Source: Harriotta raleighana (Eukaryota). From it: 64,000 nt of DNA. This document shows positions 1 through 64,000 of the stretch, one piece after another; positions within the stretch are counted from its first letter, which is position 1; each line of letters begins with the position of its first letter. Where the stretch lies: assembly GCA_050575255.1 (NCBI GenBank), contig JBNZDD010013698.1, forward strand, positions 5,776,314 through 5,840,313. The letters run 5' to 3'. Below the pieces are notes generated by a model. The model searched no databases. It was not told where the DNA came from and was given only the letters and a program-made list of their open reading frames with translations. A program made the translations under genes and the position numbers.

Positions 1-124
1 GTTTGCTACTGGTAAAGCAGAATGCAGTCATCTGGAAACATTAACTCGTAACAAGAATTGCTGCAAGAGGTATGGAGCTACTCTTTAAGAAAATCCCTTT
101 GTTGGTGTTCTTTCATAAAGCAGA

Positions 125-232
125 ATCATAGAACCTTACAGCACAAAAAGAGGCCATTCAGCCCATCGAGTCTGTGTCGGCTCTTTAAAAAGAGCAATTT
201 AATCCCACTCCCCAGCTCTCTCCCCATAACCG
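125..232 (-). mobile_element. CR1-type LINE 3' end fragment
   Basis: Reverse complement of the ...gatgggctgaatggcct...gtgctgta..ttctatgat tail; the same tail occurs on the + strand at ~55260-55353. Confidence 0.65.
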
Positions 233-679
233 CACAAACTGGTCCTCCCCGAATAAATGTCCATCTCAGAAGAAACATGCTGAAAAACATCCTGATCTTT
301 ATCGTCAGAAGCAATTATTTCTAATGATTTTATTGTTTGCATAGTTTATTTTTATCTATATATCTCCTGCATAATCTGGAGATGATTTACATTTACAGGG
401 TGATTGCACAGTAAATTGATGCACTGGCACATTGGATTATTTCAGCACTTTGCATCATTACGTATTCACCTGACAGGTTTATTCATCTTTGTAATAATGA
501 TCCTTACATTTGGTATAGCATCTGATCATGTTGTTCAGGTGTCTCACATCGCCTCACAGGGTTCACTCTACAATTGAATGTCTGTGTATTTTGTAGGCAA
601 ACACAACAGCCAATTTGTGTTTAGCAATGTCTCACACAACCATGTTGTGAATGACCAGTTTTCTCTTGGGTGATGCTAT

Positions 680-945
680 AATAATAATAATAATCCTTAG
701 ATTTATACAGCGCTTTCCACTTCTTATCGACGTCCCAAAGCGCTTTACAGAATACAACAACGTCCCAAAGTAGGGACCAGAGTAGGGGTGGGGGGAAGGG
801 GTCGGGGTAGGGAGAAAAAAGAGGGAAGAAAGGGGGGAAAAGGGTAGGGGCCAGAGCAGGGAGAGAGGGGTCCTGGTAGTGGGAAGGAGTAGGAAAATTG
901 ACTGTATATTTGTGGACGAAATGCGGCAGCCAATTGCGCACAAAT
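680..945 (-). mobile_element. SINE 3' part interrupted by a purine-rich insert
   Basis: (TAA)n tail and cagcgctttcc...gtcccaaagcgcttt, then a G/A-rich block, then SINE core gaaatgcggcagccaattgcgcaca. Confidence 0.6.
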
Positions 946-952
946 GTTGGAT

Positions 953-1274
953 GATAATAATAATAATAATAATCCTTGCATTTGATATAACGCTTTTTAT
1001 GTCGTGTAGTCAAAGCGCTTCACAGAATATTCTGTAAAGTGAATTGACTGTATACTTGTGGGCGAAATGCGGCAGCCAATTGCGCACAGCAGCGTCCCAC
1101 AAACAGTCGTGGATTGAAATGACCAATTTTTATTTTTGTGTTTTTTTGGAGGGATTATTATTAGGTGTGTGGAGTAAGGAAACTTGCCCAAAGTTTCACC
1201 CTGAGCTGCCTGGATTAAAACACAGGTCTCACGCCTGTAAGGCGAGTGCTCTAACCACTGAGCTACAGGACTCC
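953..1274 (-). mobile_element. Full-length tRNA-derived Deu-type SINE
   Basis: Reverse complement starts ggagtcctgtagctcagtggttagagc (Pol III A box); core tgtgggacgctgctgtgcgcaattggctgccgc; L2-like tail with (TTA)n. Confidence 0.9.
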
Positions 1275-2105
1275 ACGGACTGGACTGGATGGGATACCAG
1301 AACTCCATTCTGTTCTGAATAGTGATATGGGTTTTTTAGACTCCACCTAAACAGGCAGACGTGACCTTGATTAAATGTTTCATTTGATGGATGGCATTTG
1401 CTCCCCTCACATTGCACTGGCAATCAGCCTGGACTGTGATTTTAAAGTCCTAATGTGAGGTTTGAAGGTGAGAATGCCATCAGTTTAGATAGGCTGACAT
1501 AATAGTTAGTAGCACACTCAATAAAAGAACTAACACAATTCCCTCTACCTAAAATTAAAATATTGAAACTGCGAGAAGCTCCAGAGTGATCATCTCTGCA
1601 TAATAATCTAGCCGTGTAAACTATAAGGTTATTTTCCAGTTCAAGTCAGAATAATAAATATATCAAACCTCGGATATGTTTTATGAATTATCTATTATGT
1701 AAGTTGATTAATATTATTCTTGCACTAAGTGGTGTGCTGTTAAAGTGTAGTTGCTTTGATGAATGTAATTTTAATGCGCTCAGTATTCAGTGGAGTCTCA
1801 GTTTATAATAATAAAAAGGTCTACATTTTGTCTAGCTGTTTTGTGTGTCACCATCCCCTCCTGGCAATGGCTGGAAGTGCGTCTGTGAAACCATTTCAGT
1901 CTTTGTACATTTCTTACTTAACAGCAGTCAGAACACAAATCTTATTTCAAATGCCAATGCCAAATTAGTGTAGGAAAACTTTTCAGTTTCTTGATTTAGT
2001 TTTCATTTTCAATTGGAATTGGAAACAACATTTATAATATGTTTTGTTTCTCATGTTTATAATGTATCAGCCTAGCACAGTGGTAGTGCATAAAGATCCC
2101 GTTAG

Positions 2106-2465
2106 CAGTAAAACCCTATTTATCCGGCCCACTCGGGGGGGTCGATTAATTGACGGTGCCGGATAAACGGGGGCAAGTTGCCAAAAACCCAACATAAAAA
2201 ATTAACTTATTTAAAACATACCACGTTAATAATAGACTAAATAGTAACAGAATATTGTATGGATATTTACCAATAAAGCATTCCAGCATAGTCAGTAAAA
2301 AAATTGGTAAAAAATGCTCGGTAAAAAACCCAAGTTCGTGCACATGCACACACATTGCACGCATGCACAAAGTGAGCAAACTCGCAATTGCTGGAATGGG
2401 GAATTGCCCCAGAAGGGGGTCGAGCAATCCGGTTGATCGGGGCATGGATAAACAAGGTTTTATTG
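2106..2465. mobile_element. pogo/Tigger-like MITE, family A
   Basis: TIRs cagtaaaaccctatttatcc / ggataaacaaggttttattg followed by TA. Internal sequence matches the copies at 29078 and 47913. Confidence 0.85.
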
Positions 2466-3149
2466 TATTTGAAAAGAAGAAAGGGTGTTCGTCTTGATGT
2501 CCAAAATCCCCCAAATACAATTAGTCGTTCACTTCATGGCAGGTTTGTGGGACATTGCTGTGCTCAAATTGGCTGCCGAATTTACCCACAAAACAGTCGC
2601 TGTACTTTATGGCATACCCTGTCAAGTGCTTTGGGACATCTTCTTGATGTGAAAGGAACTACAGTTAACTCCTGATAATTTGATTCAGGCAGAACTTGTC
2701 ACTACCACTTCAGTCACCATGTGTCAATAGTGTCAGCCACCTCGAATAAAAAATGTTAACAACGGACTTGTGACATCCTCCCAACTTGAAAGGCACTATA
2801 CAAATTAAATTTTTTGTTGTTTGCTTTACTTGTGACTTTACTGAACACGCAGTAACACTTCGCCCCCTTGTGGGCTATCTTGCAACTCCTGATAACTAGT
2901 TGAGCCTTTTTTTTTACTTGGGAGTGATGAGTTATCCTGAGTTTACAGTAAACCGAATGTATCATTATTATTCATACTTTCCGGAATTAGGTAAGCTCCC
3001 TCCAAACCAATACACAGGAATTTCCATGTTTAGGTGGAATGCATGGAATTCTTTGTGGTTTGGACACTCTTAAGGATGGTGAAGAGCCATGCCATAGGCA
3101 CCTCAGATATCAGACACTCAGCTAACCAAATAAAGTTGTGATGTAGGGA

Positions 3150-3410
3150 GAATGTTTTGCATTATTGGAGGTACCATCCTTTGGATGAGATATTAAAACC
3201 AAAGTCAATTGGACATTGATGAACCTATGGCATGATTCAGAAAGAGAAGGCAAATTTTGGGGGGATTTCTGCTTGTTTGTGGAATTATTGCTGTATACAA
3301 ATTGCCTGCCACATTCACCTACAAATGCACAGTCACTACCACAAGAACTTTGAGATAGTTTGATGTTATAGGTGCTGCAACAAATTCAAAGCTTATTATT
3401 ATTATTATGA
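3150..3410 (+). mobile_element. Old degenerate Deu-domain SINE
   Basis: ggaggtaccatcctttggatgagatattaaaacc and gtggaattattgctgtatacaaattgcctgcc resemble the copy at 57645-58030; ends in (TTA)n. Confidence 0.55.
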
Positions 3411-3880
3411 AGTGCTCTCTGGATTTACTATAGATTATTCTTTTAAAACACACTCAGGGTTTACTTGTGTTATTAATTGGTTTGATTGTGGGATTGGTTG
3501 TGGGAGCTATTTGAGAGCATGAGCACTTGAGGCTGGGAGATTGTTGCATATTAACTTTTAACAACATAAGTAACAATTAAATATCGTGTGTTGCATATTA
3601 GTTTTAATAGCTTCAGTGGCAATTTAAGTATGGGGCAATTACAAAAGGATGATGGGAAGAATTATTTAGGAGATTGAGAGAGAGAAAGAGTGGATTTGAA
3701 AGAAGTGGAATTGTAAAGTTGCATTAAAGGTTGGATCAACATTGAGTATTGTGGATTAATTACAGGAAAACCCAAAGCCTATGCTCTGCACTACAGGTCT
3801 GTTTGCCATTGACGTTGGTTAAGTAGTGCTGCAGTTTTACTAATCTTTTGCTCTGTATATTTCCATCTGTTTTATTACAG

Positions 3881-4035
3881 ATATATTCTCACAGATCTCA
3901 GACTCCAATGGGATGATCGTGTACTTGAAGTTTGACCAATTCCTAAGGGAGGTGCTTAAGTTGCCCACAGCTGTGTTTGAGGGGCCGTCCTTTGGTTACA
4001 CAGAACACGCAGTCCGAACCTGCTTCCCACAACAG
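3881..4035 (+). CDS. DTNB: beta-dystrobrevin internal coding exon (EF-hand region), 155 bp
   Basis: Acceptor tttattacag|, donor CAG|gtgaga. Translates (Y)[51 protein letters not shown], a dystrobrevin sequence; [12 protein letters not shown] is the beta-type version. Missed by the ORF track. Confidence 0.95.
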
Positions 4036-4275
4036 GTGAGATGACTGGATACATTGTACATGACTGCAATTTGGAGGTGGGTTCCTTAATTAAGGAATCC
4101 AGATGTATGTCACTCCAATTTGTGGGAATTCCCGCTGACACAATCTATCAATGCAAAGATTGTTATTGTTATTAATTTCAGAGAGGAGTTCCTACAAGTT
4201 GCATGCGATGCATGGAATACATCTAGAGTTATCTAGATCCACATCTGGTTGCCAGAAGTGGATCTGACTTGATTC

Positions 4276-4520
4276 AACAACAAGAGAAAACAAATTGCAT
4301 TTATATTCTGTCTTTCACGTTGCGAGGATGACACAAGGTGCTGGACTGTCAAAGATTTGCATCCGAGCTGGGGGTCAGGGATTCGGGAGGGGTGAGGGCC
4401 GAGACAGCAGTGGGTGGTTGGGGGAGGAAATATGACCATAGAGTCAGTTGAAGACAAATGTCTTGAGAAGGACCTTGAAGGAGACGAAGGATTGGACAAG
4501 TCGAAGAGACTCTGGGAACA
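4276..4520 (-). mobile_element. L2 LINE 3' end fragment
   Basis: (CAA)n-type tail, catttat...tttcacgt...caaggtgctg, purine-rich 3' UTR as in the other L2 copies. Confidence 0.7.
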
Positions 4521-4541
4521 GCAGATTCCTTTGTTAACATA

Positions 4542-4760
4542 AACAAAAACGTAAAATACTACAGATGTTGGAAATCTGAAACAAAAAGTGCTGAGAACAC
4601 TCAGAAGGTCAGGCAGCATCTATGGAGAAAAGAAAAATGAGTCAACATTTTGTCAAGGACGTCCTGATGAAGGGTCGTGGACCCGAAACATTGACTCACT
4701 TTTCCTTTTGCCATAGATGCTGCCTAACCTGTTTAGTGTTCCCAGCGATTTCTGTTTTTG
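4542..4760. mobile_element. Palindromic Penelope-like terminal doublet with 16 bp TSD
   Basis: Arms ggcagcatctatgg...gagtcaac / ttgactc...ccatagatgctgcc. Flanked by the direct repeat ttcctttgttaacata (4526-4541, 4761-4776). Confidence 0.8.
4661..4696 (+). ncRNA. Minimal type I hammerhead ribozyme motif (PLE-associated)
   Basis: gtc-CTGATGA-a-gggtc-gtg-gaccc-GAAA-catt-gac: both core boxes, a 5 bp stem II and a short stem I (gtc/gac). Confidence 0.65.
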
Positions 4761-6533
4761 TTCCTTTGTTAACATATCTGCTTCATAACTGATCTAAGTT
4801 GGATCCCCTTGCTTGCCATTCTTTTGCTTGAAAGTGAATCGTGATTCTTTTCAAATTAGTGCTAGAAAAATTAAATTATCAGGATTTAAAAATTCTCAAA
4901 AGGTCTTAGATGTGGATGATTAGTACGGCGAATGTTATCGATTTGTAGGACTGGACACAGACTGAGCACATGGATGATTGTACACCGATTACTAAAAATA
5001 GAGAATGTGTCTCTGTAATGGGATTTCTTGAATAATCTGAACTCCGGTACTTAAAATAACTAAGTGAGCAATTTGTGAGAGGATGCAAATTCTAAAGCTA
5101 ATTAAGTGGCAGAAGGTTTAAAACGTAATGGTTTTATGCTGAGTGATTTGCCTATACAGTCATCTTGAGTAGCCACTTTAACCCAAAAGGCAGAGTGTAA
5201 CTCAATAATGAATAATTTGGGAGTCTGCGGTGTCTCCACTGAGAGCTGTAGTTATTGTACACCAGACTCATCCTCTCCCGAGACCTATCTGTTTGACAGG
5301 GCTATTGTGCACCTTTTCCTGCCAACCTCTTCTCTGCACCAGCTCGGGTCAGCTGTCAACTTTGAGATGTTTTCCTGCTGTTTGAATGTAAATTGGTTGT
5401 TGTTGTTATTGAATACATCTGTGCCAGTGTTTTTTTTATATGGTTATTCATAATCCTACATTTGATGTAGTCTCTTTCATGCCAGGAGGATGCATTAAAG
5501 TGTGGTGACTGTATCTTGTAGGCCAACATGCCAAGCTATTGATTCCATCAGGGGAAGGTTGGAAAGATGAAGGTGTAGAGGGGAGTTAGGACTAATTAAT
5601 GAGTTAGGAAATGGTTCTTCCACCTTTAGTGAGTTTATCTTTATCTAACTTGAACGGATGGAGTGAAAACCTCTTATTTTGCTGTCAGTTAGCAAATGAA
5701 TCCGGAAACCCTGATCATTATGGTGATGGATTGATAGTACTGTAACAATAAATAAGTCTGTGAATTTGTCATCACCGATATGTCTCTTGCATTAACAAGT
5801 CACCCATATTACGTTTAAAATGCACCATTGATTTCAAGTCTGTCCCAGCCCGAAGTATCAGAAACAAGGCTGTTGGAAGGAGCCCTGGTAATCCCTTTCT
5901 CAACAAAGTTCCTTCACAAGCAGATTTTCGATCAGAATATGATATGAATCAGTCAGATATACATTACATTATGGTATGATGGAATCCTGGCCACCTAAGA
6001 TTCAATTTGTACTTAATCCAGGGTCTCTTTAGAAACACAGCCCATTGAAGGCCAATTAGCCCATCAGGTCTCTGCTGGTTCTCTGAAAGACAAATCCATT
6101 CATTTACATTCTCCACACTCTTTCATATTTTACCTTTCCAGATATTTATCTAATACATTCTTAAAAGCTGATTTGGAGACCAGCTCAACCGTTGTTCCAA
6201 GCAGGGAATTCCATGATCTCCATCAGGGAGAAATGCTCCCCCAGATTGATGTGACGTATGCACGTTTCAATTTAGAGGCACCAAAAAGGAAGTCTGAACA
6301 GAAATTGTTCCTGGTTTGATCCCATTCATTTTTGTGACTGTTTGTGGGATATGAATGTGCGCCAGTTGGCTGCTGTTGCATTTTAACAACATGAGATGGA
6401 ACTGAATACAATGTAATGGTATTACAAAACTGAAAATTTTTGTTTGAATATTTCAGGGCTATCATTTTGTTGGCTGTGCTACATTACATTCTACATTGTT
6501 TAGCAGTGGGTCAATACAATAGTCCAACTCTGT

Positions 6534-6802
6534 GGAGTCCTCCAGCCCAGTGGTTAGAGCGCATGCTTTACAAGTGGGAGACCTGGGTTCAGTTCCAGGC
6601 AAGGCGAAACTATAATAAAAACATTAATAATTTGATCATTTCAATCCATGACTATTTGTGGGACACTGCTGTGCACAATCGGCTGTCATGTTTTGCTCAC
6701 ATACATATAGTCGAGTTACTTTACAGTTTATTCTGTGAAGTGCTTTGAGACGCCTGGAGGACGTGAAAAGCGCTACTGTATATCAAATGCAAGGATTATT
6801 AT
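6534..6802 (+). mobile_element. tRNA-derived SINE
   Basis: Head ggagtcc...cagtggttagagc, Deu core, tail tcaaatgcaaggattatt. Confidence 0.85.
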
Positions 6803-7964
6803 GAGTGATAAATTTAGCTTCCATTGCTAACATTTCTGGTTAGCATAGGATCATGAGACAATGGAGGTTGTGATGTTCTGGGATGCTACTCTGTCTTACA
6901 ACCGAGTGGAATACTTTTTCAGTGAACCTGCACTTTTGCATTGTGCTGTGCTATAATGTATTTTACATTCCACCACATATCATACTGTCAAATGCACTTT
7001 GATCTCTTGTAACATTTGCACAAACTTACCCAAGACTGAATTTAAGATGCAAATAATACAACTACACTAATGAAGAAGTGAAAAGCATGCACAGCGGGTC
7101 TGGGGATCATTATAATGCGGCCGTGGGGATCCATAAAACTCCAACCTGTGCTTAACTGAGTTGTGATAGCCTGTTGCACTGTGTGAGCCCCAGGCTGGAT
7201 GAAAATGGCATTGGCAAACAAAGCAGGAAATGACAATTGTGACAACCAAATCATTTGTAGTTGGTAATTTTAGCATCAGCCTGGCAGTCAGCCAGAAGTC
7301 GACTGAATTGTAATGAAATGCTTTGTAATGGGGCCATGCTGTAAATTATTTCTGTAACTCCTGAATTTATATTGAGACATCAGCAACTGTGGCTGCCTTT
7401 GGATTTGCATACCTATCGAGTGCAGTATTTCACGACCGGTTCTCGGTTACCAAATAAACTCGGCACCAAAGTAACCAAATTAATCCAGAATCCGATAGTG
7501 AAAACCAACAGTGTACAAACTAATACATGTGCTGTGACATTACATGAGTCAGAAGTTTCTAACTTATGATTGTTTCGAAGATAGTGTAAATGATCAACAC
7601 AACATATGGTTTGAAGGCAATCCTAACTTCGTGCAATCACACATTTGCAAATTGACGTAATAAAAATATGTAAGTTATATAAACACACATAAATATATCA
7701 TGTGTATATATCTTCCAAATTATAGTATAATATAGTAATTGAAACTGTGAATAAATTTGGTCACAAATATTCATGAATGGAGGGCCTCAAAGGCCCTTCC
7801 TTTGTTGATTTATGTCAGTGCAAAGAATAATAGACAATGTTTGAAGAACCAAAATCAAATCTGTTGAAGTTTTAATAATAAATAAGCCATGCATTTGATA
7901 TAGTGCCTTGCACAGTGTCAACTCCTCAAAGTGCTTCACAGGATATACTATAAAGTAGTTCATT

Positions 7965-8296
7965 AGTCTTGTAGCTCAGTGGGTAGAGCTCTTGCCTCTC
8001 CGGTGAAACATCTGGGTTTGATTCCTGGCAGAGTGAAACCCTGGGCAAGTTTCCTTACTCCACACACCTCTGTTTACCTGACAGAAGTATAATGGCAGGA
8101 ACCATAACAATCCCTCCAGAAGAAAAAATTGGTCACTTCAATCTATGACTGATTGTGGGACACTGCTGTGCATAATTGGCTGCTGTGTTTTGCCCATAAA
8201 TATACAGGCAGTTCACTTCACAGTATATTCTGTAGAGCGCTTTGAAACATCTAGAAGATGTGAAACATGCTGTATCAATATGCAAGGATTATTATT
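7965..8296 (+). mobile_element. tRNA-derived SINE (long variant)
   Basis: Head, extra cctctgtttacct... segment, core and tail all present. Confidence 0.85.
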
Positions 8297-10078
8297 GATT
8301 TTTAAATAAAGCAGATTGACTGTATTTTGTAAGCAAATTTTTGCATATAGATTCATAGATAGATTCATAGAAGTTTACGGCACAAAAGGAGGCCATNGGA
8401 TTGACTGTATTTTGTAAGCAATTTTTTTGCATATGGAAATGAAAAAAGATTGGGCTCATTTGTTAGCCTTTTAGCTATTATCTTAACATTTAAGATTGTA
8501 ACATTTAGAAATGTCTTAAATTTAAACTTAATTTGACATCAGTTCTTAACACAATTTCTGCACAATCTTCTGTTTAAAGATATTAAGGCTCGTAGTGTGA
8601 GAAATGTCAGGCCTCTTAAGTAGTTATTCAATAAATGTTATTCAATAAATGGTTCATTGAACCTTTTCTGATACTTTAATCAAGATTCATAGATAATTTG
8701 CTGAACAGAGTTCCTCTTGCTTTAGAAGCCTGGATGGAAATGGCATCTATCATTCTGAATGAGTTTTCAATTTATTAAAATTTAGTGTTATTCAAATCAC
8801 TTGTTCTAATAAATGAATAAATAGTTCCATGACTAACACAGATTGCAGGTTTGTGAACCTGAATGAAAAAAGCACTTAGAGCAATTTGTACCATGATTCT
8901 CTGAAACTAGGGTGCAAAATCCATGAGGTAAGACTTACTAAATTGATAACACTAGTTTATAATCATAATACTGTATAACGATTCAAGTACTCAATCCATT
9001 ACCTGTCAGATCACTCAAAAAGTCACTTCATTAACCAACATCAAGTATTCTTTAAATGGAAGGAAGGTAGATTTCCCAGATAATTAAATTTAAAATAATG
9101 TTAAAAATAAAACATTGAAATTAAAAAATGATTTATTGGCTAGGATACCAAATGTAAGGTTTATTATTAATATTAAAACAACACCTTATATAGCAGCCTG
9201 TCACGCAGGGTAGGGTCTCATAGTGTTTTCGTTTATTATTAATAATAAATCGAAATCCATCACTCATGTAACCGGTGTTTATCCATTTCTGAAATGGCTG
9301 AGGAGCAAGCATTCTTTTTGAGGTCTTATGTGAGGTGGAAATATTCAGTACCAAACTCTGTTCATACAGAACAACCATCTCTGTGTATCCTGGCCTTCTG
9401 ATGATTATCTTTCCACTTACTGTATTTCCTTCCAGTATAATATGGGACAGATTGTATTGAATGGAAATGGAAAAGTAAGTTAATGATATAGTGACATGGT
9501 ATGGTATATCATTGGATATGATAATATGCATTATCTAGTCGTCAAATGTTTGAAGGGTTCATAGGTGAAGTAAATGGAGAAAAATTGTATGACAAATGTT
9601 CAGACTGTAAATGTCCACATGAGGGCAGTGTTGCCTGTATTTTCGTTTGATCACACATTGCAGGTCTCAAACGAATAGCTATTTCTCCTAGCAAATCCTA
9701 ACTCATGGAAATTTGACCTTCACACCATCTTATGCCATGTAGGAATTGCTATTTGCAGCTTTTGGTCTTGTCTTGAATATTGGCCTTTCAACTCCCCTAG
9801 TTGGGTGTGTTACATTGCTCTTTATATAAATCCTTTTTAATGTCACCACACTGCCTGGGGAAGAGCTCCCTGTTAAACGTTGTCACTACAAACTGGTTAC
9901 CTCCTTTCCTGACCATTGCTTCACCAGATCTGAACACATTTTCATCCAGAATTATGTGTGCTTTTAAACCAATTTTCTTCCCCTCTTTCTCTCAACTGGA
10001 GTTAATGCCACAGATATGTGTTACCTTAGTCCACATGGTTCTCTGTGAGCCTTGACAATGCAGCCATCTACAGTATAT

Positions 10079-10370
10079 GGAGTGCTGTAGCTCAGTGGTT
10101 AGAGCACTTGTCCGAGAGGCTAGGGACCTGGGTTCAATTCTAGACAGAATGAAACCATAGGCGAGTTTCCTTACTCCACACACATAATAATAATCTCTCC
10201 AAAAAATAAATTTTTGGTCATTTCAATCCTCGATTGTTTGTGGGACACTACTGTGCCCATTTCTCCCACATATATACAATTAGTTCAGTTTACAGCATAT
10301 TCTGTGAAGCGTTTTGGCACATCTAGAAGACGTGAAAAGCGCTACATCAAATGCAAGGATTATTATTATT
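10079..10370 (+). mobile_element. tRNA-derived SINE
   Basis: ggagtgctgtagctcagtggttagagc ... ggttcaattc (B box) ... tcaaatgcaaggattattatt. Confidence 0.88.
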
Positions 10371-10494
10371 GTATGTGCATTTTCTGTATTGCGATCAGAA
10401 AGGTGAACTCAGGCTAATTCTGTTCCCACCAAAAGCTAAGTAACTGATCATGCACTAGGATTTGAATCAGCAACCTTTAGCATGCCTTAATGCC

Positions 10495-10897
10495 CAACAA
10501 CAACAAAATTACATTTATAGAACAGTTAGGTCGGGACCTGAGCAGGGAAGAAGGGTCGGGGTAGGGGGGAGGGAAAGGAGAATGAGAGAGGGGGAAGAGT
10601 TAGGAGGGGAGCAGAAGGTACGGTCGAAGAGGAAGGTCTTGAGACCGGCTTTGAAGGAGGAAAGGGAGGAAGTGAGGCGAAGGGATTATAGAATGGAGTT
10701 CCAGAGTGTGGGGACAGAGAGGCTGAAAGCCCGGCCACTAATGGTAGGGCAGTTCCTGTGGGGACATGGAGCAGACCAGAGCCCGCTGAACAGAGGGGAC
10801 GGGCAGGATGATAGGGAGAGAGCAGGTCGGAGGGATAGGCAGGGGCAAGGCAATGAATGGCCTTGAAAGTGAGGACGAGGATCTTGAATTTGAGGTG
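10495..10897 (-). mobile_element. L2 LINE 3' fragment
   Basis: Minus-strand frames give FKILVLTFKAIHCLAP and GRAFSLSVPTLWNS (L2 ORF2 C-terminus); (CAA)n tail. Confidence 0.88.
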
Positions 10898-11075
10898 CAT
10901 TTATCCAGAAGACTGTTGGAAAGTATGTGATACCATAGAGAAGGCTAGAAATCTTCAAGTCAAGTGTTTAGAGAATTTTTATGTTTTTCATTGGAACTTC
11001 ATGATACTTTTCGGATCCCTTTGATGATTGACGATTGAAAACAAATTCAATTTGAAGTTAGTTTTCATCTATATT

Positions 11076-11405
11076 GGAGTCCTGTAGCTCAATGGTTAGA
11101 CCACTCATCTTACAAATGTGAGACCTGTGTTCGAATCCTTGTAGGTCAGGGTGAAACCTTGGGTAAGTTTCCTTACTCCACATACACGCCTAATAATAAT
11201 CCCTCCAAAAAAAAGCAATAATAGAATTGTTTATTTCAATCCCATGGCTGTTTGTGGGACGCTGCTGTGCGCAATTGGCTGCCGCGTTTTGCCCACAAAT
11301 ATACAGTCAATTCACTTTACAGTATATTCTGTGAAGTGCTTTGAGATGTCTAGAAGACTTGAAAAAGTGCTATATCAAATGCAAGGATTATTGTTATTAT
11401 ATTAT
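11076..11405 (+). mobile_element. Full-length tRNA-derived SINE
   Basis: A box, B box gttcgaatcc, Deu core, L2-like tail. Confidence 0.9.
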
Positions 11406-12873
11406 GTATGCATTTACACCTTAATACCTGGTTGATCTGTTGATCATTGTTGCCCCTGCTTTGGGTGCTGACTTCAATTCAGTGATGAATGTCAAAGTTA
11501 TCATGTTTTATGTGTTATCTTGTGCAATCCACTGTGCATTTCATCAGCTGAGTCTACAGTAATGATTTGTATAATAGCATATCTCTCTGAGTTGCTCACA
11601 GTTGAAGTAGTGTGGCGTGCAGTTAAAATGAAAGTGGAAGGTAATTTCTTCAATTTGCATGAGTGATCCTCAAGTCAGAAATTGGGTGGATCAAATATAA
11701 GTTACTGCCAAAATAAAGCTTTATATCAACAGAATCATTGCTTCTGACTGCAAAATACAGCTTGTTCCATATTATTCATGTTGTCGTTGATTGGGTTACA
11801 ATACATCAGTAAAGTATTGATCACATATCAAGGCATTAATGTTTCCGTATCTATTCCATCATTTGCATTTTGTTCCCGCATTCATAGCAGTAACTGTCAG
11901 TTAGTGATTGTCAGTGATATGCATTGCTCGTCTTGTAAATAAATTTACACCAAATCAATAAATTCTAGCCATTTGGAGACTGGTGAGTAATGTCTCTTTT
12001 TTTGACAAAGGAAATATTTCAGCTCCACTAGCAATTAAGGTTAGAGACAGTGGTTTAGATTCTCAGCAGCCAGGCGCCAGGGAAAGTTATTTCCCAATAG
12101 TAGACTTATTATACAACTGGCAGTAATGGGATTTTTTTGTATAGTGAACACCATTCGTTTATGTCCTCCTTGTCAGAATGATGAGGAGCTACAGACGAGG
12201 CTTAGTGGAAGGGAAAACACTGATAGGGTTATCTATGGAAGTAGCACCATTTAGTAGATGTTTTCGCTCTCATGGTGTTTGGACAGTGACACAGCTCTGA
12301 CCTCAGTGGCATGGATTCCAGTGCCATGCAACCCTGGACATGCGAAATACATCATTGATAACACAAGAGCCATCTGCATTTTCTGTATATAAATATTCTG
12401 GATTTTTTCAGGGGAGATCAGAAAAGATCTGTGCAGAATCCAGTACTTTTGGAGGTCAGAGTTGGTGTGAAATCCCCATTAAAGTTGTGGAATAAATGCA
12501 CATGATGACATTTGATAGGAAAGACGAGGATTCTTTCCTTGAATCATTCTGACAGGGGACAGGCTGAGAGCAGACATTTGGTGTAAAATTTTCTTCTTTA
12601 TTGGCATTACGATCCTGCAAATATATAAACTCATCAAACACAATCAAAAAGAGATTCAGCATAAAATATCCTCCTTATCTTTCAGTGGCTGTTTTATGCT
12701 CAGCAACAAAGGAACCTGAGCTGACATGCAGATGTCCCCTCTTTATATTGGTACCAATTCATGATGATATATTTTGTTGTTTACTAAAGACTATGGTATT
12801 TTGATAATAATAATTGCTGCTTTTGATATAGCACCTTCTAACATCTTCTAGATGTTTCACAGAATATACTGTA

Positions 12874-14103
12874 AACAACAACAACAAAATTACATTTATA
12901 GAGTGCCTTTTACATCGGGAGGACGTCCCAAGGTGCTGAACAGTTAAGAGTTGGGATGCCAGCAATTGGGTAGGGAAGAGATAAGGGTGTGGAGAGGCAG
13001 AGAGGTGGGAGGGCAGCTAAAGGCACAGTCAAAAAGGAGGGTCTTGAGATGGGCCTTGAAGGAGGTAGAGGAGGAAGTGAGGTGGAGGGACTGTGGGATC
13101 GAGTTCCAGAGTGTGGGGGCAAAGAAGCTGAAAGCCCGGTCACTGATGGTAGGATGGGTCTGGTGGGAGATATGGAGCAGACTGAACGGAGGGAGCGGGC
13201 AGATTGGTAGGGAGTCAGCATGTCGGAGAGGTAGGAGGGGGCAGCCTGAGGAGTGAGGCAGTGAAGGAGTCTGGCAATGTTGCAGAGGTGATGGAAGGCA
13301 ATACTGGTCATGGATGTGGGAGAGAAAGGACATTTCAGAGTCAAAAAAAAAAGATTCCTGACTGGCTTCATGAGGTGGAGTGTGCAGCCTTAGATGCTGA
13401 TGCTGCCAGCGCCTGAGGTGCGGAGGCGTTGACGCGAGCCGATCAGGAGAGCCTCGGTCTAGCTGATGTTGAGCTGGAGAAAGTTGTCCCTCGTCCAAGA
13501 CTTGATGTCGGACAGAGAGTCTGTCAGGACACCGGTAGTCCTGGTGTTCAAAGTGGAGGTGGAGAGGTAGAGCTGGGTGTCATCCCCAGACATGTGGACA
13601 ATTACGGTGGATTATGTCAGTGATGGGAGCATGTAGAGGGTGAAGACGAGGGAACCGAGTACAGAGCCCTGAGGAATGCTGCACAAGATGGTGCGGGAAC
13701 TGGAAGAAAAGCTGTTGGCAGAGACAAAGTGAAGACAGTTTGAAAGATAGGACCTGAACCAATCAAGGATGGAATCTTATAGGTTGAGGTGAGAGGAGAG
13801 GTGGTGGAGGAGGATTGAATGGTGTAAGGTGTCAAAGGTGGCAGAGAGGTTGTGGAGGAAGAGGAGGCAGAGAGAGCCCTGGTTACAGATAGTCAGGATG
13901 TCATTTGTGACCTTGACCAGAGCAGTTTCCATGCTGTGGGCAGCACGGAAGCCCAATTACAGGGGCTTGTGGAGGGGGTGGGATGGAGAGGAAAGAGCGA
14001 AGCTGGGAGTGAATGATTCTTTCAAGGACCTTGAACAGAAAAGGGAGGTTGGAGATGGATCAGTATTTGGAGAGCTGTGATGCATCAAGGGAAGGTTTCT
14101 TCA
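12874..14103 (-). mobile_element. L2 LINE fragment with degenerate reverse transcriptase
   Basis: Reverse complement encodes KPSLDASQLSKY..SNLPFLFKVLE, PQGSVLG and HMSGDDTQLYL (YADD decayed), then DRAFSFFAPTLWNSIP. Frameshifted and internally deleted. Confidence 0.9.
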
Positions 14104-14876
14104 GATTAGAGATTAGAGATCTCCAGGGCAGCAAGGCATTTTATCTCTCTCTGTACTTTAATGATCTGGTCAGTTATTGAAATTGCTCATCTGATTTCCT
14201 CTGAGGATATACATTCATCTGCAGTTTATTTTTTCCCCCTAAAACAGGCATAGAATATTGAAGCGATGCTTCATGTGAGACACTCCATAAATGTTTATGG
14301 TGGGTGTTCAGTGAAGCAGAATTTATTTTTCAAATCATAGTTTTCTCATCAGAAACATTTTTTAAAAAGAATGCTAATGGGTCTTTAGTATTTTACTTAA
14401 TTCCCAGATAGACACGTGAAGCAAATCAATTCTGATTTCTTAAATAGCCAACATTAAAATAAAAGCACAACAAAAAAATTCACCTTGAGTTATTCTGGTG
14501 ACTTTTTATGGTGAAGTTTTGTTGCCCTTCATGTATAGCGCTTATGAATGGAACATTTTTTCCCCCCATTTTTGCCACCTGGTGTTTCAAACAAAATATC
14601 TGGGTCATATAGTGCCTAAAGTGCCTTACTGGATATCCTCCTAACATGAAAGGCCATATGAGGTACAAATTGTCATGTATCGTAGGAAAATTAATTGCTT
14701 AACCCCAGAAACATTCTTGAGGTAAGTTAGCTTTTTTGAGAAGAACACACCATAAATATTTAAACTCAATCAAGTTAAAGAAAGACTAACACAAAGATAC
14801 AGAGGAACATCTTGTTGCATTAGCTTTCATGAAAAAAACATTTATGGAATTCCTAACCGATCATTTTCTTTTTCAG

Positions 14877-14982
14877 AAAAAAGTCACCTTAAATATGTTT
14901 TTGGACACAATGCTGGCTGATCCTCCTCCACAGTGCCTAGTCTGGTTACCACTGATGCACAGACTTGCCAATGTGGAAAATG
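14877..14982 (+). CDS. DTNB: beta-dystrobrevin coding exon, 106 bp
   Basis: Acceptor ttttctttttcag|, donor G|gtaagt. Translates [35 protein letters not shown]. Phase 0 start matches the previous exon. Confidence 0.96.
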
Positions 14983-15699
14983 GTAAGTTTGGGATATCAC
15001 ATGTGATGGCAGAGGTTATTTGTTTCAAAACTAATTCTAGAGTGAAAAGTACTCTTTCTTTCCCATTCCCCCACCCAAGGATTGGTGGCAAGTATTTGAT
15101 AACAAATGCAAAAATAGCTCAATGTCTTTGATTGGCAAATATGCATGTGTTTGAAATGACAACAGACACAGATTAGGACCAGGGTAGTGCTGGAAGGAGT
15201 TTTTAGCTCAGCCCAGTGCATATCATTCCGATGCAACTTGTCCAGCTCCCAATGGGAATATTTCCATTTCAGTTTGTTTCTGTTCCATTTTCCCATCAAA
15301 CCCATTTAGACAAGGGCATTGTCTTTGAATTTCTTTAAGACAAAACTATAGATTTTATAGGCGCCTGGAAGGTGATATCAGAGAAATTACTAGACTTTGT
15401 TCTGAAGTGTTTTTGTCTAAGTCTGGCCTTAGCCATTGCTAACAAAAACAACTTGCATTTTTGTAGCATCTTAACACTTTGTCATGTCAAGGCACATCAT
15501 GGGTATTTACTGTCATACCGACTTCATTGTAGGCAAAACATCAATTTCAGCAGAAACGTCCCACAATCAAAAGGTGATTGACTAATTGGTCTGAAGGAAT
15601 GTTAGTCTGGATATCACAAGAAACTCCCTTCTCTTCAAATAGTGCAATGGGTAAAGGATAGGGAGCAGAATTATGCCCTGGGTGATGGAATTCTCCATC

Positions 15700-16430
15700 G
15701 AGTGAAGACACATAAGGGCTACCAATGCCTAGTGGGATTGCAGGTGGAACAGGCTGTTAATATGGTAAACAGGATTCTGAGTTCCTAGTTTTCAAGAGCC
15801 ATTGAATACAGATGTAAGGATGTAATGACGAACCTGTAAGATTTTGATGAGGCTGTAGCTGGAGTATTGATTAAGCTATAGCTGGAGTATTGTGTGGAGT
15901 TTTGGTGGCTACATTAGGGAAAAGCACCTAAATAGTCTTTTATTGTTAAATTTACTTTGTATGAAATGATAGAAAGCACAGATTGTGACCAGGCTATTCT
16001 GGATACATATGTTTAGATCTTTGCAGCATTAAGTTAATCCAAAGGACAGAAGGTGGTTGAAGTGCAGTGTGGGATCATGAGGATGTTATTGGAGATGAAG
16101 GGATATATAAGGAGAGGCTACAGAGGTTAGGACAATGTCAGAGTAGAGAAAGTGGAAATGGAATATGATAGAGGGATATAAGATAATCAAATGGTTTGAA
16201 AGAATTAATTGTGGATAGTCTTTCTGCTAGCAGAGGATTCAAGGGCATGAATTCAAGATTGTGAGTAGGCGAGTTAGAGAAGACATTTGGAAGAACCTCT
16301 TGTCTCAGAGTGTTGTCAAAGTATGGAATGATTTGCTAGGGTTGCAGCAGCATTGGTTAAAGCATTTGAAAGAGAATTAAACTTGAACATAAGGAGGATG
16401 GAATTTTACATGATATGGGTAAACAGCAGG
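15700..16430 (+). mobile_element. Degenerate CR1 LINE ORF2 3' fragment
   Basis: ctggagtattgtgtggagttttgg (LEYCVxFW), tataaggagaggcta (YxERL) and cagagtgttgtcaaagtatggaat (xVVxxWN) are typical CR1 C-terminal motifs. Confidence 0.75.
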
Positions 16431-16440
16431 AAATCATTGT

Positions 16441-16515
16441 TGTGAAGCCCTCTGAGACGCCGTCCAGCATGGAGGGCACTATATAAATCAAAGTTGTTGT
16501 TGTTGTTGTTGTTAT
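16441..16515 (+). mobile_element. Short L2-type tail (second family)
   Basis: gagacgccgtccagcatggagggcactatataaatcaaag(ttg)n; related copies at 18021, 19247 and 63806. Confidence 0.7.
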
Positions 16516-17701
16516 TGAAATTACATTTAGAATGGATGGTTGCTCAGAAAATGTACTGAATCTAGTATTAATAACATAACCCCAAAATGGTTTGATGATC
16601 TGGAAATAAATACCAGAATAGTAATTAATGGTATGTATGCAAACACAACCGTCAATCTGTGCCAGCAATATCTGATGAATTACATGTGAAATTTAAATTT
16701 AAAATGAGTAAAACCTTTCATCTCCTATCCCTCATTTTTCTTCCTCTCTATCTCATGTTCACACTCGTCTAGTTTTTGATTGGGCTCTCAGGAAATTTAA
16801 TAAATAATATTGGATTTCCCCAAAGACTATATTTTCTAACATAGACTAAAATAATATTGCTTATTAAATGACTACTTCAGGATTTTCACTTCCCCACCTT
16901 TCGAGATCAAGAAATATCTGTAGAAAAATTGCTGAGGAGATTAATTTGGATAGGCTCTGTAAAATTGGGCAGATTGTACAAGATCTTTAAAAGGAATGGT
17001 TGGATGATGTGATAAGGTTTACTCATGCAACAATTTCTTATGTTTTAAGTTTTGAGTATTTGTGGTTTGATAACCTCTTTAAAAATATATAATTTGCTCT
17101 GTAATGAGTACAGTATCATTGTTATGCAATTTGACTATTGTTGCAAAGGAAATGTAATTCTTCTTAGAAATTGTATATGCTTTGCGGGCTTCAATCAATT
17201 CTGACTCCAAACAGCTATGAGTTTTTGCTTATTGTGGCCAGGCATTAAGGTTGAAAAGATGTTCTTCAGGAAAGTGGCCCCATTCATGACACGTCACACT
17301 ACAAAGTGTCCCTCTGGATAAAAGTCTATACTCGCCACAAACTCCTTGTACAAACTTAGCTTTGCATTGACCCACACAAACTTAGCTCTTAACCTGAGAT
17401 CACCTCAGAACTACCTTCTAACAAGTCAGGGTGATGTTCATGGGATACCTGTGGTGATTCTTTACTGAGGAGGTTTTTCTGGAGGAAGGAGCTATTTATG
17501 CCATTGTTTCCAATTCCAGGCACCACATCAAAGTGAAATGGACATTTACAATAGAAGCTTATTTGAATTGAGTAACCTTTAACTAAATTTTACTGTGGGA
17601 ACCAATTTTTCAATTGAGTTCAGTTCCTACTGCAGAGTGAATTTCTCAACAGTGAATATTCAGAATATTTCTAAAGGATAATAATAACTAACATTCATAT
17701 A

Positions 17702-17900
17702 CAGTAAAACCTTGATAATCCGACATTCCAAATGCTGGCAACTCCCTAAAACTGGCAAGATTTCAAAATACAACAGCGGCCTGTAGTTCATGCCCTGGCA
17801 ACTCTGTCATCCAGCGCTGTGGTTGGAGCTAGAGCATATTTTGGCTTCAGTGCTGGCGTATGGGACGGGGCTTCTCCAGCCATTTGCTTTGCTGTTTGAT
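17702..17900. mobile_element. Tigger-like MITE fragment (one end)
   Basis: TA followed by cagtaaaaccttgataatccg, a TIR-like start; the other end was not found. Confidence 0.5.
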
Positions 17901-17914
17901 ATGGTGGCTTTTCG

Positions 17915-18230
17915 CCTTCTAGAAGTCTCAAAGTGCTTCACAGTACTGTAAAGTGAATTCTCTGTTTATTTGTGGGTGACATGTGGCAGCCAGTTGTGCA
18001 CAGCAGAGTCCCACAAACAACAACAACAGCTTTGATTTATATAGCGCCCTCCACGCTGGATGGCGTCTCAAAGCGCTTCAGGTGTCCCACAAACAATCGT
18101 GAATTGAAATGACAAGTTTATTATAGGTTTTTTTTAGGGATTAGTATTAGGCATGTGGAGAATGGAAACTTGCTCAAGGTTTCGCCCTGCTTGAATTCGA
18201 ACACAGGTCTCATATTTGTATGGCGAGTGC
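17915..18230 (-). mobile_element. SINE with a nested 63 bp L2-tail insertion
   Basis: SINE core is split by 18021-18083, flanked by TSD gtcccacaaacaa (18008-18020, 18084-18096). Confidence 0.8.
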
Positions 18231-18310
18231 AATCCTTAGATTAAAAATGTAAGTGATTGAATGTTATATATATTAGCCTAAGTGCTTTGATTTCTTCCTC
18301 TCCCCTGCAG

Positions 18311-18477
18311 TCTTCCATCCGGTGGAGTGCTCGCACTGTCAAAGTGACAGTATGATGGGTTTCCGGTACCGTTGCCAACAGTGCCACAACTACCAGCTCT
18401 GCCAGACCTGCTTCTGGCGTGGTTATGCCAGTGGCTCCCATAGCAACCAGCACCAAATGAAGGAACACTCCTCTTGG
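18311..18477 (+). CDS. DTNB: beta-dystrobrevin ZZ-type zinc finger exon, 167 bp
   Basis: Acceptor ttcctctcccctgcag|, donor TGG|gtaagc. Translates (V)[55 protein letters not shown], with three CxxC motifs plus HxxxH. Phase 1 start matches. Confidence 0.97.
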
Positions 18478-18654
18478 GTAAGCACCAGATTGCACGAGGC
18501 GATTGTGAAAGCTTGCAGCTCCGAGTGTTTGTTCTTATGGTTTTTGTGCAATTACCCTTTGCAGACGAGCACACTCGAGGTTGACCTGGTCTAGATCCAG
18601 CCGTTCACTGTCTTTCTCTTACCTCCCAACATTCTGACCCACAGTGCCATCCAG

Positions 18655-18950
18655 TTTACAATTATGTAGCACCTTTCACTTCCTAAAGAGCAATCACAGT
18701 GCTGGATGGGCCCCTAAAATGGGGTTAGGTGCTGAGGGAGATGGAGAGGGAAAAGATGTTTGAAAATGCCAAGGAGGTTCATTTTGAGACATGCCTTGAA
18801 TGAGGGGAGGAATGGAGTCAGAAGGTTTCGAGGATGGATTTCCAGAGATTGTTGGCAGAATGTTTGAAAGCCTGACTGCTGATGGTGAGGCAGATAGGGC
18901 AGAGAACATGAAGCAGGCTAGTGCTCATAGAGAGAAGCGAGTGGGTAGGG
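18655..18950 (-). mobile_element. Degenerate L2 3' fragment
   Basis: atttatg-like tail and ttgagacatgccttgaatgagg...ttccagag... as in the other L2 copies. Confidence 0.55.
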
Positions 18951-19054
18951 TCAGTGGAATTGCCAATTGAATTAGAACTACCTCTTAGTATATGAATAAA
19001 AGCTCAGACCTCAAGCTCCTCAGAATTCGAACAACTAGCCTACTCACAAATATA

Positions 19055-19982
19055 AACCAAATGCAAAATACCGCAAATGCTAAAGATCTGAAACAGAACA
19101 GGCATACCAGAGAGAGAAAAGATATGTCTGGGACCCGAATGACGTGGTAATGATCACAGAAGAGTGGGATGGGGTGAAGGAAGGTGAGTTGTTATGGTCT
19201 GAAATTGTTTAAATCAATATTGAGGCCAGAGGGCTTTAAGGTCCCTACAACAACAACAACAAAGCTTCGATTTATAGAGCGCCCTCCACGCTGGACGGCG
19301 CATCAGAGTGTTTCACAATAACAGATCCCGGGGGCGAGCCAGGGGCAGGGGGAAAAAGGTGACCAAAGGCACGGTCGAAGAGAAAGGTGTTTAGTTGAGA
19401 CCTGAAGGTGCCTTGGCAGATGGATAAGGTGCTGTTCCTTGAGCTTGCACTGTGTGTGATTTATTGGAACAGCACAGTAGACTGTGGATGGAGAGGTCAG
19501 TCTACGAGTGGGAAGGAGAGTTGAAGTGGCAAAAAAATCAGAAGCTCAGGGTTGAGTTGCGGACAGAATGAAGGTGTGCAGCAAATCGGTCTCCCCAATG
19601 TAGAGACCATATTGTGAACAGTGAATGCAGTATCCTACATTGGTGATGATAAACATAAATTACTGTCTCACATCAGCCTCTGGGCCTAAACTCTCCTGTT
19701 ATGTTGCAATCCCCCTCCCCCCACTTTGTTTTACACCATTAACACCACCTTAACCCATCATTTCTTGCCCTCTAAACCATTTTTGCCTTTGTCTTCCTTG
19801 CCCTGCCTCCCCCCACTTTGTCTTCCTTGCCCTGCCTCCCCCCACTTCTGTTATACCTTAAAAAGTCTCTCCCTCCCAATGTGCCTCAGTTTTGATAAAG
19901 GGTCATGGACTTGAAACGTTGACTCACTTTCCTTTCTCCATAGATGCTGCCTGACTTGCTGTTCCCAGCGACTTCACTTTTT
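19055..19982. mobile_element. Penelope-like element remnant: GIY-YIG endonuclease (minus strand) plus inverted terminal copy
   Basis: Reverse complement of ~19195-19670 gives frameshifted NVGYCIHCSQYGLYIGET..RFAAHLHSVR..HFNSPSHS..KLKEQHLI..LKPSGLNID. The terminal repeat with a decayed hammerhead core is on the + strand at ~19888-19980. Confidence 0.8.
19247..19404 (-). mobile_element. L2 3' end inserted into the Penelope remnant
   Basis: (CAA)n tail; near-perfect TSD aaggtccct / aaggtgcct (19238-19246, 19405-19413). Confidence 0.75.
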
Positions 19983-21554
19983 ACTTACAAATATATTTGT
20001 TTACAAATATATGCTTTCACTGGGTTATTATGCAGGGTAGAAAATGACCTTGAATTTAACTTTGCATCGTATCATGTTGTTGAACATCTCAAAGCTCTTT
20101 ATAGGGTATAATAACGTTAGTCTTCTAACTGACTAACCGTCCGACCGACCGACTGACTGTGAATGTCCACATATCACGTAGTCCCTCTTGTGAAATGCTT
20201 TCGGACATCTTCCCAACGTGAAAGCCACTGATTGTTATTATGTATTTATAAATGGAAGGAGTAGGGAATGTGCACATAGTAATATCCCACAGATAGCTCT
20301 GACGTGGATGACTAATGTTCAGCTACAAAACACGGGATATTACTGTGATGTGCTTTTGAACATCTCCATGAGGCGACAATGTGTTAAATGCAAAGATTCT
20401 TCTATATTTTACGTAGAGGATTGTTAGCTAGGACACTGGGAGAAATTTACTTCAAGTAGTATTATGTAATCGCTAATGTCCACCTGAATAGAAATACACA
20501 ACCTTAGTTTAATGTTTGATCTTATTGACAATAGGGTGTCAGCATGGACTATGAGTAATCCTGACATGGGACTTGAACCAATAACCTCCTGACTCAGAGG
20601 CAAGGCTGTTACTGAGGCTGCCCTCAGATATAATCTCTTATAAATTACTTTCCATGCCCTAAAATTTTACTTGCTGCACTACTGTATAAATATGGTTTCA
20701 AGTGCACTTAAAGCTCTGCTCTCAATTACTAATAGCAGATTGAATATAATTGAAGTTCACTAAGCTATGCCTTAAAGGATTCTGAGTGTAGAAAGCTTTT
20801 TTAAAATTTTTCTTCAAGGTTTAAATTGTCTTAAAATATTGGTGTTAAGTTTTCTCACAAGTCGCTTGCAGGAACAAATTAACATTTGCATGGGTCAGCA
20901 TGTAAAATGTATAATCCCTTGTGCTGCTGGCCAAAAAAACAAAAGTTTTACAAATTGGCACTTTTTTGTTGGATAATTTATTTCCTGTTATTTCTTTAAA
21001 ATATTTCAAAATAAATGGAATAAATACTGCTTCCTAAAAGCATTGTAAAGTGTAATGTCCTTTACTGTTTACTGCATGAGTCAATTATCTGGATGTGGAA
21101 GCAAGCCTAATTTTTAAAAAAAATTCTGAGTCTTATTTGGTTCCATTAAAAAAAATCTGCTTGTTTGAACTAGTAACATCTGAAGAACATCTGTCAGTGA
21201 CAATTATGCAAAANAAGCCTAATTTTTTTTAAAATTCTGAGTCTTATTTGGTTCCATTCAAAAAAATCTGCTTATTTGAACTAGTAACATCTGAAGAACA
21301 TCTGTCAGTGACAATTATGCAAAATTGTCTGTCAAGAGAAATGAACAAATAGAGCCATAGTAATACCAGACTTGTCTTCTGATAGCCTGTGAAGTTATGA
21401 TCACTCAACCCAGTCTTGGAGAGAGACCAGAGAAAGTAGGTTAAAAATAGACAGATCATATACATTTCCAGTAGGTAGCTTGGAAGTGGATGTTGGAAAT
21501 GTATTTTTTTCACAAATGTTTTTTAAACAATGGTAGCGTTTAATCACTAATTAA

Positions 21555-22010
21555 AATAATCCTTACATTTGATATAGTGGCTAGTCACATCATTGAGACG
21601 TCTCAAATCGCTTCACAGAATATACTGTTGAGTGAATTGACTGTATATTTTGTGGGCGAAACGTGGCAGCCAATTGCACACAGCAGTGTCCCGCAAACAG
21701 TCGTGGATTGAATGTCCAATTTATTTATTTATTTAATGGAAGGGATTATTAATCCTGGAAAAGAGCAGGGTCATACATATTGCCAGATAAACAGAGGAGC
21801 ATGGGATAAAGTAACCTTTGTAAGGTTTTGCTGTCCAATTTATTTATTTATTTAATGGAAGGGATTATTAATCCTGGAAAAGAGCAGGGTCATACATATT
21901 GCCAGATAAACAGAGGAGCATGGGATAAAGTAACCTTTGTAAGGTTTTGCCATGCCTGGGAATCAAACCCGGGTGCAAGGTGAATGCTCTAACCACTATG
22001 TTACAGGACT
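21555..22010 (-). mobile_element. tRNA-derived SINE with internal tandem duplication
   Basis: Tail, Deu core and head (gctctaaccact...acaggact) are present. Confidence 0.85.
21713..21950. repeat. 119 bp x2 perfect tandem duplication
   Basis: 21713-21831 reads identical to 21832-21950. Confidence 0.9.
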
Positions 22011-22049
22011 TATAAGGCAACAAGATATAAATAGTCCCAATACACTGAA

Positions 22050-22340
22050 ATGAAGAAGGGTAGATGTGAAGGGCACTGTGTCTGAAATGTTTCTGCAGTT
22101 CATTGAAAGCAAGGGCGGTAGCTGGAGAATGGCTGGTGTTGTTACACTTTTTAAATGGAATCAGAAGCATGGCTCTAGGAATTAATAAGCTTCTTAGCTT
22201 GACATCAACAGTAGAAAAAAAACAATAAAGATATTATAAAAGAAACAATTGAGGCACATGTTTACAAAAGTCAACCAAATAAGTTGAAGCTTTATTAAGC
22301 TTTTTTTTAAAGGCAAGTTATGCCTCGCTAATTTCTATTA
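22050..22340 (+). mobile_element. Degenerate CR1 RT fragment
   Basis: tggagaatggct..gttacactttttaaa..ggaatta..agcttgacatca..ggcaagttatgcctcgctaatt corresponds to W+.A.V..LFK / GNY..SLTS / GKxCLxN. Confidence 0.6.
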
Positions 22341-22659
22341 GATAGTGACACAGTTGCTGATCAGCTAGGGATTAGAAATGCAACATTACATTGATAAATG
22401 ATCAGATTTTTCTGTATTAAACAATATTAAATTGGCACTGAAAGAGATTTTGAGTTTGATGAAATAATTGTATCTGCTGAGCGCAGTCGGAAGTCCAGCT
22501 GGTTTGATTTAGTGTCCATTTCAGATAAGTGGTATTTCAACAAGCAATATCTTATTATTTATTCATTTCCTAGAAGCTATTTGGCAAGCTATTCAGACAA
22601 CAGATTTGTGACCAAAGAGAAACAAACCTGTTAGGATTAAGGGATGTAGGGGATGTGAA

Positions 22660-23210
22660 GTACTTTAGTAATTAGAGTATTCGCCTTGCAAACGAGAATC
22701 TGGGTTTGATTTCAGGGCAAGGCGAAACATTGGGCAAGTTTCCTTACTCCACATGCCCCTGTTTACTTAGCAGTAATTAGGAACCTGCTTGTTAGTCAAT
22801 TGCCGGTCTAATTTTCTGAGGGTAATAATCCATTAAAAATTTTAGAAAAATAATAATATAGTTGTCACACTGCTTTGAATACATTTTGCTACATTTTGCT
22901 CACAAAATAAATAAATAATAATCCTTGCATTTCATGTAGTGCTTTTCACGCCATCTAGACGTCTCAAAGCACTTCACAGAATATACTGTAAAGTGAATTG
23001 ACAGTATATTTACGGGAGAAATGCGGCAGCCAATTGTGAACAGCAATGTCCCACAAACAGACGTGGATTGAAACGACCAATTTTTTTTCATGACGGGATT
23101 ATTATATAGATTCAATTATACAGTCAATTCACTTTACAGTGTATTCTATGAAGAGCTTCAAGATGTCTCAAAGATACGATAAGGCAAATGCAAAGATTAT
23201 TATATTATTA
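22660..23210. mobile_element. Cluster of partial SINEs in alternating orientation
   Basis: + head part ~22660-22835, - 3' half ~22908-23105, + tail ~23117-23210. Confidence 0.75.
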
Positions 23211-23439
23211 TAATAAACAGAAATAATAAATTAGCAAAGAATGCGATCAATTAAACTTATTCTAATTCAGTCTGTAGCTCGTATAAACATGAGATGTGGA
23301 AGTTCGTCACACAGGATGAGGCAACAGCTGCAAAGCAAAACAATATATTGGGTAAATGCACACAAGTGCAATGCATTGAAACCAAAATCAATAGGGCGTT
23401 CGTGAAACCAAACACAGAGAGTGTTTTGTTTATTGTTGG

Positions 23440-23622
23440 TAATGCTTTATTGGTAATTATCCATACAATATTCTGTTGCTATTTAGTGTATTATTAACAT
23501 GATATGCTTTAAAATAAGTTAATTTTTTATGTTGGTTTTTCGACAACTTGCCGCCTGTTTATCCGGCACAGTCAATTTGTCGCCCCCCCCACCAAGGGTG
23601 CTGGATAAATGGGGTTTTACTG
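23440..23622. mobile_element. MITE family A, partial copy
   Basis: Ends ggataaatggggttttactg+TA; internal sequence matches 48120-48331. Confidence 0.75.
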
Positions 23623-23987
23623 TAACTTGATTTCCATAGAGCTTTAGTATATCCAAATATCTCGAAGCACTGTATAGTATTTATTGCCAAATCTGCAAAC
23701 TTTTTTCTAGGCAAACACATCAGCTATTTTAGACTAGCATGGGCCCACAAACAGAGGTGTGATGTATGACCAATAAATCTGGAGGATTATTGGCTAAAAC
23801 ACCGGGTGAGGAACTGTTTGAGAAATGTGAAACGACCTTTAACATCCACCTGAACTGACAGTTGGAACATCGATTTAACATTTCATACAAAGCAAAATAG
23901 TCTCTGACAATAACAACCTGATGTGTACACTTGAACCTGATGTGAGGGCTATGCTCCCCGCTCTTTCTAGTCAGAACATAAACATCA

Positions 23988-24302
23988 TAATAATAACAAT
24001 CCTTGCATTTGATATAGCGCTTTTCATGTCTCCTAGACATCTTAAAGTGCTTCACAGAATATACTGTAAAGTAAATTGACTGTATATTTGTGGGCGAAAC
24101 ATGGCAGACAATTGCGTACAGCAGTGTCTCACAAACAGTTGTGGATTGAAGTGATCAATTTTGTTACTTTTTTTTGTCTTGAGCGATTATTATCAGGCGT
24201 ATGGAATAAGGAAAACTTGGCCAAGGTTTCACCCTGCTGGGAATTAAACCCAGGTCTCTCGCTTGCGAGGCGAATGCTCTAACCATTGAACTATAGGGCT
24301 CC
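23988..24302 (-). mobile_element. tRNA-derived SINE
   Basis: Complete tail, core and head on the minus strand. Confidence 0.88.
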
Positions 24303-24974
24303 TGTGTAAGTGTAAAATCTCTGGAACCCCTCAAGCTTTCAGATGTATTTTTGGACAAGATTTGAAAAAGAATCATGAATGGTATCAAGCCAGATATTTT
24401 TCCCCCAGAATTTCATTTTAATTGGATGCTCTGAATTTTTTAATGCTTCTGTTACTTTGTAATGCTTTAATCTTTATTTAATTACCTTAAATTCTTAATT
24501 TGGTATTTCATAGCCATGATGGTATCTTCCCTCATTACTTCTGTCCTTTGAAATGTTGCAGTTCTCAATCAAGCTGCAGTTCCAACGGTGGTGGTATCCC
24601 TTTGGTATCTCATCCAAATGACATTTGTTTGTGTGAAGCGATATTTTCAGAAAGGGCAATAGAGCTAAGATTGTTCCCACCCAAGCCTAACATCCACACT
24701 CCTTTCCAGGAGGAATCATTGGATGGCAATTGAGAGTGGGAAGCCTGGCTGAATCTTTTGATATAGCTGAACTTTCTCATTGACAGCCATGGGGTACAGA
24801 AGGTAATAGAGTGTCCACCAATATCTTTGCTACAAGCAGCTAACCGCACTGATCAGGCCCATTCCTGGTTTATGTTGCTCATTGCTACATTGGCCTTCAA
24901 TCGACTAATTTTAGCACCTTAATGTTAAACAATGAATCTTGCTAGCCATATTTCTTCAGAACTGGCATTCTAAC

Positions 24975-25850
24975 TGCATTTCTGTCCGACATCGAGTCCT
25001 GGACGAGGACAAATTTCCCACAGCTCAATGTCAACAAGAGGGAGCGTCAGCCGCTGATAACATCAGCGTTCAAGGCTGCTCTCTCCACCTCTTAAAGCCA
25101 ATCAGGAATCTGGGCATCTTGTTCGACCCCGAACTATCCTCCCTACCCCACATCCGCTCCATGACCAACACAGCCTTCCACCACTTCTGCAATATTACCA
25201 GACTCCTCTACTACCTAACCCCCCATGCCGCCGAAACCCTCATTCACACCTTGATCACTTCCAGGCTCGACTACGGGAACTCTCTCTACATTGGCTTTCC
25301 AAGCTCCTCCCTTCACAGGCTGCAGATCATTCAGAATTCTACAGCTTGTGTACACTCGCGCACCAGGTTTCGCGACCACATCAATCCCACCCTCGGCCGT
25401 CTCCACTGGCTCCCCATTCCCCAGAGGATCGACTTCAAGATCCTCGTCCTCACCTTCAAGGCCACCCCGTCTATCTCTCCGACCTGCTGCCTCCCTATCA
25501 GCCTGCCAGCACCCTCCATTCAGCAGACGTTCTACGTCCACCGCCCTAACCGCCCAACCATCGGTGGCCGGGCTTTCAGCCTCTCAGCCCTCACACTCTG
25601 GAACTCCATCCCGCAGTCCCTCCGCCTTGCTTCCTCCCTTTCCTCCTTCAAGGCCGGTCTCAAGACCTTCCTCTTCGACCGCGCGTTCGGCTCCCCCCCG
25701 AACTCTTACCCCTCTTCCACTCTCCTTCCCCCTACCCCGACCCTCACCCCGCTGCTCGGGTCCCGACCTGACTATTCAGCACTTTGGGACGTCCTCCGAA
25801 CGTGAAAGGCTCCATACAAGTGTAATTTTGTTGTTGTTATTATTGTTGTT
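24975..25850 (+). mobile_element. L2 LINE 3' ~0.9 kb (ORF2 C-terminus, pseudogenised)
   Basis: IRNLGILFDPELS..AETLIHTLITSRLDYGNSL..LQIIQN..LHWLPIPQRIDFKILVLTFKA..GGRAFS..LWNSIP..FKAGLKTFLF; tail gtgaaaggc..tgtaattt(tgt)n. Accounts for ORF 24939-25805. Confidence 0.93.
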
Positions 25851-26228
25851 CTTGTCTGATCTCTTAAATTCCTTCATTTAAGATTAGTGAATTCAATACC
25901 TCTCAAAACAAATCAAAATTGGAGGTCCCTCGTATTTTATCTTGATGTCAATGGTAGAATTTGTGCACTGAAACATAGTTCTGTCTAAATGAATAATCAA
26001 CCTTAGATATCTAGCTGGAGATCTATGACTGAGTTTGCGACAAATTTTTCAGCAAGATAAGAAATTCCTAATGGTGATGTTATGAGTGGCAGCAGAGCTG
26101 TTGCAGTCAACGTTTGTCCATCCATATATTGGAATCTATAATTCTTCCTTTCCATTAATTTATAATCCTTCCATTTGCCAAGAAGACTTCACTACATTGC
26201 AAACGTATTTGATGAATTGTACAATGTG

Positions 26229-26601
26229 GTGTCCTATAGCTTACTGATTATAGCACTCGCCTTGCAAGTGAGAGGACCTGGATTCGATTCCCAGGCAGGA
26301 TGAAATGTAAAGCAAGTTTCCTTAGTCCACATGGCTCTGTGTATCTAGCAGGAAGTAGGAACCCGCAAATTTGATTGGTGTATCACTTTGGCGTAACAAA
26401 TCCTTCAATATAATAACAAAATAAATAAATAATTTGGTCACTCAATCCACGACTGTGTGTGGGACACTGCTGCGCACAATTGGCTGCTGTGTTTCTCTAC
26501 AAAATATACAGTCAATTCACTTTATGATATATTCTATGAAGCTCTATGAGACATCTCAAAGATATGATAAGGCACTATATCAAATGCTGGGATTATTATT
26601 A
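26229..26601 (+). mobile_element. tRNA-derived SINE (long variant)
   Basis: Head with gattcgattcc, extra ctagcaggaagtaggaacccg segment, core and tail. Confidence 0.85.
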
Positions 26602-28096
26602 ATTTACTAGGATTTGCTTGACAGTGAGGAAGGACTAAAAGTTCCTTCTCCACTGGAACTGGTTACTATAAACACAATTTCCTGTCTTTTCCCCATTCGA
26701 AAGAACAAAGAGCTTGTGACATGACTCACAAAGGAACAACCTATGCTTCAATTTATTGTAAAAATAAGAGACAAAGATGTAACTCTTTATTACTATCCCC
26801 AGTGGATTCAATCCTTGCATTCTGTGCTTCATTTATAAACATTACAGTTGTGGTACAACATCTGGTCCTCATTATTGCTTCAACCTCATTGAATGATCCA
26901 TCACACTTATACAAAGAATATTTAGCTTACATTCGTCCCTTTATCTGCCTTCACTGTATAATGTAAATTTGTAATTCTGTCTGTCTCCATTGTACAATTA
27001 ATTGCTAATATTGTGTTTTGTTTATGATTGTAAAAGGCTCTTGTGGTTTTTTTAGAGCAATCCCATTGTAGAGTTCTGTAGAGTGCAGAAAATCATCCGT
27101 TCAATGATTACGGACAATTATTTAGTGTCCTATTTGAATGAAGAATAGATAAATTATAGCATTTAAATTTCTCATCAGTGATTTATATTACTCTTGTGGC
27201 ACAGAGTTAAATATGATTTAGTTTTAAGACTTAGTATTGAATATGCATTTCCAGGATAGTGAAATAATTCCAGCACATGACTTGTTTAAATTAATACCGG
27301 TCATTTTTCACCAATATAATAATAAATAATAATAGTATTTCCCCCCAATATACAGCTTTAATAGAGTTTAAAGTGAGGTCCATCTTACATTAATAATTAA
27401 CACTAGCAGTCTTTATTTACTTAAGCGTTCTAAGACACCGCCAAATGTGGACGCTGCTATAAACAGTAATTGCAAGTGGAACTTGTTGTTGCTTACCCAT
27501 AAAGCCACCAAAGTATAGTTTTCACCTTGATGGAAGCGAGTGATGAGTGTTTTGTTGAGATATTTCTGACATTGACCATTTTCACCAAATATTTATTTCT
27601 GATTCACACCACTAGATGTTACTGAATAAACTGCTACATCTATAAAATGCAGTGGAATATGAGAAATGCAGAGAGAAATAGAATCCCAATTTCCCCTCCT
27701 CAGTCACTGTTTAAGTTAATTGGCCTGGTTTCCCCGGGTTATCTGTCTACAGATTTAGCTGTTTTCAGTTAAGATGATGAATGTCAGGTAAAGCTTAGTT
27801 GCGATATCTTCGGATGGAATAGCCCACTGATATTCATGGTCTGGCCATTGATGTGAGCAGTGCCCAGTTGGTGGTGTAAGAGAACAAGGAAGAACCCAAG
27901 AAAACGATTTGCCAGAAATCATCAGCACTTCCATTGCCACACTCTGCATTCAAAAACAATTATTTTTGTAAAACACTTTGAGATGTTTTGATGTAATAAG
28001 GCACTATAGCAAATGCAAGTATTATTGTAAAGACTGGAGAAAATTGAAGGGTAGGTGGGGGCAAATGTTCCTATTTGTTCCACTCTGATGAGATGA

Positions 28097-28411
28097 ATAA
28101 TAATCATAATCCTTGCATTTGATATAGTAGTTTTCATGTCTTCTATATGTCTCAAAGTGCTTAAGAGAATACACTGAAAAGTGAATTGACTGTATACAGG
28201 TGGGTGAAACGTGGCAGCCAATTACGCACAGCAGTATCCCACAAACAGTCGTAGATTGAAATGACTAATTATTGATTTTGTTCTGAGGGATTATTGTCAG
28301 GCGTGTGGAGTAAGGAAAGTTGCCCAAGATTTCCCCCTGACCTGCTGGGAATTGAACCTAGGACTCTCGCTTGTAAGGCGAGTACTCTTAACCACTGAGC
28401 TATAGGACTCC
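28097..28411 (-). mobile_element. tRNA-derived SINE
   Basis: Complete copy on the minus strand ending ...gagctataggactcc. Confidence 0.88.
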
Positions 28412-29077
28412 ACACACTTAGTTAATTTTGTTCCACATTCAAAACCAATGAAACAATTTATATCAATGTCTTTAAGTGGAAGATATGGCCATTGTGTTGC
28501 CATTCATTTTCTTGTTAGATTAAATTGAATTATATTAAAATATACTGTGCGTTTGGAAGTTTTTATCTGAAGAGAAGGTGGTTCTGGAAATTGCAGTATT
28601 TTTTTTCTCCAAAAATCAATGTATACCTTATCATGAGAAATGCTGCAGGACATTTATGATACACATTTTGAAGATAAAATGTTAGTTTGAGGATACATTG
28701 TTTTGATGAACTGCTCCCACATTTTATTCATATTGCCTATTCATATTTTTATTTTCTTTCTTTGGCACATTTATTGGCAGTTACTTATACATTCATATAC
28801 TCATACACAGATAATTTGCTAACAGCTCAGTCCAGACCTTGCTGAAAGCATATTGATCCATTGATTCTTATTACATGACAAAAGTGCTTTCTACAAAAGA
28901 TAGGGTTGTGTTTCAAAGGCTGAGGTATTTTGACAGGACAATGAATTTGAAGCAATACGAATGCATGAATAGCTCTATTCTAAAAGAGAAGGAAGTGTTT
29001 ACTTGTGTCATGGCCACTCATCACCCCAATAAGTAAGAGTCACTCACAATTTTTCATACCTAATGGCAGTGTTGATA

Positions 29078-29460
29078 CAGTAAAACCCCGTTTATCCGAT
29101 GGGGGGTGGGGGGTCGACTAATTGACGGTGCCGGATAAATGGGTGGCAAATTGCCGAAAACCCAACATAAAAAATTAACTTATTTTGAAACATACCATGT
29201 TAATAACAGATGAAATTGTAACAGAATATTGTATGGATACTTACTAATAAAGCATTCCAGCACACTCGGTAAAAAGATTGGTAAAATCATTTTATACTGA
29301 TCGGTAAAAATCCAAGTTCGTAAGTTTAATAAGTGCGCATGCCCACGCATTGCACGAATGCCCAAAGTGAGAAAACTCGCAATTGCTGGAATGGGGAATT
29401 GCCCTGGGAGGGGGTCGAGCAATCCGGTTGATCGGGTCACGGATAAACGGGGTTTTGCGA
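29078..29460. mobile_element. MITE family A
   Basis: TA-cagtaaaaccccgtttatcc ... ggataaacggggttttgcga-TA. Confidence 0.87.
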
Positions 29461-30752
29461 TATTTGAAAAGAATTTGGAAAGTTTCTGACCAGCAGAACC
29501 CTCCTGAAATCTTTTTGTATCATTAAAATACTGGCTGAATGTCGACTGAACTGCCGTACTATAGGTTCTGTTTTAGTTAACTTTCGTAGAAAATGTCAAA
29601 GCAAAACAGAGAATGTTTAATCCTTCAAGGCTGTATTTATCATCTCACTTGGCACTATTAATATAAAAGTAATCCAAAGAAAAGATGCACTTCTGAAACA
29701 GTTGCCACCCAGAACATCAAATGAGTTTGAATTTATGAGGGCAAATGATTTTATTATACAGCGTGCGAGTGTGCTTGTTTAACAAGTCTGAAATCTTCTA
29801 ACTTACATACCTCAGATGATCTCTGTGGCATGAGTGCCGCAAGGTAAGCAAAATAACAAATTAATAATTTCCTTCTAATATTTTAGCATTTTATTTTTCC
29901 AAATGCTTCTTATTTCTGAAGCAGTTCTCCACTCCCAGTCAACCCACAGATGTGAAAGCTGCAACTAATGATCTCTTCCACCTTTAAAGTACAAGCCTTG
30001 CATTTTCTATCTTAGTCTCAATCTAATGTCATTTTAATTTAGCCAGGTTTGTACTGTCATAAATATATTGATGCAGAAAGTGACTTAGCTTTTGCCAAAT
30101 CTAAAATTTGATTGATTCATTGTTGAAAAATGCAAAACATAAAGGTTGCTTCAATGCCTATTTAGAACTCTAAAGACTTGATCTAATGCAAATTGCTTGT
30201 TCAGCACTTTGCACAAAGGGACGGTCGTTAATACTTCAAAATGTATCATTTGAAAGTGCTAATATTTGAATAAACATTTCAGATTGGAAATTTGTCTGAG
30301 TTTGCAAACCAAAAATCTGCTCCACATGTAATTTATAATGTTATTGATATTACAACTCACTAATATTGGGATTCAGTCCTTACATAAATGACTCCCTCCC
30401 TTTACAGCCAGCTCATTTTTGTCGTTTTAGTCCACCAGTGATAGAGTTGATAAGCCAACCATCAAATAAACGTTGTGTCAAGAGAATATTTTTAACTTGA
30501 GAGTAAATTGGCTGTACCTGCATTCTGGAAATAGGATCTCAGAATCAATGGGAGAAGCATGTGGATACAATTAGCACCTTTGCCAAGTTTAGTAATGAGA
30601 AATCTGGATGGGTTGATGACTTTCTTCCACATTGTTCATTTCTAAGCCAAGGAAAGAGTGCCTTTAAAATCACATTGGCAGCAGTAATTCAGGCATACCT
30701 TCAATGCGTTTTAAAGTCGTTTGCACTTAAAATCCAACAATGATCGGAGCAA

Positions 30753-30846
30753 AAACAGAAATCGCTGGGAACACTCTGCGGGTCATGCAGCATCTATGGA
30801 GAAAGGAAAAGTGAGTCAACGTTTCAGGTCCACGACCCTTCGTCAG
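30753..30846 (-). mobile_element. ~94 bp Penelope-terminal insert with 14 bp TSD
   Basis: TSD aatgatcggagcaa at 30739-30752 and 30847-30860; the body matches the arm at 4664-4760. Confidence 0.85.
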
Positions 30847-30848
30847 AA
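30814..30848 (-). ncRNA. Minimal hammerhead ribozyme motif
   Basis: Reverse complement: tt-CTGACGA-a-gggtc-gtg-gacct-GAAA-cgtt-gact; intact core boxes and palindromic AACGTT. Confidence 0.7.
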
Positions 30849-31409
30849 TGATCGGAGCAAGTTGACTAGAAATGGAAAAAAAATCTGACCAGTTTCTAAC
30901 ACGTTCCAGCTTGATTAAAATAATTTTTTTAAACTGATGTTAGTGGCTGATTTGAAAGTGTTCCTAACTAGAAATTTTGCAATAGTTTTTCAGAACCTTA
31001 CACTGCATGCAGCTTGCAAATAAATTGTAATGAATTGTCTTTTGTGTGTTACTCCATGCTACTTACTTTATCTTGATAATGTAAGTACTGTATGGTCATT
31101 GTCAAATTTATTTCTGTTTAAATGTTATGCAGTCGATTGTGTGAAGCACTTTGAGATATCTTGAAGTCGTGATAAGGCGCTATCTCAAATGCAAGGATTA
31201 TTATTCTGGTTATTATTTTCCTAGAGTTGATATGATAAGCAGGGTGGCAATTATGATGGGATGTATGGGCCAGTTTCTGTGTATCTGAGGCATGGGGTTA
31301 GTAGTTCTTGTCTACTGGGACCCAGTTGTTCCACAAGTCCAATAGCATATAGTGAATACTTAAAGTCTATAGAAATCATAAGGACATAATAAATGTTTTA
31401 GCTGTACTT

Positions 31410-31830
31410 TATGATGTCACCTCTGTCTGGACTACTCTACCACCCTCCTCTCCGGTCTTCTCTTCTCCACTATTCACAAAATTCAACTCATTCAAAAGTT
31501 CGCTCTCCGCATTCTCATCCGCACCAAACTTGGTACCCTGATTAGCCCAGTCCTTGTCAAACTCCACTGGCTCCTTCTCCCAGAACAGATCGACTTCAAG
31601 ATCCTCACTCTAATGTTTAAATCCCTCCACTCCTCAGGACCCTCCTATCTCTCTAACTTCCCATTTCCTCACAGCAATTCCCGCTGCCTCAGCTCTCCAG
31701 GGTCCAGCCTCCTCCTTGTCCCCTGAATCCTCCGCTCCGCTATTCGGCGGCCATGCTTTCAGCCATTTCCCCCCTGAAACTCTGGAACGTCTTTGATGTG
31801 ATTAGTCGCGATACCAAATACAAGGATCAT
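31410..31830 (+). mobile_element. Degenerate L2 3' fragment
   Basis: ctggactac (LDY), ctccactggctc (LHWL), gacttcaagatcctc (DFKIL), ctctggaac (LWN). Confidence 0.75.
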
Positions 31831-32552
31831 TATCAAATACTATTAAAATAATTAAATATGCTATTTTGAACAATACCTTCACTTCTATTTGCTTTCTGGT
31901 CATTGTGTTTAGCTTATCATATAGAGTACTTCTGGTTATGCAAAGTTAAAGGTTGTTTTAACTTAGTAAGTCCACTGTAAACTGCTTGCTAACTGACAAC
32001 ACTTTAGTTTTTAGAACAAATGAGATCCTTCATCCAGCTCTTAATGAGCAATTTTAGGCCATATATAGGTCACATATTCACTTCCTCCTCAGCACTGAGT
32101 TTGCCGATCTCTCACCAAGTAGTAGTTTGGGTTTGACATTTAGCTTGAGTGCTGCATTGGGGAAGGTGAGTTAGTAAAAATCAGCCAGACTTCTCATTTC
32201 TGATTAACATCCACTGCTGGAAAATGTGTGTCATAATAATGTTAAGCTGAAGTGTGAATGGTCTGCTGAAATGCATTTTTGGGGAATGTGCATTAATGAT
32301 GACCTTTTAAGCAGGATACTCCAGGAACCTGAGGGAGGAGTGAGAAAACTGGAGGAAAAAGCATTGTTTAAATTTAATAGTTTTAATGTATTCTGCATTC
32401 TGAAATAGAAGGGTTTGGGTCATTTATTCCCCTGGTTCTTGCTATTTGTTTTATTTTACCTTAGACTTTCTGTTTTGGGTCTTTAATACAATAATAGACA
32501 ATTTATTAAGCACCTAAAATTGTTATGTTAAGATTACTGATTATTTTTACAG

Positions 32553-32677
32553 AAATCACCTGCAAAGAAGTTGAGCCATGCAATTAGCAAGTCCCTTGGA
32601 TGTGTACCAAGCAGAGAGCCACCTCATCCTGTATACCCCGAGATGCCAGAGAAACCTCTAGATTTGGCCCATATAGT
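32553..32677 (+). CDS. DTNB: beta-dystrobrevin coding exon, 125 bp (ends in phase 2)
   Basis: Acceptor ttatttttacag|, donor GT|gtgagt. Translates [41 protein letters not shown](V), which is DTNB-like rather than DTNA-like (LTNALSKSLSC). Missed by the ORF track. Confidence 0.95.
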
Positions 32678-34958
32678 GTGAGTAATTAGCTTTTATCTGA
32701 AATTAAGCCCAGATGTGAATAGTACTGCAATGGTTTCTTTATTTCATGAATAAATGGCGATTGCAGAGAGATTGGGGCAATGCATTGATAGTACTGCAGT
32801 AGCTTCCTTTGTAACACATCAAAATACACTTTGAATTGATTTTGCATAAACTGGCAAACCAACCTGGTTGCATTAATCAACGTGGAATTCGCAGTGAAGA
32901 TCTTATTACTGCATTACTGGAGACTAAAAACCTACTTAAAAACTGTTACAATTATTGAAGTTTTAGTTCTTAATTGCATCCACCAAACCATAGTGTATCT
33001 CATTATGAAAAATGCAAGAGAATGAAATTCAAGCCTCGCCAGCTGGTTAAGTGCTTGTTTATTAGAGACTCAATTCTTCCTAAACCAATACTTTTATTGG
33101 CTGGTATTGATGCAATCTATTCTGTGTTTTGATTTGAGTGTTTTCACAAATGTGCTGATGGCGTTGTAACTGAGTTACAAACAATATAAGTAGATTTTAT
33201 CATTTAGCATTGGCTGCTGTTCACATCAGAATTATTTGAAATTCAAACTTTGAATTTTGTTTTTGTTAAAGTTCCCCCAAGAATTAGATAAGATTAATCT
33301 GGTAAATTGTCTTACATTCATTAATGTAAGTTATATACCAGGGATGCATTAGCAAAAGGTATGTACGGAGAGGAATAGGTTTTCTTTATTGTAAACTCTT
33401 TTGAGGCCTCTAACACTGTCTACGTACACTTGGAATGTTGAACATAATGAAGTCTTCAGTAAAGGTATCACATAGAATTTGGGGGGTCTTTAGCAGTAGC
33501 ATCTTCAAGCCACTTTCATTCAAAGCTGCAAAACTATCATTGCATGGAGGCAATCAGCCCACTAAATCCTTGTTTGTAATGTAGTAGCAAATTCAATGGC
33601 AGTCAATTAGTCTATGCTCTCTGTGTTATTGCTCAGTTTATCTTGACGTTGTGCTATTTCCTGGAGGATTTCCATTGCAAGCATGCTGCAAATGTTATAC
33701 TAAATGGCCAATAAGATATCCATGACATCATATGGACAAAATTATAAGATGATTTAGGAGTAGGTTGTTGCTGGAGGATTCAATGACAAGAACTGTTTGC
33801 GCCTGTGTAATGCTTTTCATGTAGGAAACCATTTCAGAAATGTTTACAGTGACTGTGCAGGACCCTGAGTGTGTGAGTGTGTGTGTGGGGGGGGGAAGGT
33901 TTTGAAAGATGAGATGGTAGGATTTGGATAGAGAGTTCCATACACATTCACAGACCAGCATTGATAGTTATGCTGCTGCTGTGAGAGACAGAATTTAAAG
34001 GCATGGTTTAGCACTGAACTAAAACCCTTAAATTACACGTACGATGCTTGATTTATTTTCAAATTGCAAGCCACATACATTGGATCTGATCATTGCCTTC
34101 TGCTGTATTGTTTTAATCTGCACTGTTTACAGTCAAAACTCTTTGTTCAACTCATCACAGCCTGAAATTAATAGGATTTTCACAGTTCTAGCTTAAACAG
34201 AATGTGTGTATTTGCTCAGTCACCTTAGAGAAGGGCAGCGATGGAAGAATTGTGAGTTCTTTTGAGGTCACAAATTGAGAAGAGAGTGGGAAAGATTTAG
34301 TGGTTTGTTTGCTCTCCTTACAGAGATGATGATTCACTGTTGAGATTAATTAACTGATTCTGATCTACACAGGACTGAATTTCCTAGTAATCAACTGCAG
34401 ATTATTTCAGCAAGCTTACTGACAAAATAAATGTCACCATCATTTGTTCTCTGACTATGCCTCCAGGTGGAATGGGCGGGGGAGGTAAAACCAAGCCCAA
34501 ATTCCTTATTCACCCTCCTACAAAAAATATCACTTGATGGTACATCTTATGAAGTGTTTTGAGTTGTCCACTAGATGTGACAGACTATATATTACATGTA
34601 ATGATTATTAATATATATCCCTCTCCACTGTGCATAATTGGCTTCTATATTCGCCCACACAATATATAGTCAATTCACTTTACAGTATATTTTGTGATGC
34701 ACTTTCAAACATCTTGAAGGTTCTATATATTTGTCCTGTAGCTCAGTGGTTAGAGCACTCGCCTTACAAGTGTGAGATCTGTGTTTGAATACAGTCAGAT
34801 CAGGGTGAAATCTTGATCAAATTTCCTTACTTCTTACTCCACACAACTCATAATAATCTGTCCCCCAAAAAAAATCTATAATAAAATTGATCATTTCAAC
34901 CCAAGACTTGTGGACACTGCTGTGTGCAATTGGCTGCCGCGTTTCACCCACAAATATA

Positions 34959-35629
34959 CAGGCAGTCCTCTAGTTACGACGTTTCGAGGTACGACAATTC
35001 GAAGTTACGACACTTAAAATCAGTAAAATTATGTCCGAGTTACATCCCAAGACTCGAAGTTATGACACTACTATGTAAATACTTTAGTTGCCCCACGCGC
35101 GATAGAAAACTGGAGTCGCCGCTCTCAACACTTACGGGACCACGATACGCGTTCAGGACAGGAACAGGATGGAGGCGAGACGCGAGTGTGTACTGTACAG
35201 GTACTGTGTGAGTCTGTGAGCTCGGCGGTACAGTACTCTCCAGCCTTTAGACTGCGCTACGTCACGTGCGATCTGTGTTGCGCTACGTCACGTGTGATCT
35301 GCGTTGCGCTATGTCGCATGTGATCTGCGTTGCGCTACATCGCGTGTGATCTCCTGTGTTGCGCTACGTCGCGTGTGATCTCCTATGTTGCGCTACATTG
35401 AGCGCCAGACTTACAATGAAGCCATGTAAGTACACAGTAATATTTTATTTTATTTACAGTACTGTACATATTAGGAGGGGTGCAGGGGAGAGAGAGCAGC
35501 CCACTATACACTACAACCAATCACTGTATGTTACTGTAAGCATTATAGGGGGGTGACTCGACTTACATACAAATTCGATTTACACCACATCTTAGTAACC
35601 TAACCCTGACGTATCTTGAGGACTGCCTG
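34959..35629. mobile_element. Tigger-like non-autonomous DNA transposon, family B
   Basis: TIRs caggcagtcctc.agttacg / cgtatcttgaggactgcctg, with TA on both sides. Confidence 0.88.
35253..35398. repeat. CpG-rich minisatellite, 26-28 bp unit, ~5.5 copies
   Basis: Unit approximately tgcgctacgtcrcgtgtgatctgygt. Confidence 0.85.
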
Positions 35630-37346
35630 TAGTCGATTCATTTTACAATATATTCTGTGAAGCACTTTGAGACGTCTAGAAGATGTGAAAAGTACTATAT
35701 CAAAGGCAAAGATTATTATTTATTATATATCAAATGTAAGGATTATTATTATTAAACTAGTGTACAGATTATGGTCTGCAACAGAGAACAACAACATTAA
35801 ATTTGTAGAACTAGGACTGAATACAAGAAATAAAGATTTTATAAAAGGGGAGAGTTCTGAAACAAAACAAGAAATGCTGGCAATCCAGGCCAGTCAGCGC
35901 CTGAAACAGAAAGTTTGGCTAAGGTTTTGGGCACTGTCTTTAATCAACAACAGTAACAAAATGACATTTATAGAGTGCCTATCACGTTGGGAGGACGTTC
36001 CAAGGCGCTGGAACAGGGAGTGGGTTGAAATCTGAAATCTAAAGTTGACTGTTCAATTTTTACTACTCCTGAAGCTAATTGGAGCACCTCTGTTCAATTG
36101 CTGGCTTGGAACTGTTTCTACTTCATCTTCATTCCCTTGTGTCCTCAGCATGTGTTATTACTCTAAATGTCATAACAATGGACCTTTAGCATTAATTTGA
36201 CACAGAAATGACACAAGAGCAACTGCTAAACATCCCAATCTAATTTTGGGCAGTCTGTAATCAGCTTATGGTTTTCGTTGGTGACAAACATGCTTTGAAA
36301 CATACTCAATTTGCACTGCTATAATAAATGCAAAAATAATCTCACTGTGGTTTTCAATCTACCATACCAAACCGTCACCCCCCAAAAAAAACACATTGGT
36401 CGTAAATAGCCCTGTATATTTTACACACTGAAAATGAAGTATACTTCGGGCTGACAAAACAACATTGAGAGAAGTGGTGACTGTAGTTAAAATACTCGAG
36501 GCATCACTATGCGTGTTTGAGGCTTGCTGACCCAACCTGCATGTATCAACGGACCACACCAAAGACTCGGGTCTGGACGTCAAATCAATGGGTCGGTGCT
36601 TGCATGTTGTGAATGGGCAGGATCAATTTTATTTGGCTGCTCACAACCATCTCACACTCGAGCAGGTTGCAGTCACTTTCAGTTACGTAAGTAGGACATA
36701 ACTATGTTTCCCCTTTGTCACTAAAACTCCACATTGTAATCTCTCTTGTCAGTTCAATATGATTATTCATTGTGTTTCTGAATCTTACAGATGATCAAAT
36801 TCTTGTGTTTCATCCCAATTCGGTGTTGAGTTTACTGTCCTCAGCCTGGGTGAATGCAGGATTTATAATTGGCTTCAGCTAATGGATTTCCATTGATATC
36901 CAGGAACCCCTGATCGAGATGCATATGTGTATATCGGGTGACAACAGGATCAGGCATACTAGAGAAGATCACAGAAATGACATACTAGAGGGAAATCGCT
37001 GCTTTGTGGAATTATTTTCTTTAGAAAATAAGAGTGGGAGTATTCATGGGTCTTAACTGTAACCATTTGTAAGTGGTACAATGGGATCTGGCTAAGGCTT
37101 GCTGAGAATAGAAATTTGGGATTACTGTATATGGACAGAGATGATATTAAATAGTGCATAACATTCGTGCCTAGTTAATACATGATAAATTATATTCTAT
37201 TATACATCTGGAAGCAACATTTGTCCATGCTATAAAGGATGACTCATTCAATAGCTCAATTTTCCTTAGAGTGAGTATGTGTGATGATGGAAATGAATAG
37301 CATTTAAGCAGTTTGCATTTAGAGTTTCATGGTGATAAACAGTTTC

Positions 37347-37588
37347 AACAAAAAAACAACAATTGCTGGAAGCACTCAGCAAGTCTGGCAGCATGAATGG
37401 AAAAGGGAAAGTGAGTCAACGTTTTGGGTCCATGACCCTTTGACAGAAGGATCTGATGAGGGAACCTGGACTCAAAACGTTGACTCACTTTCCTTTCTCC
37501 ATAGATGCTGCCTGAACTGCTGAGTGCTCCCAGCAATTTCTGTTTTAGTTTTAGACTTCCAGCATCTACAACATTTTGTGTTTTGTTT
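37347..37588. mobile_element. Palindromic Penelope-terminal doublet with decayed hammerhead cores
   Basis: Arms gaaagtgagtcaacgttttg / caaaacgttgactcactttc around ...gaccctttgacagaaggatctgatgagg... Confidence 0.8.
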
Positions 37589-38809
37589 ATTTTAAAAAAA
37601 GGTGCTTGATTGGGGACATGAATTGACTGACACAGCTTTGACTCAGAATCCAGTAGTGCCATTATACATTATATTCTACATTAAATTCTAGTTTTGAAAA
37701 TGCTTCCTGGGAACATTCATCAGGGCTACCTGAATTCTAATTTGTGGATTAGAAACAGGAAAAATGCAGGAACATTATTTGAATGATGCAAAACAATTCA
37801 GTATCCCCATATTCCGGCTGTTCTGGTACATTTCTGTGGTTTGAACTGTATATTTTGAGAATTGCAAAGAAAGATGATCTGCCCTCTCAGATGCTATCCT
37901 GGATGAAGGTAAATTGTATCTGATTTAAGATTGAATGAATCCAACGCTCTTTGGTGGTGAGAGATGACTTGACAGGGTTGATGGGCAAATATCCCAAATC
38001 TCATCGAATAAAACATCCTCTCAATAGAAAAAGGATGTGCATTAAAATCACATTTATCCATTCCAGTACCTGGAGATATTCTCACTGCCAATAATTTGGG
38101 CTGAAAGCTGCTTTAAGCTTTGCTTGCAGCCATTTATTGGCCAGTATCAATTTCACTTCTAAGTACATGTATGGTTCTCCTCTCAGATGTGGTGTTAAGA
38201 AATGCTAGAATATAAAATTATATCATATTTCAAAGCTCTGTGCAAATTATGTGTTCCCTCTGGTGTGTTGTTGCAATGGTAAATTGCATTGTGCATCAAG
38301 TGAATCATCAGGATATGACATCTGATATCTCATACTTCCGATCCAAGCATGAAATTCAAATGGTCTTTACACATTCCCTCCTATTACAGTGTATGGAATC
38401 CCTGCTCCTCACATTATTTACACCTGTAATTGTTTCACCACAATAGAATGATTTCTTCATCATTCAGCTGCAGTGGAAAAGTTCTGATGTTCCTGTCTAT
38501 GAATAGGTCCATAGACGTACTTTGAAGTGAAATTGACAACACTGTGTAATTGAAGTACTGTACACAGTGGTAGATCTTTTAAAATTTATCTAAAGTTGGT
38601 AAAGCCAGGCTCTGGAAATTCAATAGAAAGTTGAACACATTGAAATGCTGGGCAACAATATTTGAGGTTAGCAGGTTATCAATGCAGTGGATGAAAACTA
38701 AACTAGGCATCTCTATTTGTGGATGTTCTCTGCAAATTTGCAGATATGAATTAACGCATAATGTTTCTATTCCAACGTTTATATTTCAGCCTTTACTTTA
38801 GTAGTAATT

Positions 38810-39238
38810 ATAATTATAATAATTCCATTTGATATAGCATCTCATCACATTGTCAAGAAGTCTCGTAATGCTTCACAGGTTATAGTCTAAAGTGCAGTGA
38901 CTGTATTTTGTGGGTGAAAGGCGGCAGAGATCTGTACACAACAATGCCCACAATCAGCCATGTGGATTGTTGGTGAGAAATTGTGGCATGAGATCAGTAA
39001 TAGTAAGTAGGAACCCGGTTGTTAGACAATTGGTGCATTGCTTTTTGGGGAGTAATAATTCCTACAAAAAAATAATAATTTGGTCACTCAATCCATAACT
39101 ATGTGCAACACTGCTGTGCGCGATTGGCTGCTGTGTTTCACCCACAAAATATACAATCAATCCAATTTACAGTATATTCTGTGAAGTGCTTTGAGACGTC
39201 TCAAAGGCACTATATCAAATGCAAGGATTATTATTATT
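38810..39238. mobile_element. Two partial SINEs in opposite orientation
   Basis: Minus-strand tail ~38810-38960; plus-strand 3' part ~38995-39238. Confidence 0.7.
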
Positions 39239-39934
39239 GCTAGTGCCTCCAGAGGCATTTGTCATTTCCTTCCACAACAATCTCCATCTTGATTTTAGAA
39301 GCAACATTACCTGAGATGGGAGATAAATAGACCCTCGTATTCTTCCAGGGAACCATCTTTATCTGATGCATTAAAGCATTACTATGGACACTTAAGCCTG
39401 TCCCTTTAGATTTATTAACCCACAATTTCCATATTGCCGACTTGATCAAACCTTCCATGCATCTGGGCAAAGTCCACAGAAAGATCAGCAAAGTTGTTAA
39501 TTTAATGTGTATGGGTGATTGTTTTGCAGTTCCTGTAGAATGTGACCTGAATAGCTTTGTATTATAGCAAGCTCAGAGCTGGTCCTATTTGAACTGACTT
39601 TGAACTACCCTGCAGCATGAACACATCATTAGTTACTGCTGATTTATTATTAATTGGGGTTAACGTTTTTGTTTTCTCATTACTGCTTCTGCAGTTGAAA
39701 TGTGGGGCTTAACATGAATTTACGTCTACTTCTTAAACTTCAGTTGCTTGTGGCTGCCTTTAATATAAGATTGTTTTGTGGTCCTGTCACCCAGAAATGG
39801 GGGTGACAATGTGTGCTTTGCTAATGATAAATCATATTGCAGACCTTCAAGAAAACTTGAGTAACATTGTTTATGCTTCTTTAAATGTTCCCCATTCGTT
39901 CACATGTCTGGTCCTTCAAATAGGGCAAAACAAA

Positions 39935-40215
39935 ATGAGGGTGAAACCTTAGGCAACTTTATTCATTCCACATCCCTCTCTTTACTTAGCAGTAATTAGG
40001 AATCTGGTTGTTAGTTGATTGGTTGATAGGTTTCCGGGGTAATAATTCCTATTTTTTTAAAAATTGGTCACTCAATCCACCGCTGTCTGTGGAACATTGC
40101 TGTACACAATTGACTGCTGTGTTTCATCCACAAAACATTCAGTGAACTCACTTCACAGTATATTCTGTGAAGTGCGAATAGACATCTCGAAGAAGTGATG
40201 AAGTGCTATATATAT
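39935..40215 (+). mobile_element. SINE (long variant, head truncated)
   Basis: gggtgaaacctt..ctctctttacttagcagtaattaggaa.. followed by core and tail. Confidence 0.75.
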
Positions 40216-40326
40216 GCAAGGATTAGTATCATAATAAGAAATGGAGTAAACTGTCGACTTCACATCTACTCTCAAGAGGGTTTATTAAGTGACATGTAAA
40301 TGCATATAAATTATGCACGTGTGTAT

Positions 40327-40832
40327 AACAACAACATTATATTTGCACAGTGCCTTTCGTGTCAGGATGATAATAATAGTAATAATAATCCTTACATTTA
40401 TATAGCGCTTTCCATAAGGAGCTAGACAGACAGTATTTTGGACTCAAGCTGGGGGTCAGGATTGGGGATGGTGGGGTGCAGGGGGGAAAAGAGATTGATC
40501 AGAAGCATGGTCGAAGAAGAGGACCTTGAGGTGGGTTCTTGAAGGAGGCGAGGGATGGAGTGGGTGGACGGATTGTGGGGATATAGTTTTACAGGGTGGG
40601 GCAGAATGGCTGAAGGCCTGCATGTTAATGATGGGGCGGGCAAAGCGGGGGATGTGAAGCAGGCCTAACTTGCTGTGGGGCAGGAGTGGGCAGGTTGGTA
40701 GGAGGTTAGGAGGTTGCAGAGGTAAGGGGGAGCAAGACCATGAGAGTTTTTAAATGTGAGGACCAGGAACTTGAACTGTATCCTCTGTGATGGGAAGTCA
40801 GTGGAGTCGGGCTAGAGTGGGGGTGATTGGGT
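40327..40832 (-). mobile_element. L2 3' fragment(s)
   Basis: Tail sequences plus reverse-complement LHxLP..RIQFKFLVLTFK. Confidence 0.75.
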
Positions 40833-41971
40833 ATAAATCATGTATAATGCAAGAATAAGAGTTGCACTGATGTAATTATTTCATTAATTGTTTATTGCAT
40901 AATTAAGAGAACTGTAATTCCCTTTGGTTTACACATGCGCATAATGCATACACCTTTACACATGATTTACAAATTGTGCATAATAGACCTGTCATCCGCA
41001 TTTCTTATCTATTAATGTTGCCTGGCTGATCAGGTCCGCATATCCTCTCCTCAGGTTTGATTTTGTCTCCCTTCCCTGTATTCCAGTGCTCTTTTTGAAA
41101 CTGTGTTAGCACAAAGGCACAGCTTGATAACTACAGAAAACTTCTCGAAAATGAACTCCTGACACGACTATTTAAATGTTATTGTACAGAGAAAAGTGAC
41201 ATGACCAGGATTGCAGTACAAGCTCTTGGTTCAGATGAATAGAGAGCTGCAGTGATATTTATCAGCCTGACTGCATTTTAAAGAGTTGACCCAAGATAAA
41301 TCTGGATGCGTGTGTTGTCAAATGCTGAAGAATGATTATTAGGAAATGTATTCTTGATTGACCGAGCCACAAAATACCAGTTGTTTACAGTGTATGGAAA
41401 AAAAAATCATAGTGTATTTTTTGGGGGCTGTGAGACTTTTGTTTTTGAGGTTCAGACAGTTAAAAGGTTTAGGATGTCATTAGGTCTGAAAACCTACAAT
41501 CATTCTGAAGGATTCTTTTGCTGTATGGTGTTACATGCTCATAAGTAGCATCCTGTAGCTCAGACGTCTTCAAAGAAGACATCTATGTCAAATGCAAGGT
41601 TGATTTGCTTATTACAGTATTATGATTGATGTTTAAAAAAATGATATTGCCTGCATTGAGCATATTGCGCAAAACCTGATGTTTCACCTGGGTATCATTT
41701 CATGAATTTCTTTGAAGAAAAAAACCACAAAATTTTAGACACTTATGGGCATACATTTTGCCAACTGTTCTCGTTCTGAAAGGCATGTTTAACTTCAGAA
41801 GCAGTAAAAAGAAATGTATAATGTGCCAAGATTAAAGGGGTGACTGTCTTCAGCATTTGACAAAAAGCATTTGACAGTCCTTTCTCTACCAGAGCTTCCG
41901 AGAAGAGGTCTGAATCCTTTCTTTCATGGTGATATGATGCGCAAATTACACAATGGGGTTGAAATGGAGGT

Positions 41972-42291
41972 GGAGTCCCGTAGCTCAGTGGTTAGAGCAC
42001 TCGCCTTACAAGCGTGAGACCTGTGTTTCGCATCCAGGCAGGTCAGGGCGAAACCTTGAGCAACTTTCCTTACTCCACATTCCTAATAATAATCCCTCCA
42101 AAAAAACCACAACAATAAAATTGGTCATTTCAATCCATGACTGTTTGTGGAACACTGCTTTGCACAATTGGCTGCCGCCCACACATGTATGATCAATTCA
42201 CTTTCCAGTATATTCTGTGAAGCGCTTTGAGACATTTAGAAGAGGTGAAAAGTGCTATATCAAATGCAAGGATTATTATTATTTTATTATT
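41972..42291 (+). mobile_element. Full-length tRNA-derived SINE
   Basis: ggagtcccgtagctcagtggttagagcactcgccttacaagcg... tail (TTA)n. Confidence 0.9.
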
Positions 42292-43629
42292 AAAAGGCAA
42301 GATTAGCAAAGAATTTGTAACTGATGAATTCTGTAGCTACCTGGACGCTCCCAGCTCTGGCTAGACATCAGTTTCCCAGAGGAATTGCCAAAGGTGTATC
42401 TGAGGCCCATGAGGTTACCTGCAGGTCTATTGTTTGCCATTCTATTTACAAATCTCATAATTTAGACCCCAATATATTCATTTGGTGTGATTTTTAAATA
42501 ATTGTCTTATGAATACATGCAAAAAGGGTTGTTAGGCATAAGTTTACATTTCTTGTTTTCCCTATCCCCCAGTGATTGGTTTTATGATCCACGTACTTGC
42601 CTTCTACGTACTTGCAGTGGGCTTGCCCCCACATAATCTCTGTGCTCTCCTATTGTCTTTGGGACAACAGCGCCTTGGGACGTCCTCCCGACGTAAAAGA
42701 ACGCTATAAATGTAATTTTGTTTGTGTTTGTTTGTCCTGCTCCATGGACTAAAGTTTGCTTCATTCTTGAGCTGCTCAGGACTTACTTTTGTTACAAGAT
42801 CTGTTTCTTTCACATGAATTCCACAAATAAAATTTTAATCTATTTCACCATTCACTACTATTGATAATCTATTGGACTCTTGTCTCCAATGCCTGTGGTG
42901 TTATTGTAAGTTCTACATCTGGTGTTATGCAAATGTAATTTTGTTGTATTTTTGATGTAGCATCTGCTGCTCAGATCTCCATTCTGTATGCATTCTGTGT
43001 CTCATCCACATCACTGAAGTGCTTTTTCCCAATGGAATTTCTGCAAGTTGAGGTAACGTATCCCCGAACAGTTACTGTGAATGTTTATTATAAATAATTG
43101 AAATAATTATAAATAGTTGCCCATGGTGCTGGGTTTTTCACTTGCTCTCTCACACACCTCTTCCATTGGAGCTATCTATGTGAACACTAATTCTCTGTTC
43201 TTTCCCTGCATTGTTTCTTTCATAATTTCTGTATAATATTGAGTTAATACATTCTAGCCGCAAGTTCACATTATGTTTAATAATTGCTGAAGTTTATGTA
43301 AATCCATTGGAATAGGTGCCTTGTTGCAGGTAGGTGAAATTCTGAAAGATGCAGATGGGAAATAGAATAGAAAGACCAGAACATATAATTCTTCCTAAAG
43401 GTCAAGAAACAAAGCCATAACAGGGACTAGTTAGCTTTCCACAAACTCAGCCGTACACAGATTAAAAAACATATTTCATCCTAAATAGGAATTTTGTGGA
43501 ATCAAAGATGTTGCACTATTTACATTGGATGGCTACTTTCAAAATTGTGGAAACAATAATTGTTCAGTGGGCATGTCTGCAGACATATAAAAGGGCACAT
43601 TTGTACAATGTGTACATAAAATAATCTTG

Positions 43630-43969
43630 GGAGTCCTGTAGCTCAGTGCTTAGAGGACTCGCCTCACAAGTGAAAGACCTGGGTTTCATTCATGACAGGG
43701 ACAAACCTTGGGCAACTTTCCTTATTCGGCATTGCCTGATAATAATCCCTCAAGAAAAAAATAATAAAATTGGTCACTTCAATCCATGACTATTTGTGGG
43801 ACACTGCTATACGCAATTGGCTGCCACGTTTTGCAATTGGCTGCCATGTTTTGCCCGCAAACATACAATTAATTCGCTTTATACTGTATTCTGTGAAGTG
43901 CTTTGAGATGCCTAGAAGACATGAAAAGTACTGTATATCAAATGTAAGAATTATTCTTATTTATTATTA
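43630..43969 (+). mobile_element. tRNA-derived SINE
   Basis: Complete copy with an internal duplication of gcaattggctgccaYgttttg. Confidence 0.87.
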
Positions 43970-44080
43970 TAATCTTTTATATTTTCATTTGCTTGAGCAT
44001 AAACACAATTTACATAATCTTAATGTGTATGTACAATAATCCTTCATATTCTCATTTGCTTGAGTATAAACACAATTTAG

Positions 44081-45690
44081 AACAACAACAAAAGTACATT
44101 TATAGAGCGCCTTCCATGTCAGGAGGATGACCCAAGCGGCTGAACTGTCGGGTCGGGACTCGAGCATGGGGAAGGGGTGGAGTAGGTGTAAGGGGAGGAG
44201 AGAAGTGGGAGGGCAGCTGAAGGCATGGTTGAAAATTAGGATCTTGAGGCCATGAAGGAGGCAAGGGAGGAATGAAAGTGGAGTGACCGTGGGGTAGAGC
44301 AACTGAAAGCTCGGCCACCGATGGTAGGGCGGGTCGGGCGGTAGACGTGGAGCAGATCGGAGCCTGCTGAATGGGAGGAAGTGGGCAGGTTGGTAGGGCG
44401 TCGGCAGGTTGGAGAAGTAGGAGAGGGCAAGGCTATGGATGGCCTTGAAAGTAAGGACAAGGATCTTGAATTCTATCCTCTGGTGGATGGGGAGCCAATG
44501 AAGCCAGGCGAGGGTGGGAATGATGGGGTTGTGGAGCCTGGTGCGGGATAGCATACAAGCTGCAGAGTTTGGGATGATCTGCAGCTTGTGAAGGGGAGAG
44601 TTCAGAAGACCGATGAGGAGGGAGTTTCTGTAGTCAAGCCTTAATGTGACGAATATATGGGTGAGGGTTTCGGGAGCCTGAGGGGTGAAGTAGTGGCGGA
44701 GACTGGCAATGTTGCTGAGGTGGTGGAAGACAGTGCTGGTCATGGTGCTGATGTGGCGGACAAAAAGGACAGTACAGGGTCAAACAAGACACCCAGTTCC
44801 TGACTGACTTTGTAAGTGTGCAGCCATGGATGCTGATTCTGCCAAGATCCATCTTGTCCCTTTGACAGAAAAGGGAGGTTGGAGATGGGTCAGTTGAAGA
44901 GCTGTGATGCATCAAGGGAAAGTTTCTTTAAAATGGGGGAGATAGGGCTGAGGTGGGGATGGAAATTGAGTGGGCAATGGCAGCTGAGGATGATTTGGCA
45001 TAGGCGAGAGCAGAGTACAGTAAAAGCCTGCGTATCCGGCACCCTCAGGACCTGTCATGTGCCGGAATGTGCTGAATATGTGGGGGACAAGTTGCCAAAA
45101 ATCCAACACAAAAAATTTACTTTTTTTTTAAACATGCCATATTAATAATAGACTAAATAATAACCGAATATTGTATGGATATATACCAATAAAGCAATAA
45201 ATATCGATTATAGTCTATAAACACAGCACACAATCACAAAGAAAACTTTCTACAATGGTGGATGGAAGAGTTTTTTTCTCTTAAAACGGCATTGTTGGTT
45301 TTTCCTCTTAAAGTGATACTTTAAGAGGAAAAACCGACAGTGCTGCTTTAAGAGGAAAAACCGGCAATGCGACTTCAAGCCACTACTGGCAGCATTCAGA
45401 ACTATTCATGCTGTACTCTCGTGAGACAACTGAATGCGCCAGCGAGAGTGTGCTGGATGGCTCCGGTTGCTTAAATATGGAATTTTATGGGGGGCGCTGG
45501 TTAGTTGGGCATTCCAGTTGTCTGGGTGCCGCATAAACAGACTTTTACTGTAGTAGGTTTTGATGTGGTCCAGCCAGATGTGCCAGTGGATCGTTAGGTT
45601 GGATTTGAGCCAAGTGCATTCGGTGGCCAGCACCTGGCCTTTGAGCCAGCAGAGCTGGATGGTGAACCAGGGTGAGGTTCAAGAATAGGA
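44081..45690 (-). mobile_element. Internally deleted L2 LINE interrupted by a MITE
   Basis: ORF 43985-44743 (RLDY..LQII..LHWLPIHQRIEFKILVLTFKA); pre-RT motif at ~44865-44930; upstream PWFT..IHWHIWLDHIKTY at 45551-45670. Confidence 0.85.
45018..45550. mobile_element. Tigger-like MITE related to family A, nested in L2
   Basis: TA-cagtaaaagcctgcgtatccggcaccc ... gggtgccgcataaacagacttttactg-TA. Confidence 0.85.
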
Positions 45691-46114
45691 GGCAGAAATC
45701 ATAGAAATGAAATGATAAAAATTAAACTGAAAAATATTCACAACTACTTAACACAAGCAAATGAACAGGGTAGAGGAGGAAGAGAGATATCTAATGCCGC
45801 TTTATCATTTAAAAAAAAACCTTTGAGACAGCTGGATAATGATGTCTTTGGGGATCAAGGGTTAGAACTTGAAAGAATCATGTGAAATTGATCAAAATCG
45901 ATAGGTTCGAGGGGGTTAGGCACAAGGTTATTTGTGTTCTCATTTTGTAACTTGGCAGATCAGGACCCTCGGTTAGCTCTCACACCTCCTCCTCATATGC
46001 TATGTTTCTGATGATTGTCAAATATTGCTCCCCCTAACCTACAGTAATAATTTCAGGCAGGAACTTGTTTGAAGCTTTTTGTATAGCATTTTTTTTTCTT
46101 CTACTACCTATGTG

Positions 46115-46320
46115 AAAAACAGAAATTGTGGGAACATTCAGCAGGTCAGACAGCATCTATGAAGAAAGGAAAGTGAGTCAACGTTTTGTGTCCATGACCC
46201 TTCGTCAGAACTGGGCCAAGTTGAGAGGGAGAAGCTTTTAAGAACGAAAAGAGAAGGGTGGAGGGTAGGGCAAGGAAGACTAAAGAAAACGGGGTAGAGG
46301 ACAGGAGAAGATAGGTTAAA
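46115..46320 (-). mobile_element. Penelope-like terminal fragment with hammerhead-like core
   Basis: Reverse complement agtt-CTGACGA-agggtcatggacac-aAAA-cgtt-gact, followed by the common terminal sequence. Confidence 0.75.
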
Positions 46321-46359
46321 ATGGTGTTAGAAGGTGCTTAATAGTATTAATTAGTTCTA

Positions 46360-46661
46360 TAATCATTGCATTTGATATAGCGCTTTTCACATCTTCTAGA
46401 CTTCTCAAAGCGCTTCCCAGAATATACTCTCAAGTGAATTAACTGTATATTTTTTGTGGGCAAAATGCGGCAGCCAATTACGCACAGCAGTGTCCCACAA
46501 ATAGTCGTTCATTGAATTTTATTTATTATAGGTTTTTTTTGGACAGATTATTATTAGGAGTAAGGAAACTTGCCCAAGGTTTCGCCCTGACCTGCCTTGA
46601 TTCAAAACACAGGTCTCATGCTTGTAAGGTGAGTGCTCCAAACACTGAGCTACAGGACTCC
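46360..46661 (-). mobile_element. tRNA-derived SINE
   Basis: Complete minus-strand copy ending gagctacaggactcc. Confidence 0.88.
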
Positions 46662-47912
46662 TACAGTTCTGAAGTGAGGTGATGATAAATATGACTAGTG
46701 CTAGGAAATCTAACTGTATTGATAGGAAATTGAATAGGCCATAGGTGCTTATGTGACTCAGGCGATTATACGATTTATCTAGAAAAAACTTTTACAATAT
46801 TACAAAACCTTCTCTTCTGTCATTCTTATCGTTCCTTATTTTCTCACTTATTTATGTAAATATCCTTTTACTTAAATAAAGATCTTCCTGCGTTTTCTAT
46901 TTTTCCTTTTTCAACATTGCCACTTAAGTATAGATGAGAGAAAATAGGTTTTGATGTGTTGTTCTTTGAACAATCTTGATGCAAATGTTTAATCACGGGA
47001 AAATGTTTTGGAGACAATCTTTTTATCAGTTCACTGACTTGAACTAAGTAATAAATTTGCATCGTAAATACTTAAAATGTTCACAGACACCTTTCTGTTT
47101 TATGGGACAATCTTGTTCTTTAATCTAAGTCAGGCACATGAAATTTTGATTTGTTCTGCCTCTGAAGGTAAAGTTATAAAGCTTCATTGTTACTTATCAT
47201 AATGGCATGCTGTAAAGTGGCTGTGGAGATGCTAGGATCTGTTTGTCATTTTTCATTTAATATAGCAGGACGTTAATTATCTGCCAAGGCCAAATATGCC
47301 AGCCTTTGGCTCACATCCTTGGCGCAAAGCATTATTTATTCAGGCATGACTCATTAGAGAAATTGAAATTCAAGGTGACATTGTACTGAAAAATTAAAAC
47401 ATTCAAATAATCGTTTTACTCGTTATTCGAAGGGCAGGGAATCTTAGGAGCAAGTCCCTTTCTCTCTCAACCTCAAAGACTGAGAGGCAAAGTAAATTCA
47501 CTTTCAGAATATGTTTCCTTGAATAAGGAATGGGGAATTGCCCCTATGTCTCAAAACAGTTCAAAGTTTAATGCTGCACAGCTCATGAGTGCAGTAGTAC
47601 AACAGATATTGTTGGAGCTTGCCAATGCCAAATTTGGCCAACTACTGCAATGAGTGTTTATTGACATAAAAAGGACCGTGTCTAGACTGCAGTCTATTGG
47701 CTACAGGAGTTAAGCATTCAATATATGTTTAAAAGTGATGGAGGAGAAATTCTAATGCGAAATGACTTTTTTGTTTCTTTTGATGAAGGTTTTTGCTCAT
47801 CAAAGTGAATTATATTACTGCTACTGTAGAATTAAACATGTTTCAATTCTAGGAACCCGTCAGCATCACACCCTATAGGCCAGCTGTAGAATAGATTGGA
47901 TGCAGCATAATA

Positions 47913-48331
47913 CAGTAAAACCTTGTTTATCCATGACGCGATCAACCGGATTGCTCGACCCCCTCCTGGGGCAATTCCCCATTCCAGGAATCACGAGTTT
48001 ACTCACTTTGCGCATTTATGCAATGCGTGTGCATGCGCACTCATTAAACTTATGAACTTGGGTTTTTTACCGATCAGTAAAAAAATACTGTTTTTACCGA
48101 TTTTTTTTTACCGAGTGTACTGGAATGCTTTATTGGTAAGTATCCATACAATATTCTGTTAGTGTGTAGTCTATTATTAACATGGTATGTTTTAAAATAA
48201 GTAAATTTTTTATGTTGGGTTTTCGGCAACTTGTCCCCCGTTTATCTGACACAGTCAATTAGTCGACCCCCTGCCCTCCCCCCACTCCATCCCCACCCCA
48301 CTGAGCGTGCCGGATAAATGGGGTTTTACTG
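47913..48331. mobile_element. MITE family A (opposite orientation to the 2106 and 29078 copies)
   Basis: TA-cagtaaaaccttgtttatcc ... ggataaatggggttttactg-TA. Confidence 0.9.
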
Positions 48332-49794
48332 TATTTTAACTGAAATGCCCTCCCTTACACCACAGAACATTCAATAGGAGAGACTGGTTCATGATAGTTA
48401 CTTTCTGAATCTTTTGCCTATTTAAAAACTGTTTCCTTCAGTGTAGGCTCTTGAGAAATGATTGTTGTATTTGAACTTTACAACTTCCATAGCAACGCTA
48501 TAGCTACCATAGATAATGAGTTACATGAAATGTGGTCTTAAAATAAAATGGGATGTAAATCTTGTGGGAACATTTTAGTGTTGAGACCTTTTACAGGCAT
48601 GAGTGCCCTTCAGTGTGTCACATTACGTTTATTTTAATTCCCTTTAATTAGCTCTAATTTGTGAAATGAACTATTGCTAAGAGCCATTTAGGATTCCCAA
48701 GCCAGGCTTCAATTACTGGCAGCAAATAAATACAAATTGGCAATTCGAGATACAGGTAGAACAGTTATTACTTGTGAATGACAAACCAGAGGTGAAGGTG
48801 GCCCATGTTTATGAAGGGCTTTTGGAGATGAATTAAGAGGCTCTATCCAGTGCAATCTGTTTCGTTCAGCTATGATTAATTATCAAAGTTCAAAATTGAT
48901 GGCAGATGGGATGTCGAATCATAATTAATAGAGGGATATTCAACATGTCAAACCAGCTGTCAGTTTATACAGTGTTTCCCCATGTTACTTAATACTGTGT
49001 AAGGCAGCCTCATTGCCTAGGTTTGATATCTCAGAGACTGGATTCTAACGACTGTTATAAAATGTCGATTTCCAAATTATGAGGTTGTTGCTGACATCAC
49101 TCTCTGTGAGTCACAAACTTAGTGCACAAAGTCACAGTGACATCACCCTCAATGTCCTACACATGCCTGCTATGTGCAAACAGCTCCGCCAAGGTCCATT
49201 CCTTCACAAAGTAATGTCAGATGCTCTTCCTTATATTGTATATATACATGTGTAGCAAGCAACCCCCTCCTGACCCAAGTTTTTAGCAAGGGAAGCTACC
49301 CGATCAGTGCCAGAAACTGGAATACTTACAAATCAAATCAATATTTCTCACCTGATTATTCTGATGGTATTTGTGGGACGTTGCCGTGCACAATTGGCTG
49401 CCGCGTTTCGCCCACAAATACATTAAATTCACTTTACAGTATATTCTGTAAAGAGCTTTGAGATATCTTGAAGACCTGATAAGATGCTACATCAAATCTA
49501 AATGCTTTTCAACAAGCTTTGTGTTTTTTTATCGAATGAGAACAATTTGACATTGAATAATTTTCACCTTGTCCGACCAGTTTGGTTCAGATTTTTTGAA
49601 CGTTTTAATGACAGTAATAATCCTTCCATTTGGTGTAGTGTTTTAGTACGTCGTTATGGTGTCTTCGCAGAATATACTGAAGAGTGAATTGAGTGTTTTG
49701 TGAGGTCGAAACGCGGCATCTGATTGCACATAGCAGTGTCCCACAAACAGTGTTGGATTGAGTGACCCCTTTTAATTTTATATTTTATTTTATA

Positions 49795-50150
49795 GATTGA
49801 TACAAGGTACAACTCAGAAATAGGCTATTCAGCCCATCCAGTCCAGCCGTTGCTTATACAGTACTCTATATGAGTGCTCATCCTAGATCCTATCCCAAGA
49901 TCCATAATCTGTCTTTCCTCATAATCCATCAACATTATTTTCGCTCAACTATGTGTCCAGCCTTATTTTAAATGTACACATGGTTGTTTACATCAATAAC
50001 TGCCTATGGCAGAGAATTTCACACTCCTACCACTCTTTTTGTGAAAAATATCCTCCTAATCTCTATTGTTGATCTCCCAGCAATATTTTATATTAAATCT
50101 TTGCCCTCTAGTTTCAGACTCCAAACCACTGAAAATAATCTTTCCCTTAA
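49795..50150 (-). mobile_element. CR1 3' fragment
   Basis: aggctattcagcccatc tail and ggcagagaatttcacactcctaccactcttttt (reverse complement RVVGVxNSLP). Confidence 0.65.
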
Positions 50151-50511
50151 TCCTCAAGTCTTTGGTTTCCCCTTTGTTACCACATAATATTTCCCTCAAT
50201 ATTGTTGAGAGAAATATTATTTACTGTATTATGCTTTAGGAACATGTAGGAGTTAATCAAAATTGCCTTCAAGCAGCCTTCGATAAATTTCTGTTTGCGT
50301 TACACATTGACTTTGCTGCAAGTGTGAATGTAAATATTCATGGTCGTCTCAATGGTGTCTCAATGCTATAATTTTATTGTTGAGATTTTATATCACTGTG
50401 TTTATCTCTCTTAAAATGAAGCAGTATAAAATCCACATTACATCCCCCATTTAAAACTAACATTCAGTGTACTTAACTGCTCATATTTTGTTTCAATATT
50501 TACTATAATAT

Positions 50512-50791
50512 GTTCCGCTGACCCACCTGCTCCATCATTGGCGGGCGAGCCTTCAGCCACTCTGCCTCTAACCACTGGCACTCCATTTCGCAGTCCCTCC
50601 GCCTCGTCCCCTCCCTGGCCTCCTTCAAGTCCCTCCTCAAGACCTTCCTCTTTGACGGTCTCATTGGTCACCCCAAATCCCCACTTTACCTCCACCTGTC
50701 CCGTCCCCAGCTCAGGTCTGAAATAATGACTGTCCAGCGTCTCGGGATGTAAATGATGTGAAAGGTGTTATACAAGTGTAATTTTGTTGTT
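50512..50791 (+). mobile_element. L2 3' fragment
   Basis: ggcgggcgagccttcagc (GGRAFS), ctcaagaccttcctctttgac (LKTFLFD), tail. Confidence 0.8.
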
Positions 50792-51437
50792 NGGAGACGC
50801 TGGACAGTCATTATGACTGTCCAGCGTTTCGGGATGTAAATGATGTGAAAGGTGTTATACAAGTGTAATTTTGTTGTTAGAATGCGATGCAAGGGAAATC
50901 ATTGTTTCATCAAACTGGAGTTCAGTATAGATGCTGTTTTTAGTTTTAAATGTTAAAATGGCAATTTGCAGTTTTTCAAGAATTGTGATTATGCTACATT
51001 TCAGATTGAGTCTGTTATGAAATGATGAAATTTGAGTCACCAATTATCTGCATTTTTTTAGGTTAGAAACCCTCTGCAAGCTTGACATAGAGTTGGAGCC
51101 TTTAAAAATTCTTTGGCTGGCATCTTAGTTTGGGGCTGAGTGAGATCAAAAGAAAACATGTTTATATGACTTCAAAGGCAACATCTGACATCCTATTTTT
51201 AGATGTACAAATACATTATACATTAGTGGGTGTCTACAGATCTCCAACCATGTTGAGGGAGAGCGGGATACAATGTCCACAGTTGAGCATTTAACAGCAG
51301 ATAGAGCCCTGTGTAGGAATTAGGAGTTGGAACATCTTGTGTCCAGTGCCCTGGCTACAGTCAGCACAAACTGAGAAATGGCTTTCATGCTAAACCTGGT
51401 TGTATCTTCATGCAATGAATCATCAGGAAAGCCTATA

Positions 51438-51902
51438 CAGGTAGACCCCGCTTAATGTCGTAGTTTGGTTCTTGCGAAGTGCGACTTTAAGCAACATGAC
51501 CTTAAGAGAAGACATTTTTCCCAAAAGAATGAATGTAAAAACTGGAGTTAGTTCTTTTGGACAATTTGCGTCAAAATGTTCCGAAAAAACCATTGTACAG
51601 TACTCGCGTTATACTGCACGCCCGGCTCACTCACTCGCTCCCTGACTTGACTGCCTGGCTCACTCACTCACAACTGGTCTCACTCACTCACTGACAGTCT
51701 CACTTGCTACTGGCTGTCTCTCTCTCTCTTGTTGCCGGCCTGGCTCACTCCCAGGTCCTAACGCAGACGTGCGCCCTTTCCACCCACTGGACAACGATGT
51801 AATAGTGAATGTCGCAAGTTAAATGAATATATGTTCCCAATGTATCAGCAATGTAATAATGAGAAAATGTTAACTGAGGCGATGTTAAGTAGGGTCTACC
51901 TG
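51438..51902. mobile_element. Tigger-like MITE, family C
   Basis: TA-caggtagaccccgcttaatgtcg ... cgatgttaagtagggtctacctg-TA; internal (ctca)n repeats. Confidence 0.87.
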
Positions 51903-52924
51903 TATATGTTTTGTTGTATTTGAAGGCTGAGGTAGCCAGTGGTGGCACTCATTATGGAATACTTTTCTGCTTTCAAATTAATTTTAGCTGCTATGATGAT
52001 TTTGAAAGGAAAAGATGCTCTGTGAAATGGGTTGGAGCTAATACTTATACTCAGTGCTATGATCGCAGTGTCTATTGCCAAGGCAATCATGCCAAAGGGT
52101 TAGTTTTTGAGCTCCACAGCCTTCTGGTGCTTTCAGAGCAGAAAATACTAAATGTCTTCTGCCTCAGCTGTGTAAACAGTGAAAGCATTACTGAGCATCA
52201 ATATTAGCATCACAAGTTCCATGTTCATATTCTTGAAATGGAGGATAAATGCAAAATTAAAAACACAAAGACCATTATCTGATTACCTGCTGAGAATGAA
52301 TACACAGGCATCCACACTCACTGCCGTATTTACAAAATCTGCTTAAATAATTCACTAATAATGCAACATTCAACATACTCTTCTGAACAGAGGCAGAAGA
52401 CCTGATGATTTTATTGTTGGGCACTTGGATGAATTAAGTACATGCCACTTGGTGGTTTTGAACTCTCCTTTTAAATCCCTCTGACTTCTCTTCTTGTCTT
52501 CAACCTCTGTTCGACATGTATCTCTTTGACTGTACAGGCAGTGGCATCCTTCAGTTCCCTCTCTACCTTTCTTCTGTTCGATAAATACTATTGTGTATAT
52601 GAAATGCTTTGATGTATTCATTCTACATGAAGGACACTAAATACTTGTGAACTTGTATCAGATGATAAAGAATTGAAGCAGGTCAGAGATTCCACATAGA
52701 CTTTAACTGCAGTTGTTTTACTGTTTGTGTCGGATGAGGACTTAAAGCAGCTAAAGCAGCAAGTAGTTCGTTGTGCAATCTTACTCATTACAAAATGGGT
52801 GTAGCTTTATCAAAAGTTGCGTTCTGTAGGGTAATGGACTGACATTCAACAAAATTGAGAAAGCAGGAAGTTCAAGAGTTCAATGAACCATCAACTCAGC
52901 CTTGATATGCAATGTGCTTCAACT

Positions 52925-53112
52925 GAAAACCAATCGGTGAAAATCCTCAGCACGAGAATCAACATTTGGAAGAGAAAAATAGGGTCAGTATTTTTGATGT
53001 GACCCTTCAGTAGAACAGTTCTGTTGTAATGTCCTTCCCGTAACGTTAGCTTCCACATGCTCTTTCAGATGCTGGATTGATTACATGTGAATTTCCAGCA
53101 ATTGCTCTTTTT
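52925..53112. mobile_element. Ancient decayed palindromic PLE-terminal-like remnant
   Basis: gacccttcagtagaacagttctg centre, aacgttagc, and cagatgctg...ttccagcaatt resemble the 4542 and 37347 layout. Confidence 0.4.
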
Positions 53113-53555
53113 CTGTACACAGCGTACTGGAAACTGATTCAACGCACGATTGAGTGACTCTCCAATTAAAGGAGGGCATTGCACTTGGCATTGCACTTGC
53201 TGTTTTTCATGCTGTGAGCCTGAATTGATGCACTCCATGCATTTAATCTTTACCTTGATCATCTCCATGAGCAGCCCTGGAATAAATGCATGCGGTACCA
53301 TGGGGTGGTAGGACACGGATTTGTGTCTGATGTCTTCCCTGCATGGTGAGTTTCGACCTTGCCCTTGACAGTGAGATGATATAGAGAGTGAGGACACTAG
53401 GAGGTGTTCCTGTGGGGAGATAAGTCATCATATGGCAGTGTTAGCTAACTGTTGCTTTGGCTGGACGAGTAAAAGTAACCTGAGAGATGTGTAGGGAGCA
53501 AAATTAGGTTAATGATTGGTGTAAGGTTTTTATAAACATATTAGTATCTATCCGT

Positions 53556-53868
53556 GGAGTCCTGTTGCTCAGTGGTTAGAGCACTCGCCTTACAAGCGTA
53601 AGACCTGTGTTCTAATCCAGGCAGATCAGGGCGAAAACTTGGGCAAGTTTCCTTACTCCACAAGCCTAATAATAATCTCTCCAAAAAAAAACAATAAAAT
53701 TGGTCATATCAATCCACGATTGTTTGTGGGACACTGCTGTGCGCAATTGGCTACCGCGTTTCACCCAAAAATATACAGTCAATTTACTTTACAGTACATT
53801 CTGTGAAGCGCTTTGAGACATCTAGAAGACATGAAAAGCGCTACATCAAATGCAAGGATTATTATTAT
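53556..53868 (+). mobile_element. Full-length tRNA-derived SINE
   Basis: Complete head, core and tail. An imperfect direct repeat taaggttttt.taaa.ata lies on both sides. Confidence 0.9.
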
Positions 53869-54470
53869 CTAAGGTTTTTCTAAATATACAGTAATAACCA
53901 TGAGGAATTTCCATAGATGTACAAGCTTTGAGCTTTTCTTTTCCATTTTATTTCAGTAACTGGAATCTTGAATCACTGACCTTGTTCAGTATTGCTTTTA
54001 GACTCTGAGTTCTAAGGTCAGCATTGGTTAGTTAATGTCTGTGCATTTGCCGAGGATAAGCAGATCTTTACAGGTGCTGTTTACCAGCATACCAGGTTAC
54101 CATCTTATTTAAAAAAATGTTTTATGGCTCTCAACATGACCTTTAACATGAATTAATTTCTATTGTTGAAACAAGTTCCTAGTAGTTGATGAGTAAACCT
54201 AATGCTATTGAACCTGGATTTTCCAAAGATGTGTTTCCACCGTGGCAAAGGCTGATAAGGAAACTCTTGAGGTTTGAGACACCAGTTGCAAGAATATGTT
54301 ACCTGGAATCCAGGTCCATAAATACATGTTCCTATATTCAAGGTATCTTGGTATCCACCTTGATTGGGTGGGTTTAGCAGAGAGGTAAGCAGCTACTGAT
54401 CAAGCTCCTCACTTTCAATGGGTGGAACTATCTATCACTCAGTTGGTAGGAGTGTGTTTCCATCTGTGGA

Positions 54471-54723
54471 AGTGAGCCAGGCATGCAGTATAATGTGAGT
54501 ATAATGTGTTTTTTTTGAACATTTTGATGCAAATTGTCCAAAAGAACCTAACTCCAGTTTTTACATTCATTCTTATGGGAAAAATGTATTCGCTTAACGT
54601 CATTTCGCTTAAAGTCGCACTTCACAAGAACCAAACTACAACATTAAGCTTGGTCTACTTGTATAGGCTTTCCTGATGATTCATTGCATGAAAATACAAC
54701 CAAGTTTAGCATGGAAGCCGTTT
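54471..54723 (-). repeat. Inverted copy of 51376-51631 (MITE family C left end plus flank)
   Basis: Reverse complement aligns across the TIR and continues into catgctaaac.tggttgtat.ttcatgcaatgaatcatcaggaaagccta. Confidence 0.88.
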
Positions 54724-55259
54724 GATCATGCTGAGTTATACTGCCTACATATGCTCACTGTGTGGGTCTAAGCACAACTGGTAATTGAATATAAGAATCC
54801 AGTTGAGACCTGGTGGCACTCTAGGCAGGTACACCTCACTCCAATGCATTGTGTTGAAGGACTCACCAACCTTGGTTGTCAGTAGGACTTGGAGGAAAAG
54901 AGCAGACATTGGGGGCTGGAAGAGAGGAGATTTGAGGAGAGTGATCGTGGCAGTAGTGAGCATTGTTGCAGAGATGGGGGAAAGTGAGTGAGCAGTTTTG
55001 GAACAAGTTCCTACTTTTTGTAGAAATTCAGCTGTTCTTTACATGAGCTGAGATATCTGATCCTGAACTCCTGGAAGACTCTTCCTACAGTATAAAAGAA
55101 ACACATAACAGAGATTGAAATAGCAAAGATAATTATAGGAACCAATAGAAGGAAAAATATTCTCTTGGGAAGATGCACAAATATAATCCAAACATCTCTG
55201 GAGCAACACTCCTTACACAGCACTGGAGACTGTTTATATCCAGGTTAGAAAGAGAAGAC

Positions 55260-55642
55260 AAATGTGAATTTAAATTGCTCTTTTCAAAGAGCTGGCACAG
55301 ACACGATGGGCCGAATGGCCTCCTTTTGTGCTGTAATATTCTATGATTCTATGACATGGACAGCATTTGTAAGTATTCTTATGGACAATCCTCACTATGG
55401 AACTTATCCCGCAGTCCCTCCGCCTTGCTTCCTCCCTTTCCTCCTTCAAGGCCGGTCTCAAGACCTGTTTCGACCACGTCTTCAGCTCCCCACCGACTCT
55501 TCCCCCTCTCCCACTCTCCTTCCTCCTCCCTCTACCCCTGACCCTTCCCCCTGCTTGGGTCCCGACCTGACAGTTCAGTGCTTTGGGACGTCCTCCCGAT
55601 GTGAAAGGCATTATCCAAGTGTAATTTTGTTGTTGTTGTTGT
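55260..55642 (+). mobile_element. CR1 tail (55260-55353) followed by L2 3' fragment (55365-55642)
   Basis: gatgggccgaatggcctccttttgtgctgtaatattctatgattctatg, then ccgcagtccctccgccttgcttcctccc...(ttg)n. Confidence 0.8.
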
Positions 55643-57644
55643 AATCATTACCTTGAACTGAGTCTGCCTTTATTCAGACATGAATCCCAGGATGGGTATA
55701 TTTGCATGATCTGAGAAAAATTCTGCCTGACATATTTTGATATATTGTGTTAACTGAAAGTATGCATGAGAATTTACTGGTGCAGCACCTCTGAGTCACA
55801 TCCCCTGATTTATTGCAGCTGATTTATTAAAGGTGCCTATTAATTTTTTTCTGTGGCAGCATAATATTACCTTTTTCCAAATCCCACCACAGGAAGTCTG
55901 ATGGAGAACGACAGGCTTCTGTGTAGTTTTCTGCGCAGTGCATCTGTTCAGATACGGCAAGTCATCCGATATTAATAAACCCTCATGATAAATGGGCAAT
56001 GGTAATGCAGAGTGCCATACGTTTGGACTCCAGGTGCAAATTTATTTGCTGTTTTGGATAGGCTGGACCTCCAGGACAGAAATAATATATTTTTAAAAAA
56101 GACAAAACATAATAGCAATTTTATAAATAGCTGTGTTTATTCACCCACTGGTGTTGAAATAATGAGGGTGCAATTTTTTTAAAGAAACTTGTTCATGACG
56201 AATAAAACGATGATGTTATGTGTTTCAAATGCCAATTTCAGAGTGGGCTGAAGACAGATCACTTTTCATCAGTAAAGTACTATTGTAGCATGCGATCTTT
56301 CGAGAAGGCTCACAGATGTGGTGTTTGGAAGAATTTAGAGTGTACACTAAAAAGTTATTCAACTTTTAGATTATATTGGAGAGGAAATTTGGTAATTACG
56401 CCCTACCTTCTGTAAGTGTAAAAGATGCTTCAAGTATCCTTCAGTGATTAAATAAAACACAATGATCAGAAGTTTTCTCATCCTTACTAAGCAAAGTTTG
56501 GCCACTTTTCAGTCCTTCCCACCTAGGGAAATATGGCCAGGGTACATCTCACAGAGTGCCAGCAAAATCACTATCAATGGCTGGTTAAAATAGCTGCAAG
56601 TCTAACTCTAACACTCGGAATCAACTTCATTATTCTGCTTGGCAAAGGCCTGGACAACTCCTTATTTTTGGGGTGATCAGAAGCACCTAAAGAACTGCTT
56701 CTAATTTAGCAGAGCAAAAACGATTAATAGAATTTATAATTTATTTCATCATGATGTGTTGGAGGAAAAGGGAAAAGAGTTTGAGACTTGCTGCTCCAGG
56801 ATATTGAGAGTTAAAGTGCACACAGTTTTTAATCAAGTAAATTTATGTTACTTTTAGAATTATTCTAAAATAACCTTCGTTGTTCTGCATTTCTTCTGTA
56901 ATGTGATGGCTTTATTAGTTTAAAATACGCAGTAATTAAAACATAGGAACCTGCAGTCTGTTGATGCGGAAAGATAATTAACCTGCATTAAAATGTACAT
57001 TACACAGTATCTGTAAACCTACCTGTGAATTGTTGCTTCAAAGATTGGCTATAACTGTTCTATGAATCATTCTATCTTAACCTTATCCAGAAGCAAAGTG
57101 TTGCCTACTAATGTACTGTTCCCAACAGTCATTTTGATCTCTTGAATAGACTGTTGTTCACCTAGATCACCTAGATGTCACCCTAATGATGAATACATGC
57201 GAAAATCAGTTTCACAGTGAACAGGTTTCATCAATACTCAACAGCAAAAGCAATCGGCGATCAATTCCATTCAAGGTTGCTGGCTGATACATGTGCAGAC
57301 ATCGAGTGCATTCTTCATTTCCCAGAGGCTTGAAATGCATTTGACAAGGTCTCAAACCGCCTTGTGTTGTGACATTAACACGATTAATTGCTGCAGTTAT
57401 TTGGATAAACATTCAAGGTGGTATGGCCCAAAGGATTTTTTAGACATGGAAAAATTGTAGCAAACTGCCATTTTCAATCACAACTTCAGGAGAGCATCAC
57501 TCTAACCTCCATAAATTACTATTTCTGTCTTACAGGTAAATTACCATATCATGTATTTTATGGTGGTTATGGGTATTAATTTAATTCCTAAAACATTGGT
57601 CTTAATATTAATTTTGTGAGCATTCAGCCTGGGGTTTCTGAGCA

Positions 57645-58030
57645 TTCAGCCTGGCTGAGTTGGCAGCATTCTTGCCTGAAGGTCAGAAGGTTGTGGGTTC
57701 AAGCCCCATATCAGGTCTGTGAATTCACATTGTCTATGCTGATGCTTCAATACAGTGCTCTGGATGTGTTACGTTAGTGGAGGTGCCATCCTTCGGATGA
57801 GATGTCAAACCAAGGCTCTGCCTGCATGTTCAGATGGATGTTAAACATTCCAGGACATTATTTGAAAAGGGAAGAGAGTTTTTCTTAGTGTCCTAGCCAC
57901 AAAATCCACCAGAAAATATGGTCATTCACTTCACGGCAATTTTGGAATGTTGTGTGCATATGGGATGATGTGTTTGCCTATGAAATGCAGTCACTACACT
58001 TTCCAGTAAATCCTGTGAAGTGCTTTGCGA
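57645..58030 (+). mobile_element. Older tRNA-headed SINE with long Deu domain
   Basis: tggctgagttggc..ggttgtgggttcaagcccc head; ggaggtgccatccttcggatgagatgtcaaacc Deu-like block; tail ctgtgaagtgctttg. Confidence 0.7.
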
Positions 58031-58060
58031 TGAACCCCTCCCCCACCCCCCCACCATGTG

Positions 58061-58413
58061 AACAACAACAAAATTATACTTGTACAGCGCCTTTCACGTC
58101 AGGAGGCATCCCAAGGCAGTCTCTACTGAGCAGAGGATGCGGGCAGGCTGGTAGGGGGTTAGGAGGTCACAGAGGTAGGATGGGGCGAGGACATGGAGGG
58201 CTTTGAGAACCAGGCTCTTGAATTGAATTCTCTCGATAACGGGAGCCAATGGAGTCGGGCAAGTATGGGGGAGATGGGGTCACGAAACTTGGAGTGGTAG
58301 AGGACACAGGCCGCAGAGTTCTGAATTATCTGCAGCCTATGGAGGGAGGAATTGGGAAGTCCGACAAGCAGGGTGTTGGCGTAGTCAAGCCTGGATGTGA
58401 TGAAGGCATGAAT
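58061..58413 (-). mobile_element. L2 3' fragment running into an assembly gap
   Basis: [40 protein letters not shown]. Confidence 0.88.
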
Positions 58414-58928
58414 NNNNNNNNNNNNNNNNNNNNNNNNNNNNNNNNNNNNNNNNNNNNNNNNNNNNNNNNNNNNNNNNNNNNNNNNNNNNNNNNNNNNNNN
58501 NNNNNNNNNNNNNNNNNNNNNNNNNNNNNNNNNNNNNNNNNNNNNNNNNNNNNNNNNNNNNNNNNNNNNNNNNNNNNNNNNNNNNNNNNNNNNNNNNNNN
58601 NNNNNNNNNNNNNNNNNNNNNNNNNNNNNNNNNNNNNNNNNNNNNNNNNNNNNNNNNNNNNNNNNNNNNNNNNNNNNNNNNNNNNNNNNNNNNNNNNNNN
58701 NNNNNNNNNNNNNNNNNNNNNNNNNNNNNNNNNNNNNNNNNNNNNNNNNNNNNNNNNNNNNNNNNNNNNNNNNNNNNNNNNNNNNNNNNNNNNNNNNNNN
58801 NNNNNNNNNNNNNNNNNNNNNNNNNNNNNNNNNNNNNNNNNNNNNNNNNNNNNNNNNNNNNNNNNNNNNNNNNNNNNNNNNNNNNNNNNNNNNNNNNNNN
58901 NNNNNNNNNNNNNNNNNNNNNNNNNNNN
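58414..58928. other. Assembly gap (N run)
   Basis: Continuous n. A smaller gap lies at 62389-62431, and single n's at 8397, 21214 and 50792. Confidence 0.99.
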
Positions 58929-60665
58929 AAAGCATTGTTGCCTGGCACAATGGCGGAAAAACAACACTTTACATTTATCTTTATTCACAATCTGGTGCCT
59001 TTTATAAAACACAATTAACCACTTTGTGAAGCCCGAAAATTAGACAGTTTCATATTTATAATAATAATCCTTGCAGAATATTCTGTAAAGTGAATTGACT
59101 ATATTTGTGGATGAAATGCATCAGCAAAGTGCGCCCAGCAGTTGAATCCACGACTGTTTGTTTCATATTTGTAAACAAAATGTGCAATTAGTTGAAATCC
59201 TGTTTGCGAATATAGAAAATTTGACTCTTGAAATCCAGTGTTTTTATCCAGCTGGAGCTTGCCTGGAGAACCCATTTACGCACAGCACATTATTGCTGCC
59301 AACTAGTAATGCATCAGCAAATTCAAATTAAGAGCAACCTGTGTTGCTCAACCTGTGTTGTAATACAAACCTTTCAAACTGAGAGTTGAGCTCAGTCGGC
59401 CTTTCTAAGATGGACAGTCGCACAATGCTCAATTAGATGAATGAGGGGCAATGACATGAATTTGAACTCTTTGATTAAATTGAAGCTTCATTGCTCCACG
59501 CAACCAACCATTGTAGGAAGTATGTGAAGCCCTTGTGAACTGTTTGTCCGTGGAAGTTGTGGTGACTCATATTTTACAAACCACTCATCAGTACCTTCTT
59601 GTTTCAGTAAGAAAAGTTTGAAGTCTGATTTGCAGCAATTCTTACAGATTTCTTAATGAAAAAATGAGTTCTTCAGCACTTTTGATGTTTTAGAAAATTG
59701 ACAATTACACGTTTCCTATTTTGAAAAAATCCATCAGATAAACAGTGGATTTGAGCCAATTACATGAAATATTTAACAAACTTCATAAGCTTCTTTCTAT
59801 CATCACACTTGGATTGTTTTTTTTTGTAAATGGGTATCCTGGGAATCATTTGCCTCCCATATGCTTATGGAACTCTAATATTTTATCACCAGTTAAAAAT
59901 GCTTTCTTAATTGGTATAACTCAACTAAACTGCTTTACATATTACCACAGCAACATGTTTTGGATGATTTGTGTTGTGGCGTGTTTCAATGTTTAATTTT
60001 CTGACATTTCCTCATTAATTTCTTCATGCCTCTGACAGCAGTGGTAAGAAGTTTTAACTAACAGTAAATGCTTTTATTCTGTCTACATTATTGTGGCAGA
60101 GCATATCTATCTTTGTCCCACAGCAGTTTTGTCCCACACGGGATTTATTTTAGCCTAGCTCATTTTCAAAGTTAGTGTATGGCATTAAAACATTTACAAA
60201 TTGAATATGAATTGGAATGATCTGCTGAAGAAATAATTTCATCAGTTCCACAGCTGCGTAGATGCTTCGAACAATCACTTAATGGTACGAATACTAATGA
60301 GAACATTCTGAGTTTAGTTCTGTGGCAAGTTTAGTAAGTTGAATGTGAACTCCCCCTTCAATTTACAAAAAGGGACGCTTTACGAAGCGCTAGTATATTG
60401 TCACATGGTTACTGTTTATCATAAAGCAGGGTAGAGATTTAGCACATCAGCCTGGCTCAGTTGATTGCAATTTTGCCTTAAAGTCAGAAAGTTATAGGTT
60501 CAAGCCCAACATTGGGACTTGGAACATCCATGTTGACATTCTGGGAGATGTATTGTTGAAAATGCCTATTCAGATAGATGTTATACAACCTGTCCAACAC
60601 TCCCAAATAAGTTTTAAAAATGGTCACTTACACCATGGCTGTTTATGGGACATTGCTGTGTGCAC

Positions 60666-61199
60666 AAGAACATAACATAACACACGCTAGATGAAAAAAG
60701 ACCAAGGTCCATCTACTTCGCCTTCCACCTTCCTGGCAGTTGCATGCACATATGTCTCAAACTACCTATCTATTATATCTCATAATGTTATTTCCTAAAA
60801 GAAAATAATCTAATCTGTGTTTGAAAGAATCACACTTTCTGCTTCAACCATCTCCCTGGAGAGCCTGTTCCACTTTTCTCTTACTTTTCTCTTTGCGTAG
60901 ATTTGTTCTGAATTCATCTCCCTTCAATCCGTGTCCTCCGATTCTATATTTTGGACAAGTTGAAACAGCCTGTCATTATATATATTGTCTTGCCCCATTA
61001 GAATCTTAAAGACAACAATTATGTCACCTCTCAATCTTACTTTTACCAGTGTGGCTATCTACACTTTCTTTTGTTGGCAGTACATTATGAGGTACATTAC
61101 ATAGGTAGTTTGGAACATATGTGCATCCAACTATCAGGAAGGTGGAAGGCAAATTAGATGGACCTTAGTCTTTCTTTGTCTAGCATTTCTTATGTTCTT
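60666..61199. mobile_element. Two CR1-type 3' ends in opposite orientation
   Basis: Minus copy from aagaacataa (60666) extends into decayed ORF2 (ccctggagagcctgttccac); plus copy at 61101-61199 ends ttcttatgttctt. Confidence 0.7.
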
Positions 61200-61487
61200 A
61201 CTTTGAAAGTCAATAAGAAACAGCAACATTTTCTTAATTAAATTCTTGTATAAAACACAATAGTTCAAAGTTTTCTACAAAGTAACATTGTTTCATCCTA
61301 TTCAGCACCCTCGCTTTTAGAGATGTTGGAGATGAGATGGGCTGAAGGATTGTGAAGAGCAATTCACACTGAGGTTAAGCAGCTACAATAGGTTGCCAGA
61401 CAAGGTTAGTAGGGGTCAGACACAAGATTTATTTGAGAAACATTTTGATGGTGTAATGGGAAGATTGGGTATGATATAATATACATA

Positions 61488-61803
61488 GAGTCCTGTAGCT
61501 CAGTGATTAGAGCACTTGCCTTATAAGAGTGAGACCTGTGTTCAAATCCTGCCAGGTCAGTGTGAAACCTTGGGCAAGTTTCCTTACTCCACACGCCTAA
61601 TAATGATCCCTCAAAAAAAAACACAATAATAAAATTGGTCATATTAATCCACGACTGTTTGTGGGACACTGCTGTGAGCAATTGGCTGCTGCGTTTTACC
61701 CACAAATATTTCGTCAATTCACTTTACAGTATATTCTGTGAAGTGCTTTTAAACATCTAGAAGATGTGAAAAGCGCTATATCAAAGTCAAGGATTATTAT
61801 TAT
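61488..61803 (+). mobile_element. Full-length tRNA-derived SINE
   Basis: Head, core and tail, followed by (TA)n. Confidence 0.9.
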
Positions 61804-62046
61804 ATATATATATATATATACAGTATATAGTTTGGAACACGACATGTTAAGCGACTGCCAGGATGGTGGAAGGCAACCTGGAAGGACTTTGGTCTTATTC
61901 GAACAGCAAATTCTTATTTTCTTATGGCATTGTGGATATTCTGGGTGAATAACATCAAATAAACTGACAAAACTTTATCTGAGTGTTTCTGTTGCACTTG
62001 TAATAGCCGTGAGATTCTACTGTACCATTTCATAAATAATTAAGTA

Positions 62047-62873
62047 CAGTAAACCCTCGTCGATTGTGGGGGTTACATTCCTGGAAAACTATGCACTCAA
62101 TAAAATTGCGTTGAGTAAGCTTAACAAGTAATGGGAAAAGAGGGGGTTAGGGGAATCCAGTCGGAAGCTACCCACCTTAAGCCTCCAGGCACATCCACAC
62201 CCGACATGTAAGGTACGTACTGAGGTGGGCTACAGGCTGGCCCCCACCTCGCTCCGCCCCCCTTTCTCCCCGCTCTTGTTGCAGCCCCCCCTTCCTGCTC
62301 TCGTCTTCCCGAACAAACGGGAACTGGGCAAATCGGGGGAACCCGGGATGGAGGCAGAGAGAAACCGGGGGGGGGGGGGGGGGGGGGGNNNNNNNNNNNN
62401 NNNNNNNNNNNNNNNNNNNNNNNNNNNNNNNGGGGGCAGAGAGCCACAGGTGGTCAGGACGGGAGATGTGACAGCTGGCCAGCTCTGGCTTTGTTATCAT
62501 CTTATTGTTATAAAGTGATAACAAAGCAGTAAAGCAATAAAACAAAGCAATAAAACCACAGCTAAACTAAATTACTGTTAAGAGACTCTCTCTCAGTCTC
62601 TTCTGTTTACCATGCAATGCCATCAGGATGTTCTGAGGCCGAAGAGTTATCAAAAACTTACATAAGAATGCATTGTGCACGGGGCCAGCCAGCCGAGGAA
62701 TCATCGGCTTTCATCGGGAGCTGTCAGCATCCTCACACGTGTACATGTGCGTGGGGGCCAACCAGCACGCATACACAAGTTTTACGTGCCCTGCACATAA
62801 AAGTGATGCTTTTGTTTCGTCGCATATACGTGAATTCGCAATCGATAAAGTTGCGTTCGAGGAGGGTTAACTG
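62047..62873. mobile_element. Tigger-like non-autonomous element, family D (contains gap)
   Basis: TA-cagtaaaccctcgtcga ... tcgaggagggttaactg-TA; GC-rich interior. Confidence 0.8.
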
Positions 62874-64000
62874 TACTCTTATTCCAATTCTCTGAGCCTT
62901 TCCACATACCCTTCTATTGTATTTTGTTCCACTTGAAATGTTTTGCAATTCCCTTTTGTTCTGATTTAAGACTCAATAACTGTCTGTGATAAAGAATTCA
63001 ATTTTCTAGAAATCCTCTGCATGAAAAACTTTCTTCTAACCTATACTTTAGAGGTTCGCTCACAAAACACAGTCTCTGCATTTTACTGTATGCCATGTGA
63101 AGAGCATTGGGGTATTTCCCAATATGGAAGACCTTAAACCAATTGTAAGGATTATATATGAGTATTAATCATTCTTTGTGGGTGAAGTCTGTAGCCAATT
63201 TGCACACAGTAATGTACCACAACCAGCCATGGAAACAGTAACCAATTTTATTTGGGTGAATGTTGGCCAGGACACCAAGAGAAACTCTTTATTCTTTGTA
63301 AATTCCTTCAAGTGACTGATTCAACAACCACTAGGAATATTTTTTCATTATTTATTCTTGCAACATTTTTTAATTTTGAAGAACTTTATTAGACATCCTG
63401 TCAACTTTGCTGTTTCACTGAAAAGTAACCCAGATTTTTTGGCCTGTGCTCATAATGATGGCTCCTCCTACTGCCCTCATTCTTTTGAATTTACACTTTT
63501 ATACTGGTGGAACCTGGGATTGCATATTTCATTTGCACAACAACTTGCATTAAATAATGCCTTTCACATAGAGTAGAGTCTCAGAACGCTTTACAGGGAT
63601 GGGGTTGAGCTTAGGGGAAAGGGGGAGAAGGGGGAGGTGGCTATAGGCAAGTTTGAAGAGGCAGGTTTTAAGGTGGGACTTAAATAAAGAGATAAGAGAA
63701 GGATGTGGTGTACTCCAGAGGTTAAGTACACAGGATCAGATAGTGATGTATATATATATAAACATCAAAGAGTGGTTTTGATAGTGGTTCAGAGAGAGCA
63801 GGGTACAACAACAGCAGCAACTTGGATTTATATAGCACCCTCCATGCCAGATAATCAGGTTGAGCATAATTTCTTGAGCTGTGAACTCAAAAGCATTGTT
63901 GCCTGGCACAATGGCGGAAAAACAACACTTTACATTTATCTTTATTCACAATCTGGTGCCTTATATAAAACACAATTAACCACTTTGTGAAGCTCGAAAA

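Follow-up and report, generated by a model that had tools for sequence, protein, structure and literature searches.

The element inserted at positions 4526–4776 of the 64,000-nucleotide stretch of DNA analyzed here (the window) is probably an old, decayed, 5′-truncated insertion of the end of a high-copy Penelope-like element (PLE). We are more confident still, on sequence and folding models together, that it is a PLE end fragment whose hammerhead motif is inactive. The insertion, hereafter the query, is an ordinary example of an insertion shape that is already known, and as one decayed copy among approximately 10^4 the single locus has little weight. The following features define the insertion and its nearest exon.

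3883–4035, + strand: DTNB coding exon (Pfam EF-hand_3, E 2.6e-17; 98% to Callorhinchus milii dystrobrevin beta; tblastn exon map)
4526–4541, + strand: left TSD copy, 16 bp, the final two bases of which also fit the family tail end
4542–4578, − strand: PLE tail of ~37 nt, on the left antisense arm only, unpaired with the right arm and matching the read consensus beyond 4762 elsewhere
4579–4660, − strand: left arm, an antisense pseudo-LTR end without hammerhead stem II (15–16 nt absent)
4656–4665, no strand: perfect 10-bp palindrome at the head-to-head junction, with its centre between 4660 and 4661
4661–4695, + strand: type I minimal hammerhead by the definition in PMC4209133; its core and stem II are intact, stem I has 3 bp and helix III is absent
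4661–4760, + strand: right arm, a sense pseudo-LTR end without tail, matching the solo copy at 30753–30846 with 87–89% identity
4761–4776, + strand: right TSD copy, 16 bp, an exact match to 4526–4541

Of 6,050 matches to the exon upstream of the insertion, the best is P0006, a Callorhinchus milii dystrobrevin named beta, with 98% identity; the exon also matches dystrobrevin structures in the PDB. These matches point to a cartilaginous fish, likely a chimaera, as the host. Besides P0006, all matches that are named alpha or beta among the 120 matches listed are beta. The following DTNB exon begins at ~14865 by tblastn, so the host intron runs from 4036 to ~14864 and the element is intronic. The hammerhead core is located 629 nt past the DTNB donor on the sense strand, in agreement with the figure of about 630 nt given in an earlier first-pass annotation of this DNA. 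The left flank (4250–4525) is itself a lower-copy repeat, with an X12 read depth of up to ~200 at 4300–4349, and the element lies at or near the end of that repeat.

The insert is 219 bp in size and contains no ORF. It is bounded on both sides by the same exact 16-mer, as the first-pass annotation had reported; the chance probability of such a repeat is ~8e-7 at the base composition of the window, with 40 × 40 offsets allowed. The inverted repeat itself (4579–4650 and 4686–4757) comprises 72 nt with 81% complementarity. Measured as far as the centre, the left arm amounts to 82 nt, to which an unpaired extension of 37 nt is added, and the right arm to ~100 nt, so that the earlier description of two arms of roughly 90 bp is fair as to size but misses their asymmetry. 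The match of the right arm to the family extends to 4762. The left-arm extension (4542–4578) is the 30–40-bp PLE tail: in other genomic copies the tail bases continue the sense unit, and 1,438 X12 reads run past 4762 with the consensus. The left-arm gap of 15–16 nt (the arm is 15 nt short of the second doublet, described below, at the centre) lies, by eye, between two CGAA-type words, a placement that suggests a template jump or slip; we read the missing stem II as a putative deletion.

Five insertions of this repeat family are present in the 64-kb window. In addition to the query and a copy at 46115–46211, they are as follows.

19042–19995, no strand: inverted insertion of larger size, flanked by a 13-bp TSD (1 mismatch); the antisense arm bears the tail, and the sense arm has no tail and holds a decayed hammerhead
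30739–30860, − strand: solo tail-less hammerhead unit (unit 30753–30846) with an exact 14-bp TSD
37346–37590, no strand: second short head-to-head doublet, with outer ends as in the query, a centre 15 nt longer, and both hammerheads decayed

No TSD was detected at the element ends of the second doublet (37346–37590) or of the copy at 46115–46211. Five bases at the tail end are identical in all three inverted insertions (4540–4544, 19053–19057, and 37585–37589), and in the two that have a TSD, the outer two bases of the tail are the last two of the TSD. The tail-less ends overlap the TSD by 2–3 bases in the query (4761–4762) and in the solo copy (30750–30752). These overlaps between element ends and TSDs suggest either short primer–template pairing or a cut preference.

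The identity of the family comes from the larger inverted insertion, whose antisense arm carries a frameshifted GIY-YIG remnant (~19195–19246 and 19405–19672) split by an unrelated repeat. The splitting fragment (19247–19402) is a later insertion, probably the 3′ end of an L2 element. In a HMMER search, a 50-residue fragment of the remnant (with X at two stops) matched six library proteins at E up to 1e-3; five of the six carry GIY-YIG below the Pfam cut-off (E 6e-4 to 0.02), and all six align back to the remnant at 19463–19672 with E ~1e-9 to 1e-10. The four proteins that were examined further are gene models of sharks and rays. A direct Pfam scan of four endonuclease fragments returned 0 matches, and a word-indexed protein search with endonuclease fragments returned 1 candidate, with none scored. 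The ORF's C-terminal end passes into the hammerhead repeat at 19055–19246 and 19660–19982. Because the end of the GIY-YIG ORF runs into the hammerhead repeat and the tail, the repeat is, judged from its sequence, the pseudo-LTR end of an endonuclease-positive PLE (EN+ PLE). The PLE origin that had been assigned in the first pass thus gains a GIY-YIG remnant physically joined to the family within the TSD-flanked insertion at 19042–19995. No RT domain linked to the family was found within the window, which has no full-length copy; the RVT_1 domain of P0123, considered as support, maps to a separate window locus (13438–13761) and was set aside. Upstream, homologues of the fish endonuclease have an additional Cys-rich segment, a feature that would point to the Neptune type by analogy with the description in PMC8557442. 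We note that P0121, P0123, P0124, and P0125 are shark or ray models that end in a PLE endonuclease fused to unrelated N-termini (e.g., a receptor-transporting-protein-like zinc domain, or DUF4518), and are either exonised fragments or annotation artefacts.

The family is abundant. Among the raw DNA reads of X12, depth is ~4,100–4,200 per arm vs 0.58 on average in the 19 flank bins, which corresponds to ~14,000 arms (range 8,000–35,000 by the flank value used) at an identity of at least 80%. X1 and X12 may derive from the species or source of the window itself, and we do not count them as independent evidence for the locus. Relative to the majority of the five other window arms, the two arms of the query show 88.8% and 86.9% identity; relative to each other, 77%. 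The corresponding intron of organism C differs from the window at 58 of ~612 letters (~9%), and one organism C contig, aligned over 4735–5349 and apparently ending at 4735, joins 26 element bases to the right flank, fewer than our bridging rule of 31 letters. By sequence comparison, the insertion is probably common to the window species and organism C at this divergence of ~9%. For organisms B and C, contigs spanning the centre show differences at 19/115 and 14/104 letters, respectively, and are not tied to the query locus. In the three contig runs, an empty site was absent from all 24 listed pieces.

Two other repeat features of the window are recorded here. Seven tRNA-like Rfam matches at the gathering threshold (1201–1272, 11078–11149, 24229–24300, 26230–26303, 28337–28409, 34732–34803, and 41974–42046) stand at the head of, or beside, a repeat that matches the window dozens of times, likely a tRNA-derived SINE family. 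Exact adjacent duplications with a period of 85–119 bp occur at 21713–21950, 21120–21325, 50742–50880, and 8314–8421, three of them beside single Ns, and are likely assembly artefacts at gaps.

The first-pass annotation proposed that the palindrome arrived in one event, and the proposal holds up. We infer a single event because one TSD bounds both arms, because the arms are equally diverged, and because they have a marker in common, a one-base subfamily difference that is shared with the solo copy and lacking in 4 of the 5 other arms. The second TSD-flanked inverted insertion, at 19042–19995, provides a further instance of the same architecture. Among the inverted insertions of the window, the tail is on exactly one arm in 3/3 and a TSD is present in 2/3, and the three have three different centres. 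Variation of the centre is also seen among reads and contigs from other copies: reads join 4584–4587 to 4664 in 4/4 runs (with 15 reads for 4587–4664 in X12), and contigs join inverted pieces at 4621–4664, 4623–4670, 4626–4670, 4636–4677, and 4650–4690. Opposite-strand joints such as 4632–4702 and 4579–4762 were excluded from the doublets, since single copies split across the two arms yield them. Because the centres vary between copies, formation in situ is preferred to a fixed palindromic unit, and the mirror half was likely constructed anew at each insertion, as far as sequence comparison can indicate. The earlier term "doublet" hides the variable centres, which point to in-situ formation. 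Against formation in situ, some contigs span the short centre of the query with only 4–6 gap letters (X1 record 4; X5 records 20 and 21; X10 record 10); X1 record 4 is a paralogue, differing at 14 letters vs 0–1 in the X1 flanks.

In the mechanism that we favour, the GIY-YIG endonuclease would nick an AT-rich site on both strands, with 16 bp between the nicks, and both nicks would prime reverse transcription on the element RNA. The distal start site would give rise to the tail-bearing left arm and the proximal start site to the tail-less right arm. Both copies would halt on reaching the hammerhead's 5′ edge, where they would be joined head to head, and fill-in would produce the 16-bp TSD. The left arm would have lost stem II through a template jump over the stem II hairpin, or by later deletion. 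In the DTNB pre-mRNA, the left arm, which is made first, would pair with the right arm and bury stem I and helix III, so that no cutting would take place, and the dimer palindrome would have been removed afterwards by CpG decay. We infer both the priming steps and the neutrality of the insertion. Two-strand priming is favoured from PMC11167929, PMC8557442, and PMC3846280 combined with the architecture seen in the window, at what we judge to be about even odds between it and fold-back as the source of the mirror arm.

Fold-back is the strongest alternative, and we hold it as a tentative possibility. In this route, which has been proposed for rotifer Penelope elements, one nascent copy would fold back and prime itself, and the endonuclease would then resolve the product at the boundary of the tail, leaving the mirror arm. 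The perfect 10-bp palindrome at the junction is what such a route would leave, junction palindromes having been interpreted as self-priming in PMC3846280, and both arms depart from the local consensus by a T-to-C change immediately before the core. However, a simple self-copy would not generate arms that differ by a gap of 15–16 nt, the two arms of 19042–19995 differ greatly in length and content, and the end of the tail-less arm coincides with the end of the solo copy, which would be a normal RT start.

A second alternative is that the palindrome is a fixed, non-autonomous SINE- or MITE-like element, transcribed and moved as a 219-bp unit and forming a small fixed subfamily. The identical outer ends of the second doublet would fit such an element, as would the several contigs that span the short centre in 3/3 contig runs and the 81–121 reads over it. 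Yet that depth across the query centre is only ~2–3% of the arm depth, three insertions in the window have three centres with many more among the joints, and two RT start sites (PMC11167929) account for the constant outer ends, all of which make a fixed unit unlikely.

We next consider the hammerhead that the right arm carries. Its elements are exactly as given in the first pass for the transcribed strand: stem I (4661–63/4693–95), the core (4664–70), an extra A (4671), stem II (4672–76/4680–84), GAAA (4685–88), and CA-UU (4689–92), with a nominal cut site at 4692/4693. The CUGANGA/GAAA/UH core, stems I and II, the extra base after position 9, and the G10.1–C11.1 pair of minimal hammerheads are all present. 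The motif is confined to the right arm. Rfam gives no hammerhead match in the query at the gathering threshold, nor at E up to 10; the sub-threshold matches at E up to 10, to miRNA precursors and others, were dismissed as chance. The query retains all core bases and stem II, which 4 of the 5 other hammerhead arms do not, a difference that is weak at such a sample size.

Positions 15.2/16.2, which are palindromic in the family and would there support a dimeric helix III, read CA in the query and CG in 5/5 other hammerhead arms of the window and in the read consensus of 4/4 runs. The predicted dimer duplex of helix III has an energy of +2.8 kcal/mol with the CA of the query vs −3.5 kcal/mol with CG, which bears out the earlier statement that the CGUU-to-CAUU change breaks the dimer palindrome. 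The companion suggestion, that this change may have silenced the motif, is not required to account for its silence: the change is a CpG transition in a copy that is 11% diverged from the local consensus, and it looks like CpG decay and not a silencing step. The helix-III CpG is lost in 2/2 query arms vs 0/5 other arms (p ~0.05, calculated by hand and post hoc), a pattern that exceeds what plain decay suggests, though not strongly at such a sample size. In the other arms (19889–19984, 30749–30848, 37346–37552, and 46113–46213), the CpG preceding GAAA has decayed in 5/5 and the helix-III CpG four bases later is intact in 5/5; the query is reversed.

The 5′ edge of the hammerhead is also where short copies begin, at most ~3 nt away (4661, 30848, and 37448–37450). 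Two longer copies (19887–19889 and 46213–46215) have a pyrimidine tract and CAG immediately upstream of this edge, resembling a splice acceptor, and in Drosophila Penelope an intron ends at helix I (PMC4209133). A start hot spot at this edge could be set by spliced RNA or by an RT stall. A start of copies at the hammerhead cut site was considered and discarded as unsupported, with depth over 4664–4699 (~4,200, estimated from coarse bins) equal to that over 4700–4749.

The predicted fold of 4542–4760 is one long hairpin of 75 pairs at −88.9 kcal/mol (z −9.94), and 0/200 shuffled sequences are as stable. Folding was performed with ViennaRNA, which models neither the hammerhead core, nor dimers, nor protein help. 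The long hairpin has a predicted advantage of 12.1 kcal/mol over the hammerhead-compatible fold, vs 1.3 kcal/mol for the right arm alone, and the predicted probability of stem I in the full insert is ~3e-8. With CG restored in silico, the advantage of the hairpin becomes 15.4 kcal/mol (right arm restored) or 19.5 kcal/mol (both arms). During transcription, the predicted gap is 3.6 kcal/mol at 4695, just after stem I, and exceeds 6 kcal/mol two bases past the completion of stem I. The hairpin and the hammerhead had been presented as competing structures; a balanced competition is not supported, the predicted gap being 12.1 kcal/mol in favour of the hairpin. Because this gap is large, becomes larger with the ancestral CG, and the left arm is transcribed first, the modelled hammerhead has likely been sequestered since insertion. 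Within the right arm, an acceptor-like site on the DTNB strand (4691–4716, +; 80% pyrimidine over 20 nt, then TAG at 4714–4716) may allow cryptic splicing, although it lies inside the predicted hairpin.

These results bear on a functional reading, in which a hairpin-gated intronic ribozyme or dsRNA switch has been retained in DTNB and its cleavage or editing affects the pre-mRNA; the ribozyme form would have been fixed before the split from organism C and would cut co-transcriptionally or with protein help, paralleling the DTNB hammerhead of birds and reptiles. If true, a hammerhead would have been domesticated independently in DTNB, the gene that also carries one in birds and reptiles. The sense-strand core and stem II are intact, organism C probably has the insertion too (the contig at 4735–5349), the 75-pair hairpin could serve as an ADAR substrate, and DTNB intronic hammerheads of birds and reptiles are mentioned in PMC6155905. 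On the other hand, helix III is absent and the dimer palindrome is broken, core changes are present in both other sense-strand copies of the window, no cis partner was found in the window, and even intact PLE minimal hammerheads are described in PMC4209133 as without activity as monomers and with low activity as dimers. Moreover, the divergence of the arms resembles that of other copies, and with the family inserted five times within 64 kb, chance would be expected to place a copy in DTNB. We regard both the retained switch and the retained DTNB ribozyme as highly improbable. The least probable reading is that two separate insertions occurred, the second head to head onto the first, or that the direct repeat is a chance one: PLEs are said to insert beside earlier copies (PMC6765202) and the arms are merely 77% identical, but a single exact 16-bp repeat surrounds both arms with none at the centre, and the arms are equally diverged from the consensus with a common marker.

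As a class, such insertions have some use. PMC8557442 still describes as undefined the way in which PLEs form their inverted arms and one-sided tails, and stumps such as the query are short enough to show both ends, the centre, and the TSD together, so that a census of them in the genome of a cartilaginous fish could separate two-strand priming from fold-back.

Among known systems, the hammerhead invites comparison with three. In metazoan non-LTR retrozymes, canonical type I hammerheads are arranged in direct tandem repeats of ~170–400 nt (PMC7229834); a retrozyme is ruled out by the single minimal motif in an inverted arrangement. Conserved intronic hammerheads of amniotes are found in RECK, in CTCL, and in the DTNB of birds and reptiles (PMC6155905). 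Like the amniote DTNB hammerhead, the query motif is of type I and lies on the sense strand of a DTNB intron. However, according to PMC6155905 the amniote hammerheads are conserved, occur at single loci and make tertiary contacts, whereas the query is one of ~10^4 decayed copies, with a TSD and no Rfam match, and a domesticated intronic hammerhead of the amniote type is ruled out by the lack of helix III and of any Rfam hammerhead match. Because five family insertions occur in 64 kb and Rfam gives no hammerhead match, the simple reading is that the occurrence in DTNB of both fish and amniotes is a coincidence. The third system is the minimal hammerhead of PLEs, which acts as a dimer, single motifs being inactive (Cervera and De la Peña 2014, PMC4209133). 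The query resembles metazoan examples of that paper in its core, the extra base between 9 and 10.1, G10.1–C11.1, and the absence of helix III, with palindromic 15.2–16.2 in its family, and differs from them in its CA at 15.2/16.2, its 3-bp stem I, and its setting in a long hairpin.

The insertion as a whole is closest to EN+ PLEs. The Poseidon PLE of Anolis has been studied in vitro, where the protein cuts and extends both strands, two RT start sites bracket the tail, and the uncut RNA is the template (Frangieh et al. 2024, PMC11167929). An AT-rich target and inserted copies that retain an uncut hammerhead are common to Poseidon and the family described here, whereas inverted doublets are present here and none are reported in the available text of that paper, and TSD/element overlaps of 2–3 nt occur here. 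No report of short palindromic PLE insertions from cartilaginous fish came up in a literature search whose coverage excluded Repbase/Dfam and most subscription papers. Insertions of EN+ PLEs typically include an inverted 5′-truncated copy, with a tail of 30–40 bp at one end (Craig et al. 2021, PMC8557442), and rotifer PLEs have inverted pLTRs, TSDs of 8–10 bp, and junction palindromes (Arkhipova et al. 2013, PMC3846280). The TSDs of the present family are longer, at 13–16 bp vs 8–10 bp. Unlike the EN+ PLEs of these two papers, the query is only 219 bp without an ORF, and both of its arms stop at the 5′ edge of the hammerhead. It nevertheless shares with them, by itself or through its family, the inverted copy, the one-sided tail, the junction palindrome, a TSD around the whole unit, and GIY-YIG, and by the features testable here the query belongs to the EN+ PLEs, as a short dead fragment.

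What the first reader, a model, noticed from the sequence alone, without database searches (positions are those of the whole stretch)
30739..30860. Tiny hammerhead-bearing retro-insert with a perfect 14 bp TSD
Seen: a ~94 bp insert bounded by aatgatcggagcaa on both sides. Its minus strand begins essentially at CUGACGA and continues a-GGGUC-gug-GACCU-GAAA-CGUU-GACU. Established: Penelope-like elements carry minimal type I hammerheads whose palindromic stem III region (here AACGUU) is proposed to pair in dimers. Inference: this is a young, independently inserted PLE-terminal unit, either an extreme 5' truncation or a non-autonomous ribozyme-SINE/retrozyme-like family.
Basis: partly seen in the sequence, partly recalled or inferred. 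Interest (0 to 1): 0.75.

Follow-up and report, generated by a model that had tools for sequence, protein, structure and literature searches.

The report
Old Penelope end fragment, crippled ribozyme
This is a real 94-base jumping-gene insert with a 14-base target duplication, but it is an old copy, shared with related species, of the end of a very common retrotransposon (likely a Penelope-like element), and its hammerhead ribozyme has lost a stem and so likely cannot cut.

Summary
In detail: a perfect 14-bp duplication (30739-52 = 30847-60) flanks 94 bp whose minus strand carries a minimal type I hammerhead core. 'Young' is refuted: contigs of two other organisms, whose flanks differ by 7-13%, carry the insert at the same site. 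It is one of 7 related arms in the window and of thousands genome-wide (about 4,000-8,000 from read depth). The family has the Penelope-like hallmarks: optional ~40-nt tail, head-to-head pairs, 14-16-bp duplications and a decayed GIY-YIG-like piece (motif level only). This copy lacks the 5' strand of helix I (2 bp, not 4), has G-U for G10.1-C11.1, has no tandem partner and lies antisense in a dystrobrevin intron, so it is likely inert. Ribozyme cleavage did not make its 5' end, which lies 29 nt upstream of the predicted cut. One lead survives: 3 of 5 loci have 5' ends within about 3 nt of the core start, just downstream of a TATA-like/initiator-like pair. Short copies may be run-off cDNAs to the RNA start, not random truncations or a SINE. 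Not shown genome-wide.

The parts
30739..30752 (.). Target-site duplication, left copy; its last 3 letters also match the element's 3' end (microhomology)
30753..30846 (-). 94-bp insert: tail-less 3' end of the pseudo-LTR of a likely Penelope-like family (30750-30848 if both microhomologies are counted)
30814..30846 (-). Minimal type I hammerhead motif: CUGACGA 30846-40, extra A 30839, helix II 30838-34/30830-26 (G-U at its base), GAAA 30825-22, ACGU palindrome 30822-19, predicted cut after 30818, helix I 3' strand 30817-14 without its full partner
30847..30860 (.). Target-site duplication, right copy; its first 2 letters also match the element upstream of the core and supply the only 2 bp of helix I
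4542..4760 (.). Same family: head-to-head pair (tailed inverted arm with a 15-nt deletion, then tail-less direct arm), palindromic junction centred 3 nt before the core; 16-bp duplication 4526-41/4761-76
37352..37590 (.). Same family: head-to-head pair, 6 nt between the two core starts; no clear duplication found
46114..46340 (-). Same family: longer copy with about 130 nt of upstream pseudo-LTR, TTAAAA at -33, initiator-like A at -4, 4-bp helix I
19055..19981 (.). Same family: composite insert; inverted arm with a decayed GIY-YIG-like C-terminus and tail (minus strand), then a direct pseudo-LTR arm (TTAAAA at -34, initiator-like A at -4); 14-bp duplication with 1 mismatch, 19041-54/19982-95
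18355..18490 (+). Host gene: dystrobrevin-like ZZ-domain exon upstream of the insert (ends approximate; motif recalled)
32574..32690 (+). Host gene: next dystrobrevin-like exon found downstream, so the insert lies antisense in an intron of about 14 kb (ends approximate; motif recalled)

Best explanation
The insert is an old copy, shared with related species, of the terminal repeat of an abundant retrotransposon, likely a Penelope-like element, likely made when target-primed reverse transcription ran off the 5' end of the element's RNA, and its hammerhead is likely inert. Steps: (1, inferred from Penelope biology) the endonuclease nicked the two strands 14 bp apart. (2, ends shown, mechanism inferred) Reverse transcription began at the tail-less internal start, helped by a 3-letter match to the target. 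(3, shown) It copied through the uncut hammerhead, so cleavage did not define this unit. (4, inferred, weakest step) It stopped 0-2 nt before the core because the RNA began at the initiator-like A at -4, about 29-30 nt after a TATA-like box. (5, inferred) The end was joined through a 2-letter match and gap filling made the duplication. The copy lost the predicted promoter and half of helix I, so it would be dead on arrival. The shared part (old Penelope-type end copy, real duplication, likely inert) I hold at about 0.9; the confidence given is for the whole statement including step 4.
For: Age: organism C contigs span both junctions (30300-30799, 43 other letters; 30812-31119, 34) and an organism B contig spans one (30535-30802, 20), at single-copy flank depth. 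Family: 7 arms in the window, 79-88% identical to the insert; read depth 15,589 against a flank mean near 2. Penelope hallmarks: 5 of 7 arms end at one point and 2 of 7 carry a ~40-nt tail; the tail is also the majority loose end of 4,965 reads; head-to-head pairs; duplications of 14, 16 and 14 bp; YIGET-bearing piece at 19.2-19.66 kb. These match PMC8557442 and PMC3846280 (passages). Internal priming, two-strand extension, product length set by the template's 5' end, and no need for ribozyme cleavage are reported in PMC11167929. 5'-end clustering: 3 of 5 loci within about 3 nt of the core start, p 0.004-0.03 if loci are independent; TTAAAA at -33/-34 and initiator-like A at -4 in 2 of 2 long copies; loose-end agreement falls to 0.49 at the 5' end against 0.71-0.80 at internal breaks. 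Inert: helix I 2 bp against 4 bp in the long copies, G-U at 10.1-11.1, antisense to the host gene.
Against: The majority loose end at the 5' side (4,395 reads) is the upstream pseudo-LTR, so about half the letters there come from copies that run on; the other half may be other subfamilies, not ends. The tool listed no place where many molecules begin or end (table 6). If the two inverted pairs are one amplified composite, clustering is 2 of 4 loci, p 0.13-0.36. The 19-kb head-to-head junction is far from the core, and the 5' end of the inverted 4.6-kb arm is ambiguous. The TATA-like box is non-canonical and was picked after the fact; the same sequence reads as a splice acceptor. The promoter of Drosophila Penelope is TATA-less and internal (PMC2377424 passages). 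The endonuclease piece found no true relative in Pfam or two protein searches. No full-length element was seen.
Confidence: 0.47

Rival explanations
1. Same old Penelope-type end copy, but the 5' end is an ordinary random truncation that happened to fall at the hammerhead start and was joined by microhomology.
For: Penelope-like insertions are highly 5'-truncated (PMC8557442 passage). The majority of 5' loose ends run on upstream. 2 of 5 loci are long. Clustering is not significant if the two inverted pairs are one event (p 0.13-0.36).
Against: 4 of 7 arms clearly, and a fifth possibly, start within 3 nt of the core; both inverted pairs have 6 nt between the arms' core starts; the head-to-head joint at 30848/30848 recurs in all 4 runs (36 reads; 7, 10 and 13 contigs), though the reference ends there and may pool nearby junctions.
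Confidence: 0.3
2. The 5' end is fixed, but by RNA processing or fold-back and not by the transcription start: the pyrimidine run plus CAG just before helix I is a splice acceptor, or palindrome-forming self-priming sets the junction.
For: Pyrimidine-rich upstream ending in CAG in 2 of 2 long copies. In Drosophila virilis Penelope the intron ends at the 5' end of helix I (PMC4209133). Palindromes at inverted junctions were read as self-priming (PMC3846280 passage); the 4.6-kb junction is a perfect 10-nt palindrome.
Against: A spliced template should add exon 1 upstream, but the insert abuts the duplication directly; self-priming does not explain a single arm with a duplication.
Confidence: 0.13
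3. A self-propagating non-autonomous family (ribozyme-SINE or retrozyme monomer) with its own master copies.
For: Short, end-defined unit with a long duplication; non-autonomous Penelope derivatives and retrozyme monomers exist; Drosophila Penelope has an internal promoter, so a short copy could in principle be transcribed.
Against: No tandem unit; unit end is 29 nt from the predicted cut; helix I incomplete; no tRNA head; the insert is as close to a long copy (84%) as to short ones (79-88%); no burst of near-identical copies (98 of 19,616 reads at 99%+).
Confidence: 0.08
4. A young, possibly polymorphic insertion with an active ribozyme.
For: The duplication is perfect; this arm has the most intact core of the 7 (only pattern match).
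Against: Present at the orthologous site in two organisms with 7-13% of flank letters differing; helix I and the 10.1-11.1 pair are damaged.
Confidence: 0.02

Closest known systems
Minimal type I hammerheads (min-HHR) of metazoan Penelope-like elements (PMC4209133)
   Same: Core, extra base between positions 9 and 10.1, no helix III beyond a palindrome, mostly single dispersed copies, some in opposite-strand pairs 100-700 bp apart.
   Different: This copy has 2 bp of helix I and G-U at 10.1-11.1; helix II is 5 bp; the predicted cut follows GUU. The family majority keeps C11.1 and long copies keep a 4-bp helix I.
Endonuclease-bearing Penelope-like elements: solo and inverted pseudo-LTRs with tail (PMC3846280, PMC8557442)
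   Same: Optional 30-40-nt tail at one end, head-to-head arms with palindromic junction, duplications, microhomology junctions, TATA and initiator-like motifs in the pseudo-LTR.
   Different: Duplications here are 14-16 bp (8-10 bp in the rotifer passages seen); the copies are very short, and several start at the hammerhead. No full reading frame was seen, so the clade (Poseidon or Neptune) is not assigned.
Anolis Poseidon element PAc in vitro (PMC11167929)
   Same: Two internal priming sites (tail and tail-less ends), both strands extended, product length set by the template's 5' end, ribozyme cleavage not needed.
   Different: The text I read does not report genomic 5' ends clustered at the RNA start; its supplements, not seen, may bear on this.
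Non-LTR retrozymes of animals (PMC7229834; bioRxiv 10.64898/2026.07.22.740005)
   Same: Type I hammerhead, kinship to Penelope pseudo-LTRs, dispersed monomers, long duplications.
   Different: Defined by tandem units each with a complete hammerhead; here a single unit, incomplete helix I, no tandem copy in the window.

Membership tests
PLE minimal type I hammerhead | Core CUGANGA ... GAAA ... UH | tested here: met
PLE minimal type I hammerhead | Unpaired base between positions 9 and 10.1 | tested here: met
   A at 30839
PLE minimal type I hammerhead | Palindrome at 15.2-16.2 allowing a dimeric helix III | tested here: met
   ACGU at 30822-19; the unconstrained two-strand fold did not pick the hammerhead dimer for this copy
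PLE minimal type I hammerhead | G10.1-C11.1 pair | tested here: not met
   G-U in this copy (30826); C in 5 of 6 other arms and in the read majority
PLE minimal type I hammerhead | Helix I of 4-5 bp | tested here: not met
   2 bp here; 4 bp in the 46.1-kb and 19.9-kb copies
PLE minimal type I hammerhead | Self-cleavage as a dimer | not testable with these tools
   needs in vitro transcription
Penelope-like element (EN+) | Terminal repeat with optional 30-40-nt tail | tested here: met
   2 of 7 arms tailed, 5 of 7 end at one point; tail is the majority loose end
Penelope-like element (EN+) | Head-to-head inverted arms | tested here: met
   3 of 5 loci; opposite-strand joints in 4 of 4 runs
Penelope-like element (EN+) | Target-site duplication | tested here: met
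   3 of 5 loci: 14, 16, 14 bp
Penelope-like element (EN+) | Linked RT plus C-terminal GIY-YIG frame | tested here: inconclusive
   decayed YIGET-bearing piece inside the 19-kb insert (motifs recalled); no true library match; no RT piece seen
Non-LTR retrozyme | Two or more tandem units, each with a complete hammerhead | tested here: not met
   no tandem at this locus or among the window's arms; arrays elsewhere in the genome not tested
Non-LTR retrozyme | Expressed as linear and circular unit RNA | not testable with these tools
   no RNA holder listed
SINE | tRNA/7SL/5S-derived head with internal polymerase III promoter | tested here: not met
   no Rfam match at the insert
SINE | Fixed 5' end and copies descending from short master copies | tested here: inconclusive
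   ends cluster in 3 of 5 loci; no genome held, so no tree or end table

The most novel reading that the evidence does not exclude
A large share of the thousands of copies in this genome are complete run-off cDNAs from the 5'-proximal internal priming site to the capped RNA start, which is the first base of hammerhead helix I. Head-to-head pairs would be two such run-offs primed on opposite strands and joined at their ends. Penelope micro-inserts would then map the element's transcription start from DNA alone and explain the long-standing inverted-repeat-plus-tail structure without self-priming.
Probability: 0.3. Interest if true: 0.55.

Novelty: new member of a known kind. Interest (0 to 1): 0.27.

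Why it matters
The insert itself is ordinary: one of thousands of old end fragments, with a ribozyme motif of a kind described in 2014. It is a usable clade marker, since it predates the split from organisms B and C. What could matter is the pattern around it. How Penelope-like elements make their tailed, head-to-head ends is still called undefined in the papers read. If short copies stop at the RNA start, one genome-wide end table plus a 5'-end map would test a twin run-off model directly.

Tried and rejected
No genome is held for this window, so the genome-wide end table could not be made. Rfam: no hammerhead match at gathering or E 10. Pattern scans: 0 matches; 11 loci, all rejected as chance 21-letter matches with no wider likeness. 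Folding of 4 single strands gave no unusual stability (z -1.07 to 1.32), and unconstrained dimer folds did not give the hammerhead dimer for the insert; neither says much about cleavage. Endonuclease piece: 0 Pfam families, 0 of 23 candidates, 2 hits that are unrelated repetitive proteins; an atlas look-up gave no result, so that route is open. No RNA holder listed. Empty site: no such joint among the 15 joints shown, 120 not shown; organism A reads barely cover the adjoining flanks and run X1 does not bridge the site, so polymorphism is untested. Contig depth was not used as copy number. Earlier findings of the scan: nothing in 3 look-ups. Rejected: cleavage-defined 5' end (29 nt off); youth from the perfect duplication; effect on the host pre-mRNA (antisense). 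One paper on dimeric cleavage of small hammerheads was not held and is not relied on.

Full report
Observation. The 14 letters at 30739-30752 recur exactly at 30847-30860 and the match extends no further; 94 bp lie between. Chance is about 1e-6. On the minus strand the insert starts with CUGACGA (30846-40), an extra A, a 5-bp helix II with a 3-nt loop, GAAA, then CGUU and GACU; the predicted cut is between 30818 and 30817. The pattern occurs once in the window against 0.03 expected. Rfam finds no hammerhead here.

Setting. The window lies in a dystrobrevin gene on the plus strand: the exon near 14.9 kb matches dystrobrevin in the PDB at E 4.5e-17, and further exons were found by recalled motifs near 18.4 and 32.6 kb. 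The insert is therefore antisense in an intron of about 14 kb. The host is a vertebrate; a genome near 1 Gb follows from read depth if organism A is the same or a close species (1,894 million letters giving about 2-fold flank depth). My reading as a cartilaginous fish is recalled from the look of its repeats and comes from no call.

Family. BLAST and a profile search agree on 7 arms at 5 loci, 79-88% identical to the insert; an eighth, more decayed arm lies at 19.05-19.66 kb. Of the 7, five end at the same 3' point as the insert and two carry about 40 more letters (arm limits were set by hand). The 4.6-kb and 37-kb loci are head-to-head pairs, tail on one arm only. The 19-kb locus is a larger head-to-head insert whose inverted arm holds a decayed frame with YIGET and a C-terminal stretch that I recognise from memory as a Penelope GIY-YIG end; libraries did not confirm it. 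Duplications were found at 3 of 5 loci: 14, 16 and 14 bp, the last with one mismatch. Tail at one end, inverted arms, palindromic junctions, solo repeats and microhomology junctions are described for Penelope-like elements (PMC8557442 and PMC3846280, passages).

Reads and contigs. Four runs from four studies were laid on 30300-31120 at 85% likeness (4 of 15 listed). In raw reads of organism A, 19,616 reads were laid; depth at 30807 is 15,589 against 0-5 in the flanks, about 4,000-8,000 copies at this likeness. Only 98 reads are 99%+ alike, 1,105 are 95-99%, 7,669 are 90-95% and 10,744 are below 90%. Family alignments reach 30750 and 30848, so 3 letters at the element's 3' end and 2 at its 5' end are shared with the target. 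The majority loose end beyond the 3' end is the tail (4,965 reads, agreement 0.63); beyond the 5' end it is the same upstream repeat as in the two long window copies (4,395 reads, agreement 0.49).

Age. In organism C one contig runs 30300-30799 (47 letters inside the insert, 43 other letters) and another 30812-31119 (35 inside, 34 other letters). In organism B one runs 30535-30802 (50 inside, 20 other letters, no gaps); its right-flank contig has 35 other letters over 270 and does not bridge. The insert thus sits at the same site in organisms whose sequence here differs by 7-13%, and B and C share most of the listed differences, so it predates the split from both. A perfect 14-mer survives 10% divergence 23% of the time. 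'Young' is not supported. An empty site was not seen, but only 15 of 135 joints were shown and organism A reads barely cover the flanks.

Ribozyme. The two long copies have AGUU before the core, which pairs with GACU after the cut (4-bp helix I). The insert begins at the core; the target supplies 2 bp. Position 11.1 is U here and C in 5 of 6 other arms, so the G10.1-C11.1 pair, listed as highly conserved in PMC4209133, is G-U. That paper found no cleavage of a single minimal motif and low cleavage of dimers; 8 of 9 retrozyme dimers did not cleave in the 2026 preprint. There is no tandem partner and the strand is antisense to the host transcript. The copy is likely inert; this is inferred, not tested. 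A unit made by cleavage would start at 30817, 29 nt further in, so cleavage did not make this end, in line with PMC11167929, where catalytic mutants still insert.

Why this 5' end. Four of 7 arms clearly start within 3 nt of the core, and a fifth may (15-nt deletion): 3 of 5 loci. Under uniform ends over 100-300 nt this has p 0.03-0.004, but p 0.36-0.13 if the two inverted pairs are one event. In both long copies TTAAAA starts at -33/-34 and an initiator-like A lies at -4, the first base of helix I; such a pair occurs at 2e-4 per base in the window, though the motif was chosen after the fact. PMC11167929 shows priming internal to the RNA downstream of the hammerhead, on both target strands, with product length set by the template's 5' end. 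Priming at the 5'-proximal site would copy only about 100 nt, up to the RNA start, and two such products would give the tailed and tail-less head-to-head pair. I hold this at 0.47, random truncation at 0.30, a splice- or fold-back-defined end at 0.13, a SINE-like family at 0.08, and a young active copy at 0.02. Against it: about half the 5' loose-end letters run on upstream, subfamily differences could explain the rest, no start or end pile-up was listed, the 19-kb junction lies elsewhere, and Drosophila Penelope has a TATA-less internal promoter (PMC2377424 passages).

Comparison and novelty. It works like a solo Penelope pseudo-LTR end with a minimal hammerhead. This copy fails two hammerhead features and the tandem test for retrozymes, and has no SINE head. 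Penelope membership rests on structure; the protein link is motif-level. I found no paper describing 5' ends clustered at the RNA start in searches, judged from listings and the passages read; subscription papers and supplements were not seen. Papers seen: PMC11167929 parts 1-2 of 4 plus passages; PMC4209133 parts 1-2 of 4; bioRxiv 10.64898/2026.07.22.740005 parts 1-3 of 5; passages only of PMC3846280, PMC8557442, PMC2377424, PMC7229834.

Verdict. Real feature, known kind, old and likely inert: interest 0.27. The run-off pattern is the one lead worth a genome-wide end table.

Noticed in passing
window 19041-19995: Composite head-to-head insert with a decayed GIY-YIG-like C-terminus, later interrupted by an unrelated repeat piece at about 19245-19410; 14-bp duplication with one mismatch.
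   Followed up: partly
window 4526-4776 and 37352-37590: Two ~220-240-bp head-to-head pairs whose junctions both sit 3 nt before the hammerhead core; either twin run-offs or one small amplified composite.
   Followed up: partly
window 1201-1272, 11078-11149, 24229-24300, 26230-26303, 28337-28409, 34732-34803, 41974-42046: Seven tRNA-like heads of a ~320-bp SINE whose 3' end recurs about 25 times in the window; the tail looks L2-like (recalled).
   Followed up: no
window 14865-14982, 18355-18490, 32574-32690 (+): Exons of a dystrobrevin gene; beta-like by recall.
   Followed up: partly
window 21713-21950: Perfect 119-bp tandem duplication; imperfect tandem duplications of 111 bp near 21100-21320 and 87 bp near 50726-50880. 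Could be real or assembly artefacts.
   Followed up: no
window 24936-25805 (+), 43985-44779 (-): Decayed LINE reverse-transcriptase C-terminal pieces, L2-like by recall; no Pfam match for the first.
   Followed up: no
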